56,325 bases of DNA. Origin: Planctomycetota bacterium. GTDB taxonomy: Bacteria; Planctomycetota; Phycisphaerae; FEN-1346. Position numbers and translations under genes: made by a program. The DNA lies in contig JAPLMM010000004.1 of NCBI GenBank assembly GCA_026387035.1, forward strand, positions 1-56,325, written 5' to 3'. The notes under the pieces were generated by a model. The model made no database searches, was not told the DNA's origin, and was given only the letters and a program-made list of their open reading frames with translations. Positions 1 to 56,325 of this stretch are shown here, piece by piece (position 1 is the first letter of the stretch; each line of letters starts with the position of its first letter).

Positions 1-6
1 CCGGGC

Positions 7-1386
7 ATGGTCGTGTCGTTGACGGAAGACCCGGAGGAGCCGCCGGAAGGGGATCCGAACGGGGTCTTGCGCGGCCTTTACTCGATGACGATCAGCGATG
101 TTCTGGATCCGCACGATCCCGAGGTCACGCTCAAGAAAGTGTCCGGTGAAGGGGACGTTCAGGTTTGGAAGGTGCGCGAAGGGGAGGACCCGGTGCTGAT
201 GCTGGACACGTCCGAAGAGGAATCCACTACCGAGGACGGCGACGGCAATAGCCTGTGGGACCTGCTGAAGGACTGCTCGGACCACGACGTCATCATCACC
301 GGCGTCGAGGCCGGCGAGGTGCAACTGGGCCTGGAATTGACCGTCAAGGGTGCCACCAAAACCAAAGTCGCCATGGACGTGGTGCGAATAACAGTGCTTG
401 AGATGGAATCAACAGAATGGTTGGTCACTCACGATCCCGAGTTCGAGCATCTGTACTGCCAGACCCCCGGCGACCAGGGGCACCCCGAGTGGGCCGGTCG
501 ATTTAAACAGGCCGTCCTGATGGCCAACGAGGCTCTGGTCAAGGTTACCAAGCTCACCGGCATCAACTACAAGGTCAAGCTGTGCTGTAACGACGTCGCT
601 GTGTTCACCCTCGACAAGACCTCCACGCGCTACCAGGAACAGGGCGGCTTCTGCATCTTTCACTTCGAAACAGACGAAGACCAGAACAACGGCGCCGACA
701 CCGATGCCCAAGGCCGCATCTTCGTCGAAGCCACCCTGCTGACACAGGGCATCACGCAGACCGGCGTCAAGTACACGTTCGAACTCTGGGCGAACGAGTC
801 CAAAGTGTGCACGCGAGAGGTCACGATCAAGCCGCTCATCGACCGGCTTGCCACACCCTACAGTCCGTGGCAGCCGACGAACCTGTTCACTGACGGATTC
901 TCGCCATACACACGGCCCGACTACGACGACCATCGCTGGGAAGACACCCCTGTCCGCGAGATGGACGCCGAGGACGGCGACGGCGGAAACCACCACTGGT
1001 ACTTCAACCGCGCCTACGGCATGGCCATCGAGTGCGAATTCACGGATGAACTCAACAACCTCACCGTCAAGGCGAGCGGCGGTGACATCAACGGTGAACG
1101 CACCTACGCCGTGGCTGATGCCGCGATGTACCTCCAGGCGGCCACCGATAGGACCATCGAGTGGGAAGGCTTCGACGACGACTCCGAGAAGATCCACGAC
1201 GTGGCGGACCTCTCGGGGCTCGGTACTCCCTTGGCAACACCCAAGGTCATCCGGGAAAGCGAAGAATACGTCCTCAAGATCAGCGCCAAACGCAAGAAGG
1301 ACACGACGCAGGAACAGGCGTTGGAGTTAAGCCAGATCAAAGTCGACTACCAACTCGAACACACATTCACGGAGGTGACACCATGA
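7..1386 (+). CDS. Hypothetical acidic, beta-rich protein (possible Ig-like repeats)
   Basis: Long ORF with protein-like composition. Its stop overlaps the next start (ATGA at 1383-1386). No catalytic motif recognised. The ATG is 6 nt from the window edge, so the start is uncertain. Confidence 0.55.
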   Translation: MVVSLTEDPEEPPEGDPNGVLRGLYSMTISDVLDPHDPEVTLKKVSGEGDVQVWKVREGEDPVLMLDTSEEESTTEDGDGNSLWDLLKDCSDHDVIITGVEAGEVQLGLELTVKGATKTKVAMDVVRITVLEMESTEWLVTHDPEFEHLYCQTPGDQGHPEWAGRFKQAVLMANEALVKVTKLTGINYKVKLCCNDVAVFTLDKTSTRYQEQGGFCIFHFETDEDQNNGADTDAQGRIFVEATLLTQGITQTGVKYTFELWANESKVCTREVTIKPLIDRLATPYSPWQPTNLFTDGFSPYTRPDYDDHRWEDTPVREMDAEDGDGGNHHWYFNRAYGMAIECEFTDELNNLTVKASGGDINGERTYAVADAAMYLQAATDRTIEWEGFDDDSEKIHDVADLSGLGTPLATPKVIRESEEYVLKISAKRKKDTTQEQALELSQIKVDYQLEHTFTEVTP

Positions 1387-2441
1387 CCAAACCACCCCAC
1401 CTCGCCACGGCATGGGGAATGTGCCTGCTTGGCGCCCTCGGACTCGTCGCGGGCACCGCCCGCGCGGCCGACCCGAGCCTCGTGCCCGTCACCAAGGAAT
1501 TGTGGGAGGACGCCGGCACTCGCGGCATCCCGTTCGCTGTCGTTGTGCCGCCGACCGAGGGCGTCTCCGACCAGGCGACCGCCGCCGTCGAACTGCTGAT
1601 GCCGCCTTTGCAGGCGGCGCAGCGGCACCCGTTCCGCCAGTCGGACCGCCAACTGCTGCTCTACCAGAAGTCTCTCATCGAGTTCGAGCTGATGGCCCAG
1701 GAGAAGGAACTCGAGCCCGGCCCCCACGTCTTTCACCCGCCTGTCGGCAAGGGGCCTACGTTCGATGAGGCCCTCAAGGGGGCCCTCGAAAAGAGCGACC
1801 TCGTCGAAGCCACCGAGCGCCAACTGCCCGACGGCCGCAAGGTCACCGTTTACGTCCCGCGGAAGGACCGCGAGAAAGATTACGCCGAACTGGCCTTCCG
1901 CATGGCCCGAGAGCATCTGCGTAGCCCCAAGAACATTCCCGATCGAGAAACCACCATCGAGGCCGAGGTCGAGGCCGCGGCGGCCATCGTCTGCATCCCC
2001 CGGTACTCGCATCACGAGAGCCAAGCGTGGTCTTACGTCGTGGACGCTTACCTGAACGACAAAGACGGTGATTTGGTTGAGGGCCTCAACCATTTCCTCC
2101 AGTCCCGCGGCGTGTTCGACTGGATCGCCCAGGAGCAACCGAAGCCCGCGTGGGAAACCATTGTGCCTCTCATCGAGAAACAAATCCCCGTCATACTGCG
2201 GCTTCACGAGCCGCTCCTCGAACGCCGCCACGTCACGGTCGTCGGCATCGTCCCGGCCGACCGGTCGCTGATCGTGGCGATGCCGACCGAAGAGAAACTT
2301 TACGACCGGAAACGGGAGGTGGCCCCCTGGGGAACGAAGCGTGTCGCCTGGGCAACGCTCTCGGATCGGGTCGATGCCTTGTTCACACTGGTGCCTACTA
2401 CTAAGGGCGAGAAGAATCGCGATGAGGAGGGCGAGAAATGA
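1383..2441 (+). CDS. Secreted hypothetical protein (signal peptide; possible papain/C39-like Cys...His fold, weak)
   Basis: ATG at 1383 is preceded by GGAGGTG. N-terminus MTKPPHLATAWGMCLLGALGLVAGTARA looks like a Sec signal. ATGA overlaps on both sides. The ORF-track start 1161 lies inside the previous gene. Confidence 0.6.
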   Translation: MTKPPHLATAWGMCLLGALGLVAGTARAADPSLVPVTKELWEDAGTRGIPFAVVVPPTEGVSDQATAAVELLMPPLQAAQRHPFRQSDRQLLLYQKSLIEFELMAQEKELEPGPHVFHPPVGKGPTFDEALKGALEKSDLVEATERQLPDGRKVTVYVPRKDREKDYAELAFRMAREHLRSPKNIPDRETTIEAEVEAAAAIVCIPRYSHHESQAWSYVVDAYLNDKDGDLVEGLNHFLQSRGVFDWIAQEQPKPAWETIVPLIEKQIPVILRLHEPLLERRHVTVVGIVPADRSLIVAMPTEEKLYDRKREVAPWGTKRVAWATLSDRVDALFTLVPTTKGEKNRDEEGEK

Positions 2442-3583
2442 CCGCTTTCCGTGTACTCTTACGGATGGTCTTGGCCGTAACGTTGCTTGCCGCCGGAGCT
2501 CAAGTGGCCTTCGGCTGGCCCGGCCTGAGCCATGTCCTCATCACCCAGGAAGCCGGCTACAACAACCTCAGGTTCTACGCGAACCTGCCCGACACGTACC
2601 CCAGCATGGTCGAGTTAATGCCAAGCAGGTTCTTCGCCTGGACGCACAACCGCCTGACGGGCACTGGCTGGGCCACACCCACGCCGGGCGTCGAGGATCC
2701 GGCCGTCGACATGTGGCTACTGCTGAAGAACAAGCTCAACGCCCTCCAGGGCAATGAGAAAACCGTTGCCGAGAATACCGCTCTCGGCTGGCGAGCCCAC
2801 ATAGCTGCCGACGACGTCGTCCATTTTGAATACTTCCCTGGCGGAGGCGTCAGTGGCATAAACTGGCTGCAGCACGCCCGCATGGAGGCCGAAGTCGACA
2901 TCCTCGTTTACGTCGAGAAGATCTGCGAAAATAACCTCGCCATTGCCTTCAATGTCACGTTCGACGCGCAAGGCAATCGTAACGGCGGCAATGGCAACGT
3001 CAACCGCGGCTTCGCCATCCAATGGCCTGGCCACTGGGGCCTCATCTCACTGGCCGAGTCCGTTTACCTCAAGAACCAACGCCGGACCGACATCACCGAG
3101 CCCGAGACCATCTGGCCCGAGCCGGCGGCTACCGTCCAGACCCGCGCGAACAACGCACGCACGGCGGCGCAGACCACCATCAACAACTGGGAGTTCGAGC
3201 ATGGCGGTGTTCTTGACATGGACTGGACCAACGAGTATACCGAGGCGGTCATTGATTACGGTCAGCTGCTTACGCAGAATGCCGGCGCCGGTGCCACCGT
3301 ACTCCACGTTAAGCACATGTACCCTTGGGAAGTCGGCGAGCAGGTCCGCATCTACACGGCCGACGGCTCCGCGTTCGAAACACGCACCATCACAGCCATC
3401 GATCGGGCCAACCGGACCGTCACCGTGAACCAGGGCCTGACGAACGCCTACACCGGCAACGGCGCGGCAGGGTCCGACTACGTCATGTACATGCCCGACG
3501 ACGACTGGCTCCCGTGGGAGCCCCGGTGGGAAGCGTCGGTCCAGGCCGTTCAGCAACAAGTGGCAGGTCTTCAAGGCCAATGA
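2438..3583 (+). CDS. Zinc-dependent phospholipase C / P1-nuclease-fold-like secreted protein
   Basis: A signal peptide is followed by FG-W-PGLSH, matching the mature N-terminal Trp plus His zinc ligands of this fold. AHIAADDVVH and LQHARMEAE resemble the H-x3-D...H and H-x3-E zinc motifs. SD GGAGGG lies upstream. Confidence 0.5.
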   Translation: MTAFRVLLRMVLAVTLLAAGAQVAFGWPGLSHVLITQEAGYNNLRFYANLPDTYPSMVELMPSRFFAWTHNRLTGTGWATPTPGVEDPAVDMWLLLKNKLNALQGNEKTVAENTALGWRAHIAADDVVHFEYFPGGGVSGINWLQHARMEAEVDILVYVEKICENNLAIAFNVTFDAQGNRNGGNGNVNRGFAIQWPGHWGLISLAESVYLKNQRRTDITEPETIWPEPAATVQTRANNARTAAQTTINNWEFEHGGVLDMDWTNEYTEAVIDYGQLLTQNAGAGATVLHVKHMYPWEVGEQVRIYTADGSAFETRTITAIDRANRTVTVNQGLTNAYTGNGAAGSDYVMYMPDDDWLPWEPRWEASVQAVQQQVAGLQGQ

Positions 3584-4023
3584 AATACGTACTGGCTCGA
3601 ATCGCGATCTGTATTCTTGTGCTTTGCGTCACCCCCTTGGCCGTGTTAGCCGTGTTACTCGGAGGCGGGCCGGGAGACCTGGATTTCCTCCAATCCGGTT
3701 GGGGGCCGATGGGATCTTCGCTGTTTGTCCTTGGAGGACTTTCTCTGTGCTCCTGGTTGGTTGGGGCCATTGCCGCCGCCGTCTGGAAAAAACGGTTTTG
3801 CTTTGCCTGGCGGTGGGGCATCCTTCTGGCTATCACCTCTTTCCTCGTGGTCTTCCTGGGAAGCGTCTTCATCGAGGCCTTGCCGGTGCTCAAGCCATGG
3901 CTTGCGCTTACGGAACGTTTTATCGTCCACACCTTGTTCGCGCTCTTGCCTTCCCAGGTTGCCTTTTGGGGCTTCTCCGGCGTAATGCGAATCGGGTGGA
4001 AGAGGCGACGCGTTGGTTCTTGA
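3580..4023 (+). CDS. Small polytopic membrane protein
   Basis: The ATG at 3580-3582 overlaps the upstream TGA (ATGA). About four hydrophobic helices (ICILVLCVTPLAVLAVLLGG, LFVLGGLSLCSWLVGAIAAAVW, ILLAITSFLVVFLGSVFI, LFALLPSQVAFWGF). Confidence 0.55.
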   Translation: MKYVLARIAICILVLCVTPLAVLAVLLGGGPGDLDFLQSGWGPMGSSLFVLGGLSLCSWLVGAIAAAVWKKRFCFAWRWGILLAITSFLVVFLGSVFIEALPVLKPWLALTERFIVHTLFALLPSQVAFWGFSGVMRIGWKRRRVGS

Positions 4024-4111
4024 GATCTAACTTGCGGACAAGGCTCTATCGCCGGAAGTGAAGGAGAAGAGGCCGCCGCCGGTGGAATAGGGATTGAAGG
4101 AGGGTTGTGTT

Positions 4112-5824
4112 ATGCGAAGCGCCTTGGCTCTGGTGATTCTTGCTGGGGTGGTAATCGCTTCCGGGTGGCTGGCTGCGTCCGCCGCCGAAATCAACCCCGG
4201 TGGCGTGCAAACCTTGCGCCTGCAGGGGACGCCGAGTTGTTACCTGGCGCTGAGCGGCCTCGCCGAGGCGTACAAGAAGGAGCATCCGAGCATCGAGATC
4301 AAGTTCGGCGGGGGTGCTGCGAGCATGGGCGTCACCGCCCTGAAAGAAGGTCGGGCGGATGCGGCCTACGTCGAGTGGCCGCTGCGGAAAATCCTGGGGA
4401 AGATGTGGCCGTCCGATTTTCCCGACATCGCGCAGCCGGGCCCGGAGTGGACCTTCGCCCAGACCGCGCTGGGGTTCGTTGTGAACAAGGGCAATCGCGC
4501 AGGCGCGCTTACCATCGACCAGATTTGCGGCATCTGGTCCGGGACGGTGACGAAGTGGTCCCAGGTCGGCGGATCCGGCACCCCGATCGTGGTTTACACG
4601 ATCCAGCCCTCCCGCCAACTGGCCGGTTCGTTGCTGAGCGATAACCTGCTGGACTACCGGAAGTGGCGCAAAGACCTTCAGAACCTGACCTCCAACCGCG
4701 ACGTCATCGGGGCCGTGGCACAAGACCCGAACGGCATCGGCATCATCGTGATCGGCCCCACGCCGCCGGTGGAAGTCAAACTCCTCTCTGTTGCCAAGGA
4801 CTCGACATCTCAGCCCGTGCCTCCGACCGTTGAGAACATCGTCCTGGGAAAATATCCCGTCGTCCGTGAGTTTCGTTTCGTCTTCTCCGACAAATCGTCG
4901 CCTGCGGTCCGTGAGTTCTGTCAGTTCGCCGTGAGCGACGCTGCGGCTGAGATCGTCCGGGAAAACGGCTACTTCCCACGGGCCACGAAGAACGAGATGC
5001 TGGCCGCGCAGCGTCTGGAGGAGATGAGGGCGGGCAAAGGCGTCAGGATCGAGGCGGTGGGGAGCGTGTACAGCCCGCTTCTGAAGGACCTGGCGACCGA
5101 ATATGTCAAGGCCAAAGCCGTTGTGCAGGTGCAGTACGCGGTGACTGACGAGGCGGCCGCCGTGGGGCAATTCCTGGGCGGCAAGGAACTGCTCCTGCTT
5201 CAGGGGCCTCCGGGCGAGGCGGCCTTAAAGGTGCACGGTGCCAGGTGGGCGGAACTCAAGGTGGAGGCTCACCCTATCGCCGACCGCGCGGTCGCGGTTG
5301 TTACGAGCGTCGTCAACAAAGAAGGGGCGATGACCCTGGATCGCGTCCGCGCCATCTTCGCCGGCGAGGTCGGCCAGTGGGGTGACAGCCTCGCCATGGC
5401 GCAAAAAGACATCCACTGCTATGGGCTTGGCGCCGCCGACCCCATGACCGCGATGTTTTTCTCAGGCGTCATGAGGGGCACGCGGTGCAAGAATCTCCAG
5501 GCGAAGAAGGACACGGCGGGGGTTCTTGCGGCCCTGGCTCTCGACCCACAGGGGATCGCGTTTGTGGACTTAGCGGCCATTCCGCAGGACAGCACGGCCG
5601 TCCGGGTCGTGGCCGTTGGCCCGGCCGGTACGGCCGTGAAACCGAACGGCAAAACGTTGGCCGATGGAACATACCCTTTGTCGAAACCCCTCGTGCTCTA
5701 CGTATCGCCGCGTGCCAGCGAGACGACGAAGGATTTCGTCAGGTTCATCCTTTCCGGCGCCTGCGATGCGGTGTTCCGTCAGCACGGCTTTGTCCCTACC
5801 AGCCAGCCTCCACCGGCCCCCTGA
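4112..5824 (+). CDS. Tandem PstS-family (PBP_like_2) periplasmic substrate-binding protein
   Basis: GAAGGAGG lies 8 nt before ATG 4112. Signal peptide MRSALALVILAGVVIASGWLAASAAE. Two copies of the PstS-type motif are present (LTIDQICGIWSGTVTKWSQVGG and MTLDRVRAIFAGEVGQWGD). The TTG at 4094 in the ORF track is less likely as the start. Confidence 0.75.
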   Translation: MRSALALVILAGVVIASGWLAASAAEINPGGVQTLRLQGTPSCYLALSGLAEAYKKEHPSIEIKFGGGAASMGVTALKEGRADAAYVEWPLRKILGKMWPSDFPDIAQPGPEWTFAQTALGFVVNKGNRAGALTIDQICGIWSGTVTKWSQVGGSGTPIVVYTIQPSRQLAGSLLSDNLLDYRKWRKDLQNLTSNRDVIGAVAQDPNGIGIIVIGPTPPVEVKLLSVAKDSTSQPVPPTVENIVLGKYPVVREFRFVFSDKSSPAVREFCQFAVSDAAAEIVRENGYFPRATKNEMLAAQRLEEMRAGKGVRIEAVGSVYSPLLKDLATEYVKAKAVVQVQYAVTDEAAAVGQFLGGKELLLLQGPPGEAALKVHGARWAELKVEAHPIADRAVAVVTSVVNKEGAMTLDRVRAIFAGEVGQWGDSLAMAQKDIHCYGLGAADPMTAMFFSGVMRGTRCKNLQAKKDTAGVLAALALDPQGIAFVDLAAIPQDSTAVRVVAVGPAGTAVKPNGKTLADGTYPLSKPLVLYVSPRASETTKDFVRFILSGACDAVFRQHGFVPTSQPPPAP

Positions 5825-6178
5825 TCATTTAGGTAGCGGTCTATCCTTGGCGCTGACCGCCAGCCCGAGAAGTCCGGGCGGTCCGTGTGCGTCGTCCGCT
5901 CGTACCGCTTCGCCCCGCCTGGGCGGGTCCGCCTCGGCCTGGAGCATCTCGTTCAAGGTCTCCTCGACGCTCTGGCGGACCATCTCCCCCAGGTGGGCCT
6001 CGGCCTCGTCCACCCGGATCACGCCATCCAGCCCCTTGCCTTCGCCGTCCGTCTTGGTACGATGCGCCATGGGTGCCTCCTTCTGCTGGTCCTTGGGTAA
6101 CTTCTCCAATCCCCAATTCGACCAACTCAGGGGCTACCCGTCTACCTTCCGAAAGTGCGAAACTTATCGTACGTTATC
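5825..6178 (-). mobile_element. Decayed IS256/Mutator-family IS fragment (left end plus transposase N-terminus, frameshifted)
   Basis: Minus-strand ORF MAHRTKTDGEGKGL..MVRQSVEETLNEMLQAEAD matches the right-hand copy. The end sequence 6151-6178 is the exact reverse complement of 7121-7148. Confidence 0.75.
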
Positions 6179-6180
6179 CT

Positions 6181-7125
6181 GTACGTTATCGCGCCGCGAG
6201 GCGTCTCGCGCACCTTGCGCCGGAGCGATTCGAGGACGTCTGCGACCGGCCGGCCGAGACGGTCGATTGGGGCCTCCGCCAGACGGGTGTCCCGCAGGTC
6301 TGGACGGTCACGCGCGGACGGGGCATCAGGGTCGGCGTCCTCGATACGGGCGTCGCGCCCTTCCATCCCGACCTTCAGCCGATCGCCAGGATGAAAGACT
6401 TCACTCTGGCGACCCAGCCCGAATGGGCTAGCGACGACACGGGCCATGGGACGCACTGTGCCGGGATCGTCTGCGCCCGAGCGAACGGCCGGGGCGTCAT
6501 CGGTGTCGCCCCCGAAGCGGAACTGTACGTGGCAAAGGTCATCCGCGGCGACGAGAGCGATGCCAAGAGTGTAGCCGCCGGCATCCGCTGGATGGTAGAC
6601 GAAGGTGTGCGGGTGATCAACATGAGCTTCGCGGCCGAGAAAAGCTATCCGCCGATTCGTCAGGCGGTCACGAAGGCACTGAACGCGGGTTGCTATCTCG
6701 TTGCAGCCGCAGGTAACGAGCCTGGTGGGCCGTTCACGGGCAGCACAGTCCGGTATCCCGCCAGATACGATGGAGTGATCGCCGTCGGATCCGTCGCACT
6801 GGTGAGTAACGACCCCTCGTTACCGCTCGGGGATCGCATAAACGTCTCAGGCCTGTCAGCAACGGGACAGGAACTGGACTTGGTCGCCCCCGGCGTCCGG
6901 GTTTTGAGCACCTATCCCCCGGACAAGTACGCGGTCGCCACCGGAACGAGCCAGGCAGGGGCCTTTGTCGCTGGCGTCGTCGCCCTGGTCCTCGCCAAAC
7001 ATGTCGCCCAAGGCGGCGAGACACCGGTCGAGACACCAGCCCAGATGGTGGAACACCTCAGGCGTTCCGCCATGGACCTCGAACAGCCCGGCTTCGACCC
7101 GCGGAGCGGTTTCGGCCTCAGATAA
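6181..7125 (+). pseudogene. S8 subtilisin-like serine peptidase catalytic domain, bounded by IS ends, start codon missing
   Basis: Catalytic triad motifs VLDTG, HGTHCAG and GTSQAG are present. No ATG/GTG/TTG/CTG lies in frame between the IS end (6178) and the catalytic Asp. The TAA stop at 7123-7125 lies inside the right IS end. The upstream part of ORF 5887-7125 is antisense to the IS fragment. Confidence 0.6.
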
Positions 7126-7650
7126 CGTACGATAAGTTTCGCACTTTCGGAAGGTAGGAAGTAGACGGGTAGCCCCTGAGTTGGTCGAATTGGAGATTGG
7201 AGAAGTTTTCCAAGGACCAGCAGAAGGAGGCTACCCATGGCGCATCGTACCAAGACGGACGGCGAAGGCAAGGGGCTGTCGGACGTGATTCGGGTGGACC
7301 AGGCCGAGGTGAAGGCCCACCTCGGGGAGATGGTCCGCCAGAGCGTCGAGGAGACCTTGAACGGGATGCTCCAGGCCGAGGCGGACCGGCTGTGCCGGGC
7401 CAGGCGATACGAGCGGTCGGCGGAGCGTGCCGACACGCGGGCCGGCCAGTACGCGCGTCGGCTGCACACCAAGGCGGGCGAGGTGACGCTGAAGGTGCCG
7501 AAGTTACGCACGCTGCCGTTCGAGACGCAGATCATCGAGCGGTACCGGCGTCGCGAGTCGAGCGTGGAGGAGGCCCTGATGGAGATGTACCTGGCAGGCG
7601 TGTCGGTGCGGCGCGTGGAGGACATCACCGAGGCCCTGTGGGGGCTTTGT
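7121..7650 (+). mobile_element. IS256/Mutator-family IS fragment (left end plus 5' part of transposase gene)
   Basis: Inverted copy of 5825-6178, with a 7-nt indel and a few mismatches. Similarity to transposase ends after EDITEALWG at about 7647. Confidence 0.8.
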
Positions 7651-7680
7651 CTGGTTTGCAGATTCCGCGCGTCTGGTTGA
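7237..7680 (+). pseudogene. IS256-family transposase, N-terminal about 137 aa only
   Basis: MAHRTKTDGEGKGLSDVIRVDQAEVKAHLGEMVRQSVEETLNGMLQAEADRLCRARRYERS...KVPKLRTLPFETQIIERYRRRESSVEEALMEMYLAGVSVRRVEDITEALWG is a typical IS256 Tnp N-terminus. The DDE domain is absent. Confidence 0.8.
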
Positions 7681-7702
7681 TAAGCCGCCAGTACGGAACG
7701 GG

Positions 7703-8923
7703 ATGTGCATGTCGGATGATTGGTCCGGACGACTTGAGAAGCAGTATCGGTTGTTGGAGGAAGCCAACACCACGCGCTGGAACAAGGACAGGATTCGCTG
7801 GTTCCTCGAGCACTACAAACCCGTCTCCGGCAATCGCAAGGACAAGTACATCCGCAGCTTGCGGCAGATTGCGTGTCTGCTGGGCAAAAGCTTCAACGAA
7901 ATGCAGAAAGAAGACGTGGGCCGGCTCGTCCAGGCGATCGAGAAGGAATCCCGCGAGGAATGGACGTTCGTGGACCGCAAGAAGATACTGAAGACGTTTT
8001 TCAGGTTTTACGTCGAGGATATTGCCGATCGTCCGGAGAAACAGGAGGAGTACCTTCGGCTCGTCCCTGTGCTCAAAGCCGTCAACAAGATCGAGTCCGT
8101 CTACCGCAAGCACAGGCAGAAGAAACTGGTCATTCTGACCCAGGAGGAGTTGCGGGAGTTGTGCCGGGCGGCCAGCGACAGCGCCAGGGAACTGGCCATC
8201 GTGACCATGCTGTATCACACCGGCGTGAGGCCTTCGGAGTTTGTCCGGATGAAGATCGGCGACATCGAAGTCAATGGCGATGGCAGCGTCTATTTCAACG
8301 TTGCCGGCAAGACCGGCTCGCGAAGGTTGCCACTGGCGGCGGACGAGACTGTCGGGCGTACGCTGCTGAACTGGATTAACGAACACCCCCATGGGAGCGA
8401 CAGAGAGAGCTACCTGTTCCTCAACGCGCGGGGAGAGCCGCTGTCGCTGTGCACCCTGTCGCTGATGCTCAGCCGGCTGTCTCAAAAGGCCAGGATAAGG
8501 ACAGTCACCCCGAAGCTGCTCAGAAAGGCGAAACTCTCCCACATGGCTGACGACGGCTACAACGCCTACCAGATAAAGAAATACGCGGGGCACTCGCAGA
8601 TTGAGACGGCCATGTTCTATGTGGAACTTTCCCAGAAGGGCTTCGAGGACGCCATCAGGAAAAAGTACGGAGCCGCAGACAGAACGCGAGCCACCCTGCA
8701 GCCCCAGCGGTGCTGGAAGTGCGGATCCATAAACAGGGCCTTTGACAGGCGATGCGCCGGCTGCGGACGAATGCTGAATCTGGAGGAAGCCTCCAGGGAG
8801 ATATCGGAGAGGTCGGACTTGATTGCCTCCGTAATGACACAGGATATGCTGGACCAACTAGCCCGTCTGGTAGCGGAAAAGCTGAGAGAAACCGCGGCGG
8901 GGACGGGATTGAGCGAAGGTTAG
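7703..8923 (+). CDS. Tyrosine recombinase/integrase with C-terminal zinc-ribbon extension
   Basis: Catalytic-domain motifs are present: LAIVTMLYHTGVRPSEF (Arg), LLRKAKLSHMA, and AGHSQIETAMFYVEL (His...Tyr). The C-terminus carries CWKCG...CAGCG. Confidence 0.8.
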   Translation: MCMSDDWSGRLEKQYRLLEEANTTRWNKDRIRWFLEHYKPVSGNRKDKYIRSLRQIACLLGKSFNEMQKEDVGRLVQAIEKESREEWTFVDRKKILKTFFRFYVEDIADRPEKQEEYLRLVPVLKAVNKIESVYRKHRQKKLVILTQEELRELCRAASDSARELAIVTMLYHTGVRPSEFVRMKIGDIEVNGDGSVYFNVAGKTGSRRLPLAADETVGRTLLNWINEHPHGSDRESYLFLNARGEPLSLCTLSLMLSRLSQKARIRTVTPKLLRKAKLSHMADDGYNAYQIKKYAGHSQIETAMFYVELSQKGFEDAIRKKYGAADRTRATLQPQRCWKCGSINRAFDRRCAGCGRMLNLEEASREISERSDLIASVMTQDMLDQLARLVAEKLRETAAGTGLSEG

Positions 8924-9146
8924 CTGACAGAGCGTGACGAGTACAAAGTCGGGGTGAGATCAAGCGGCTTCACACCCGCCCAGCTCTGAGGGGTGTAAAT
9001 TGCCATCATCCCTAACACTACGCCGAGGATGCCTTGCGTGCTGCTCCGCGGTACCGAAGATATAGTCCACCGTTTCCTGCCAGGTTCGGGCCATTTGAAC
9101 CACAGGAATCCATCACGTTCGGTCTTATGAGCCTTCCCTACGCACG

Positions 9147-9779
9147 TTGCTGGCTATGCTCGTCGTGTATTCGATGAATTCGCGGAAGCGAGTAGTGGGT
9201 GTGTGTGACGCAGGGCGGACTTCTGGAAAAGTAAACAGGACCGAAGCGGTGATGAACGAGCACTTCGGCTGGAGGCAGGGCGGCAGGACGGCGTCCGTGT
9301 ACACGCACCTCAGCGGCAAGCAGGTCGACGACCAGATCCTGGCAGTGTTCGGAAAGAAAAGGATCGACCTGGAGACCAATGCGGCGGTCGATGTTGTGCG
9401 TTGTCTGCGGTGCGGACTGGAGAACGTTCCGACCTCGGTTCAGTGCGGGAAGTGCGGGTTCCCGCTGTCGGATGAGGCGGCGAGGAAGCTTCTTCAGAGA
9501 AGGCAGAAGGCGGATGAGATTCTGGATCTGGTGATCAGGGACCCCGGGGTGTTGGAAGCCATTCGCGGAGCACTGGCAGAACGCGGAACCACGAGCAGGG
9601 AGAATAGCGGCGGAAATGGACCACCAGTCGACGCTACTGGCGACGCTTGCAGGTCGCAAGGCTTGCTCAAGGCGAGTGTTGCCTCAGATTCGGGATCTCC
9701 CACTACGGGTTGCAGTAGCCTGCCCTTTGACGGCCCTTGCGAGAAAAGACTGGTGGCGCGGAGGCTCGCGCAAGGTTGA
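9147..9779 (+). pseudogene. Remnant of a second zinc-ribbon tyrosine recombinase (C-terminal part only)
   Basis: GWRQGGRTASVYTHLSGKQVDD (catalytic Tyr box) plus CLRCG...CGKCG zinc ribbon match the architecture of the 7703 gene. The Arg/His boxes are missing. The N-terminal part of the ORF looks like non-coding read-through. Confidence 0.5.
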
Positions 9780-9970
9780 GAACCATTTCTATCCACTCGG
9801 GCTCAGAGCGGCCGGTTTCTTCGCTTTCCTCTTTCGGCTCTTCCTGGGTGGGGATTCGGGCAGCAGCCCTGTCAGCCTGCGGTTTCAAGGGCATGTGTGA
9901 CTGATAGGAATGTGCCTGAAAAGAGTCGCGAGTCTGGCTTGCCGATCAGGCGGTTCTCAACATCGGTTGT

Positions 9971-9994
9971 GCTACGGCCGCAAGCGGCCGCAGC
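9971..9994 (-). terminator. GC-rich hairpin downstream of the T2SS operon
   Basis: gctacggccgc-aa-gcggccgcagc forms an 11-bp stem with one mismatch, 32 nt after the stop of the 10026 gene. There is no clear U-tract. Confidence 0.35.
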
Positions 9995-10025
9995 CCAACC
10001 GTGGTGAAGCCGCTACGCGCGTTTC

Positions 10026-10652
10026 TTACTGACCGGGTCCTGGCTGGTCTGGGTTTACTGCCTTCGGCTGTGGGCTGGGGATCAAGGCCAACTGTTCCCT
10101 GGCCCAGGCGACCCAGTCCGGTCGCGTGTCTTTCAGCACGAGGTCGGAGAGCACTTGGCGGGTCCGGTCGTCCCGGCGTCCGTTGCGGATGAGGGTTCGT
10201 GCCAGGTTCCCGAGGATTTCGGGATTGTCGGGCTCGAGGGCGACGGCCTCGTCGTACCACTTGGCGGCCTCGTCGAGTCGGCCGACGGCCTCGAAGACGA
10301 GGCCGAGGTTGTTTCGCGGTTCGGGCTGGTGCGGCATCAATTTGGCGGCGTACTGGAACTCCCAGGCCGCCAGGTAGAATTTCTGCTGGCGGTAGTACAC
10401 CGTCCCGAGGTTGCTATGGGCGGGTCCGAAGAAGACGTCGGCCGTCAGGGCCTCCTTGAGAACTTTCTCGGCCTCTTCCAGCCGACCGTTGCTGATGAGG
10501 GCGACGGCTTTGTTGTTCTTCTCGCGGGCCCGTTCGGTGTCCCGGCGCGGGTCGGCGGCCACGGTCGCATACTCGCCGACCAGGGCCGCCCTCTGGCAAC
10601 CGGTGATGACCAAGAGCAGAGCCAGAGGCGTCAGCATCCAGGATCGTGGCAT
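10026..10652 (-). CDS. TPR-repeat lipoprotein (last gene of T2SS operon)
   Basis: Lipobox LLVITGC, followed by several TPR-like A/Y/L repeats (AHSNLGTVYYRQQKFYLAAWEFQYAAKLMP...). Confidence 0.8.
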   Translation of the reverse strand: MPRSWMLTPLALLLVITGCQRAALVGEYATVAADPRRDTERAREKNNKAVALISNGRLEEAEKVLKEALTADVFFGPAHSNLGTVYYRQQKFYLAAWEFQYAAKLMPHQPEPRNNLGLVFEAVGRLDEAAKWYDEAVALEPDNPEILGNLARTLIRNGRRDDRTRQVLSDLVLKDTRPDWVAWAREQLALIPSPQPKAVNPDQPGPGQ

Positions 10653-10663
10653 GTCGCGGCTCC

Positions 10664-11173
10664 TTATGGTGTTGTCCGTGCGGGGTCATAGACGAGGTAC
10701 GTGAGGACCACTTCGGCGTCCCACTGACTGCCGGTGTCTTCGCGGTTAGGGGCGGTCAATCGGATCGCCGAGGGGTGCAACGGCTGGTCCGACTGGCTCA
10801 GCGCGTGGAGCATGGCGACGAGGGCCTTCAGCGACACGCGCTTCAGGAAGACCTGTGTGGGTTTTTCCTTGTAGGCGGTGCCCTCGATGCGGCGCTGGGG
10901 CGCGGGGTTGATGCGGATGATCTCCCCCGCGGCGATGCCGGCTGCCTTGGCGGCTTGCTCGATGGGTCCGGCGACCTCGGAGGACCGCCGCTCGCGCTCC
11001 TCGGCGATCGTCTGGCGGCGGCCGAGGTCGGCGATGAGATCGGTCATTTGCCGGCAGGCCGCCAGGTCGTCTCGCGCCTGAATGGCTGCTCGTCGCCGGG
11101 CCGCCACTTGGCCCCAGCACCAGACCGCCGCCACGCCCAGGAGCGCGGCCAGGAGCGCCAGCAAGATGGCCAT
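10664..11173 (-). CDS. GspM-like T2SS assembly protein
   Basis: ATG at 11173 lies just after the upstream stop (11182). It has a single N-terminal TM (MAILLALLAALLGVAAVWCW) and a periplasmic domain of about 140 aa. Its position after the GspL-like gene fits. The upstream part of ORF 10664-11782 is an Arg/Pro-rich shadow. Confidence 0.55.
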   Translation of the reverse strand: MAILLALLAALLGVAAVWCWGQVAARRRAAIQARDDLAACRQMTDLIADLGRRQTIAEERERRSSEVAGPIEQAAKAAGIAAGEIIRINPAPQRRIEGTAYKEKPTQVFLKRVSLKALVAMLHALSQSDQPLHPSAIRLTAPNREDTGSQWDAEVVLTYLVYDPARTTP

Positions 11174-11181
11174 GCGTCGTC

Positions 11182-12561
11182 TCACGGCGTCGTTCCTTCC
11201 CGGCGGGACGTTCCGCCGGGTTGCGCGGGTTGTCGTTCCGGCCTGGGTTCGCCGACGACGGTGAAGGTCACGCCACCCTTGGCGAGGTGCTCGGTGCGGG
11301 GCGGTTCGATGCTGAAGGCGCCCGACCGGCCGAGCGCCTGGGCGACCGCCTCGGCGTCGGTGTGGCTTCGGGTCTCGCCTTCCAGCAGGAGTCCGCCCGA
11401 ATCCATCCGGGCCTCGACGATTCGGACCCGGAGGTCCTTCGGCAGGGCGCTCGCGGCGTCGCGGAGCATGACGAGGGCGCTGGGCCGGTTCGGGAGGGCG
11501 CCGCCCACGCCGCTGACCGCCGCCAGGCGCGCGAGTTCGCTCCTCAGCCGCCTCTCCACTTGGACGGGGACCTGCTGGTTGGGATAGAGGTTCTGGTAGA
11601 TCGCACGCATCTCGCCCTCCAACCGCCGTGCCAGACGATCGTAGCGAAGACTGCGCCAGTAGGACAGGCCTCCGATTGCGGCAATCAGCACGAGGGCCAG
11701 CGCGGCGGCGGTGGCCACGGGCGCAGCCAGGCGCCGCCAGCGGTTCGGGGCTGCCAGGGCGTCCCGCCGGAAGTCCGCCCACGGTTCCCGGCGGCCTTGC
11801 AGGACGGCGACCGCCCCGCGCGCGGCCGTCTCGAGGGCGCTTGGGCCGGCGTCGGTTGCCTGGAGCGCAAGAGTGGTCTCGTGTTCGACCGCCGCTGCGA
11901 TGTCCGGCGGGAGCGACCCGATGACACGTGCCGAGAGTCGTTCACCTTCTGCGGGCCGGGCGAGGAGGTCGGCCTGGAAGAGGCGCACGAGTTCGGGCGC
12001 CTGCGGCGGCGCCGTATACCATGCCGTGGGTCGGCCGTCGCTCATTCGGAAGACGTTCACAGCCTGAGGCCCCGCGACGAGGACGTACTCACAAGGATCC
12101 TGGCGGGGCGCAACGGCCTCCTGGAGGGCAAGGAGGGCCGTCGGGCAGACGGCTCCGACTTCGACCCCCGCGGGCGCGAGGCGGTCCAGGATCGCGCGGA
12201 CGCGGTCGGTTTCGACGGCGGCGGCGAACGCCCGACCGCCGGGCAAGGCGAGGAAGTCCGCCGTCAGCCGTTCCGCCTCGCAGGGGACGAGTTCCTCCAG
12301 GCGATAGACCATGGCGCTTCGGCGGTTGCGTCGCGGCAGGCCGGAGGCGTCGATCTCGGCGGCGAGGACCATCTCGGCCGGCAGGCCGAGACAGATGGCC
12401 TGGCCCTGGTACCCGAGTTCCTTGAGGGACTCGGCGACCGCCTGGCCGACGTTCGCTTCGTCCTCTGTGGCAGCGACCTCGCGCAGGAGGATTTCGTCCT
12501 CCGTGACCCGCAACACGGACCATCCGCCGGATTCCATTGCCACGAAAAAGGCGGGCTTCAC
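11182..12561 (-). CDS. GspL-like (PilM/PilN-like) T2SS inner-membrane protein
   Basis: GTG at 12561 overlaps the upstream TGA (GTGA); an alternative ATG lies at 12537. It has a cytoplasmic domain, one TM (LAAPVATAAALALVLIAAIGGLSYW) and a periplasmic domain. The rest of the 672-aa ORF is shadow. Confidence 0.6.
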   Translation of the reverse strand: MKPAFFVAMESGGWSVLRVTEDEILLREVAATEDEANVGQAVAESLKELGYQGQAICLGLPAEMVLAAEIDASGLPRRNRRSAMVYRLEELVPCEAERLTADFLALPGGRAFAAAVETDRVRAILDRLAPAGVEVGAVCPTALLALQEAVAPRQDPCEYVLVAGPQAVNVFRMSDGRPTAWYTAPPQAPELVRLFQADLLARPAEGERLSARVIGSLPPDIAAAVEHETTLALQATDAGPSALETAARGAVAVLQGRREPWADFRRDALAAPNRWRRLAAPVATAAALALVLIAAIGGLSYWRSLRYDRLARRLEGEMRAIYQNLYPNQQVPVQVERRLRSELARLAAVSGVGGALPNRPSALVMLRDAASALPKDLRVRIVEARMDSGGLLLEGETRSHTDAEAVAQALGRSGAFSIEPPRTEHLAKGGVTFTVVGEPRPERQPAQPGGTSRREGTTP

Positions 12562-13031
12562 CGCGGGGCCTCCTTTTTCTGAACCTCCAGGGCATAGGTC
12601 CTTCCCTGGAACTCGATGGTGGCCGCGCCGACGGCGATGGCCGTCACCTTGACGCCGTCCGCCTCTTGGCCGAGGCCCACCATCTTGACCTTGCCTCCGC
12701 CGGTTTTGAGGAACGCGTAGGTGTACCCCGGTTCGACGGCCGTGCCGACGAGGTCCACCTGCGGGCGTGGGGGCGGCGGCGGATCGGCCTTCGCTGCCGG
12801 CGAAGGGTCGTAGAGCGGACGCCGGAGGTCCCGCTCGAAGATCGCGGCGAAGGCGCTCAGCGGCTCGACTTGACGTGGGGCGAGCGCCTCGCCCCGGAGC
12901 CCCGGGGCGTCCGCCGTCGCCGGACCGAACTCGACGGGCAGGACGCCAAGACCCAACACGGCGGCGACGAGGCCGAGCCCGAGCGTCGCGCTCAAAGTCC
13001 AGAGTAGCCGTCGTTGGGTGCGTTCTCTCAT
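12558..13031 (-). CDS. GspC/PilP-like T2SS protein (TM plus beta HR-like domain)
   Basis: ATGA overlap at 13028-13031. N-terminal TM, then a Pro-rich linker, then C-terminal VDLVGTAVEPGYTYAFLKTGGGKVKMVGLGQEADGVKVTAIAVGAATIEF. Confidence 0.5.
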   Translation of the reverse strand: MRERTQRRLLWTLSATLGLGLVAAVLGLGVLPVEFGPATADAPGLRGEALAPRQVEPLSAFAAIFERDLRRPLYDPSPAAKADPPPPPRPQVDLVGTAVEPGYTYAFLKTGGGKVKMVGLGQEADGVKVTAIAVGAATIEFQGRTYALEVQKKEAPR

Positions 13032-13906
13032 GGTCCCCACGCGAAGGTTCGCACGGAAGCGGCGCTTGCGGCCGCGCCGGTCTCCAGAACCGCCAGCCGG
13101 TATACCCGGCGCGTCTTTGCGACGGCGATGGTCCAGAGGCTGTGGCAGAGCGATCGGTCGGTGACAAGCGGCTCGACCGCCGCGCGCCGTTCTCGCCCAA
13201 GATCTAAGTGATCCAGCATCTGCGTGGCCGTCGCCTCCGGGGTCTTGCGCCGGAAGTCCTCTATCTTGGAAAGGTCTGTTTCCGAAAGGAGGCCCGAGAG
13301 GACCTCGCGGAGGACGGCCACGTCGACCCGCCGGAGGTTCACTTGGCCGGAGCCCCAGCAGGTCACGGAACTGGCGGGTCCGGGATTCTGGGCGTCGGGC
13401 CCGAGGAGGGTTGTCGGCGTCGCCGCGGCGTACAGTTGCTCGAGGCTCGCGTAGCGGACGGGGAAGGTGCCGGCCGCCTCATCGGAGGGCTTGATGGGTC
13501 TCAAGTGGACCTGGAGGACTTCGCGTGCGTGGGCCTGGAGCACCCGGAGGCTCTCGGCGAGTCCCTCTTCGCCCTTGCGGTGGGCGAGGAGGTTGGCGTT
13601 GGCCTTGGCCTGTTCGTCGGCCAGGACGACCTCGAACAGAATAGCGCCGAGGGTGACTTGTGCCCGGAAGATCGCCGTCGGCCCTTCGGCGGACTCCTCG
13701 TCCGGACGCGTGAGAACCTGTTCGGCCAGGGGCAGAAGGAGCGCTTCGAGGCTCAGGGCGCCCCATTTCTGCTGGAGCGTGCGTTCCTCGGCCGACGCCT
13801 GGAGCGCCTCTTCGCCGCACCGCCGCGCGCCGGCGGCCAGGACTGTCCCGGCGATGGCCAGGACCACCAGAACCATCAGCAGCACGAACCCGCGGCGGCG
13901 TTTCAT
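13028..13906 (-). CDS. GspK-like minor pseudopilin
   Basis: MKRRRGFVLLMVLVVLAIAGTVLA is a prepilin-like N-terminus lacking Glu5, as in GspK. About 290 aa. It sits after the GspJ-like gene. Confidence 0.6.
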   Translation of the reverse strand: MKRRRGFVLLMVLVVLAIAGTVLAAGARRCGEEALQASAEERTLQQKWGALSLEALLLPLAEQVLTRPDEESAEGPTAIFRAQVTLGAILFEVVLADEQAKANANLLAHRKGEEGLAESLRVLQAHAREVLQVHLRPIKPSDEAAGTFPVRYASLEQLYAAATPTTLLGPDAQNPGPASSVTCWGSGQVNLRRVDVAVLREVLSGLLSETDLSKIEDFRRKTPEATATQMLDHLDLGRERRAAVEPLVTDRSLCHSLWTIAVAKTRRVYRLAVLETGAAASAASVRTFAWGP

Positions 13907-13911
13907 GGGAT

Positions 13912-14457
13912 TCACCCTCGGATGGCGCGGCTGCGCACGGTCCACTGGACGGGCGGGCGCCCCTCTTCGTCGAACTCCACAGCCATCGTCGCGGCCGCAG
14001 GCAGCGCCTTTCGCTCCCCGGCGGACGGTTTGTCTTCGTCCTTCGCGCGAAGGAGGACGGCCTTGACGCCCCGGCCCACGAGTTCCGTGACCGGCGGATG
14101 CCACTCGGACTCCTGGCTCCGCACGAGCCACTCGCGGTTGCCAACTGTCTGCACCCGGTAGGCGACTTTTCCGGGCACGTGCTCCAGTTCCAGCGTCTTG
14201 GCCTCCAGGCACGCCGAGGTCCAGAGGACGAGCCCTTCGCGGTCTTCCTGGTACGCCTCGGTGTGGGCGACGTCCATCGTCACGAGGTCCCGCAGGCGGG
14301 CCTCGGACCACGAGTCCTCGCGGGTCCGGCGCGTGAGGATCTCCGCCCGCGCCAGGTGCGTCGAGACTCGAAGCGCCGCCACCACCAGGAGGCTCGTGAT
14401 AACCAGGGCCGCCAGGAGTTCAACGAGCGTCAGCGCTTTTTTCGTCCGCGCTTGCAT
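13912..14457 (-). CDS. GspJ-like minor pseudopilin
   Basis: Prepilin-type N-terminus KKALTLVELLAALVITSLLVV. Confidence 0.6.
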   Translation of the reverse strand: MQARTKKALTLVELLAALVITSLLVVAALRVSTHLARAEILTRRTREDSWSEARLRDLVTMDVAHTEAYQEDREGLVLWTSACLEAKTLELEHVPGKVAYRVQTVGNREWLVRSQESEWHPPVTELVGRGVKAVLLRAKDEDKPSAGERKALPAAATMAVEFDEEGRPPVQWTVRSRAIRG

Positions 14458-14842
14458 TCGGAAGCATCACCTCCACCCGTGCTGCAGGTTCGCCCCCAGC
14501 CTGTCCCTCGCGGAAGACCTCGACGGCGATCGTCTCGGCCTCGAGTCCGCCCAGCGTTTCGCGACGGACCGTGCGGGCCCGCCACGTCCAACCCTTGCGG
14601 CCGGGCACCCGTTCCTCGCTCTCGAGGGGCATCTTGTCGCGCTTCGGCCACCACGATTCCAGCAGTTCGTCGGCGACGCGGCATGCCTCCGTCCGCTCGG
14701 CCGCCCGGCGGGCCTGGACCTGCATCCGCGCGCTGGCCAGGAGTACCGCCGCCAGGACCGACCCCAGGATGGCGGTCCCCACGACGGCCTCAACCAGCGT
14801 GAAGCCCCGTCCCCGTTGCCGCCAGCACCGCGCGCACCTCAT
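14420..14842 (-). CDS. GspI-like minor pseudopilin
   Basis: Prepilin-type N-terminus RGRGFTLVEAVVGTAILGSVLA. About 140 aa. Confidence 0.6.
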   Translation of the reverse strand: MRCARCWRQRGRGFTLVEAVVGTAILGSVLAAVLLASARMQVQARRAAERTEACRVADELLESWWPKRDKMPLESEERVPGRKGWTWRARTVRRETLGGLEAETIAVEVFREGQAGGEPAARVEVMLPNASADEKSADAR

Positions 14843-15302
14843 CTAGAGTCTCCGGTTCCAAAGACTCGCCCGTCAGGCCCGCCACGAGAACCCACTGCCG
14901 CCTCCCTGCGGGACCTTCGAGGAGCAGCCCGTAGGTGGGCGTCAAGCCGAGCCGGCTGCAGTGGATCGCCACACAGCCGATCGAGTAATCCTGGCCGCGC
15001 ACCATCAGCCTGGCGACGCGATAGCCGTCCGGCAACTCCAGGGCCGTCCCCAGGTCCTGGCCGCGCGTGTCCGTCCGGCGCAGGCGCCCCTGCGCGAGGT
15101 CCACCTCGATCCGCACGGACCGGTCGTGCTGCCGCGCATAGACGCGCGACAGGTGGTCGAACGCGACGATGGTTTGGGCCAGGTCTTCGAGGCGGGCCCG
15201 CCGGAGCGGCGATTCCAAGCGAAGCGCCACCGCCCCCGCGAGGAGCGCGAGGACGAGAAGCACGACGGCCAGTTCCGTGAGCGTAAAGGCCCTTCGACGC
15301 AT
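14790..15302 (-). CDS. GspH-like minor pseudopilin
   Basis: ATG at 15302 gives MRRRAFTLTELAVVLLVLALLAG. The upstream part of ORF 14790-15542 is shadow. Confidence 0.6.
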   Translation of the reverse strand: MRRRAFTLTELAVVLLVLALLAGAVALRLESPLRRARLEDLAQTIVAFDHLSRVYARQHDRSVRIEVDLAQGRLRRTDTRGQDLGTALELPDGYRVARLMVRGQDYSIGCVAIHCSRLGLTPTYGLLLEGPAGRRQWVLVAGLTGESLEPETLDEVRAVLAATGTGLHAG

Positions 15303-15310
15303 GGTGAAAC

Positions 15311-15736
15311 CTACCCTTTCAAGGCGTCGCTCGTGATATCGGCGTCGATCCCGTCGCCGCCTTCGCGGCCGTCGGCGCCGTACGAGATTACCTCGAACGG
15401 CGCGCTTGCGCCGGGGGAGTTGTACTGGTACGGGCGGCCCCAGGGGTCTTCCAGGCCGCCTTCCAGGAGCGGCTCGGGGAATTTTTCGCCCGCGCTCTTC
15501 AGGACCGCCAGCCCTTCCTCGTTCGTCGGGTAGTGGCCGCACTCGGCGTAGAAGACGTTCAGGGCGTGGACGATGGTGGCGATCTCCTGGCGGGCGGTGC
15601 TCTGGCGGGCCCGCAGAAGATGGTGACGAACGTTGATCGTCACGACGCCGGCCAGGAGGCCGATGATCACGATGACGATCATGAGTTCCACGAGGCTGAA
15701 CCCCCGTGCCCGACGTCGCTTGCGGTTAGAGCACAT
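15311..15736 (-). CDS. gspG: Type II secretion major pseudopilin GspG
   Basis: RGFSLVELMIVIVIIGLLAG...ARQEIATIVHALNVFYAECGHYPTNEEGL...DPWGRPYQY...SYGADG is the classic GspG pattern. Confidence 0.9.
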   Translation of the reverse strand: MCSNRKRRRARGFSLVELMIVIVIIGLLAGVVTINVRHHLLRARQSTARQEIATIVHALNVFYAECGHYPTNEEGLAVLKSAGEKFPEPLLEGGLEDPWGRPYQYNSPGASAPFEVISYGADGREGGDGIDADITSDALKG

Positions 15737-16931
15737 CGCTCACCTCCAGAATGGGCAGGATCGTGGCGAAGGCGACGAAACCGACGACCACGGCCAAGAG
15801 AACGATCAGCAACGGTTCGAGCATGGCCGTCAACCGTTGCGTGGCCGTGGCGACCTGCTGGTCGTACGCCTCCGCGAGTTGCGCGAGCATGTCCTCCAAT
15901 TGACCGGCCTGCTGGCCCACGACGAGCATCTGGATGACCAGGGGGGAGAAGACCCTGGACGCTTCCAGGGGCCCCGCGATGTCGCTGCCGGAGACGATGG
16001 CCAATTCGTAGGTCTCCATCGTCCTTCGGAAGACGGCGCTACGGAGCGTTCTCCCGGTGATCCGCACGGCCTCGTCGAAGTGGACCCCCGCCCGAAGGAG
16101 CGAGGCCATGATGACGGCCATGCGGCTCGTGTTTTCCTTGCGGACGACGTCCCCGACGAGCGGCAGCGCGAGGACCAACCGGTCGAGGGCCAGGCGCCCC
16201 CGCGCCGTGCGGCGCAGGAGTTTCAGGCCCGTGACGGCGAGCGCGGCGGCCAGAAGCAGGGCCCACCACCACCCCAGCAGCAGGTCGCTTGCGTCCTTGA
16301 CGAGGCGCGTCGCCAGGGGCAGCGTCCGGCCCGCCTCCTCGAGCGTCCCGATCAGTTGCGGCACGACGTAAGTCATGAGGAACGTCGCGACCGCCGCGCC
16401 GATGACGCACACGACGGCCGGGTACACGAGCGCCGTCACCAGACGGCTCCGCAGGCGGTGGGCCTTCTCGCGGAACTCCGCCAGCCGCGCAAGGACCGTC
16501 TCGAGCGTCCCCGTGCTCTCGCCGACGCGGACGATGCTTCTCGACAACTCGTCGAAGTACGCCGGCCGCGCGCCCATCGCTTCGGTGAGGCTCGAGCCGG
16601 AGGCGATCCGGTCCCTGAGGCCCTGGAGGACCGTTCGAAACCGGCCGCGGTGCTGGCGGATGAGCGTGTCGACGGCCGCAAGGAGGGGGATCCCCGCACC
16701 CAGGAGGGTCGCCAGTTCCCGGACGAAGGCGTCCACCTCGCTCTGGGCGAGTTGGCCGCGGCGGCGCTCCCAGAGGCCCGGCGCGGCGGGCTCGCCGACC
16801 GCCGCGATCTCCGCCACCGTCAGGCCCCGGCCGCGGAGATCGTCCCGGGCCTGGCGGGGCGTGTCGGCGATCACCGTCCCCGCGACGGTCGAGGCGTCCA
16901 CGTCCACGGCGCTATAGCGGAAGACCGCCAT
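15726..16931 (-). CDS. gspF: Type II secretion platform protein GspF
   Basis: 401 aa with two GspF-type repeats and three TM segments. It sits between the gspE and gspG genes. Confidence 0.9.
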   Translation of the reverse strand: MAVFRYSAVDVDASTVAGTVIADTPRQARDDLRGRGLTVAEIAAVGEPAAPGLWERRRGQLAQSEVDAFVRELATLLGAGIPLLAAVDTLIRQHRGRFRTVLQGLRDRIASGSSLTEAMGARPAYFDELSRSIVRVGESTGTLETVLARLAEFREKAHRLRSRLVTALVYPAVVCVIGAAVATFLMTYVVPQLIGTLEEAGRTLPLATRLVKDASDLLLGWWWALLLAAALAVTGLKLLRRTARGRLALDRLVLALPLVGDVVRKENTSRMAVIMASLLRAGVHFDEAVRITGRTLRSAVFRRTMETYELAIVSGSDIAGPLEASRVFSPLVIQMLVVGQQAGQLEDMLAQLAEAYDQQVATATQRLTAMLEPLLIVLLAVVVGFVAFATILPILEVSDVL

Positions 16932-18623
16932 TTAGAACTCGTCCCTTCCGGTCACGCGGACCACTTCCTCCAGGGTCGTTGCGCCGACGACCGCCTTCGC
17001 CAGGCCGTCGGCCCGGAGCGTGGTCATCCCCTCGGCCAGGGCCGCGGCCTTGATCGAGGACGACTTCGCGTGCCCCAGCACGAGTTCCTGGATCGGTTCG
17101 GTCACCGTGAGGAGTTCGAAGACCCCGACCCGCTCGCGGTACCCGGTCCCGAGACATGCCTCACACCCGCTTCCGTGGTAGAGCCTCTCGGGCAGCTCGC
17201 GCTGGCCCGCGACCCGGCTCCACTCATGGTGCTCCTCTTCCGCGATGTCGTGGGCCGTGCGGCACTGGGTGCAGACGCGCCGGACGAGCCGCTGGGCGAG
17301 AACCGCCAGGAGGCTCGAGGCCATTAGGTACGGTTCCGCCCCGAGGTCCAGCAGGCGCGCGACCGCGCCGGCGGCGTCGTTCGTGTGCAGCGTCGAAAAG
17401 ACGAGGTGCCCCGTGAGTGCCGACTGGATCGCCATCCGGGCCGTTTCGGCGTCGCGGATCTCCCCGACCATGATGATGTCGGGGTCCTGCCGCAGCACGT
17501 GCCGAAGACCGCTCGCGAACGTCATGCCCTTCTTGTCGCTGACCTGGGTCTGACTGATGCCTTCGAGGCGGTACTCGATCGGGTCCTCGAGTGTCAGGAT
17601 GTTGAGTTCCTTCGCGTTGATCTCCTGGAGCGCGGCGTAGAGGGTTGTCGTCTTCCCGCTGCCCGTGGGCCCGGCGACGAGGATGATGCCGTGGTCGGTG
17701 TGGATGAGCCGCCGGAACTCCACGAGGACGTGGGGCGCCATCCCGAGTTCGTCGAGCGTGTAAAGCCGGGCGCTCTTGTCGAGCAGCCGGATGACGACCC
17801 GTTCCCCGAGGTGCGTCGGAAGGGTGGCGATCCGAAGGTCCACGACCCGGTGGCCGACCTCGACCGTCGCCCGACCGTCCTGGGCGAGCCGTTGCTCGGC
17901 GATGTTCATCCCGCCCATGACCTTGATGCGGCTGACGATCTCGGGGTGAAGGGCCCGCGGAGGGTCGAAGACGTCGTAGAGGACGCCGTCCAGGCGGAAC
18001 CGCACGGCCAGGCGGTCCTCCAGCGGCTGGATGTGAACGTCGGAGGCGCGCCGCTTGACCGCCTCGAAGAGGACGAGATTCACAAGTTTGATGACCGGCG
18101 CCCGGCTGGCGACGTCCAGGAGATCCTCGCTCCGGACGGCCTCGTTCACCTCGCGGAGGACTTGGGCTTCGTCCAGTTGCTCGATGACGCGCTGGGCCTG
18201 GCCGGTCTGGAGTTCGTAGGCGGCGCCGATCGCCCGCAGGATCTCCGCCCGGGGCGCCAGGACCGGCACGAGCACGCCGCCCAGCACCTTCCCGAGGACC
18301 TGAACCTGGAGCCACTGCGCCAGGTCCGCGATGGCCGCGAGCGCCACGCCATCCTTCCCCGCCAGGCCCAGCACGCCGTGGCGCCGCGCAAAGGCGATCG
18401 GCACCCTCGCCAGGAACCCCGCGTCGGGCGCCAGACCCGCCAAGCTCTCCAGGTACGGCAGGCCCAGGGCGTCGGCCGTCGCGCCCGCCACGACGTCCCC
18501 GTCAATGCCGGCCAGGCGGGCCCGGCCCGGAGAGTCGAGGGGACCGTTCTGGAGCGCCTCCTCGAACCGGCCGTCGAGGCGGCTCTTCAAGGCCAGAGCG
18601 AACTTTTCGTTCACCGGCGCCAT
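16932..18623 (-). CDS. gspE: Type II secretion ATPase GspE
   Basis: Walker A VAGPTGSGKTTTLYA, Asp/His boxes (LRQDPDIIMVGEIRD, GHLVFSTLHTN) and a tetracysteine CTQC...CEAC. Confidence 0.95.
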   Translation of the reverse strand: MAPVNEKFALALKSRLDGRFEEALQNGPLDSPGRARLAGIDGDVVAGATADALGLPYLESLAGLAPDAGFLARVPIAFARRHGVLGLAGKDGVALAAIADLAQWLQVQVLGKVLGGVLVPVLAPRAEILRAIGAAYELQTGQAQRVIEQLDEAQVLREVNEAVRSEDLLDVASRAPVIKLVNLVLFEAVKRRASDVHIQPLEDRLAVRFRLDGVLYDVFDPPRALHPEIVSRIKVMGGMNIAEQRLAQDGRATVEVGHRVVDLRIATLPTHLGERVVIRLLDKSARLYTLDELGMAPHVLVEFRRLIHTDHGIILVAGPTGSGKTTTLYAALQEINAKELNILTLEDPIEYRLEGISQTQVSDKKGMTFASGLRHVLRQDPDIIMVGEIRDAETARMAIQSALTGHLVFSTLHTNDAAGAVARLLDLGAEPYLMASSLLAVLAQRLVRRVCTQCRTAHDIAEEEHHEWSRVAGQRELPERLYHGSGCEACLGTGYRERVGVFELLTVTEPIQELVLGHAKSSSIKAAALAEGMTTLRADGLAKAVVGATTLEEVVRVTGRDEF

Positions 18624-18672
18624 GTTTCCTCGCTGCTCCTCCTTTCCGACCGCCGCGATTGCCCGCCGGGGG

Positions 18673-21105
18673 TCATCTCACCAGCATCGGTTCGCTCGCC
18701 GGGTACTCCGCCGGCAGTTCTGCCAGACGAAGGTCGCGCTCCGACAGGTATTTGAGGTCCTCGAACCGGTCGTCCCGCAGGATGACCGGCCGGATGAAGA
18801 CGAAGAAGGTCGTCTCCGCGTCGCTTTGCGTCCGGCTGCTGAAGAGGTATTCCAGGCCGGGGATGTCCCCCAGGAGCGGGATCTTCGAGACCGTCTCGCT
18901 CGTGTCCCGGCGCTTGAGGCCCCCCACGATGATCGCGTGTCCGCTCGGGACGGTCACGAGGCTCGTGATCGAGTCGGTCTGCCGCGGCGGGGGGATGCCT
19001 GCGGCACCCGCCCCCGTGAAACTGTTCAGCGTGATCGAGTAGTTGAGTTGCAGGTGCTCCCCTTCGCTGATGTGCGGCGTCACGGTGACGGTCGTCCCGG
19101 CCGAGGCGTACCCCGCGAAACTCGTCGTCGCGACCGTCTCGGAGGCGTTGACGCTCGTAAACGGCGATTCGGCGACGCTCGACAGCGTCCCGGTGGCGTT
19201 GTCGTTGACGAGGATCTTTGGCGCCGAGAGGACCCGCGCGTGGCCGTTGGTGGCCAAGGCCCTCAGGACCACGTCCACCGTGTGGGGGTCGATGACGATC
19301 CCGTTGAACCCGGTCCCCGGCTGGAGCGCGAGGGCCCCCGTCGCCAGGTCCACCGCCGAAAGGCCGAAGGAACTGAACGAGAGCCACCGCCAATCGTCGC
19401 GCTCGTTCGCGCCCGAGATCTCGATGCCGAAGGAAAGGTTGTCCGAGACGTCGAGCGTCACCAAGGTGATCTCTATCAGGACCTGGGGCCGGCGCTTGTC
19501 GAGCATCGCGATCAGCCGCTCGTACACCCGCTGCACCGGCGGCGGGGCGACGACGATGATCGTGTTGGTGTTCGGGTCGGCCGTCACCACGGCGTCCTTC
19601 GTCTGGACCCGCGTCAGCGGCCGCGCCGCGTCGGGTGACGGGGACGCCTTTTCGGCACCCTTGTCCTTGTCGGGCGCGGGGGATGCTTTTTCCGGTTCCT
19701 TTTCCGGTTCCTTGTAGGATGGGGGTTTGGGCAGTTCTTCGCCAGGGGCCGGCGGCGGCCGGTTCGGACCAGTGAACGGCTCCGCCACGGGTTTTGCGGC
19801 CGCCCCTTCCACGGGCGGCCCGAGGGTCTCGACGGCCAGGCGCGCGATGCCGCCTTCCTGACTCTCCAGGGCTCGGATGGTCGCCAGAACCTCCGCGGCG
19901 GTCGTATTGACGAGTTTGTAGAAGCGGACGGGGCTGAGTTCCGCCGCGGCCGCGACGTCCAGGTCTGCCTTGAGCGACTCGACCCACGCGTGGACTTCCG
20001 GCGAGGCCGTCACGATCAGCAGCCCGGACTGCGCGTCCAGAATCGAGCGGTACCGCGTCCGGGCCGCGTCCGGTCCGGCGAACTCACGGGCCAACCGGTC
20101 GATCCGCTCCGGCGAGGCCGACGCGAAGTAGTACGTCCGCGTCTGGATGTCCGTCGGCACGTCGAGGGCTTCAAGGAGGTCGAGCGCCTCGGCCTCGGCG
20201 CCTTCGGTCGCGACGAGGATGACCTGGTTGGTCCGCGGCTCGTGGGTGAGGCTCAAAGGCCGCGGCGGGGCCTTGCCCTCCCGGCCGGTGACTCGGTCCC
20301 GCTCGCGAAGAAGGGCCGTGACGCGCTGCGCGAGTTCCGCCGCGTCCCAGTGCTTGACGGCTACGAAGTGCACCTGGGCCTTCGGGCCCGGCTGGTCGAA
20401 GAGACGGATCATCTCGGCCACGCGCCGAAGGTTGTCCGCGTAGTCGGTGACGAAGAGGAGGCTCCGGTCCGGTACCGCGAAACTGTTCCCCCCCGGCGTG
20501 CCGAGGAACGGTTTGATGACCGGCTCGACGGCCGAGGGGGCGACGTTCCGGAGGGTGAAGACCTGCGTCATCGCCCGCGTCGCTTCGGCGTCGGCGAGCC
20601 GCCGCGGGTCCTCCTCGAACCCTTCCGTTACCGTCACGAGGTTCTGGGCCGGCACGATCTCCTTCCACCCCGGCTGGTCGCCGTCCACGATCAGGAGGCC
20701 CGACATCCTGAGGACGCTCTGGAGGAGGCCGAAGAGAGACTCCTTCGGGACCTTCGCCGGCGCGGAGATCGTGATCCGCCTCTTCAGGAGCCCCTCGTCA
20801 TAGAGAAGGTTTATCCCGAGCCGCGTCGTCACATAGTCCACGAGGATTTTCAGTTCCAGGTTCTCGGGGAAGGTCAACTGCACGAGTTCCTCTTCGCCGC
20901 CTTGGACCGGAACCGTCGGGGAAGGCGATTCCTCGGCCGCTACGGGAGGCGGCTGCTCGGGTGCTTCGGCGGGCGCCTCCGGGGGCGTTTCCTTGGTGGG
21001 GACATCCACCGGCGGCGGTGCGTCCTGCGGCATGTCTTGGGCCGGGACGAGCGCCGCGGTCCACACGAGGACGAACGCCGCGAGGCCGAGAATGGGGAGT
21101 TTCAT
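18673..21105 (-). CDS. gspD: Type II secretion secretin GspD
   Basis: ATG at 21105 gives MKLPILGLAAFVLVWTAALVPAQ (signal). N0-N3 domains are followed by a C-terminal secretin domain (IPLLGDIPGLEYLFSSRT...FFVFIRPVILRD). A low-complexity PEKEPEK insert is present. Confidence 0.9.
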   Translation of the reverse strand: MKLPILGLAAFVLVWTAALVPAQDMPQDAPPPVDVPTKETPPEAPAEAPEQPPPVAAEESPSPTVPVQGGEEELVQLTFPENLELKILVDYVTTRLGINLLYDEGLLKRRITISAPAKVPKESLFGLLQSVLRMSGLLIVDGDQPGWKEIVPAQNLVTVTEGFEEDPRRLADAEATRAMTQVFTLRNVAPSAVEPVIKPFLGTPGGNSFAVPDRSLLFVTDYADNLRRVAEMIRLFDQPGPKAQVHFVAVKHWDAAELAQRVTALLRERDRVTGREGKAPPRPLSLTHEPRTNQVILVATEGAEAEALDLLEALDVPTDIQTRTYYFASASPERIDRLAREFAGPDAARTRYRSILDAQSGLLIVTASPEVHAWVESLKADLDVAAAAELSPVRFYKLVNTTAAEVLATIRALESQEGGIARLAVETLGPPVEGAAAKPVAEPFTGPNRPPPAPGEELPKPPSYKEPEKEPEKASPAPDKDKGAEKASPSPDAARPLTRVQTKDAVVTADPNTNTIIVVAPPPVQRVYERLIAMLDKRRPQVLIEITLVTLDVSDNLSFGIEISGANERDDWRWLSFSSFGLSAVDLATGALALQPGTGFNGIVIDPHTVDVVLRALATNGHARVLSAPKILVNDNATGTLSSVAESPFTSVNASETVATTSFAGYASAGTTVTVTPHISEGEHLQLNYSITLNSFTGAGAAGIPPPRQTDSITSLVTVPSGHAIIVGGLKRRDTSETVSKIPLLGDIPGLEYLFSSRTQSDAETTFFVFIRPVILRDDRFEDLKYLSERDLRLAELPAEYPASEPMLVR

Positions 21106-21109
21106 GGGG

Positions 21110-22822
21110 TCAACCCTCGGGTTCCAGGAGTTGCACGGATGCCGCCGCGCTCGGCAGGCCGCCGACGCGCGGCCGCTCGACCACGTCGAACCGCACCGGA
21201 ATCGCAAACGACGGCTGGGACTCCAGGTCCGTGTGGATCGAGATCGTGACGCTCTGCGGCCCGCGCCCCTGGGCGCGCACGACCGTCGGCACCGCCCGTT
21301 CCCCCCCGGGCGGAACGGCCTCCCGGGGGACCCGGACAAGGCATCCCGACGCGCTGGATGTGCTGTAGATGAGGCGCACGGGTCTTGCGGCCCGGTTGCG
21401 GATCGTCACAGTCCCCTCGCGCTCCTCGCCCAGAGCCAGTTCTCCGAAATCCACGGGGGACGGGCGGACTTCCATCGCCAACCCAACCTCGGCCTGGATT
21501 CGAATCGGGATCAGGGCGTGTTCGGGGTCGTCCGTGTGAAGCAGGATCCGTTTGTCGTAGTGGAGGCCCTTCCTGGGCGCGACGAAGACCAGCCGGACCG
21601 ACGCCGTTTGGCCGGGGAGAATCGGCTCGCGCGGCGTTTCGGCGGCCATGCACAGACACTCGGACTGGACGCGCCGGATCGTGAGCGCCTTCGCCGACGG
21701 GTTGCGGATCGCCAGGACTACCTTCCGGATGCTTCCCGGCTCGACGAAACCGAAGGCGTACTCGCCGTCCTCGACGGCCACGGGTTTTTGCCCCGCCGCG
21801 CCGCCCCACACGGCCAGCCCCGCTTCCGCTGGACCCGGGCGGCCTTCACCGACCACCGCCTCGACGACCGTTCCCTCGATGAGCGCTAGAAGGGTCGGCG
21901 TCGCGACGAACCAGTCCCGTTCGTCGCTTGCGCGCCCCAGGACGCACGGCGTTCCGGCCGGGAGCAGCGAGCGGCCGGGCGGCGCATACGGCGCTAGTTC
22001 GACCATGGCCGTCCGGGCGATGTTCATCCTCTCTGCCCGCTCCCGCGCCTCTTGCTCGAACTGAGGTACGCGCTCCTGGCAGTGGGGGCAATCGTGGTGG
22101 TAGAGCACGACGATCCATTGGCCCTTGGCGAGCCGGGACCCGATGTCGATGTGGGCAAGGAGCGGGCAGGGCTTGCCGATCCACTCTTTGGGTTCGAGGA
22201 GCACCGGTCGGCCTCCTCCGACCACCGTGCCTTCGAGGGACAGCATCGCCGGTTCGTAGCGCAGGATCGGTATCGCGGCGGCGGCACCGGTCGCCAGACT
22301 GATCAGGACCGCAGCGACCGGTTGCAGACGGACCCGGGGCGGCGGCTGGAGCCGGCTCTTGAGGTTGGGACGAAAGGTGGTCAAGGCCCCGACCGCGCCC
22401 ACGTCCAGAACGAGCGTGTACCACGGATTAACCTTCACCGCGCCGAAACAGCCGCACGAGTCCGCTCCGGTGAGGGCTTTTGGGAGGGTCACGCCGACGA
22501 AGACAACAAAACACGCGAGCGCCGCCGCCCACGCCGCGCGGCGCGCGAGTCCGCTCACCAACCACAACCCCAGCAGGATCTCGCCCTCGACCCAGACGAT
22601 CTGGAACCCGCGGCTTGAAAGCAGCCCCTCGCCCGGCACCGGTTCCGTGGCCAACTGATGGGTTTTCAGGGCGGCGGCGACCAACAAGAGAAGACCGAGG
22701 GCCGTCCGCACGACGCGGTCCGCCGAAACGCGCTGGCTGCACGCCGTCCGGCGGGTCCCGCAGTCCGGACTTCCTCCGCTTCCCCCTGGCCACCGAGCGT
22801 CGTTGGACGGGTCTGGGCGCAT
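21110..22822 (-). CDS. MauE/DoxX-like membrane domain + thioredoxin-like (CPHC) + two DUF1573-like beta-sandwich domains
   Basis: TM region with CGCFG (MauE-like), then VVLYHHDCPHCQERVPQF, then two repeats of the type FGFVEPGSIRKVVLAIRNPS / VDFGELALGEEREGTVTIRNRA. It ends 4 nt before gspD. I chose the start at ATG 22822 (GAGGGA upstream); the ORF is open to 23074. Confidence 0.6.
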   Translation of the reverse strand: MRPDPSNDARWPGGSGGSPDCGTRRTACSQRVSADRVVRTALGLLLLVAAALKTHQLATEPVPGEGLLSSRGFQIVWVEGEILLGLWLVSGLARRAAWAAALACFVVFVGVTLPKALTGADSCGCFGAVKVNPWYTLVLDVGAVGALTTFRPNLKSRLQPPPRVRLQPVAAVLISLATGAAAAIPILRYEPAMLSLEGTVVGGGRPVLLEPKEWIGKPCPLLAHIDIGSRLAKGQWIVVLYHHDCPHCQERVPQFEQEARERAERMNIARTAMVELAPYAPPGRSLLPAGTPCVLGRASDERDWFVATPTLLALIEGTVVEAVVGEGRPGPAEAGLAVWGGAAGQKPVAVEDGEYAFGFVEPGSIRKVVLAIRNPSAKALTIRRVQSECLCMAAETPREPILPGQTASVRLVFVAPRKGLHYDKRILLHTDDPEHALIPIRIQAEVGLAMEVRPSPVDFGELALGEEREGTVTIRNRAARPVRLIYSTSSASGCLVRVPREAVPPGGERAVPTVVRAQGRGPQSVTISIHTDLESQPSFAIPVRFDVVERPRVGGLPSAAASVQLLEPEG

Positions 22823-22849
22823 ACGGTCCCTCGCAACGGGTGTAGTTCG

Positions 22850-22895
22850 GGTCACTTTCCCCTTATTAGTGTCATCTCCAAGGCCTTGTGTCACA
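22850..22895. promoter_or_regulatory. Repeated GTGACAC-type half-sites at 19-20 bp spacing (three copies), upstream of the T2SS operon and in the divergent region with the ECF sigma gene
   Basis: Half-sites gtcac (22851), gtgtca (22869) and gtgtcac (22888). 22850-22876 aligns about 20/26 with 24050-24076. Confidence 0.4.
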
Positions 22896-23270
22896 GGTGG
22901 GCCACAAGAATTTTTTCGCTCGTGCCAAGCCGGACAGCCATGCGTCTCTGTCGTGCTTCTCGATGGCACGCCTCCGGTCGCCGCCGAAGGCTCCAGATGT
23001 GGGGGAAGTGTCAGGCCCCGGCCCCACGGCGTGGGGTTGAGAGGCGCTCCCACAGGATGGCCGTAGAGTAACATAGAGTTGTCATATTGTACGTGACGGC
23101 ACGTCGTAGGCCGGAGGCGGTTCTTGCGAACGGATGGCTAGGCGATAAAATAAAGCCTTTCCAATTCATTACTTAGAACAATGCCGGATTTGACTTCATA
23201 TCCAACCTGTCGCTCCGACACGTCTGTGCAGGCGCCGTAGAGGCAACTGGGTTGGCCCGGGGGAGGCCGG

Positions 23271-23897
23271 GTGGGAGAAGCAAGGGGGAGTCCTCGGCCT
23301 GGAAGGGCCGAGGTGGCGTTGGAACCACTGATCCGCCGCGCCCAAGCGGGCGAGCGGGCAGCTTGGGAGGATCTCTGCCCATGCCTGGAGCCGCTCGTCC
23401 GTGGATGGGCTATGGCGCTGCTTCCTCCAAGCGAAGCGGACGATGCTGTTCAGGAGATCCTGCTGACCATCTGGGGGCTCTTGCCGCAATTCAAGTGGCA
23501 GTCCAAGTTCACCACGTGGGCCTATACGGTCACCCGGCGCAAATGCCGGCGGATCCGCCAGCAGGAAATGAGACGACGAAACGTGTTGGCCGGGTTTGCA
23601 AAAGCGGGGGGTTCCGGCTCGCGGCCTACACAGGGTGCCGAAGGGACGGAGAAGGTCGAATTGAGGGATGAGGTACGGTTCGCGCTTTCCCAGTTGAGCG
23701 CGGCGGATCGTAGGCTGCTGACGCTCAAGTACTTCCTGGACAACGAGTACCGTCAAATAGCAGAGGTGATTAATGCTCCCAAGAGCGCTCTCCGTGAGCG
23801 GTGTCGGCGGGCCCGCCAGCGGCTGCGCAAATGTCTTGAAGAGCAGCAAAATGGCAACGGGGTAGCCAACCGGCCCCCCGCGCCTCCTGACGCATGA
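23271..23897 (+). CDS. ECF-type sigma-70 family RNA polymerase sigma factor
   Basis: Region 2 (DDAVQEILLTIWGLLPQFKWQSKFTTWAYTVTRRKC) and region 4 HTH (YRQIAEVINAPKSALRERCRRARQRL). GTG start. Confidence 0.85.
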   Translation: MGEARGSPRPGRAEVALEPLIRRAQAGERAAWEDLCPCLEPLVRGWAMALLPPSEADDAVQEILLTIWGLLPQFKWQSKFTTWAYTVTRRKCRRIRQQEMRRRNVLAGFAKAGGSGSRPTQGAEGTEKVELRDEVRFALSQLSAADRRLLTLKYFLDNEYRQIAEVINAPKSALRERCRRARQRLRKCLEEQQNGNGVANRPPAPPDA

Positions 23898-24049
23898 GGC
23901 CCGTTCCTCTTCGCTCGTTCGGCGGGATTTTCCGGGCGGGTTCCGTGATTCTTCTTCCGCCGTCGGGCCGGCGGCACCTTGCCTGAAAGGCCCGACCGGG
24001 CTCACGGAAGGCTGGCCGAGCCCAGCCATAAAAAAATTTTCCGCCCCCC

Positions 24050-24076
24050 TGTGACATTCCCCCTTCGACGTGACAC
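24050..24076. promoter_or_regulatory. Second copy of the GTGACA-N13-GTGACAC box, 67-93 nt upstream of the repeat-protein gene
   Basis: The sequence is tgtgacattcccccttcgacgtgacac. See the first box at 22850. Confidence 0.4.
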
Positions 24077-24142
24077 TAACTATCTGAGCGAGGAAGTGCG
24101 CCGCCCGTCGGCGGGCGTCCTCACCAGAGAAAGGGGAGTCCA

Positions 24143-27121
24143 ATGAACCGCCACACCAACACGTTTTGGGCAGCCGTCCTCTCGGCATTCGTGGTCTTCG
24201 GTCTGGCCGCGAGCCGTGGGTTGGCCGAAGAAGCCGACTCGCCGGGCGTCCTGGCGGTGTCCGTGCTACGGACCCTCCGGGAGGACCCCGCCTCCATCGT
24301 GGGGATGAGCGAGGCCGAACTCATCCTGACCTGCCGGGCTCTGGTCGGTGCAGGTGGCCGCGAGGCGGCCGGGCTCATCTGCGCCACCTGGGTGGAAGGT
24401 TCCGACAAGTACAAGTCGTCTTCCACGGACACCCTGTGCCAACTGGCGACGTTCTCGCGGATGGCCGCTGAAGCGGGTCAGGCGGCCGTCCAGCGCGTGG
24501 CGGGCCATGTGCAGGAGGTGTACCTGGCTCAGCCGGACGCGACACGCTCGGTCAAACCCGGCCAGTGGCAGGCCCTGACGGGGGTGTTGGCGGCCGGCCT
24601 CTCCGAGGGATCTCGCGCTTCTTGGGCGGCGAGTCTCCGGGCCGCGTTCGTCGAGGACGGTGGGGTACTGGCCGGTCTGAAGTTGGCGGACGTGCAGACG
24701 CTCTCGGGCGCTTTGGCGGCCCTCGGCGACCAACAGCCGCACCGGCCGGTCACCGCGTGGGTGGAGACCACGACGGCGTGGCAGGCCCTGAAGCCGGGGG
24801 ACCTGGTCTCGCTGTCCCGCAGCCTGGCGGCGGCGAAGGAAACGGGGCAGGCGGCCCTTCAGCAGGTGGCGTCCCACGTCGAGCAGACGTACACAGCCGA
24901 TGCCGCCGCCATGAAGTCCGTCTCCCTTGGGGATTGGCGGAACCTGACCGGCGTGCTGGCCGGCAAGATGTCCGAGGAATCCCGCGAACGGTTGAGCGGG
25001 CATCTCCTGGCGGCCTACGTGGACAATGGCGAAGCGCTCCAGGGCCTCAAGGTGGGGGACGTGCAGGCCCTCTCGGGCGCTTTGGCGGCCCTCGGCGACC
25101 AACAGCCGCACCGGCCGGTCACCGCGTGGGTGGAGACCACGACGGCGTGGCAGACGCTCAACCCCGCGGAATTGGTTTCGTTGGCCGGGAGCCTGGCGTC
25201 GGCAAAGGAGCAAGGGCAATCGGCGCGGCAGCACCTCGCGTCGCACGTGGAGAGCACGTGCCTGGCCAACCCTGATGTTGTGCGCTCGGTCCCGCTCAAT
25301 TGCTGGCGCGACTTGGCTGTGCGTCTGGCACAGGACTTGCCCGACGAGAACCGGGGGCGGTGGATGTCGACGCTCCGCGCCACGTTCACGGAAGCGGCCG
25401 GGGCGTTTGAGACCTTGATGCTCGGCGACGTGCAGGCCCTCACCGCCGCCCTGAAGTCGCTCGGCGACGCGCAGGCGGACTCGGTGCCCCCTGCATGGGT
25501 GGAACGGACGAAGGGCTGGAAGGCGCTCGACCAGAAGGGCCTGATTTCGCTCGCGTCGAGCCTGGCGGCCTCCAAGGAAGCAGGCCAGGTTGCCCGCCAA
25601 CGCGTAGCCGCCCATGTCCAGGAGCAGTTTCTGCCGAGCATCGAGGCGACGCGTTCCGTCTCGAGCAGCGAGTGGGGGGAATTCGCCGGGCGCCTCGGGG
25701 CGGATTTGTCCGAAGAGAACCGAACGGTCTGGGCCAACGGCCTGCGCGCGGCCTACGTCCAGAACGCGGAGACGTTCGCGGGCCTGAAGTTGGCCGATGT
25801 TCAAGGTCTCTCACGGGCCCTCAGTTCCCTGGGCGAGGAGAACGCAGTAGCGGTCGTGGCGCTTTGGGTGGACCAGACCGCCGGCTGGCGCGACCTGAAG
25901 CCGCCGGACCTGGTCTCGTTGGCCGGAACTCTGGCCGCGGTGAAAGAAGAGGGTGCGTCGGCGCGGCAGCGTCTGGCCTCGCATCTGGAAACCGCCTATC
26001 TGGCCGACGCGGCGGCGACGCGGTCGGTGTCGGCCGCCCAGTGGCGCGACCTGGCCAGCCGGTTGGTTCCGGACCTGTCGGAGGAGAAGCGAAGCGCGTG
26101 GGCGGCCGGGCTGCGGGCGGCCTACGTCCAAGACGCCGAGGTGCTGGCCGCGCAGAAACTCGACGATGTCCTGGGCCTGGGAGACGCCCTGAAGGCGTTG
26201 GGGGATAAGCAGGCGCAGGAGCCGTTGGCCACCTGGGTTCAAGCCACCACGGCCTGGCGATCGCTCAAGCCGAATGAACTCGCCTCGAAACTGGCGTCTC
26301 GTCTGACGACAGACACGGAAGCCGGTCGGGCGGCGCGCGAGTGCTTGGTCGCGCACGTCGAGAGCACGTACCTCGCCGACGCTGAGGCGGTGCGGGCCGT
26401 CGGCGGCGGCCAATGGAAGGAACTGATGGGGCACGTTGCCAAATGGCTCTCCGACGAGCGCCGGGCCGCGTGGGCCGCGCAACTGCGGGCGGCCTGCGTC
26501 GAGGACGCCGGCGTACTGACCGCAATGGAATTGGGCGACGTTCAGGGCCTTTCGGCGGCGCTCAAGTCCCTGGGCGACAAGGAGGCCGATGCCGTGGCGG
26601 CCGTCTGGGCCGAGAGCACGAGCGCATGGCAGGAGTACGCGCCCAACGCGCTCGCCTCGTTGGCGAACAGCCTCTTAGCCGCGGGGGACGCGGGCCGCTC
26701 GGTGCGGCAGCGCCTGGCCGCACACGTGCAGCAGCGGTACCTCTCGACCCCCGAGGCCGCGCGCGAGATAGGCAGCGCCGCGTGGCGCGAACTTGTGGCG
26801 CCCCTGAGACAAGACCTCACGAGCGAATCTCGCATCGAGTGGGCCCAGCGCATCCGCGACGCCTACGGCGGGAGCGAAGCGGTCCTCGTGGGGCTGAACC
26901 TCGGGGAACTTGAGGCGCTCTGCAAGCCGCCCGCCTCCTTATCGCCAAACACATCTCAGACTCGCTCCTGGGCGACCCCGAGAAGATGCGCGAAGCGGGG
27001 CCGGTGCTGTGGAAGGTGTTCGCCGCCCGGGTGGGCGAGGACCTCCCCCCCGAGGAGCGGCAGCGGTGGCTGGCTGCACTCCAGACGACGTTTGCCTCGT
27101 CGGACGAGGAGCTCGCAGTGA
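24143..27121 (+). CDS. Secreted tandem-repeat protein, 5' reading frame (about seven 123-aa repeats); frame is lost near 26915
   Basis: SD AAGGGGAG and signal peptide MNRHTNTFWAAVLSAFVVFGLAASRGLA. The repeat signature is L.DVQ.LS.AL..LGD......WVE.T..W..L.P..L.SLA..LA...E.G..ARQRLA.HVE..YL. The last about 65 aa are Arg/Ser/Pro-rich out-of-frame sequence. Confidence 0.7.
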   Translation: MNRHTNTFWAAVLSAFVVFGLAASRGLAEEADSPGVLAVSVLRTLREDPASIVGMSEAELILTCRALVGAGGREAAGLICATWVEGSDKYKSSSTDTLCQLATFSRMAAEAGQAAVQRVAGHVQEVYLAQPDATRSVKPGQWQALTGVLAAGLSEGSRASWAASLRAAFVEDGGVLAGLKLADVQTLSGALAALGDQQPHRPVTAWVETTTAWQALKPGDLVSLSRSLAAAKETGQAALQQVASHVEQTYTADAAAMKSVSLGDWRNLTGVLAGKMSEESRERLSGHLLAAYVDNGEALQGLKVGDVQALSGALAALGDQQPHRPVTAWVETTTAWQTLNPAELVSLAGSLASAKEQGQSARQHLASHVESTCLANPDVVRSVPLNCWRDLAVRLAQDLPDENRGRWMSTLRATFTEAAGAFETLMLGDVQALTAALKSLGDAQADSVPPAWVERTKGWKALDQKGLISLASSLAASKEAGQVARQRVAAHVQEQFLPSIEATRSVSSSEWGEFAGRLGADLSEENRTVWANGLRAAYVQNAETFAGLKLADVQGLSRALSSLGEENAVAVVALWVDQTAGWRDLKPPDLVSLAGTLAAVKEEGASARQRLASHLETAYLADAAATRSVSAAQWRDLASRLVPDLSEEKRSAWAAGLRAAYVQDAEVLAAQKLDDVLGLGDALKALGDKQAQEPLATWVQATTAWRSLKPNELASKLASRLTTDTEAGRAARECLVAHVESTYLADAEAVRAVGGGQWKELMGHVAKWLSDERRAAWAAQLRAACVEDAGVLTAMELGDVQGLSAALKSLGDKEADAVAAVWAESTSAWQEYAPNALASLANSLLAAGDAGRSVRQRLAAHVQQRYLSTPEAAREIGSAAWRELVAPLRQDLTSESRIEWAQRIRDAYGGSEAVLVGLNLGELEALCKPPASLSPNTSQTRSWATPRRCAKRGRCCGRCSPPGWARTSPPRSGSGGWLHSRRRLPRRTRSSQ

Positions 27122-27300
27122 TGGAGATCGGGAATCTCACTGCTTTCATCGATTCTCTCGCCTCGTTGGACCGGAAACGGGCTGCCGATGTTGTCCTCGC
27201 GTGGTTCGGAAGCGGAGACTCCTGGAAGGGAGGCGGCGACGTCGAACTGGCGAGACTGGCAAGGGTCGTGGCCGACGGGCGCCCTGAAAGCGCTGCTCCC
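24300..27300 (+). repeat. Coding tandem repeat, period about 366-373 bp, roughly 8 units
   Basis: The DVQ landmark recurs near 24690, 25060, 25427, 25793, 26163, 26536, 26905 and 27129. 24701-24784 and 25070-25153 are 84/84 identical. Confidence 0.85.
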
Positions 27301-28248
27301 TTGCTGAAGGCTTTCGAGCAGCGGTGGCTGGTTCTGAACGCTGAGAAGCCAATCCGCTGGAACGTGTGCTGGCTGATTGTTGCGGCATGGAACTCGGCCG
27401 GCAACAAGGAGAAGGCGCGGGAATGGGTGATGAAAGCCTACGAAACCGAAGTCGGTTCCGAAGAGGCGCGGGAAAGAGCCGACGTGGGTGCGCTCAACAT
27501 CGTCAGCGAGTTGATGCAGGTGTATGAACTGACCGGCGAGGGCAAGGGCTACCCGGCCATGGCGGCCGCCATCGCCACGAAGGTGAGGAAGGGGGAACTC
27601 ACAGCCAGTCTGCCGTGGGACTACTACATGCACTTGGCCGCGCTACTCGGAACGCCGGAGACGCGGCAGACGGTCGAGGCCAAGTTGATTGACCCCGCAG
27701 GCCAGCCGCGCCTGGGGGTGGCGAAGATTCTGACGTATGTGCGTTTCGCAGCAGGGGGGATTGAGGCCTGGCAGGCGTACCTCGACGGGCAGGTTGAGAC
27801 TGCGGCGGGCAGCCCTGACGCGCAGGCCGGTTGGCTCCTCGCCCGGGCTCACGCCGACTCGGTCGTCCCATCGGTGCTGTTCCCGTCTCCCTTGCGGGGC
27901 AAGAAATGGTTGGACCAGGCACTGGCTCTGGCAGCCTCCGCACCGGTCCGTTTCCAGGTTCTGGACGAGATCGTTCGTGGCCACATGTTCGTCGGGAAAT
28001 ACGAGAAGGCTACAGAAACGCTGGACGGTCTCGGGCACCAGTTCGAGGACGAGGTTTTCGCCAAAGGCGTTCAACAACTTCGGCGCGACACGAGCAGATT
28101 GTGGATCGAGGCGGACCTGAGAGCCGAGCGCGCGAAGGCGGTTGCCGCCGATCTGCATGCCGAGACGTTAAAGCAGCGACTCGATGCAGCCAGGGCGCGG
28201 GGAGACGAAGAGGCGGTGAGGCGCTACGAGGCGCTGACGACGGAGTGA
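26986..28248 (+). CDS. 3' reading frame of the same repeat protein (last repeat plus helical/TPR-like C-terminal domain)
   Basis: This frame is open from 26914 and continues the repeat consensus (LQAARLLIAKHISDSLLGDPEKMREAGPVLWKVFAARVGEDLPPEERQRWLAALQTTF). Confidence 0.65.
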   Translation: MREAGPVLWKVFAARVGEDLPPEERQRWLAALQTTFASSDEELAVMEIGNLTAFIDSLASLDRKRAADVVLAWFGSGDSWKGGGDVELARLARVVADGRPESAAPLLKAFEQRWLVLNAEKPIRWNVCWLIVAAWNSAGNKEKAREWVMKAYETEVGSEEARERADVGALNIVSELMQVYELTGEGKGYPAMAAAIATKVRKGELTASLPWDYYMHLAALLGTPETRQTVEAKLIDPAGQPRLGVAKILTYVRFAAGGIEAWQAYLDGQVETAAGSPDAQAGWLLARAHADSVVPSVLFPSPLRGKKWLDQALALAASAPVRFQVLDEIVRGHMFVGKYEKATETLDGLGHQFEDEVFAKGVQQLRRDTSRLWIEADLRAERAKAVAADLHAETLKQRLDAARARGDEEAVRRYEALTTE

Positions 28249-28324
28249 AAAGAGGGCCGATGCGTTTGCCCCGGTCCTCTTTCGGGTCGGCAATAGGGTA
28301 AAGTAACCGGTCAGGGAGATTGAC

Positions 28325-31300
28325 ATGAACGCGCGGAAGGCAACCGGTAGTTCCCGTCGGACGGTGCGGTCCTTTGCAGCCAGGCTGGCGTTGGGATGGG
28401 TGTGCGCGACCCTTGCAATGGCGATTGCGTCGCCGTGCACCTGGGCATGCCCCGATCTGCCTGGAAATGTGCCGGACGGCGTGCCACCTAAAAAGCAGGA
28501 CCCATCCGACACACCGGAGCCAATCGTGCTTGCGGATGGGACCGTGACGGAGAGCGCCACGGACGCGTTTCTGCCAGGCGTGACGGTCTCCTGGTTCCAC
28601 GAACGCCACTACAGCAGCGCGCTCAAGCAAGGGGCGCACATCCAGGGCGTCGGCTGGAAGTGCACGTGGCTGACGACTTTCCTGAGTCCAGTGGAAGGAT
28701 CGGAGAACATCGAACTCTATCTGGACCACCTCTGCAAGCGAGTCTTTACCAGCAATGACGGCGAGACGTTCACACCGCCTCCCGATTACCTCGCCACATT
28801 GGTGGTTCCGGACGAGATAGACGGGAAAGGCTATTACAGGCTAACGCTCACCCAGAGCGGCGAAACGTTCTTCTTCTGCGATTTCAGCGAAGATTGGGAG
28901 GACAACGAGAAAGGACTTCTCCGATACCGCACCGATCGGTATGGTGCTTCCGACCTGGAGTATCGCACAAACTGGCTCACCTATTCCTACGACGACGAGA
29001 CCTCCACCGGCCGGATCACTTCGGTCACGACCAGCCAGGGGTGGTCGGTCGTCTATTCTTACGTGGACGGCGGCCCGAACGGCGGCCGGCTCAGGCAGAT
29101 CGACGTCAAAAACGGTGACACCCCAACTCCTCGGACCCTCCAGCGCGTCAAGTACAAGTATTACGAGAGCGACAGCGGCTACTCGACCGACTGCGGGGAC
29201 GACGGCGACCTGATCATGGTCGAAGTCTTCAAACGAGCGACGTCGGACGACCTGACCCAATCCGACGACGAGGACTTCTCCATCCAGCAGATCACGATGT
29301 ACCGCTATTTCCGCGAGGGCGACGGCAACGGCGGCGCCCACCAATTGAAGATGGTCCTGGCGCCGGCGTCGGTCAAAAAGGCTATGGACGACGGGAGCAA
29401 GACGGCGGCCCAACTCCTGGGACTGGACGACGACGGGGTCGTCACCGGCTCGGTGACGCTCCAGGACTACGCCAACGTGACGTACAAATACTACCCCGAG
29501 CCCTTCGACACGGCGGCCCTTGGGGGGACGTATGGGGGCTCGAACTTCGACGAGACGGGGTTTGCCAAGTCCCAGACGGTCCGCAAGGACTACAAGGGCT
29601 ACCTCGGAACGCGGACCTACTATTACATGAACAATTCGGTGGTGGACGATCTGAACGCCGTCCAGCGGATCGTCGTCGAGGACCACACGGAGGCCGGGAC
29701 GCGAACGGTGTACGGCCTGAACAAGGACCGCCTCACGCTGCGGCAAGTCTTCGTGGACAACCCGGACAGTTCCCCGAAGTACTGGTGCCAATCGTTCGTC
29801 ATGGGCGAGACCGCGGGCCAGAATGCCAACCAGGTCGTCGAGAAGCGCCTGCCCTCGGCCCACACCTGCATCGACACGACCGGCGAGGTGACGACCTTCC
29901 TGGACGTGCAGGACACCTGGACGAGCGCAAGCATCATGAACCAGAGCAGCGGCGTCGTCTATGTGTACGACTACAATGCCGATGGGTATCTGATAAAAGA
30001 GAGGGTGAAACAGGGAAACTCCAACGTATCCACAGCGATTTATCTCCGAGTCGTCGAATACGGCGACGGGGCGGCCAATCGCCCGAAGTACCTCCCCTGG
30101 AAGACGTACGTGTATCACACCGCCACCACGACCGAAGCCACCGAATCCGCCCGCTTCTTAATCACCACGACCTACACGTTCCACGATTCGGGCACCGATC
30201 TGCAAATGCAGGAAAAGACCGTCACGCGCGAAGCGGTCCCCTCTGAACAGAACGGCCCCGGTGTCTCCGTCGTCACCAAGGAGTACTACGACGACCGGGG
30301 GCGCCTGCGCTGGACCCAGGACGGCGAGGGGTACGTCAATTACTACTCGTACCATGAGGACACCGGCGGCCTCGCCTACACGATGATCGACGTGGAGACG
30401 GACGATCTCCCGACGGATATCACCGATGGCAATGAGCCGAAGTGGATTGACTGGAGCGGCAATGCGCCCTTTACGCACACCGACAACAATTCGCTGCAAC
30501 TCGTCGCCAAGCGCGAGTTCGACGACCTCGGCCGCGAGGTCAAGGCCGAGGACCCCAAGGGCACGCTCGTCTGCACTGCCTACAAGGACAACGAGACGCG
30601 GGTCTATCCGGGCTGGAGCACCGCGACCCACACGGCCGCGCTTCCCATCCGCGTCGAGAAGACCAACAAGGACGACCTGACCCTCCAGATGTACTCGCTC
30701 GACCCGGCCGGCGTGACGGAAGGATACAACGCCACCACCCACCTCCCGACCGGGAGCGACACGGGCGAAGGCCAGGACGACTACGTCACCTGGACACGGT
30801 ACGCCTACAACTCGACCACCTCGCTCCTGGAGAGCGTGGACCGCTACCACGACATCCCCACGAGCGGCACGGGCACTCTTACCACGAACTACTACCGCAC
30901 CTTCCATCGTCATGACACCCAGGGTCGGCGAACGCGCACGATCAGCGTCGTCAGCGGCACGGCCACCTCGAGCAGCGTCGAACAGGTCGTCAAGACCAAC
31001 TACGACGCCCTCGGGCGCGTCGAGTCCGTCGAGCGCGGCGTGAGCGGCACGGGCCAAGACATGGGCTCCACCTACGCCACCGACCCCACCAACCCCGCCC
31101 TCAAGAAGACTAGCGCCGCCTTCTTTGACGAGGCCACGCCCGGTTCCGGCACGAGCGGCGTCGGCGACGGCCTCGTCACCTGCACACGCCAGTACTACAA
31201 CGCCGACAACGCCGGCCAGTACGTCCAGACGATCTACCGGTACAACTGGCGCGGGCAACTGCGCGGCCTCCAGCCGGAAACGAACCCCTACACCGTCCAG

Positions 31301-34300
31301 GACGTGGACAACCTCGGCCGCACCGTCGCCGTCGCTCAGTTCTCTAACACCACGAACTTCGGCAGCGGCTGGTCCAACGTCCTCGGCGACGACGATTACG
31401 CCCAGAACGCCACCGACGACAAACGCGCCAGCCTGGCGACCACCGCTTACGACGAAATGGGCCGCGTCTACCAAACCCGCGTCCATAACGTCGCCTACGG
31501 CCCGGGGGATTACGTCAAGGCCGACCAGTACTACGACCTCAATTCCCGCCTCGTCGCCTCGACCAGCCCCGGGCAGGGTGCCGCCGAGTACGCCTACGAC
31601 GGCGCCGGCCGTCAGACCGAAAGCCGCTCCCTCAAGGAACTTGAGACCACGAAGTACGCGAGCGGCGAGTTCCAGTACCGCGACCCGCAGCCGGGCGCCA
31701 CGAGCGGCGGCGACGACGGCGTCATCCAACTAACGCGCACCACCTACGACAGCACCGGCAACCCCACCAAGTCCCTCACCCTCGCGGCCAACCATGTCAA
31801 AACCGACGGCACCACGATCAACAACGACGGCATCAGCCTCGACAACGCCGACTACGTCCAGACGTGGGCCTACTCGTGGTACGACGACTACGGCCGCCTG
31901 ACCGGCTCGGCCTCCTACGGCACGAACACGACCGCCTGGACCTACGAGGACACCGCGCCGGACTACGGCTCTACGCCCCCGGCCCGCAGCGACTCCGTCC
32001 TCGTCGCCACCACCGCCTACGACGCTGCCGGCCGCCCCTGGACCGTCACCGATCCCAAGGGCTACGTCACGCGCTCCACGTACGACGATCTCGGCCGCAC
32101 CGTCAAGACCGAGGAGGACCAGGGCGGCGCCAACGAGCGGACCACCCTGGCGGGCTACGACGGCCTCTCCAACGTCGTCCAGCAGATCGCCGACATCGAC
32201 AAGGACGATACGACCCTCTCGGGCGGCGTCTGGACCACCGACTCCGACGACCAGGTCACGACCTACACCTTTTACGATTCCACGCGGAGCCCCTACCACG
32301 CGGGCCTCCTGACGCAAACCAAGTACCCCGACGGCGACGACACCGACGACAACACCCAGACCGCCTACGCCCTGGACGGCCGTCCCACGGAGCGTCTCCT
32401 CCAGAAACTCGCCGGCCAGAACGATCGTCCCGCCCTCGCCTTCGACTACGACGACACCTTGCGCCGCCTGACCGCCCAGCGTCTCACTGAGGCCGGCGGC
32501 GTGGACACCGCCGTCCAGTCCATCGCCTACGCCTACTACATCGGCCGGATGTACCTTCTCACCTCCTACCCGACGAACGATTGCTCCGGCACGCCCCTGA
32601 ACCAGGTATATCGGACCTACAACGACGCCTTCGGCATCCTTTGGGGAGAGTCCCAGGAACACGAAGGCGCCACGGATGCCGACAGCATCCGCGTCGTTTA
32701 TTCGTTCGCAACGACGGTGAGCGGCGGCGTCTATACCTACGGCCGGCGCCTGACGAGCGTCTATTACCCCAGCGTCGGCGCCAATTGCCTCGTCCGACCC
32801 GCAAGCGCCGTCGCGGCCCGGCGGGTCTATGCGCTGTATAATGACGCCGGCGACTCCTCCGGCCTGGGCGACGCCGTCTCGCGGCCGACCGCCCTCGCCT
32901 CGGCTTGGACGCGCGGCGCAAACGACGCCAACGTCTATGCCGCCTACGCCTATAACGGCGCAGGCCGCATCGTCGTCGAGGACTACACGCAGCCCGACGT
33001 CCGCCTCGACCATTGGGGCCAGACGGCCGGCACGTACGCCGGCCTCGATGCCCTCGGCCGCACGAAACAGCAACTCTGGCGCTACTACGGCGGCACGCCG
33101 GCCGACCTCGACCGCTTCGAGTACACCTACGACCGCAACTCCAACCGCACCTCCAAGGACCTCACCCTCACCACCGGCAAAGACGAGAAGTACGCCTACG
33201 ATAACCTCAACCGCCTGACCTCCTACGACCGCGGCACCCTCTCCGGCGGCGACATCACGAACAAGGTCCGTAACGAGGCCTGGGGCCTCTCCCCCACAGG
33301 CGCCTGGAACGATTACCAGATCGACGCCAACGGCGACGGCGACTACTCGGATACCGGCACGGAAGAGGTGGACCAGGACCGCACCCACAACCTCGTCAAC
33401 GAGATCTGGAACGCCACCCCCGGCAACGCCATCACCGAACAGGCCGATCCCCAGCAGACCCAGTGGGCCGACCCCGCTTATAGCGCCCGCGGCAACATGA
33501 CGACCGTCCCCAAGCCGACGGCCTTGACAAGCACGTACGCCTGCAAGTACGATGCGTGGAACCGGCTTACGGAAGTCAAGTCGGGGGAAATCGTCGTGGC
33601 CAAACTTCTGGAGACGCGCCTCTCAACGAGCGAAAACACCGAGCCGCAAACGCTTCAACCGGAATATCAGTACGTCTGGAGCGTGAGATACCTTGACGCG
33701 CCGGTCCTCAGGGACAAGAATACGGATGATGACGATCTCTGTGATGATCAAAGGCTCTACTTCACGAACGACGCCAACATGAACGTGACGGCTCTCATCG
33801 GCACGGACGGCACGCCTTTGGAGCGGTATGTTTATGACCCCTACGGGAAGGTGACTATCTACGATGATGACTGGTCCGAGACGCGCGAGACTTCCTCGTA
33901 CGACAACAACATCCTCTTCGCCGGCTACTATCTTGACTGGGAAACCGGCCTTTACCACGTCCGCAACCGCTACTACCATACCCAGTTCGGCTGGCTCACC
34001 CGCGACCCGGCAGGGTATGTGGACGGCATGAGCCTCTATGAGTATGTTGGTTGTGCCCCTTGCGTGCGTTACGATCCATTCGGAATGATCGGGTATGGTG
34101 ACTTGCGGGATGCTGCTAAAACGGCTGCCGGTGTAGTCGGGCAGTGCGCACTGGGAGTTGTTGAGGCGGCGACGGGCATTCCTATGTCCGAGGTGGCGCC
34201 ACCGACCACGCCACTGGAGAGGGATGCACGGAATCTGGGGCACGGCACTGCTGCGGCTGGTGGAGCGGCATTGACCGCGAAAGGAATTGCAGACACGGCG

Positions 34301-34828
34301 TTCGGAAGTGCCATGATGGGTACGGGATTGGCTACGATGGCCGCTGGAGCAAAAGGAGGAGCAGTGGTTGGTACAGGGGTGGAGCCCGGCGGCGGAACTG
34401 GGGTCGGAGCGCTCGTTGGAGGCGCACCTGGAGCTGTCATGACTGCGGCTGGAGCCAAACTAACCGTCATAGGCGTTGTTGAGACCGTGGTGGGCGGGTG
34501 GATTCTTAAAAATGCGATGTCCTGCCCGTCGGCTCGAGTTGGCGGATCGTCCGATGAAGGCGAAGGGAATACGGAAAAGCCCTGTCAGGAGGGCAAGTCC
34601 AGCAAGACCATAAGGAAGGAATGGGAAGAGGAAAACAGCCAGCAGTGGCCAAAAGATCCAGAAACCGGTCAAAACCAAGACGTTTCTCATAAGACAGCGA
34701 AAGCCGATGGAGGCACGGACGAGCTGAGCAATATTGAGCCCAAGCCGCATGACGAGCACATGCAGGATCATATGGACAAGGGGGACTTCAAGAGATGGGG
34801 TGCTCGTAGCCAAGGGGGTGGCCAATGA
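28325..34828 (+). CDS. Rhs/YD-repeat polymorphic toxin with Sec-type N-terminus and HNH (colicin-DNase-like) C-terminal domain
   Basis: There are many YD repeats (YYDDRGRLRW, NYDALGRVES, AYDEMGRVYQ, YAYDGAGRQTE, AYDAAGRPWT, TYDDLGRTVK, YAYDNLNRLTSY). The Rhs core ends ...GLYHVRNRYYHTQFGWLTRDPAGYVDGMSLYEY...YDPFGM. The tip reads DVSHKTAKADGGTDELSNIEPKPHDEHMQDH. Confidence 0.95.
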   Translation: MNARKATGSSRRTVRSFAARLALGWVCATLAMAIASPCTWACPDLPGNVPDGVPPKKQDPSDTPEPIVLADGTVTESATDAFLPGVTVSWFHERHYSSALKQGAHIQGVGWKCTWLTTFLSPVEGSENIELYLDHLCKRVFTSNDGETFTPPPDYLATLVVPDEIDGKGYYRLTLTQSGETFFFCDFSEDWEDNEKGLLRYRTDRYGASDLEYRTNWLTYSYDDETSTGRITSVTTSQGWSVVYSYVDGGPNGGRLRQIDVKNGDTPTPRTLQRVKYKYYESDSGYSTDCGDDGDLIMVEVFKRATSDDLTQSDDEDFSIQQITMYRYFREGDGNGGAHQLKMVLAPASVKKAMDDGSKTAAQLLGLDDDGVVTGSVTLQDYANVTYKYYPEPFDTAALGGTYGGSNFDETGFAKSQTVRKDYKGYLGTRTYYYMNNSVVDDLNAVQRIVVEDHTEAGTRTVYGLNKDRLTLRQVFVDNPDSSPKYWCQSFVMGETAGQNANQVVEKRLPSAHTCIDTTGEVTTFLDVQDTWTSASIMNQSSGVVYVYDYNADGYLIKERVKQGNSNVSTAIYLRVVEYGDGAANRPKYLPWKTYVYHTATTTEATESARFLITTTYTFHDSGTDLQMQEKTVTREAVPSEQNGPGVSVVTKEYYDDRGRLRWTQDGEGYVNYYSYHEDTGGLAYTMIDVETDDLPTDITDGNEPKWIDWSGNAPFTHTDNNSLQLVAKREFDDLGREVKAEDPKGTLVCTAYKDNETRVYPGWSTATHTAALPIRVEKTNKDDLTLQMYSLDPAGVTEGYNATTHLPTGSDTGEGQDDYVTWTRYAYNSTTSLLESVDRYHDIPTSGTGTLTTNYYRTFHRHDTQGRRTRTISVVSGTATSSSVEQVVKTNYDALGRVESVERGVSGTGQDMGSTYATDPTNPALKKTSAAFFDEATPGSGTSGVGDGLVTCTRQYYNADNAGQYVQTIYRYNWRGQLRGLQPETNPYTVQDVDNLGRTVAVAQFSNTTNFGSGWSNVLGDDDYAQNATDDKRASLATTAYDEMGRVYQTRVHNVAYGPGDYVKADQYYDLNSRLVASTSPGQGAAEYAYDGAGRQTESRSLKELETTKYASGEFQYRDPQPGATSGGDDGVIQLTRTTYDSTGNPTKSLTLAANHVKTDGTTINNDGISLDNADYVQTWAYSWYDDYGRLTGSASYGTNTTAWTYEDTAPDYGSTPPARSDSVLVATTAYDAAGRPWTVTDPKGYVTRSTYDDLGRTVKTEEDQGGANERTTLAGYDGLSNVVQQIADIDKDDTTLSGGVWTTDSDDQVTTYTFYDSTRSPYHAGLLTQTKYPDGDDTDDNTQTAYALDGRPTERLLQKLAGQNDRPALAFDYDDTLRRLTAQRLTEAGGVDTAVQSIAYAYYIGRMYLLTSYPTNDCSGTPLNQVYRTYNDAFGILWGESQEHEGATDADSIRVVYSFATTVSGGVYTYGRRLTSVYYPSVGANCLVRPASAVAARRVYALYNDAGDSSGLGDAVSRPTALASAWTRGANDANVYAAYAYNGAGRIVVEDYTQPDVRLDHWGQTAGTYAGLDALGRTKQQLWRYYGGTPADLDRFEYTYDRNSNRTSKDLTLTTGKDEKYAYDNLNRLTSYDRGTLSGGDITNKVRNEAWGLSPTGAWNDYQIDANGDGDYSDTGTEEVDQDRTHNLVNEIWNATPGNAITEQADPQQTQWADPAYSARGNMTTVPKPTALTSTYACKYDAWNRLTEVKSGEIVVAKLLETRLSTSENTEPQTLQPEYQYVWSVRYLDAPVLRDKNTDDDDLCDDQRLYFTNDANMNVTALIGTDGTPLERYVYDPYGKVTIYDDDWSETRETSSYDNNILFAGYYLDWETGLYHVRNRYYHTQFGWLTRDPAGYVDGMSLYEYVGCAPCVRYDPFGMIGYGDLRDAAKTAAGVVGQCALGVVEAATGIPMSEVAPPTTPLERDARNLGHGTAAAGGAALTAKGIADTAFGSAMMGTGLATMAAGAKGGAVVGTGVEPGGGTGVGALVGGAPGAVMTAAGAKLTVIGVVETVVGGWILKNAMSCPSARVGGSSDEGEGNTEKPCQEGKSSKTIRKEWEEENSQQWPKDPETGQNQDVSHKTAKADGGTDELSNIEPKPHDEHMQDHMDKGDFKRWGARSQGGGQ

Positions 34829-35316
34829 TGCGGCATGTAGACTTGGAAAAGCTCATCCCGGCCGAGAATATTGCGGGGGAAGATGCTGAGGAAACCCGCC
34901 TGTTGAAGGAGATGCTGCATAACGCCACTGATTACTTGCAGGGCTTTCAGTGGTGTCCGCCAATTGAACGCATCTACCTAGGATGCGGTGTAGGTGGTGT
35001 TGTCGCGGTGTTCCTCTTCCATTTTGGCCAGCGGATACGGGGAACCGACGAATGGCTTTGGGTTGTCGAAGGTGACTTACCAACGGCCTATTTGGTTCTC
35101 GACCAAGCAGGCGATCCTGTTTCTGCTCTAGAGGTTTACTGTCAATTGATGGATGATTGGTCCAAGGCAATTCTTGATGGGCGGCCTCTCGATGATATCT
35201 TCCCGGTGAAGGCCGAACCAACTGCTGACAATGCGAAGAGATTGATTAAGCGGCTGAATTTCATCAGAGAACGGCTGCTTCCGGGTTGGCGAGTTGCTTG
35301 GCCCGCCAAGACGTAG
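34825..35316 (+). CDS. Candidate cognate immunity protein for the HNH tip
   Basis: ATGA overlap with the rhs stop and SD AGGGGGTG. Visibly lower GC. Position is typical for an Rhs immunity gene. No motif recognised. Confidence 0.55.
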   Translation: MMRHVDLEKLIPAENIAGEDAEETRLLKEMLHNATDYLQGFQWCPPIERIYLGCGVGGVVAVFLFHFGQRIRGTDEWLWVVEGDLPTAYLVLDQAGDPVSALEVYCQLMDDWSKAILDGRPLDDIFPVKAEPTADNAKRLIKRLNFIRERLLPGWRVAWPAKT

Positions 35317-35388
35317 TGGTCCATCCCTGAAGGACAGGGATATCGGGAAGATGAGTACGCCGACGGCGAGCCGGACGCGGGGGAAACC

Positions 35389-36861
35389 GTGATCGCGCGG
35401 TACGAGTACGACGCCCTGAATCGCCGCACCAAAGAGTTCATCAACGCCGACACGGACGACGACTTCGATTCCTTCAGGCACTTCTACTACACCTTCGGTT
35501 GGCAACTCCTGGAGACGCGGCTCTCCGACAGCGAAAACACCGAACCGCAAACCCTCCAGCCGGAGGTTCAGTACGTCTGGTCGGCGCGCTACCTGGACGC
35601 GCCGGTGCTGCGCGACAAGAACACCGACACGGACGATTTGTGCGACGACCAGCGCCTCTATTACGCGAATGATGCCAATATGAATGTGACGGCGCTACTT
35701 GCCACGGACGGCACGCCTTTGGAGCGGTACGTTTATGACCCCTATGGCAAAGTGACCATCTACGACGACGACTGGTCGGAGACGCGCAACACTTCTTCCT
35801 ACGATAACAGCATCCTCTTCTGCGGCTACTACCACGACTGGGAAACCGGCTTGTACCACGTCCGCAACCGCTATTATCATCCTCACCTGGGCTGGATCAC
35901 CCGCGACCCGGCGGGGTATGCCGACGGCATGAGTCTGTATGAGTACTGTCGCAGCGGACCTCTGGGCGTGACGGACGCGATGGGTCTCTGCACGGCCCCA
36001 GGCCAGCCGGGCGCGGCGGCGGAGGGCGACGGGTCGAAGACGGCGAAGGATTCCGCCGACCAGGTCATCGGCGATCTTGAGAACGGCCGGATCAAGGACG
36101 TGGACGAGTTGAAGGAGCGGGCGAAGGGCCTCTCGAAAGAAGAGCAGGCGCAACTGGCGCGGCGGCTGCGGGAGAAGTATCCGCAGTCGGGCGGTGTTGA
36201 CACGCGGAACCGAAGCACGGGCCAAAGCCAGTTTGATTGGGAAAAAGGTCTGAAAGACTATGGCAACCCCTTCTGGGGAAAAGATGCGCCCTACGCTGAG
36301 CTTCTCAGTGGTTTGAACTCAGAAGTCTCCCGCGCCGCCGAAGAGCATCTCAAAATGAGTCCAGAAGCGAGAGCGATGTGGGATGCGAAATACGAGCAGG
36401 AGACTACGTACACCGAAACGTGGGTTTCCGGCGAATGGGCGCTGAGTCTTGAGGGATCAGCCGGTATTGCCAACACATTTAACATTGGCCTCCGTGTATC
36501 TACGAGAGCAGACGGCCCAGGCTTCAAGGTCGGCTGGTACGTAGAACCCGGCCTCGGCGGAGGCTCCCCTTCGGCCAGCGCCTGCTTCCATTCCGGGGTG
36601 TCCGTTGTCCGTCGCGAGCGATCAATGCTTGATATAGCTCCCGAGAGTAGTACGTTTTCCTATTGGCACGGCAATGGAGGCGGGAACGTCGGCGTGGGGG
36701 TGACGCTGGGAGGTGTTCTTGGGGGGACAAAATCGATGGATGGCAAAACGCGGTCCTATGGTGGCGCAGTAGAGATAGGTGCGGGCGCACTCCCTGTAGG
36801 ATCAGGGCATGTGGTTGGTGGGCCTGGTGTGGAGGTCAAGATTTATTCGTGGCCTGACTGA
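35389..36861 (+). CDS. Orphan Rhs C-terminal cassette 1 (core-end homology plus unrelated toxin tip)
   Basis: It starts at a GTG within the homology block GETVIARYEYDALNRR. It shares ...LETRLS.SENTEPQTLQPE.QYVWS.RY.DAPVLRDKNTD...DPYGK.TIYDDDWSETR...GLYHVRNRYYHP..GWITRDPAGYADGMSLYEYC with the main gene. After DAMGL the sequence is unique and ends in a Gly-rich segment. Confidence 0.8.
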   Translation: MIARYEYDALNRRTKEFINADTDDDFDSFRHFYYTFGWQLLETRLSDSENTEPQTLQPEVQYVWSARYLDAPVLRDKNTDTDDLCDDQRLYYANDANMNVTALLATDGTPLERYVYDPYGKVTIYDDDWSETRNTSSYDNSILFCGYYHDWETGLYHVRNRYYHPHLGWITRDPAGYADGMSLYEYCRSGPLGVTDAMGLCTAPGQPGAAAEGDGSKTAKDSADQVIGDLENGRIKDVDELKERAKGLSKEEQAQLARRLREKYPQSGGVDTRNRSTGQSQFDWEKGLKDYGNPFWGKDAPYAELLSGLNSEVSRAAEEHLKMSPEARAMWDAKYEQETTYTETWVSGEWALSLEGSAGIANTFNIGLRVSTRADGPGFKVGWYVEPGLGGGSPSASACFHSGVSVVRRERSMLDIAPESSTFSYWHGNGGGNVGVGVTLGGVLGGTKSMDGKTRSYGGAVEIGAGALPVGSGHVVGGPGVEVKIYSWPD

Positions 36862-36892
36862 GCAGGGCCTGACTGAGCAGGTAGTGCCGCCA

Positions 36893-37834
36893 ATGGAAGA
36901 AACGAGGCGAGAGACGGTGACGGAAGCAGCGAACACCGCGCTGCCAAAACGCAAGCGGATGCGGAAGTGGATGCTGCTTGCCGGTGTAGTCGTGACTGTC
37001 TTTGCGCCGGTTGTTGTATTGTTCGCTACTGGAACGCTGCACCTCCACTTCCGCATTGGGCGCCTGTCGAGCCAAGGTTTTCTTCGCATGGGTGAGCGCG
37101 AGTATGCCAAGGGAGGTTATCAGGAGGCTGAGAATTGCTTCAGGGGCGCACTCGATCGCGCGATCGAACTGGACAGCGACGAGGACTGCATTGCTGCATT
37201 CCTTGCGCTTGCCTCAGCGCATGAGGCTCAAGGAGAGGATGTGGAAGCCGAGGCGAACCTGCGGGCGGCCCTCGTCACATCGGAGCAAACAAAAGGCGAA
37301 GACCGTCTGAATACCGCCGATGTCATAGGCCGGCTGGCGTGGATGATGGCCAGGAAAAGAAACTACGCGGAAGCGCGGGCGCTCTACCGGCGCGCTTTGG
37401 ACATGTGCCGTGAAGCCCTCCCGCCGGGCGACATGCGCCTGGTGGCTACGACCAGCAATCTGGGCATGGTGGCCTCGCTGGAGGGCGACCATACGACCGC
37501 CCAAGGGTTGTTCGAAGAAGCAATAAGCATGGCTGACAAGGCCGGGAGGTCGGAGGATCCCGGCCTTATCAACGTGTGGGACAATAGAGCAACTTCGTAC
37601 TCCAAGCAGGGCAGGTGGACGGAGGCTGAGCAATGCCTCGCGCGGGCAATCGGGATTGCGGAATCCAATCTCGGCACCCACGCCTTGGACCTCGTGCCGC
37701 TACTTGAAGAATATGCACATGTTCTGGACGTCCAGGGACGAAAAGGTGAAGCGAGCCGCGCCAATCTGCGCGCGCGTGGTATCCTGGCGAGGCACCGAGA
37801 CGAATCGGGCAGGCCTTCTCCTGAAACGCCGTAG
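36893..37834 (+). CDS. TM-anchored TPR-repeat protein (candidate immunity for orphan 1)
   Basis: ATG at 36893 and TM LLAGVVVTVFAPVVVLFATG. Then TPR_12-like repeats follow (AEARALYRRALDMCREAL, AQGLFEEAISMADKAG, AEQCLARAIGIAESNLG). Confidence 0.55.
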   Translation: MEETRRETVTEAANTALPKRKRMRKWMLLAGVVVTVFAPVVVLFATGTLHLHFRIGRLSSQGFLRMGEREYAKGGYQEAENCFRGALDRAIELDSDEDCIAAFLALASAHEAQGEDVEAEANLRAALVTSEQTKGEDRLNTADVIGRLAWMMARKRNYAEARALYRRALDMCREALPPGDMRLVATTSNLGMVASLEGDHTTAQGLFEEAISMADKAGRSEDPGLINVWDNRATSYSKQGRWTEAEQCLARAIGIAESNLGTHALDLVPLLEEYAHVLDVQGRKGEASRANLRARGILARHRDESGRPSPETP

Positions 37835-37920
37835 CGATAGTCAGTGCCTTGTCCCCATGAGGTGTAGTTGATCTGACCAGGACGCACCGGCTGACACAGT
37901 GCAAGTGCGGGAGAGGAAAG

Positions 37921-38367
37921 ATGGCTGTCCCCGTCGCGGAAGGCGAGCGCCCACCGCCGGATGAACGCGTTCTAGAGGAGTTCGCGCGACGGCGCAGACG
38001 CCTCATTTGGATGTTTGCCATCGGAGTCGCTTATATGTCTGCAGGCTGGGTTCTTATTCTGGTTCTCCAACTTGAAAGTGGGAAGGACCTCTTGGGTCTG
38101 GTTATAGCCTTCGGGGCGGGGTGGCTTGTATTCATTGCCCTTGCAGGCGTTTTCCATGTAAGGAACTGGCGGTGTCCGGCGTGCGACAAGTTTCTGGGGG
38201 AGATGGTGGCCCCGACCTATTGCGGGTGGTGTGGGGTGAAAATCCCTGAGGAGCGGCGTTATCGGTGGTGGTGTGAGTCCTGCGACGAACTGACGCGCCG
38301 TAGCCGGAGTCTGCGGTTTTGCCCCAGATGTGGCGTCCAGTTGCAGCGCATCAGCGATGAAGCGTAG
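37921..38367 (+). CDS. Membrane protein with two zinc-ribbon motifs
   Basis: SD GGGAGAGGAAAG. Two TM helices, then CPACD...CGWCG and CESCD...CPRCG. Confidence 0.5.
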   Translation: MAVPVAEGERPPPDERVLEEFARRRRRLIWMFAIGVAYMSAGWVLILVLQLESGKDLLGLVIAFGAGWLVFIALAGVFHVRNWRCPACDKFLGEMVAPTYCGWCGVKIPEERRYRWWCESCDELTRRSRSLRFCPRCGVQLQRISDEA

Positions 38368-38392
38368 ACCGTGTGGCGGAGCGGGGGAAACC

Positions 38393-39835
38393 GTGATCGC
38401 GCGGTACGAGTACGACGCCCTGAATCGTCGGGCGAAGGTGTTCATTAACACGGACACCGACGATGATTTTGATGAGTTCCGCCACTTCTATTACAACGCA
38501 GGCTGGCAGATCCTGGAGACGCGCCTCTCGACGAGCGAAAACACCGAACCGCAAACCCTCCAACCGGAATACCAGTACGTCTGGTCCCTGCGCTACATGG
38601 ATGCCCCGGTGCTGCGCGACAAGAACACCGACTCGGACGACCTGTGCGATGATGAGCGGCTCTATTACGCGAATGACGCGAATATGAACGTGACCGCGCT
38701 ACTCGCCACGGACGGCACGCCTTTGGAGCGCTACGTCTATGACCCGTACGGCAAAATGACCATTTACGACGACGACTGGTCCGAGACGCGCGGCACCTCC
38801 TCCTACGACAACAACATCCTCTTCTGCGGTTACTACCGTGACAACGAGACCGGCCTTTACCACGTCCGCAATCGCTACTATCATCCCTACTTCGGCTGGA
38901 TCACCCGCGACCCGGCGGGCTATGCCGATGGGATGAGTTTGTATGAGTATTGCCGAAGCCGCGCCACGATCGCTTTAGATCCGCTGGGCCTCGTGGACGT
39001 AGGCACCACCGCGACGGTTGTGATCGCCGCCAACCCTGAGGCTGCCGTGGTAGTCGGTATTGTGGGGACAGGAGTTATCCTGACCGAGGCCGCCATCCTG
39101 CAAGCGCATAGGACATCATCTTCTGTAGCGGAGCAGGCGGCATTGAGAGATATACATATAGGTCTCATGGCCGCCAAGGCGGACAAGGTTGCAATTACTG
39201 CGCGCACCTTGCCTTTGTATGTTTCGGCGGGAACGCTCGCGATTGCCCAGCATGCGCTGGCACGGATGATGGACACGCCCAGGCAGATCGGAAACATCGG
39301 ACATGGCGGAGAGTGGCAGTACTCGCCTGGGAGGCCCGACCCCAGCGGGAGTCCAGATATGCCGCCGGGGGCTTTAAAGGCCGCATCAACGATCGCGAAG
39401 GTTGTCGTTGGGGGTGGTCTGGTTTCTTGGGGCATAAACGAACTTATAGGCAACGACCCCGAGCAACCGGCCGACACCTACAAGGATTATGCGAGAGAGG
39501 AGAAATACGACTATGAAAAGAAGTACGAATACAACTATAGTTGGCGCCACTGGCCTGATGACGATGGACCAGGTGATGTGGTGCGCGGCGGCAAGACGGC
39601 CCAGGAGCGCCAAGCCCGTCAGCGAGAGGAGGAGTTGAGAAGGCGGCGAGAGGGCCCCCCGCAAGAAGGACTGCCACCAAAAGGACCTGCACAAGATGAC
39701 GGCAGTTCAAATCTGCCCTGGAAGCAACAGGGTGCGGGAAACCCGCCACCGGCGGAGGTTGAAACACCAGTGGGGCCGGAGGTGCCAGCAAGCACCGCGA
39801 AAGAATGCCCGGAAAACAACCCGTACTACGAGTAG
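38393..39835 (+). CDS. Orphan Rhs C-terminal cassette 2 (core-end homology plus unrelated toxin tip)
   Basis: The same homology block starts at gcgggggaaaccgtgatcgcgcgg (38381). GTG 38393 is equivalent to the orphan 1 start. It is unique after DPLGL, with hydrophobic segments and a charged Tyr/Glu/Lys-rich tail. The ORF-track start 38330 overlaps the previous gene. Confidence 0.75.
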   Translation: MIARYEYDALNRRAKVFINTDTDDDFDEFRHFYYNAGWQILETRLSTSENTEPQTLQPEYQYVWSLRYMDAPVLRDKNTDSDDLCDDERLYYANDANMNVTALLATDGTPLERYVYDPYGKMTIYDDDWSETRGTSSYDNNILFCGYYRDNETGLYHVRNRYYHPYFGWITRDPAGYADGMSLYEYCRSRATIALDPLGLVDVGTTATVVIAANPEAAVVVGIVGTGVILTEAAILQAHRTSSSVAEQAALRDIHIGLMAAKADKVAITARTLPLYVSAGTLAIAQHALARMMDTPRQIGNIGHGGEWQYSPGRPDPSGSPDMPPGALKAASTIAKVVVGGGLVSWGINELIGNDPEQPADTYKDYAREEKYDYEKKYEYNYSWRHWPDDDGPGDVVRGGKTAQERQARQREEELRRRREGPPQEGLPPKGPAQDDGSSNLPWKQQGAGNPPPAEVETPVGPEVPASTAKECPENNPYYE

Positions 39836-40058
39836 GGGTACGAATTCCCGACGCCTCGATATTAACTGGGCAAATGAAATGCAGCGCATGCAAGCAAAGT
39901 GTGCGGCAAAGGACGTGAGACGACAAGCGGAAGCGTAAAGAGAAGCGAAGCAATGGCTAAAGAAAATGAATGGTGGTGGTGGTGGAGCGGCGGGGTTGGT
40001 GCAGAATACGGAAAAGACGAAACCACCGTCCAGGTGAAGTCAGACCCAAAAGAGGACC

Positions 40059-40934
40059 ATGTTAGGCAAGAGGATCGGTTCCATGCTTGACCGCATGTGG
40101 TGGTACGTGCGTCTGGGCATAGCTACTGTTTGCCAACGACTCTTTCACCTGGATCAAGGCGGGGCTATTCGCGACCTAGCTTTTGAAGCAGGCTGGTCCC
40201 GTCGTCACAAAAACTTTCTCCGAACGATCGGGATGGTTTCAAACCTGGATCAGTGGGATGCCAGAACCGTCGCTAAGGCAGCTATGTTCTATCATGCAGC
40301 CAAAGAGAAGGCGCAAGCCCAGAGGCTCTTTGCTGTCGCTATGGAGAAAGCGCATGACGATTTTATCGTGCTGGCCTGCTACGGGAAATACCTTAAAGAA
40401 TCCGGTCGGGCACGAGAGGCTGTTGCCCAACTTCAACAAGCGGTTCAGGAGAGGCCGGATGATGTCACCACGGTGTGTTGGCTTGGGGATACATACTTTG
40501 ACCTCGGAGATTTAGGAAAGGCGCAGGAGTGCTACGAGAAGTGCCTAAAGTTGCAGGCCGATTGGGGGGCGGCCTACGTAGGCCTTGCCAATGTCGCGAT
40601 GCACCAGGAGGACTGGAAAGAGGCCGCGCGCTTGTGGCGCGAGGCGATCAAGCGCATGCCCCAGGAGGCGTACTTGTGGCGAGGTCTTGGACAAGCGCTC
40701 TTTGAACTAGGTGACCTGAAGGGGGCGATCAGTGCGTACGACATGTGCATAAGGAGTGGAGACCCCCAAGAGAACTCCTGGGCCTTCGGAGGTCTGGCAG
40801 AGTGTTATCTTGCGCGGGGTGATTTTCGCCGAGCCGCCAAATCCTGCAAGCAGGCGCTCCGATGGAAACCAGGACACCAGCCCCTATTGGACCTGATGCA
40901 GGAGATTGAGCAAGCCGCAACTGCACATTGTTAA
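40059..40934 (+). CDS. TPR-repeat protein (candidate immunity for orphan 2)
   Basis: SD AAGAGGA. Multiple TPR units (GDLGKAQECYEKCLKLQADWGAAYVGLANVAM..., EAYLWRGLGQALFELGDLKGAISAYDMCI...). Confidence 0.55.
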   Translation: MLGKRIGSMLDRMWWYVRLGIATVCQRLFHLDQGGAIRDLAFEAGWSRRHKNFLRTIGMVSNLDQWDARTVAKAAMFYHAAKEKAQAQRLFAVAMEKAHDDFIVLACYGKYLKESGRAREAVAQLQQAVQERPDDVTTVCWLGDTYFDLGDLGKAQECYEKCLKLQADWGAAYVGLANVAMHQEDWKEAARLWREAIKRMPQEAYLWRGLGQALFELGDLKGAISAYDMCIRSGDPQENSWAFGGLAECYLARGDFRRAAKSCKQALRWKPGHQPLLDLMQEIEQAATAHC

Positions 40935-41123
40935 CATTGATCGGGAATTCGGGGGACGCAGTACCTGATTCTGGCGGAGATTTTCGGCTGAAGGCAGGCG
41001 GCGGAGTTTCGCAGCAAAACGAGGAGTCGCAGCGTGGTCGCCAGGGCCGTGAAGTCGCTCCTCCGTATCGGGAATTCACGAAAAATAGGTATCCTGGCCC
41101 CCGAATATCCACGATGAGCGACT

Positions 41124-41972
41124 CTACTTCGCCATCGACGCCGACTTGAATTGCCCCCGGATGCTCACGATTCGGGCGAGACAGTGTGCCACCATCGCGT
41201 TCAGGATGTCCTCCACCCGCGCCTTGTCCAGAAAACGAATGCCTGCTTCCGTTATCCCTCCCGGGGTTGCTACGTTCTCTATGAGCCGCTCGAGATTCGC
41301 GGTTCCTCCTTCGGTCCCCCTGGCCAGCCCCGAGAGCGTAGCAGCCACTATTTGCCTGGCAATGGAGGGCGGAATGCCAAACCGGCCGCAGAGTTTCGCC
41401 CACGTAAGTCCCAGGTGTGCCCAGAAAGCGGGGCCGCAGCCGGCAAATACGGCACAGGCGTCGATCTGCTTCTCCGGTACGCAGACGACCGGACCAAGAC
41501 CGCGAAAGAGATTTGTCACCTGCCGAAGGCTTGCAGCGGGGCTTCCTCTCGGGTGAGCGAGGAAGGAAATGCCTGCCGCTCCGGTCGTCAGTTGGGATGG
41601 GGGATGCACGTGGAACAAGCCGCCGCACCGGGGCAGCCTTTTTTTCAGCCACGAAAGCGGGACTCCCACGGCCACGGACACCACCGTGTGTCTGGGCAGG
41701 ATGGAGTCTGCCATTTTTTCGAGCAGGCTAGATATTTGTTGGGGCCTCACGCACAGGAGGACCACGTTTGATCTGGCCACGGCGGCTCTGTTGTCCGTGA
41801 CTACAGTGATGCCGAGCGCGCGGCGAATCCGTCGTGCCCTGCGAAGGTCGTGGTGCGTTCCAATGATCTGTTTCTTCCTCAGGATTCCGCGCGACAGAAA
41901 CGCCTGGACCAGCGCTGAACCTATTCTGCCAACGCCGAGAACGGACACGGTTCCTGTCCGTGTGATGCCCAC
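41124..41972 (-). CDS. Pyrroline-5-carboxylate reductase-like NAD(P)-dependent oxidoreductase
   Basis: GTG at 41972 lies 1 nt after the upstream stop. Rossmann motif VSVLGVGRIGSAL. The C-terminal motif VATPGGITEAGIRFL is typical of ProC. Confidence 0.65.
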   Translation of the reverse strand: MGITRTGTVSVLGVGRIGSALVQAFLSRGILRKKQIIGTHHDLRRARRIRRALGITVVTDNRAAVARSNVVLLCVRPQQISSLLEKMADSILPRHTVVSVAVGVPLSWLKKRLPRCGGLFHVHPPSQLTTGAAGISFLAHPRGSPAASLRQVTNLFRGLGPVVCVPEKQIDACAVFAGCGPAFWAHLGLTWAKLCGRFGIPPSIARQIVAATLSGLARGTEGGTANLERLIENVATPGGITEAGIRFLDKARVEDILNAMVAHCLARIVSIRGQFKSASMAK

Positions 41973-41973
41973 C

Positions 41974-43236
41974 TCACGCCTCCTGCCCGTGCCACAGGCT
42001 CTTCGTCCCTTCCCGCTTGCGGATGAGCCTGAATGCCTTGCCGTCGACCAGGACTTCCGCAGGCCGTAGCCGACCACAGAAATGCGAGCTCATTGAGAAC
42101 CCGTAAGCGCCGACGTCGCGGAAAACGACGAGATCGCCTTCGCGGGGCGCCGGGGCCGAGGGGATGGGCTCTGACAGGATGTCTCCGGCTGCCACCGTGT
42201 TGCCGCAGACCACCAGCCGACAGCGTTTTCCTCGGGTTCGTTTCCTGTAAATCACCGTGGTGCGATGGAACTGGCCGTAGACGTACGGTCGCGCGAAGTT
42301 GCTGAGGCCCGTGTCGCACCCGACGAACACCGTGCCGCTTCTTCTCTTGACGTCCACGACCCTGGCAACCAGAACGGCTGCGTCGCCGGTCACGCAACGC
42401 CCTGGCTCGAGTTTCAGTTCCACGGGCGCCTGCTTCTTGAGGGAAAGCGTGTGCAGGCGAGGAGAGACCTGCATCTCCAGCGCACGCCAGTCAAAGGGGC
42501 GCTCGGACTCCCTGTAGGGGATGCCGAAGCCGCCGCCAAGATCGACGTACCGGAGGTCGGGAATCTCCCGTGCCGCCGCTATGAGTTCGTCCAGTTCTCG
42601 AAGAAAATGTCCCGGGTCCAGGATGTTGGTGCCGCTGTACATCTGCAGACCGACGAGTCGCGCGCCGCTGCGCTCCGCGAGCCGTCGGGCCCTGGGGAGA
42701 TCGGCTTTGTCCACGCCCAGCCTGGAGTTGCGGCCGGCGGCCACGTTGATGGCCCCCCTGGGCGACTTCATCTCCGAATTCAGCCTGATCCCGACCTCCC
42801 TAAGCCCGCCGATCCGGATGAACTTTTCCAGTTGCCCGAGGGAGTCCGCGTTGACCGCACAGCGGGCCCGGGCGATCTTTTTGATTTCCGGTTCGGTGAA
42901 GTTGCATCCGGTCACGACGATTTCTGCCGCACTGAATCCCGCGCGCAGGGCCAGCGCGAGTTCGCCGGGCGAGGAGGCGTGCACTCCGGCTCCGCAGCCG
43001 CGCACCAGACGGAGCAGGGCCAGGTTGGCGTTGCTCATCACCGCGAAGTGTATCCGAAGGGGACGGTACCGGATCGTGTTGCGGATCCGCGCAAGTTTCC
43101 CGCGGATCCTGGCCGCATCGTAAACGTACAGCGGCGTGCCGAAACGGTCGGCAATCTCGAGTAGGCGCGTCTTTCCGACCATTGCCGGTTCGCCCCAAGC
43201 CGAAATGCTGGCACGGTTTCTGCTGACCGAAACCAC
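41974..43236 (-). CDS. Orn/DAP/Arg decarboxylase-fold (alanine racemase-like) protein with Met in place of the PLP lysine
   Basis: FGTPLYVYD, IHFAVMSNANLALLRLV (expected ..A.KAN..), GGGFGIPY and VVCGNTVAAGD. An alternative start is M19 (43182). Confidence 0.7.
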   Translation of the reverse strand: MVSVSRNRASISAWGEPAMVGKTRLLEIADRFGTPLYVYDAARIRGKLARIRNTIRYRPLRIHFAVMSNANLALLRLVRGCGAGVHASSPGELALALRAGFSAAEIVVTGCNFTEPEIKKIARARCAVNADSLGQLEKFIRIGGLREVGIRLNSEMKSPRGAINVAAGRNSRLGVDKADLPRARRLAERSGARLVGLQMYSGTNILDPGHFLRELDELIAAAREIPDLRYVDLGGGFGIPYRESERPFDWRALEMQVSPRLHTLSLKKQAPVELKLEPGRCVTGDAAVLVARVVDVKRRSGTVFVGCDTGLSNFARPYVYGQFHRTTVIYRKRTRGKRCRLVVCGNTVAAGDILSEPIPSAPAPREGDLVVFRDVGAYGFSMSSHFCGRLRPAEVLVDGKAFRLIRKREGTKSLWHGQEA

Positions 43237-43424
43237 CTTGTTCGAAAGCCCGTAGCGTTCCTGCAGCGACTACAGAGGAGCCTCTTGTATGCTAGGCCCG
43301 GCGGTTCCTCGATGCCAGGAAATTTGTGCTTGCGCCAAGGGGCCTTTCTGGCGTACACCACAGCCGAAGCGATGCGGGCGAACCACCATGCGCCTATTAA
43401 ATCCTTGCGCCACCAATATCAAAC

Positions 43425-44084
43425 ATGTGGGTCGCCACGTTGAAGATAAGGCACGACTGCATCATGGGAAACCGCTGCAGGCAGTTCAGGACGATGAGCG
43501 TAGGAATGCCGTTCAGCGTTTACACGGAACGCGGCATCACCTACGCGCCGCAGATTCACACCCTGTATGGCAGGCCGGACGACGTCAGGTCATTCATAAA
43601 CAGCCTCGCCAGAGACCCGAGGGTCAGGCACATGGAGTCTGACGGCGACACCGTGTTCCTCACGGAAGTGAGGAAAGACAGGATACCCTCCACGTTCTAC
43701 AATCCCAGGCTCATCATGGTCAGGCCTGTGGAAGTGGACCTGGACGGCTATGAATACTGGCGGCTGGCCAGTTGGGACAGGGGAGCGATCAACGCATTTA
43801 TCCTGGCGCAAAAGCGCAACAGGAACATCGAAGAAGTGAGCGTCTTGAGTCTGAGAAAAGCGCAGGTGCGGGACGTGTACGTCATGCACCTGTTTCCGGA
43901 ACTCACCGGCCAACAGAAGAGGGCGATTGAGCTTGCTCTGGAGCACGGCTATTACTCGTGGCCCAAGAGGACAGACCTGAAGAAGCTTGCGAAGGCGATG
44001 GGCGTATCCGTACAGACCTACAGGGAGCACCTGAAGAGGGCTGAAGGGAAGCTGATGCCCGAGTTCGCGAAGGCTATTAAATAG
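43425..44084 (+). CDS. HTH_10 (bacterio-opsin-activator-type) DNA-binding protein
   Basis: The C-terminus LTGQQKRAIELALEHGYYSWPKRTDLKKLAKAMGVSVQTYREHLKRAEGKLM is the HTH_10 signature. No SD is present. Confidence 0.7.
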   Translation: MWVATLKIRHDCIMGNRCRQFRTMSVGMPFSVYTERGITYAPQIHTLYGRPDDVRSFINSLARDPRVRHMESDGDTVFLTEVRKDRIPSTFYNPRLIMVRPVEVDLDGYEYWRLASWDRGAINAFILAQKRNRNIEEVSVLSLRKAQVRDVYVMHLFPELTGQQKRAIELALEHGYYSWPKRTDLKKLAKAMGVSVQTYREHLKRAEGKLMPEFAKAIK

Positions 44085-44087
44085 AGT

Positions 44088-44103
44088 GCCTTACATGTAA
44101 GGC
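44088..44103. other. Perfect 16-bp palindrome GCCTTACATGTAAGGC, 4 nt after the HTH_10 stop
   Basis: Read directly from the sequence. It could be a hairpin terminator or a dimer-binding site. Confidence 0.5.
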
Positions 44104-44399
44104 CCAAAGGTCAAGCAACGTGGCTCCGTACTTCAATTGATTGATTGGTGTGGATACTCGCGGCCGGAGCGGTTCCTGTCTGCAGCAGAAAGCCCACCAG
44201 GGGTGGTCGGTTAAGGACAGGGCCAGAGCCATGCACGCCGAGGCACAACGCCGAGAGCAGATTAGAGATTGAAGGCAACAGTGCGCACGGCGCGGCAAGC
44301 GACCCGAAGTTCAGGGTGTCGCCATGGTTGGGCCTGCATCTGCAGACAGGAGCGAGAATGACCGCAATCGGGCGGTTGAGTCGCGGCAAAGTCAGTGCG

Positions 44400-45440
44400 T
44401 CACTTGTCGGCCCTTAGCAGTCGTACGTTCCCCTTCACCCGTGCTCGCTCACAGGTCAGCAGACCAAGCCGAACGAGCTGGTTGACGTAGGCAGAGAACG
44501 TTCGTGGAGCAATGGGTTTGCGGTTCGCCTGGCTGCAACGGTCCAGGTAGGTCTCCCAGAGGGCGGTGCAGAGCACTTCCTTTTGCTGGCGCGCGATCTG
44601 GCAGAGCATCCTGTGATCCTCGGTCAGGTTGGCGAGCATCTGGCCGGACCTGGTTGCGTGGGCATCGTTCCAGCCGGCGGAGACATCGGACGGCATGATG
44701 GCCTCGTGTCCCGCCTGCTGGGCCGCCTCTGCCGCGTTCCTAAGCGTTTGAATCGCCACGCGGGCATCACCGTTGCTTACGGCCGCGATGCGTTTTGTGA
44801 GGTGAGCCGGGCACGCGTTCTGAGCGAGTGCCAGTTCCGCCCTTCGTGTGAGCATCTCGACGGCCTCTCCCGCTGAATAGGGTTCGAAACTGACCGTCCG
44901 GGGGTTGATCCTCGATACGATCCGTTTTTCCAACTCGCAGAGGGCGCCGAGGGTGTTGGATATGCAGATCAGGCCAGTGTTGCCGATGGCGTCCAGGCTG
45001 TACAGAACCCTGGCCCGCTCGCAGGGCGCGATCCTGTCTATCTCGTCCAGCAGGATGATCATACAGCGGTTGCCCAGGTGACGCTGCAACCTCTCCATCT
45101 TCACGCTGGACCGGTGTTCTTCGGCGCGGAAGATCTTCAACTCCGTGACGATCTGGTCCAGAATCTCGTACAGGGTGTCCCTGACCCAGCAGTTGACCAC
45201 CAGGCAGGGCACTGCGGTCTCTCGCTGAATCCGGGCCAGCACCGCCCTTGCGGTGGCTGTCTTGCCCGATCCCGGAACTCCATGCAGCCAGAGGTGGACC
45301 GGCTTTCGGCCGCTCCGCAGGGGCTCGAGGCGTGCCTCGATGAGCCTTGCCTGCGTGTCGCGAGCAATCAGGTCGGCCGGGACGAAGTCTTCACGAAGCG
45401 GAGCGTCATCTAGGATGATGCGCGTGGGGTGGTCGTTCAC
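44400..45440 (-). CDS. Orc1/Cdc6-family AAA+ ATPase with C-terminal winged helix
   Basis: Walker A GVPGSGKTATA, Walker B IILLDEID, sensor-1 LICISN, and sensor-2 NGDARVAIQTLRNA. The C-terminal wH reads FSAYVNQLVRLGLL. GTG start with no SD; TTTATAAA lies 22-29 nt upstream. Confidence 0.85.
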   Translation of the reverse strand: MNDHPTRIILDDAPLREDFVPADLIARDTQARLIEARLEPLRSGRKPVHLWLHGVPGSGKTATARAVLARIQRETAVPCLVVNCWVRDTLYEILDQIVTELKIFRAEEHRSSVKMERLQRHLGNRCMIILLDEIDRIAPCERARVLYSLDAIGNTGLICISNTLGALCELEKRIVSRINPRTVSFEPYSAGEAVEMLTRRAELALAQNACPAHLTKRIAAVSNGDARVAIQTLRNAAEAAQQAGHEAIMPSDVSAGWNDAHATRSGQMLANLTEDHRMLCQIARQQKEVLCTALWETYLDRCSQANRKPIAPRTFSAYVNQLVRLGLLTCERARVKGNVRLLRADK

Positions 45441-45554
45441 AATGACGATATGAAGCTAAACTTTATAAATGTGTCCGTTGTGGGGCGCGGAGCATGCTGG
45501 TGACGGATCAAGCGGGGCTGTGTGGAAAGTCACCATGCGGCACGAGATGAGAAC

Positions 45555-46133
45555 TCAGATCCATACCTGCCGTGACTGGAAATTCACGCGGTGTTGTTTG
45601 AGAGCGAGCTCGATTCTGCGGCAGCCGTCCCGGGGAAGAAGGAAACAACCGCTGGACAGCCGGATGCCACCGAGGTCAGCCAGCAGGCCGCGATACTGGT
45701 ATCCTGCGGTCTTGCGGGCATAGAGCAGTCTATTGAATCTGGCCTTTTGGGGTTGGGGGAGGCCTTTCAGACTGAACGTGTACAAGGCGAAGGGCTTCAG
45801 ATCCAAGAGACGGGCTGCGGGGAGATCGAGTGGCTCCTTCAAGAAAAGAATCTTGCCTTCGCGGAAGATGTTGCGGAGCAGGCCCGTATCCATTTTTCTG
45901 ATCTGTTGGAGGGAGCGGATGGTGGGTTGGATCTCGCGGCCGAATTCCCGCTCTGCGAGGCATTCGTTGACGACTCTGGCTTGGCTGGGCCTGCGCACGA
46001 GGATGAGCAGGTCCACGTCGGACTTCGGGCCGTGGTCGCCACGGGCGAAGCTGCCGTAGAGTACAATGGCCACCACGCCAGGCAGCCGGCCAACGGTCTT
46101 CACGATCCTGCTCACGAGTCTGTGCTGTTCCAT
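45555..46133 (-). CDS. MNT-type nucleotidyltransferase (antitoxin-like) with C-terminal extension of about 80 aa
   Basis: LYGSFARGDHGPKSDVDLLIL matches the GS-x10-DxD motif. The C-terminal beta-alpha-beta-beta-alpha-beta pattern (ALYTFSL...GIRLSSGCFLLP...VNF) is of unknown function. Confidence 0.7.
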   Translation of the reverse strand: MEQHRLVSRIVKTVGRLPGVVAIVLYGSFARGDHGPKSDVDLLILVRRPSQARVVNECLAEREFGREIQPTIRSLQQIRKMDTGLLRNIFREGKILFLKEPLDLPAARLLDLKPFALYTFSLKGLPQPQKARFNRLLYARKTAGYQYRGLLADLGGIRLSSGCFLLPRDGCRRIELALKQHRVNFQSRQVWI

Positions 46134-46483
46134 ATTCGCCTGCCCAGTCTTTTCTCGAGGAATTGCGCAAAGGTCTTGAGATGTCTCATCACCAGTCGGG
46201 CGCGATGACCGTTCGTGCCATCATAGCCCAGGTCACCATAAGCGAACCATATCTTCCTCATGGCGACGGTGATCTGGTGAGGATACTCGCGGTTGGCAAA
46301 GCCCTGTCTCTCGTGATGGGTTCCGAAGTGCATGCCATGACCGGCCGCGTCTGCTTCGATGAGTTGCTCCACGACTTTGATGGCCAAGTCACCCACCACC
46401 GTATGCTGGTGCCTCCTGTAGGCCTCCTGTAATGCGGAGAGCTTCTCCCTTGCGATCTTGAGGTGCTGGTCGCTGTCTCCCAT
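46112..46483 (-). CDS. HEPN-domain protein (toxin-like partner of MNT)
   Basis: ATG at 46483 (MGDSDQHLKIA...). Helical, with an R-x6-H motif (RARLVMRH). It overlaps the MNT start by 22 nt. Confidence 0.55.
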   Translation of the reverse strand: MGDSDQHLKIAREKLSALQEAYRRHQHTVVGDLAIKVVEQLIEADAAGHGMHFGTHHERQGFANREYPHQITVAMRKIWFAYGDLGYDGTNGHRARLVMRHLKTFAQFLEKRLGRRIWNSTDS

Positions 46484-46812
46484 GCAGATCTGCGCTTTTC
46501 TACGGCGCGCCTGCGGTGGAACGTTGAAGCGCGGATGAGGGGCGGGAAGCCCTTCCTGACGAGTTGAGAGGGCGGCACTGCCGTCAGGAACGCGTTCGCA
46601 GGCACCCTCTGCCATTGCATGAGAGCCCTCCTCGCAAACCTTTTAAGCCACCACGCCTAACAGTCTTCATGAGGGCGGAAATCAAGGCCTGGTGGGTACT
46701 ACGTGGCACCAACGACCGCCGATCGTGCTACCACAATCCTGGCAGGGGGCTCTATTGGGGGAATACCGAGACAGGAGAGGAGATAAGTAGTGCCAAGGAA
46801 CCCTCTCCTGGA

Positions 46813-47784
46813 CTACTCCCCCAGGGCGGGACAAGCCAGCTCTGATCTGCGTCCGGATTCGAGGCCGCGGCACCACCTAAACAGCCTGTCCCGGTCGAGC
46901 ACCAACGATCCGTTCGGAAGAATGTGACCTATCCGATTCTCATCAAGGTACAGTTTCACCGTGCACTTGTTGATCGCGCCATCAGCCCGGATCGCAAGCG
47001 AATTGAGCCTGGCAGCATAGCAGATGGGGATGAAATGGCTGGTCGTGATGCAGCGGGCTCCCTTGGATTGGGCATAGGCGCGCACTTGCCTGGCCCGTCG
47101 GTGGCCCTGTTCCAGAGAAAACACCGGCAGGTGCGCGTCGTCGGGACATCCCAGTCGAGACAGCGGTCTTGCGAAAAGACGGAACCGCGAATCGCCGCCG
47201 AACACGCGTGCATACTCGTCGACGAACGGCGGAAGGGCCCGGTAGTTCTCTTTGTCGAGATGGAGCCGAACCAGAATCGTGCATTGTTCCCTGGTGTTCC
47301 GTATGTCGAGCAGGTTTCCCCAGATCCTGTCGAACGTGCCCTTGCCCCCGGCGAGCACGCGCTTCTTGTCGTGAACGTCCCTGGGGCCGTCGAAGGCAAT
47401 TTGAAACTCCCTGACCCCGAGGCACACCAGCGTCTTGAGCGTGCCTGGCGTCAACAGGTACCCGTTGGTGGTCATGTCGGCGCCGTATGCCAACTGCGGC
47501 TTACGACAGATCAGGGTCCGAATGTGCCGCGAGATGTCCTTGATGATGTCCAGCGCCAGGAGAGGTTCGCCGCCGAACCATGATATACTGAGCGCGCTCA
47601 GGTCCGCCATCCGTGCGCGCAGCAGGTTCTTGATACCTGTAACCACGTCCGAGGCCATCTTGCCACCGCGGACCACCTCGTAGCAGTACGAACATCGGAA
47701 GTTGCAGGCCTCGGTGGGATAAAGGATAAGGTGCAATCGATCGCCGGCAACAGCGGCCAGCATGTCCGGTGCGGTCAGCCGCAT
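46813..47784 (-). CDS. Radical SAM enzyme with C-terminal Cys-containing (SPASM/twitch-like) extension; putative peptide maturase
   Basis: LYPTEACNFRCSYCY matches CxxxCxxC, and SWFGGEPLL is also present. C-terminal Cys residues occur in PICYAA, INKC, RWC and ACP. SD GAGGA lies 8 nt upstream. Confidence 0.8.
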   Translation of the reverse strand: MRLTAPDMLAAVAGDRLHLILYPTEACNFRCSYCYEVVRGGKMASDVVTGIKNLLRARMADLSALSISWFGGEPLLALDIIKDISRHIRTLICRKPQLAYGADMTTNGYLLTPGTLKTLVCLGVREFQIAFDGPRDVHDKKRVLAGGKGTFDRIWGNLLDIRNTREQCTILVRLHLDKENYRALPPFVDEYARVFGGDSRFRLFARPLSRLGCPDDAHLPVFSLEQGHRRARQVRAYAQSKGARCITTSHFIPICYAARLNSLAIRADGAINKCTVKLYLDENRIGHILPNGSLVLDRDRLFRWCRGLESGRRSELACPALGE

Positions 47785-47809
47785 TCGCGATGTCCTCTGA
47801 ACCGGGCGA

Positions 47810-48142
47810 TCAGGCGCAATTGCACAGCGTCAGTTGGCACCCGCATTGCGCCACGCATGTGCACATGCTATCGGGCCGAGGGCATCCGCACCCGATATTC
47901 GTATGTCCGCCGCAGCCGCCTCCACTTACCGGGGGAGGGCAGAAACTGTCCGGCAGGCAGTATGAATTCGCGGCGAGTACCCGAGTTTTCTGCTTCTTTA
48001 GTTTCTTAATCATCCGTGCTAGTTTTGGATCTTTGATGACCACCCTTCCGTAATTGTCGACATCCATGCATTTCAGGTGAAACGTGACAATGGGCTTCGC
48101 TTTCCCGGGCGCACTCTTTTTCGCCTTCGGCCGCTTCTTCAT
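47810..48142 (-). CDS. Lys-rich leader plus Cys-rich core peptide (candidate RiPP precursor)
   Basis: AAAGGAG lies 9 nt before ATG 48142. The sequence ends NSYCLPDSFCPPPVSGGGCGGHTNIGCGCPRPDSMCTCVAQCGCQLTLCNCA. It stops 25 nt before the radical SAM start. Confidence 0.6.
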   Translation of the reverse strand: MKKRPKAKKSAPGKAKPIVTFHLKCMDVDNYGRVVIKDPKLARMIKKLKKQKTRVLAANSYCLPDSFCPPPVSGGGCGGHTNIGCGCPRPDSMCTCVAQCGCQLTLCNCA

Positions 48143-48381
48143 GACCACACGCTCCTTTCGAGGTACGTACGGTTTGGACGCAAGAACCCTGCCGGAGACT
48201 CCGCGGTTATCCGCACCGAAGTGTTCTTGGGTCGGCGCACATCTCCCCTAGCAAGAGACTGCCTCCCATCCCATACCAGGATAATCGATGCAACTTGCGC
48301 GACCTTATCCAATCCGCGCCGGAATGTCAACACCCTTGCACCCTGACTTGTGGTTCGTCCCGTTAGGGTCGCCCCATTAGA

Positions 48382-48692
48382 TCGCACCATTTGGCTTGAC
48401 ATGGCGCGATGGCCCCCTATGATGACAACCGGTCTTCCTGAAAAGGTTCAGATTTGGTGCGAAGTCTGAACCGAGTTTTCTTCCTGCCGGCGTCCTCCCT
48501 TACGGTTTTTCCGATTCGGAGTGACGCTTTCTGCCCATAGCCTTCCAGCCTATCTCGTCAGGCCCTTTGACTGCTGTGCTTATTAACCCCTCGCGCCAAC
48601 AGTAGGCCGTGGGCCGCTACTACGCATGCGCCGGGCCCGGACAGCCTTTCCGGCCATCCCGAAAAGGTTCACTTTTCGCACCATTTGAGAAC
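48382..48692. promoter_or_regulatory. Three copies of a TCGCACCA(T/A)(T/A)T core, two embedded in GGTTC...GAACC hairpin-like elements; candidate recombinase sites
   Basis: tcgcaccatttg occurs at 48382-48393 and 48676-48687 (direct repeat). tggtgcgaa at 48455-48463 is the reverse complement of ttcgcacca at 48675-48683. The flank c(c/t)gaaaaggttca is repeated at 48437 and 48658. Confidence 0.5.
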
Positions 48693-48727
48693 CTTCGGGG
48701 AATGGGGGCTGACACGCGTGGGGAAGA

Positions 48728-49357
48728 ATGGCTCAGGTCAATTGGGTTCTGGATCCGGGCAAGTGTCTTACGCCGGCAGAGGTCAGACGGCTGCGCTGCG
48801 CGTCGAAGAAAGAGGCCCGGGCTGCGCAAGCAGCAGGAAAGAATGTGCCCGTGCGGGACCACTTCATCGTCGAACTGGCCCTCGCCACCGGCCTGCGCGT
48901 GATGGAGATCACGCGGCTCAGGTGCGGCGACGTGTTTACGGACAAGCGCCAGCCCTGGCTCATTGTCCGGGCTGGGAAGGGCGGCCGGCGGAGAGTGGTC
49001 TGGTTCAGTGCCTCGTTCGGGCAGTGCCTCAACGAGTACCTGGACTGGAAGACGGCAGCAGGGGAACTGGTCGGACAGGAAGATCCGTTGCTCCGGTCCA
49101 GCAACACCGGCAACTGCCTGACGACGCGGGCGGTCCAGAAGGCGTTCAAACGCTGTGCGGCCCGGGCGGGGCTTCCGAGCCGCCATTCCATTCACGGCCT
49201 GCGGCACACCTACGCCTGCGCGCTTTACAAGGCGAGCGGCTACAACCTGCGCCTGGTCCAGAAGCAGCTGGGACACGCGAGGATTGTGACAACCCAGGTG
49301 TACGCGGACGTGATGGCCCCGGACGTCCGGCGGGCCCTCGAGCGGCTGTACCGTTAG
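48728..49357 (+). CDS. Short (209 aa) tyrosine recombinase, catalytic domain only
   Basis: LALATGLRVMEI (Arg), HGLRHTYA (H-x-x-R) and LGHARIVTTQVYADV (His...Tyr). There is no N-terminal core-binding domain. Confidence 0.85.
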   Translation: MAQVNWVLDPGKCLTPAEVRRLRCASKKEARAAQAAGKNVPVRDHFIVELALATGLRVMEITRLRCGDVFTDKRQPWLIVRAGKGGRRRVVWFSASFGQCLNEYLDWKTAAGELVGQEDPLLRSSNTGNCLTTRAVQKAFKRCAARAGLPSRHSIHGLRHTYACALYKASGYNLRLVQKQLGHARIVTTQVYADVMAPDVRRALERLYR

Positions 49358-49435
49358 ACCATCGGAAGCATTTAAGGCCGCGTCGGCAATTAGTAAACGG
49401 AGGGTGCCGGACGCGCGCACTCCGATGGTGGTCGT

Positions 49436-49975
49436 TTGGGTCTGGCGTGGATTCTGAAGAAACTCCTGTGGGCGAATGCGTTCGGCACGGAACAGGGCCG
49501 CATCAAGTTGTTCGGCAAGATGAACTGGACGCTGTTCCCGTCCCGCGCCCTGGCGCTGAACCTGCAGACGATCGGCGAGAAACTCGGCGAAGACTTTGTC
49601 TACGAGTTGGGCTACCAGGCCGGCAAGGACGCGGCCGAGGAGATCGTCAAGTACATGGGCTTGCGGCCTCGAGGCGGGTGGGCGACGCAGAAGGCCGTGA
49701 TCTCGCTGCTCGAGTTCATCGGCTTCGGGAAACCCGAGTTTGTGCACGTGAAAATCAAGGGCCGCCACCATCACATCATTGTCCACGTGCGGGACAACCC
49801 TGTCATCGAGCACGGCGCGAGGATGTTCGGCGCCAGGTCCGTGGCGTGCAAGTGGTTCATGGGCGTCTACGCCGCTCACGGCGAGATGGAACTTGGCGTC
49901 AGACACGTCCGCCTGAAAGAGAACAGGTGCATCCGCCTGGGGGACCCCTACTGTGAGTGGGAGACGAAAGCGTAA
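49436..49975 (+). CDS. V4R-domain protein
   Basis: The C-terminus ends in RLGDPYCEWE, and the overall pattern resembles 4-vinyl-reductase-type small-molecule-binding domains. The TTG start is uncertain. Confidence 0.5.
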   Translation: MGLAWILKKLLWANAFGTEQGRIKLFGKMNWTLFPSRALALNLQTIGEKLGEDFVYELGYQAGKDAAEEIVKYMGLRPRGGWATQKAVISLLEFIGFGKPEFVHVKIKGRHHHIIVHVRDNPVIEHGARMFGARSVACKWFMGVYAAHGEMELGVRHVRLKENRCIRLGDPYCEWETKA

Positions 49976-50009
49976 GAATTGCAGCCGTCCGAATGGCATT
50001 CTCGCCCGC

Positions 50010-50765
50010 ATGGCGGTCAGGGTGGGCAGGCCCATCGTGCGGCACCTGAGCGAACTCGCGCGCGAGTCTCTGCGACAGCCCGGCAGTTGGCGGTGCTTGG
50101 AGATCGTCTATCGGAACGAGCCGCGAACACTGCTCGACCGATTATGGCTGTCGAGCCGGGCTGCCCGCGGCGCGAGGAACCGGCTCCAGATTCTGACGGA
50201 AGAACTCTGTGCGATTGTCCTAGAGCGTGCCCAGAGGGACGGGACCGTGAATCTCCTGAGCCTTGGTTCTGGTCCAGGCCACGAAATCCTCGGTTGCCTC
50301 GAGCAGGTGCAGGACTGCATACATGTCGAAGCCACCTGTGTGGATCGGGACCCGGAAGCCCTTCGGTACGGAAGAATGCTGGCTGCCCAGAAAGACCTGG
50401 ACGGAAGCGTGAATTACGTTCGCGGCAACGTCCTCGGTGCGGACGCCCTGCCGGCCTGCCAGGATGTAGCCGTACTCTCCGGCCTGCTGGACTATTTTGA
50501 TTCAGAGGCCGCCGTGTCGGTGCTCACGAGGGTTCGCGAGAAACTCAAACCAGGCGGCATCGTTCTCTTGGCCAACATGCGCCGCCACCGCCTGGCCTCA
50601 ACCATGAGCCTTCTTGGGAACTGGCAGCTGGTCTATCGAGAACCCTCGGAGGTTGAGCGGCTTCTGGCCGAGAGCGGGTACTGCGAAGTGGAGGTCTGGC
50701 TCGAGCCCGAAAAGGTGTTCTGCATCGGAAGTGGGGGCATTCTTTCTACCACTGCACAGCCTTGA
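50010..50765 (+). CDS. Class I SAM-dependent methyltransferase
   Basis: Motif I LLSLGSGPGHEI. Also CVDRDPEAL, and post-II/III GGIVLLANM. I chose the start at ATG 50010 to avoid overlap with the V4R gene. Confidence 0.65.
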   Translation: MAVRVGRPIVRHLSELARESLRQPGSWRCLEIVYRNEPRTLLDRLWLSSRAARGARNRLQILTEELCAIVLERAQRDGTVNLLSLGSGPGHEILGCLEQVQDCIHVEATCVDRDPEALRYGRMLAAQKDLDGSVNYVRGNVLGADALPACQDVAVLSGLLDYFDSEAAVSVLTRVREKLKPGGIVLLANMRRHRLASTMSLLGNWQLVYREPSEVERLLAESGYCEVEVWLEPEKVFCIGSGGILSTTAQP

Positions 50766-50837
50766 CCGGCCTCGTGGCGCAGACTTGAGCACACGTACCC
50801 ATCGTATAGCCAAGCGCCCGTCAGCCCACCATGAGCC

Positions 50838-51974
50838 TTAGGGGGAACGGCTGTCCAGGGGCACGAACTCGAACCGCCGGATGATCACTTCGTGGGTTTG
50901 CTCGTTCTTCGGTGCTCGTCCACCGAGCAGCCAGAGGTTCATCCGTACATTCTCCCCGCCTGCCTGCGGGACCCCCTCTTGGGAAAACGTCCACTCTTGG
51001 ATCAGAGATCCCGCGGACTCCAGACCAGACGCTTGCTCCTTAACAGATCGGAACACCACCTTGTCGCTGCTCCAGGTGAAACTGTGGATCCCGGGGGTGA
51101 CCTCAGGTGGGATTCGGTACCGTATCAGACGGCCAGGTTGTTGCGCGGGCTGGACGACAAACTGCGCGTTCGTCTTGTCCTCAGCTTGCCCCCATCGGGC
51201 GAACTCAATGTCGATCTCCCGATGGCTTTGTGCCGGGTCATCGCTCCATGTAAACAGGCCGAGGACCACGTTTGGGTCCAAATCATCGGCTCGGCTATCG
51301 ACGCGGAATCGGTAGGTGCCGTAGCCGAAAGATTGTTTCGATATTATCTCTGCACACTGCCATTGGTCGTTGCGGTGGGTGATCTTGAGATGCAGGCGAC
51401 CTTCGTCATCAACCCACACGTTGTCGGCACTGTCCGAGAAATAATTGGGCCCCGGCCCAACCGGCATTTGGCTGGACTTCACGCGCCACACGTAACCCGA
51501 AAAACGAAGTGTTTTTTCCTTCTTGTTTTCCTCACCGGCGCTAGCCTGCGCGATAGCCAATACATCGCCACCCACCTCAGGTAGCACCCGTGTTGTGCTC
51601 GGCGGCTTGTAGGATGATTTGACCAAGAGGGCTGCGTACTTGTACCCACCATGTGTGTCGGCTTTCCACTTGCCATCCTTACCGATCTCGGTGTAAGGGG
51701 CGGCCACGAACGGTTGGACGTACCACATGTCGCCGTACGCGTAGATAACTACCCTGTAGTCGTCCGGCTTGACGCCGCTTACGGTGCCCTCGATGGTGCC
51801 CCACGAGTCTGGGCCCGGTTTCACGCTGTCCGGCGGCGAGCGCGTAATGATGATGCCGGGCTCAGCGCCCCCTGCTTTCCCCTCGTCACCAAGAGCCGTT
51901 GCCCCGGCGAGAGTGCAGAAGACTATTGCGACCGCGCCTATCCCCAACCACAAAGTGATGAGATTACTTTTCAT
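50838..51974 (-). CDS. Secreted GH16/concanavalin-like glycoside hydrolase with an N-terminal domain shared with the next gene
   Basis: Signal peptide. HREIDIEF matches the ExDxE catalytic motif of GH16-type folds. The N-terminal domain of about 110 aa is paralogous to that of 52074-52814. Confidence 0.6.
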   Translation of the reverse strand: MKSNLITLWLGIGAVAIVFCTLAGATALGDEGKAGGAEPGIIITRSPPDSVKPGPDSWGTIEGTVSGVKPDDYRVVIYAYGDMWYVQPFVAAPYTEIGKDGKWKADTHGGYKYAALLVKSSYKPPSTTRVLPEVGGDVLAIAQASAGEENKKEKTLRFSGYVWRVKSSQMPVGPGPNYFSDSADNVWVDDEGRLHLKITHRNDQWQCAEIISKQSFGYGTYRFRVDSRADDLDPNVVLGLFTWSDDPAQSHREIDIEFARWGQAEDKTNAQFVVQPAQQPGRLIRYRIPPEVTPGIHSFTWSSDKVVFRSVKEQASGLESAGSLIQEWTFSQEGVPQAGGENVRMNLWLLGGRAPKNEQTHEVIIRRFEFVPLDSRSP

Positions 51975-52073
51975 GGTGCCTCATCCTTTCTTGCCACAGT
52001 ATGCACCAGCACCCGTGCGGTGCGGGGGAGGCCGTGGCCCTGCCTCCCCGGTTTTTTTGAACCATTTTGGAGA

Positions 52074-52814
52074 CTATCTTCGGCCTTCGACGACGGTGAT
52101 GGCCACCACGTCGTCCCCGAGGGACGGCAGAACAGGTGTTTGGGCCGGCGGTTTAAACCCTCGACGCACTACCAGCGCCGCATATTGCGTCCCCGTATGC
52201 GTCCAGGTGCCCCAGCTGCCGTCCGGCGCAATTTCGGTACCCGGGCTCTCAATGAGCGGCTGTACGTACCAGGCATTGGTGAGAACATATACAACCACCC
52301 GAAACAGGCTCGGATCAACGCCTGATGTTTTCCCCGCAATGTTGGCCGCGGTTTCTGCCCCTCCGTGTTCGCTGTACGGGGGAACGGTTGTCATCTTGAT
52401 CGCTCGAACGGTCACGATCTTGATCTCCGGGGAGGGCACGGGCGGAGGGCTGCCCGATCTCGGGGGAAGGATCGTCAGTAGCAGGGCTTTTGAAAACAGG
52501 GTCTTGGCCCCATGACGAACCTCCAGCGTCACTCTATCCTCTCCGGCCTCTTGCGGAGCGGTGTAACGGCTAGAAAGATCCATGTCCTCACTGGGCTCGC
52601 ATACGCCTCTCTCAGCAATGGCGTGTAGTCTCAGCCCTTGCGGTGGGTTCGTCACCCGAACACCGACAAGGGCATTGCCTCCAGCGGCGACGGCGGAGTC
52701 GGGGGTCACGAATACCTCAAATTGCGGCTCAGGTGCACAGCCGCCCAGGGACACGCTCAGCACAACCACCGCAAGAATCCAGGGGCCGGAAAAGGATGTG
52801 GCCTGTTGTTTCAT
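52074..52814 (-). CDS. Lipoprotein with Ig-like region and the same conserved domain as the GH16-like protein
   Basis: MKQQATSFSGPWILAVVVLSVSLGGC contains a lipobox. FRVVVYVLTNAWYVQPLIESPGTEIAPDGSWGTWTHTGTQYAALVVRRGFKPP parallels YRVVIYAYGDMWYVQPFVAAPYTEIGKDGKWKADTHGGYKYAALLVKSSYKPP. Confidence 0.55.
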   Translation of the reverse strand: MKQQATSFSGPWILAVVVLSVSLGGCAPEPQFEVFVTPDSAVAAGGNALVGVRVTNPPQGLRLHAIAERGVCEPSEDMDLSSRYTAPQEAGEDRVTLEVRHGAKTLFSKALLLTILPPRSGSPPPVPSPEIKIVTVRAIKMTTVPPYSEHGGAETAANIAGKTSGVDPSLFRVVVYVLTNAWYVQPLIESPGTEIAPDGSWGTWTHTGTQYAALVVRRGFKPPAQTPVLPSLGDDVVAITVVEGRR

Positions 52815-52834
52815 GCGCCTTCCCTCCCAGCTTT

Positions 52835-53689
52835 TCATGGGTGCGAACCCATACGCTCTGCCTCACCCCTTTCGATGATGTACCGAACCGCATCACGTCG
52901 CACAACCTTGTCGGGCAACGACACCCACGGCACTTTCCAATGAAGTCTTATTTCGATTTCGCCGTCGCGGTCTTCCCCTGGGTGATCGTCTCGCTTCCGC
53001 AGCCTGACCAGGGCGTAGCCGTGGCCAGGGGACCAAGCCCTGCTGTGCAATCGCTCTTCGTCGCTCTGCCAGTAGCGAGATGTCAGTTGAACAGAGTAAA
53101 GTTCCGGGTGGGCTATGGCAAGGGAAATCTGCAACACCTCACCGCCGCCGACTGCCGGGAGGCTCATAAACACACATTCTCCGAAATCGAAATCTGGCGC
53201 CGGCAGATTCAGCACCCAAACATTGTAGAGTAGGGTTACCACGGCTAATACCACAGCTAGTAACGCGAGGGCGATGAGGATACGGATGATTCGGGTAGCC
53301 AAAGATCTTTTCCGTGGAATAGCACTGTCAACCCAACGGACGAATCGCACTGTGAGATCAGCCAATCGCCCTGCTAGTCCACACGCAGCACGCTCTGCAA
53401 AGGTTGCCAGTCGCACCACCATTTCACGCAGAGACACCCCTCGGATCTCGGCTATCAATTTCAGTATGGCGAGCCATGTCGGAAGTAGGAAGAGGTATCG
53501 ACGGTAGAGTGGGAGCTTGTCCCACGGGTTTGGCAGCCATATCGCCGCGACGAGAGGAAATACGAAAACTATGACAATCCATGTGATAATCTCGGATATG
53601 ACGTGGGTTTCTTGTGCCCCCGAGGATATCCCAGAGGCCTCGTGCGGTGTTACTGCCCCTTGCCCGTCGCTGGCTTGATGCATGTCCAC
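52835..53689 (-). CDS. Hypothetical polytopic membrane protein
   Basis: Several TM helices. Its stop overlaps the alternative ATG at 52838 of the downstream ORF (ATGA). No motif recognised. Confidence 0.5.
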   Translation of the reverse strand: MDMHQASDGQGAVTPHEASGISSGAQETHVISEIITWIVIVFVFPLVAAIWLPNPWDKLPLYRRYLFLLPTWLAILKLIAEIRGVSLREMVVRLATFAERAACGLAGRLADLTVRFVRWVDSAIPRKRSLATRIIRILIALALLAVVLAVVTLLYNVWVLNLPAPDFDFGECVFMSLPAVGGGEVLQISLAIAHPELYSVQLTSRYWQSDEERLHSRAWSPGHGYALVRLRKRDDHPGEDRDGEIEIRLHWKVPWVSLPDKVVRRDAVRYIIERGEAERMGSHP

Positions 53690-54236
53690 ATCCCCCTAGC
53701 GCTGCCTCGACCCTTTCTCGGTTGGGGTCGTAGGTCTCGCAGCGCCGTGCCTGTGTTCTCGCCTGGCGGTCGGCACCACGATGCTGACTACGCAGCACGC
53801 GGTTACAGACAATTGCGGAAATCCCTCGAGTCAGAGTCCGCGCTCATAATTCTTGAATTGCAGAATCGACCGTTCTTTCTGCTGATTTTCATTCTATAAG
53901 AGCGAGTATAGCTTTCACGGGAAAGTTGTCAAGAGTTTTTTGGTTCATGGTTCAAAACCATTTGCACCGCGGTCGTTCCTGAGCACGGTGGGCAAACTTG
54001 GACCAATAAAGTCCCCTGTCCGCGAACCCCTTCTTGCTCATCGACAAGTGGGCTGATTCGGCGGCTGATTCGGCGTGCCCCCGATCTGGCGTTCTTCGAC
54101 TGTACCAGAGGGAAGTCGTGTCACGGATACCCCTTTCGCCCAAGTGATCTGCGTGTTCCGCGCCGCGAAGGGGTGAGTATGAGGGTTCTGGCCTCAGGCC
54201 TTTCGAGAATGGTGCTGAAGCGCGAAGCGGCCAGCG

Positions 54237-56324
54237 CTACGCCGTTACGAAGCGTTCGAGTGTTTCGCTTCCCGTCACTACAGTTGTGTTTGGACAAGAC
54301 ATGAGCCTCCTGGCAAGCGAGTCCCTCCGGCTCGTGGACGTGGCGACAACGAAAACCGTCCGCATTTCCGCCTCCAGGCACTTCTGGACGTTGGCTGCCG
54401 CGTCGGATTCACCGGTCTCGATCTCGAAGGCAATGCGCTCGTTGCCGCGCGAGGCGACGAGGTCGATGGTCTTGCCGCCGCCAATCGGATACTCTTCGGT
54501 GACCTCGTAGCCACAGGATTTCAGGTGCTCGGCAAGGCGGCGCTTCCAGTAGGTATGCACCGGCCCGCCGTTCCTGTTTGAAGCGGCGTTGGGCAGCCCA
54601 AGCGCCTGCCTTCCTTCTTCTGTCAGGGCGAGGATTTTCCCACTACCGCCACGGAGGGAGATGCTTGCCGACTCGATAAGCCTCCGATCTATCAGGGCGC
54701 GCTGGATTGCAGTGCCTTTTCGCGCCGGTAAGGCCAGACGACAATACCGATCCACCACAAAAGATGTTGGACGTTCCTGAACGTCCATCAGAAATTTTCG
54801 TTCCTGCGTTGTAAGCCGAATTGCGCACTCATCCCCCATCATCCCCTCGTCTCCTTTTTCCTTTTTTGGAATAGTAATCTTAATGTCATCTTGCGTGGCG
54901 TCTTGCCCGGAATCCGCCGCAGACGCCGGAATCGGAGCGGAATGTGTCTCTCGACGTGATGGTTCCAAAGGGGAGGGAGTCGGCAACAGATTTGCTCGTT
55001 CCCTTATCGTCTGGTCGCTGACGCGCCCCTTGTCTATCTTGACGAGCGGCAACCTGACCAGGAACGGCCAGAACCAGCGGCCCTGGAGTTTGGCGACCGC
55101 CCAGCCCACTTCGAGCCGGCCCAGGTAATCGGTCTGCTCGCTGTTCAAGAGGAGGCAATCCTGCATCATGGCAAGGTCGCCGCGATGTTTAAGATTAAAG
55201 GCGAAGGTGGTGTAGGTGTTGCCGAGGGCGGGCTTCGAGATCAGGCTGGGATGCTGGTCCAGGCAGATGATGGCCTCTCCCAGTTCGCGGATCTCCCTCA
55301 GGATGACGTCGGTGACGGTCTCTTCGCCCGTGGCCTCCTGCTTCTTCCGCAGCAGGATGTGGTGGGCCTCCTCGATGAAGACGGCGTGCTTGAACTCCTC
55401 GCGGTCCGGCTGGCCCATGCGGTAATGGTGGATCCAGAGGAGCAGGGATTCGATCAGGAAGGTCTTGTCCGCGTTGGTCAGGGCGTCAAGTTCAAGGACC
55501 ACCTGGCGGTTGAGAAGGTCCGCGACGTCGAAGGGGGCCTCGCTGTTCAGCACGCGGCCCATCTCGCCGAAGCAGAGGACCTCCACGGCGCGCATGGCAG
55601 ACTCCATCCAGCCGGCCTCCCTGCCTTTGGTTTTCCGCTCGAGCAGGAAGTTCCTGACGTCTGCCAGGGTGGGCATGCGTACCGGCGCCCCGTCGTAGAC
55701 GCCGAATCGCCGGTACAGGCTGTCGATGGCCCGCATGAGCAGAACCGTCACGCCTTCGCCGAGAAAATAGGCGTGGCACATGATCTCGATGAGTTTCTTC
55801 AGCCACACCGTCGCCTGGGTCCCCGGCGGCGGGATCAGCGGGTTGAAGTGGAACGGTGCCACGTTTCTGCCCACGGTCAGCACGACGAGATCGCCGCATT
55901 CGGGCAGGGAGAGCAGGTCGCGGTAGTTGCGCTTCCAGTCAAAGACCAGAAAGGGCTTACCGGCCCTGATGAGGTCGAGCACCAGAAGGTAGGCCAGGTT
56001 GGTCTTGCCGCTGCCCGAGCGGCCGAAGATGCCGATGTGCTGGATGAATTCCTCCTCGCGTATGCCGAAAGGGTACTGCGGTTCCTGTGCGTAGTACACC
56101 TGGCCCGCCGGGTAGTCGCCGGCAACCAGCGCGGCGGGTGGGGGCTTGAGAAGAACCTGACTGCTCTCGAAGGTCTCGTCCAGCCTCTGAGCCAGTTCGA
56201 TGCGGAGGACGCGTTCGATTTCCCTGCGGACTGAAGCGTCGGAAACCACGTACTCCTGCCAGAGGAGGTCGAGTTTTGGTCCCATCACAGGCCTGAGTTT
56301 GCGGAAGACGTCATCGATCTTCAT
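54237..56324 (-). CDS. HerA/FtsK-superfamily (DUF87-like) ATPase fused to a winged-helix domain and a C-terminal PD-(D/E)xK-like nuclease domain
   Basis: Walker A GIFGRSGSGKTN and Walker B AVFIEEAHHIL. wHTH RKGTAIQRALIDRRLIE. The C-terminus reads GGKTIDLVASRGNERIAFEIETGES...NVQKC. The ATG is 1 nt from the window edge. Confidence 0.75.
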   Translation of the reverse strand: MKIDDVFRKLRPVMGPKLDLLWQEYVVSDASVRREIERVLRIELAQRLDETFESSQVLLKPPPAALVAGDYPAGQVYYAQEPQYPFGIREEEFIQHIGIFGRSGSGKTNLAYLLVLDLIRAGKPFLVFDWKRNYRDLLSLPECGDLVVLTVGRNVAPFHFNPLIPPPGTQATVWLKKLIEIMCHAYFLGEGVTVLLMRAIDSLYRRFGVYDGAPVRMPTLADVRNFLLERKTKGREAGWMESAMRAVEVLCFGEMGRVLNSEAPFDVADLLNRQVVLELDALTNADKTFLIESLLLWIHHYRMGQPDREEFKHAVFIEEAHHILLRKKQEATGEETVTDVILREIRELGEAIICLDQHPSLISKPALGNTYTTFAFNLKHRGDLAMMQDCLLLNSEQTDYLGRLEVGWAVAKLQGRWFWPFLVRLPLVKIDKGRVSDQTIRERANLLPTPSPLEPSRRETHSAPIPASAADSGQDATQDDIKITIPKKEKGDEGMMGDECAIRLTTQERKFLMDVQERPTSFVVDRYCRLALPARKGTAIQRALIDRRLIESASISLRGGSGKILALTEEGRQALGLPNAASNRNGGPVHTYWKRRLAEHLKSCGYEVTEEYPIGGGKTIDLVASRGNERIAFEIETGESDAAANVQKCLEAEMRTVFVVATSTSRRDSLARRLMSCPNTTVVTGSETLERFVTA

Positions 56325-56325
56325 G

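Follow-up and report, generated by a model that had tools for sequence, protein, structure and literature searches.

The Orc1L and HTH_10 genes

The window, by which we mean the whole 56,325-nt stretch of planctomycete DNA that was analysed, carries two convergent genes that had been singled out as members of archaeal hallmark families in a bacterial-type contig. Both open reading frames are present as claimed, one for an Orc1/Cdc6-like AAA+ ATPase (hereafter Orc1L), the other for a protein with an HTH_10 domain (Table 1). The motifs announced for Orc1L were all found in its translation (GVPGSGKTATA, IILLDEID, LICISN and GDARVAIQTLRNA), the HTH_10 signature LT..Q..A.ELA...GYY..PR was present in the other protein, and inspection of the sequence by eye agreed with the absence of a Shine-Dalgarno sequence for both genes. 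The sequence TTTATAAA does lie 22 nt upstream of the Orc1L GTG, and a similar one, TATTAAAT, was detected about 24-32 nt upstream of the HTH_10 ATG. The secretin-based T2SS reported on the same contig was recovered as well (Secretin, T2SSE and T2SSF).

Table 1. Coordinates of the features discussed in the text.
Feature	Position	Strand	Details or source
Orn/DAP/Arg-decarboxylase-like and P5C-reductase-like operon	41124..43236	-	Pfam; divergent from HTH_10
HTH_10 DNA-binding protein, 219 aa	43425..44084	+	HTH_10 PF04967
HTH_10/Orc1L convergent spacer, 315 nt	44085..44399		imperfect inverted repeat and hairpin
Orc1L, Orc1/Cdc6-like AAA+ ATPase	44400..45440	-	346 aa, GTG start; Pfam, NCBIfam
Orc1L upstream region, 114 nt	45441..45554	-	carries TTTATAAA (45462-45469)
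Variable cargo, ~8.8 kb	45498..54264		blastn against L009; Pfam and PADLOC scans
Small tyrosine recombinase, 209 aa	48728..49357	+	Pfam Phage_integrase 6e-29
Partner, HerA/FtsK-type P-loop ATPase (DUF87)-wHTH-nuclease, 695 aa	54237..56324	-	Pfam, AF2

Orc1L consists of an AAA+ base, a lid and a C-terminal winged helix, in that order and with no insert between them. Pfam matches were obtained to Cdc6_lid (3e-11) and AAA_22 (4e-11), as well as to AAA_16 and AAA, and Cdc6_C was found at 5.6e-5 (23.5 bits, under the 25.1-bit cut-off). Against the NCBIfam orc1/cdc6 model TIGR02928, Orc1L scored 168.4 bits (E 2e-49), below the cut-off of 181.3 bits; primary DPANN Orc1 initiators, which are ~25-30% identical to Orc1L, reach 350-440 bits on this model. 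A phmmer search of the PDB retrieved S. solfataricus Orc1-1 (2QBY_A, E 6e-28), and residues 10-331 of Orc1L align with few gaps to residues 8-348 of 2QBY_A and 12-349 of 2V1U_A (A. pernix ORC1). Judged from its sequence, Orc1L has the full Orc1/Cdc6 architecture, with the helical insert that follows strand 2, and has the catalytic and DNA-binding elements of the full-length archaeal initiators in common with them. The gene is real, intact and under purifying selection: its dN/dS is 0.13-0.25, and the Walker A and B motifs GxxGxGKT (54-61) and DExD (132-135), R173/S176/R177 and the sensor 2 motif GDAR (224-227) are invariant among 32 homologues.

A chimeric join at 41-43.4 kb, which the original prediction had left as one of three explanations, is unlikely, as the segment from 42.1 to 45.8 kb is reproduced by an independent assembly and the composition shows no break there. 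More broadly, the archaeal-looking genes could have been mis-joined to, or mis-binned with, a bacterial contig. GC is ~60% from 27.5 to 56 kb and 66.4% in the MAG, and the tetranucleotide profile of this region is atypical. The MAG, fragmented into 317 contigs, has 2.8% contamination, and a near-identical 3.6-kb contig, L008, belongs to a MAG of another phylum. However, the GC of the contig runs low-high-low, its two low-GC ends have one signature (distance 0.013), and elsewhere in the MAG this signature recurs on many other contigs (55 of 663 windows). L008 independently carries the order DAPDC-HTH_10-Orc1L-NTase, with 100% identity over the Orc1L upstream region, of which the first 57 nt are common to another contig, L009; the latter independently joins Orc1L to the DUF87 gene described below. 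Moreover, matches to the Rhs cassettes and to a 126-nt element occur in same-family or same-genus genomes, the nearest relatives of Orc1L are planctomycete, and the archaeal-type genes have 58-60% GC, versus a median of 37% for DPANN loci. An artefact is, in our estimate, very improbable. At the DNA level, synteny with genomes of the same genus and family was limited to multicopy T2SS and Rhs segments and the single 126-nt element, and tblastx against G002:C110 gave noise only.

The HTH_10 match (PF04967) covers residues 160-211 (E 3e-18, 65.6 bits for a cut-off of 23.1 bits), and the N-terminal part is predicted to contain two beta-alpha-beta-beta units (AF2 pLDDT 85). As a fold search with this model returned weak matches only, the best meaningful one being Ta1207 (5M86, TM 0.48), ligand binding by the N-terminal domain remains a guess. 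The C-terminal HTH_10 DNA-binding domain is common to haloarchaeal Bat-type HTH_10 (PF04967) activators, whereas the 217-219-aa subfamily of the window protein has its own N-terminal tandem beta-alpha-beta-beta domain and is almost exclusively DPANN. Among 80 related genome loci, 78 are archaeal, in archaeal chromosomal contexts. From these comparisons the gene is clearly a separate archaea-to-bacteria acquisition from DPANN archaea, a clean case of DPANN-to-planctomycete transfer that may bring a conserved metabolic target. The divergent operon is made up of a decarboxylase-like gene (41974-43236) and a P5C-reductase-like gene (41124-42077); DAPDC-like or P5CR-like genes also flank HTH_10 in 8 DPANN loci, and HTH_10 likely regulates this operon, its putative target. 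Co-acquisition of the decarboxylase with HTH_10 from archaea was rejected, since the closest named relative of this gene comes from a bacterium (a Desulfobacteraceae contig that has both operon genes, with 54% identity). Finally, the proposal that Orc1L and HTH_10 form a pair did not hold, as HTH_10 was found in none of the 29 other Orc1L loci, and Orc1L in none of the 79 other HTH_10 loci. By gene neighbourhood, HTH_10 is unrelated to the Orc1L module.

Orc1L in a bacterium that replicates with DnaA

Orc1/Cdc6 proteins are the origin binders of archaea and eukaryotes, and they mark origins in archaea, their plasmids and their viruses. A corresponding origin or initiator role had been one of the explanations offered for Orc1L and finds no support here. 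The MAG, which is 95% complete, contains two DnaA genes (462 and 388 bits) and no MCM helicase, for which only weak cross-matches of at most 26 bits were obtained, as in all bacterial controls. Neither the spacer nor the upstream region of Table 1 contains ORB-like repeats, direct repeats of this type in the spacer included, or an AT-rich tract. On these three grounds, we conclude that Orc1L is not the chromosomal initiator. ORB-like repeat arrays and AT-rich unwinding tracts were equally absent beside Orc1L in five related loci (L009, L010, L011, L232 and L233), the repeats of L233 falling within a Sel1-repeat gene. What the spacer does hold is a 23-nt imperfect inverted repeat (44174-44196 and 44329-44351) and a hairpin (44088-44103); a structured RNA was discarded, as the RNA folding z-scores (-1.3 and -1.5) were not significant. 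Orc1L differs from the archaeal initiators by its separate clade, the lack of an adjacent origin or MCM, and a host that uses DnaA. A complete and conserved Orc1/Cdc6 is kept here in bacteria that replicate with DnaA and without MCM.

Relatives of Orc1L form a small and patchy clade, found in at least 10 bacterial phyla and in Aenigmatarchaeota. They are rare: in a sample of 400 genomes of the phylum 2 were positive, as were 2 of the 21 in the family. The tree departs from taxonomy, the clade branching among secondary archaeal Orc1 paralogues, and by this phylogeny it has spread horizontally. With tblastn, 277 records of a plasmid collection were matched; going by organism names, most or all of them are haloarchaeal. 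A phage collection yielded just 2 matches, both haloarchaeal viruses; no close homologue was found in collections of sequenced bacterial plasmids or phages. Another explanation initially proposed was an inter-domain transfer, or an integrated or episomal element using an Orc1-type initiator. The acquisition of HTH_10 from archaea and the mobility of Orc1L speak for the transfer part; the initiator or origin part found no support.

A HerA/FtsK-nuclease gene linked to Orc1L

On the strand of Orc1L and 8.8 kb upstream of it, a gene which is complete, its ATG lying 1 nt from the contig end, encodes a protein that we call the partner. It starts with a DUF87 ATPase (Pfam 3e-9), which a disordered linker connects to a wHTH (~506-567) and a PD-(D/E)xK-like nuclease (~587-684). 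In the AF2 model (pLDDT 81) the wHTH occupies residues 506-567 and is followed by an alpha-beta-beta-beta-alpha-beta unit (587-661); D621, E634 and E636 are invariant, and an active nuclease of REase fold is predicted. The top PDB match in a fold search was the C-domain of DndH (7ES4, E 7e-14, TM 0.73), followed by HerA, VirB4 and TrwB.

Its counterparts beside Orc1L homologues share 41-75% identity with the window protein. A DUF87 protein of ~700 aa is encoded at most 10 kb from the Orc1L relative in 18 of the 29 loci, a ~160-aa coiled-coil protein in 14 of the 29 and a ~121-aa protein in 8 of the 29, while the available DNA of 11 loci contained no DUF87. The linked loci span Planctomycetota, Chloroflexota, Bacteroidota, Bacillota, Thermodesulfobacteriota, Zixibacteria, Aminicenantes and others. 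Identities of Orc1L and DUF87 to the window proteins vary roughly in parallel (69/75% in L010, 46/61% in L011, 37/41% in L115). A compact four-gene cassette can thus be defined, exemplified by L010 (6974-11044).

In L009, the closest relative, blastn placed DUF87 and Orc1L 247 nt apart, and by this comparison the 8.8 kb of cargo that separate them in the window are an insertion. The cargo encodes an MNT/HEPN-like pair, a rSAM with a Cys-rich peptide, the tyrosine recombinase, a methyltransferase, a GH16-like protein and two unknowns. Other recombinases, 57-63% identical to this one, adjoin the module in L011, L102 and L103 and lie close to Orc1L in an Aenigmatarchaeota contig; a 471-aa ORF on the opposite strand (48620-50035) was dismissed as a shadow of the real + strand gene. 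The ~160-aa coiled-coil and ~121-aa genes were not found in this assembly and, with its partners 8.8 kb apart, the window copy may be uncoupled or incomplete. Orc1L and the partner lie within a ~28-kb low-GC flexible island with Rhs toxins, and the window has no tRNA gene or Rfam family by which an integration site could be recognised.

The neighbourhoods of the Orc1L family contain type I RM, methylases, SIR2, NOV_C, NACHT, AbiEii, Schlafen/AlbA, NYN, TA and integrases. Genes of the DUF2958 and DUF6876 types, which are characteristic of plasmids and ICEs, lie downstream of Orc1L in L009 and L010, where long same-strand arrays of small unknown genes are also seen; a PHROGs search of these two contigs revealed no viral hallmark, and no relaxase, T4SS or capsid genes. 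PADLOC assigned no known defence system to Orc1L, and its models matched the partner weakly (mad8 7e-10, HerA 4e-6).

Defence, element maintenance or regulation

We propose, with a probability of about 0.58, that Orc1L is the DNA-binding AAA+ part of a mobile HerA/FtsK-wHTH-nuclease module, predicted to act against invaders. The co-opted, possibly defence-related AAA+ is the best supported of the three initial explanations, through its HerA/FtsK-nuclease linkage and its islands with RM, SIR2, NACHT, TA and integrase genes. The proposal is based on the linkage in 18 of 29 loci, with identities roughly tracking; on the insertion that accounts for the distance in the window; on the intactness of both proteins (invariant catalytic residues, dN/dS about 0.2); on the fold of the partner, nearest to the HerA/FtsK of DndH and to the HerA of SIR2-HerA and DUF4297-HerA; on defence-type neighbourhoods; on a rare, patchy distribution with a tree that does not follow taxonomy; and on the signs, given above, that Orc1L is not the chromosomal initiator. 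It also draws on a published computational prediction of HerA/FtsK 'capture' systems with Orc/CDC6 (Nucleic Acids Res 2024;52:1005, PMC10853773), which describes mobile neighbourhoods of HerA/FtsK, Orc/CDC6, REase and wHTH, with a predicted role against selfish elements. Against it stand the lack of a PADLOC system, the 11 of 29 loci without DUF87, and the distant partners and missing small genes of the window.

At the core of such a module, one protein would combine a DNA translocase of HerA/FtsK type with a winged helix and a PD-(D/E)xK nuclease; the ~160-aa coiled-coil protein usually accompanies it, and the ~121-aa protein sometimes does. Orc1L would bind double-stranded DNA in an ATP-dependent manner, through its initiator-specific motif and winged helix, and either mark the target or recruit the ring-forming HerA/FtsK-nuclease onto it. 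Incoming plasmids, phage genomes and replication intermediates are possible targets; the translocase would pump the DNA and the nuclease would cut it. In the planctomycete copy both units are intact, but they are split by 8.8 kb of inserted cargo with a tyrosine recombinase. The linkage suggests a testable role for Orc1L outside replication, in targeting or loading a DNA motor during genetic conflict. Archaeal Orc1 recruits the MCM ring, and by pure analogy the loading of HerA/FtsK by Orc1L could parallel this step. That the bacterial Orc1/Cdc6 is a DNA-recognising loader, placing a non-MCM ring, the HerA/FtsK translocase-nuclease, on foreign DNA, is a tentative idea, possible though doubtful. 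If true, the origin-licensing principle would have been put to immune use, on an element moving between bacteria and DPANN archaea.

The same genes could instead serve the replication and maintenance of an integrated or episomal element, with Orc1L as initiator, HerA/FtsK as partition or transfer motor, and the recombinase for integration. TraB of actinomycete integrative conjugative elements provides a model for HerA/FtsK as such a motor. Orc1L retains every DNA-binding feature of an initiator, the matches in plasmid and phage collections are at least predominantly haloarchaeal, from a domain where Orc1/Cdc6 marks origins, and conserved small tyrosine recombinases adjoin the module. The latter, frequent near Orc1L, and the plasmid/ICE-type genes of L009 and L010, with their arrays of small same-strand genes including DUF2958 and DUF6876, fit element maintenance equally well. 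However, the origin-like arrays and AT-rich tracts are missing beside Orc1L, both in the window and in the five related loci scanned, neither the module nor the MAG has MCM or another replicative helicase, and L009 and L010 have no relaxase, T4SS or capsid genes. An invariant nuclease fused to the translocase would be unusual in a partition or transfer motor, and close homologues are lacking on sequenced bacterial plasmids and phages. We regard element maintenance as rather unlikely.

A further possibility is that Orc1L of this genome has lost its functional tie to the HerA/FtsK gene and works by itself as a DNA-binding regulator, on the model of Sulfolobus Orc1-2, a regulator of the DNA-damage response (PMC6061795). 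This archaeal precedent, the 11 loci with no partner nearby, the separation and missing small genes in the window, and an upstream region of its own, 100% conserved in L008, all point that way; yet Orc1L keeps its ATPase motifs in full and DUF87 linkage predominates, which leaves a lone regulator improbable.

Returning to the anti-invader module, it shares with the capture systems of PMC10853773 an Orc/CDC6 ATPase, a DndH-like HerA/FtsK, a predicted active REase-like nuclease and a wHTH, as well as defence-island contexts and a sporadic occurrence across phyla. That paper describes the Orc/CDC6 protein as invariably having an inserted inactive REase, placed after the AAA+ core and before the wHTH. 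Orc1L is compact and without this insert: with 346 aa, colinear with archaeal Orc1, it has no room for an additional domain. Further differences are the fusion of wHTH and nuclease to HerA/FtsK and the two small companion proteins. A candidate for a free-standing equivalent of the inactive REase is the separate 121-aa protein. Orc/CDC6 entries are absent from the accessible part of the supplement of PMC10853773, and we found no experimental report of invader protection by HerA/FtsK-Orc/CDC6 systems in the literature. Among known systems, SIR2-HerA, DUF4297-HerA and DndFGH (DndH) provide the best structural matches of the partner, and couple a HerA/FtsK-type ring ATPase to a nuclease or other effector, as here. 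They differ from the present module by having no Orc/Cdc6 component; the effector is a separate protein (SIR2, DUF4297) in the first two, and part of the much larger DndH in DndFGH.

The Orc1/Cdc6-like gene and its relatives

The original prediction had placed an Orc1/Cdc6-like gene (Orc1L) and an HTH_10 gene on the contig. Both open reading frames were recovered where predicted, as was the TTTATAAA box upstream of the first; the HTH_10 gene is preceded by TATTAAAT, which resembles this box. Orc1L reached 168 bits (E 2e-49) on the orc1/cdc6 model TIGR02928, for a curated cut-off of 181. It aligned end to end with two archaeal initiator structures, S. solfataricus Orc1-1 (2QBY_A, E 6e-28) and A. 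pernix ORC1 (2V1U_A), with no inserted domain in either alignment. A dN/dS of 0.13-0.25 for the family means that Orc1L is under purifying selection.

Features of the window and, where a contig number is given, of the rest of the genome
Feature	Position	Strand	Remarks
126-nt non-coding element	40943-41068
Decarboxylase-reductase operon	41124-43236	-	Orn/DAP/Arg-decarboxylase-like and P5C-reductase-like genes, overlapping
Divergent promoter region	43237-43424		188 nt
HTH_10 protein	43425-44084	+	219 aa; HTH_10 match, E 3e-18
Orc1L	44400-45440	-	346 aa; Cdc6_lid and AAA_22/AAA_16 matches, Cdc6 C-terminal winged helix weakly
TTTATAAA box	45462-45469
ORF antisense to recombinase	48620-50035		rejected as shadow ORF
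Tyrosine recombinase	48728-49357	+	209 aa
GH16-like protein	50838-51974		378 aa; has a 102-aa domain in common with 52074-52838 (47% identity)
Unknown protein	52074-52838		254 aa
DUF87 protein	54237-56324	-	complete; ATG 1 nt from contig end
dnaA	C245:6417-7787		full-length, 462 bits
dnaA	C227:2192-3487		full-length, 388 bits
DUF87 gene fragment	C93:3-962		on a 2.35-kb contig

A search of 5.8 billion proteins yielded 258 relatives of Orc1L, some on contigs of 200-525 kb. The few named ones, all "AAA family ATPase", came from Planctomycetota, Sedimentisphaerales, Chloroflexi and Aenigmarchaeota. Only 144 clusters were found at E<=1e-30 when 1.84 billion cluster representatives were searched exhaustively, and the gene is rare among sampled genomes, with 2 of 400 positive in the phylum (E<=1e-20) and 2 of 21 in the family (strong matches). 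When one genome per species was scanned with a profile, 27 loci emerged, two from Aenigmatarchaeota and the others from Planctomycetota, Verrucomicrobiota, Chloroflexota, Bacteroidota, Ignavibacteriota, Zixibacteria, Bacillota, Thermodesulfobacteriota, Pseudomonadota, Aminicenantes and Acidobacteriota. In a maximum-likelihood tree (quick search, small archaeal sampling, provisional root), the family formed a clade (SH-aLRT 93) of its own. Five DPANN genomes contributed their primary Orc1/Cdc6 proteins (350-440 bits on TIGR02928), and these fell outside it; the closest neighbours of the clade were secondary archaeal paralogues. Since the Aenigmatarchaeota copies are dispersed among bacterial ones and branching is independent of taxonomy, the tree indicates repeated horizontal transfer.

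The host assembly (2.55 Mb, 317 contigs, 95% completeness, 66.4% GC), of which the window is the longest contig, is placed in Planctomycetota by its rpoB, the nearest named matches being Phycisphaerae (73%) and two "Anaerolineales" genomes (83%) that look mislabelled. As it carries two dnaA genes that pass the curated cut-off, and lacks a genuine MCM, Orc1L is not its chromosomal initiator.

The predicted HerA/FtsK-nuclease partner and the proposed role of Orc1L

Gene calls in three metagenomic relatives showed a DUF87 protein of ~700 aa and small genes adjoining Orc1L. Neighbours were counted by tblastn within 10 kb of Orc1L in 29 loci of the family. A DUF87 protein 41-75% identical to that of the window was present in 18, a ~160-aa coiled-coil protein in 14, a ~121-aa protein in 8, and a small tyrosine recombinase in 5 (57-63% identical to that of the window in four, 30% in L120). 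HTH_10, which the original prediction had considered together with Orc1L, was present in none of the 29. Gene order varies, Orc1L being upstream, downstream or divergent, and several loci have variable genes between the two units (a 1280-aa unknown, a PRTase-like protein, an NYN nuclease, a Sel1-repeat protein). The gap is 8.8 kb in the window versus 247 nt in L009, the closest relative locus, where DNA identity is 81.6% for DUF87 and 91.3% for Orc1L. Genes for the ~160- and ~121-aa partners are absent from the assembly. A fragment 53% identical to the DUF87 gene hints that the genome holds a second module.

The DUF87 protein was modelled with AlphaFold2 on 16 homologues (pLDDT 81). In the model, residues 449-501 are a disordered linker, which joins a HerA/FtsK P-loop domain to a winged helix and an alpha-beta-beta-beta-alpha-beta unit, a predicted nuclease in which D621, E634 and E636 are invariant. 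Its top PDB fold match was the DndH C-domain (7ES4, E 7e-14, TM 0.73), followed by HerA, VirB4, TrwB and the HerA subunits of the SIR2-HerA and DUF4297-HerA defence complexes.

Systems predicted from comparative genomics alone, in mobile neighbourhoods, combine a DndH-related HerA/FtsK with an Orc/CDC6 ATPase, a wHTH and two REases, one active and the other inactive, the latter being described as "invariably inserted" in the Orc/CDC6 protein. In the authors' proposal, Orc/CDC6 serves to localise the restriction apparatus, and the role of HerA/FtsK is to intercept invading DNA (PMC10853773; Nucleic Acids Res 2024;52:1005). The Orc1L module shares all described features except the insert, and we therefore file it as a putative variant of these systems and not as a member. 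No experimental study of such a module was found in the literature, and no PADLOC model covers it. The neighbourhoods of Orc1L hold type I RM, methyltransferases, SIR2, NOV_C, ThiF, NACHT, AbiEii, Schlafen/AlbA and integrases. The best explanation, with a probability of about 0.58, is that Orc/Cdc6 and the HerA/FtsK-nuclease would form one mobile conflict module, whose two units would be parted by cargo in the window, and that HTH_10 would be an unrelated regulator of archaeal origin adjoining it.

The main rival, an initiator for the maintenance of a mobile element, appears to us rather unlikely. It would account for the fact that Orc1L retains every feature of a DNA-binding initiator, for the DUF2958- and DUF6876-type genes downstream in L009 and L010 (another locus of the family), and for the recombinases frequent near the family. 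However, origin-like repeats and AT-rich tracts are absent beside Orc1L in the window and in five other loci (L009, L010, L011, L232, L233), there is no helicase partner, and the predicted nuclease fusion is invariant. Close homologues are also absent from bacterial plasmids and phages: the genus names on the 277 matches in a plasmid collection (~30% identity) are predominantly or entirely those of haloarchaea, and haloarchaeal viruses account for both hits in a phage collection. Finally, no PHROGs viral hallmark was detected among the scanned genes of L009 and L010.

The recombinase of the window is 57-63% identical both to those adjoining the DUF87 module in Sedimentisphaerales loci and to one close to Orc1L on a contig of Aenigmatarchaeota, a higher conservation than that of Orc1L (38-46%). 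It is a candidate for the enzyme behind mobility or inversion of the element.

The HTH_10 regulator and its probable target operon

The HTH_10 protein has 26 database relatives of ~217 aa, 29-85% identical, and the ones that were inspected are surrounded by archaeal chromosomal genes (ribosomal operon, primase, PCNA, aIF5B, EF-1beta, MCM). By record title, 78 of 80 genome loci are archaeal, mainly Woese-, Pace-, Nano-, Micr-, Iain- and Aenigmarchaeota, the others being L008/L134 and one unclassified "bacterium" genome. These loci have a median GC of 37%, against 58% for the window gene, whose product is rich in Arg and its archaeal counterparts in Lys, meaning that the gene is ameliorated and not a fresh contaminant. 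The model of the N-terminal part of the protein (pLDDT 85) has two beta-alpha-beta-beta units and only weak structural neighbours.

Among the nearest DPANN loci, five have a DAP-decarboxylase-like gene after HTH_10; a P5C-reductase-like gene takes this place in three further loci. In the window HTH_10 is divergent from the decarboxylase-reductase operon, which we infer it regulates. The nearest named relative of this operon, a Desulfobacteraceae gene pair (L231, 54% identity), conserves both genes without HTH_10. Separate housekeeping-like paralogues exist in the genome (27-31% identity), so that the operon is probably an accessory two-enzyme pathway.

Continuity of the contig

The suspected chimeric join at 41-43.4 kb found no support, as composition does not break there. 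GC is ~60%, with an atypical tetranucleotide profile, at 27.5-56 kb and also at 1-10 kb; the T2SS block in between (10-27 kb) is genome-typical, and its secretin, GspE and GspF are genuine, as had been stated. The two low-GC ends have a common signature (distance 0.013). Among 663 windows, 55 bear it, spread over many other contigs of the genome and embedded in otherwise typical ones. This pattern suggests a flexible-genome class that recurs, not a single mis-join. Short patches of 57-62% GC sharing the signature of 28-56 kb were seen on C223, C178, C159, C233, C194, C276 and other contigs; numerous islands of one compositional class appear to be present.

Moreover, an independent 3.6-kb assembly, L008 (DATKWP010000289.1), reproduces the order decarboxylase-HTH_10-Orc1L-NTase at 91-100% nucleotide identity (96% between the Orc1L copies), and the Rhs cassettes and the 126-nt element of the window are matched in same-family and same-genus genomes. 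An assembly or binning artefact is thus very improbable. The source genome of L008 is labelled Anaerolineae, its rpoB being 52-69% identical to ours; this contig is either mis-binned or the product of a recent transfer. Relative to L008, dS is 0.10 for HTH_10, 0.12 for Orc1L and 0.26 for the decarboxylase, and the divergent promoter region is only 73% identical between flanks at 91-97%. This doubling of dS across a diverged region suggests a recombination boundary there.

The 126-nt element has one copy in the genome and no Rfam match. It is 84% identical to a segment in an unrelated context of the same-genus genome (G002:C110:9394-9512), and could be a small RNA or the end of a mobile element.
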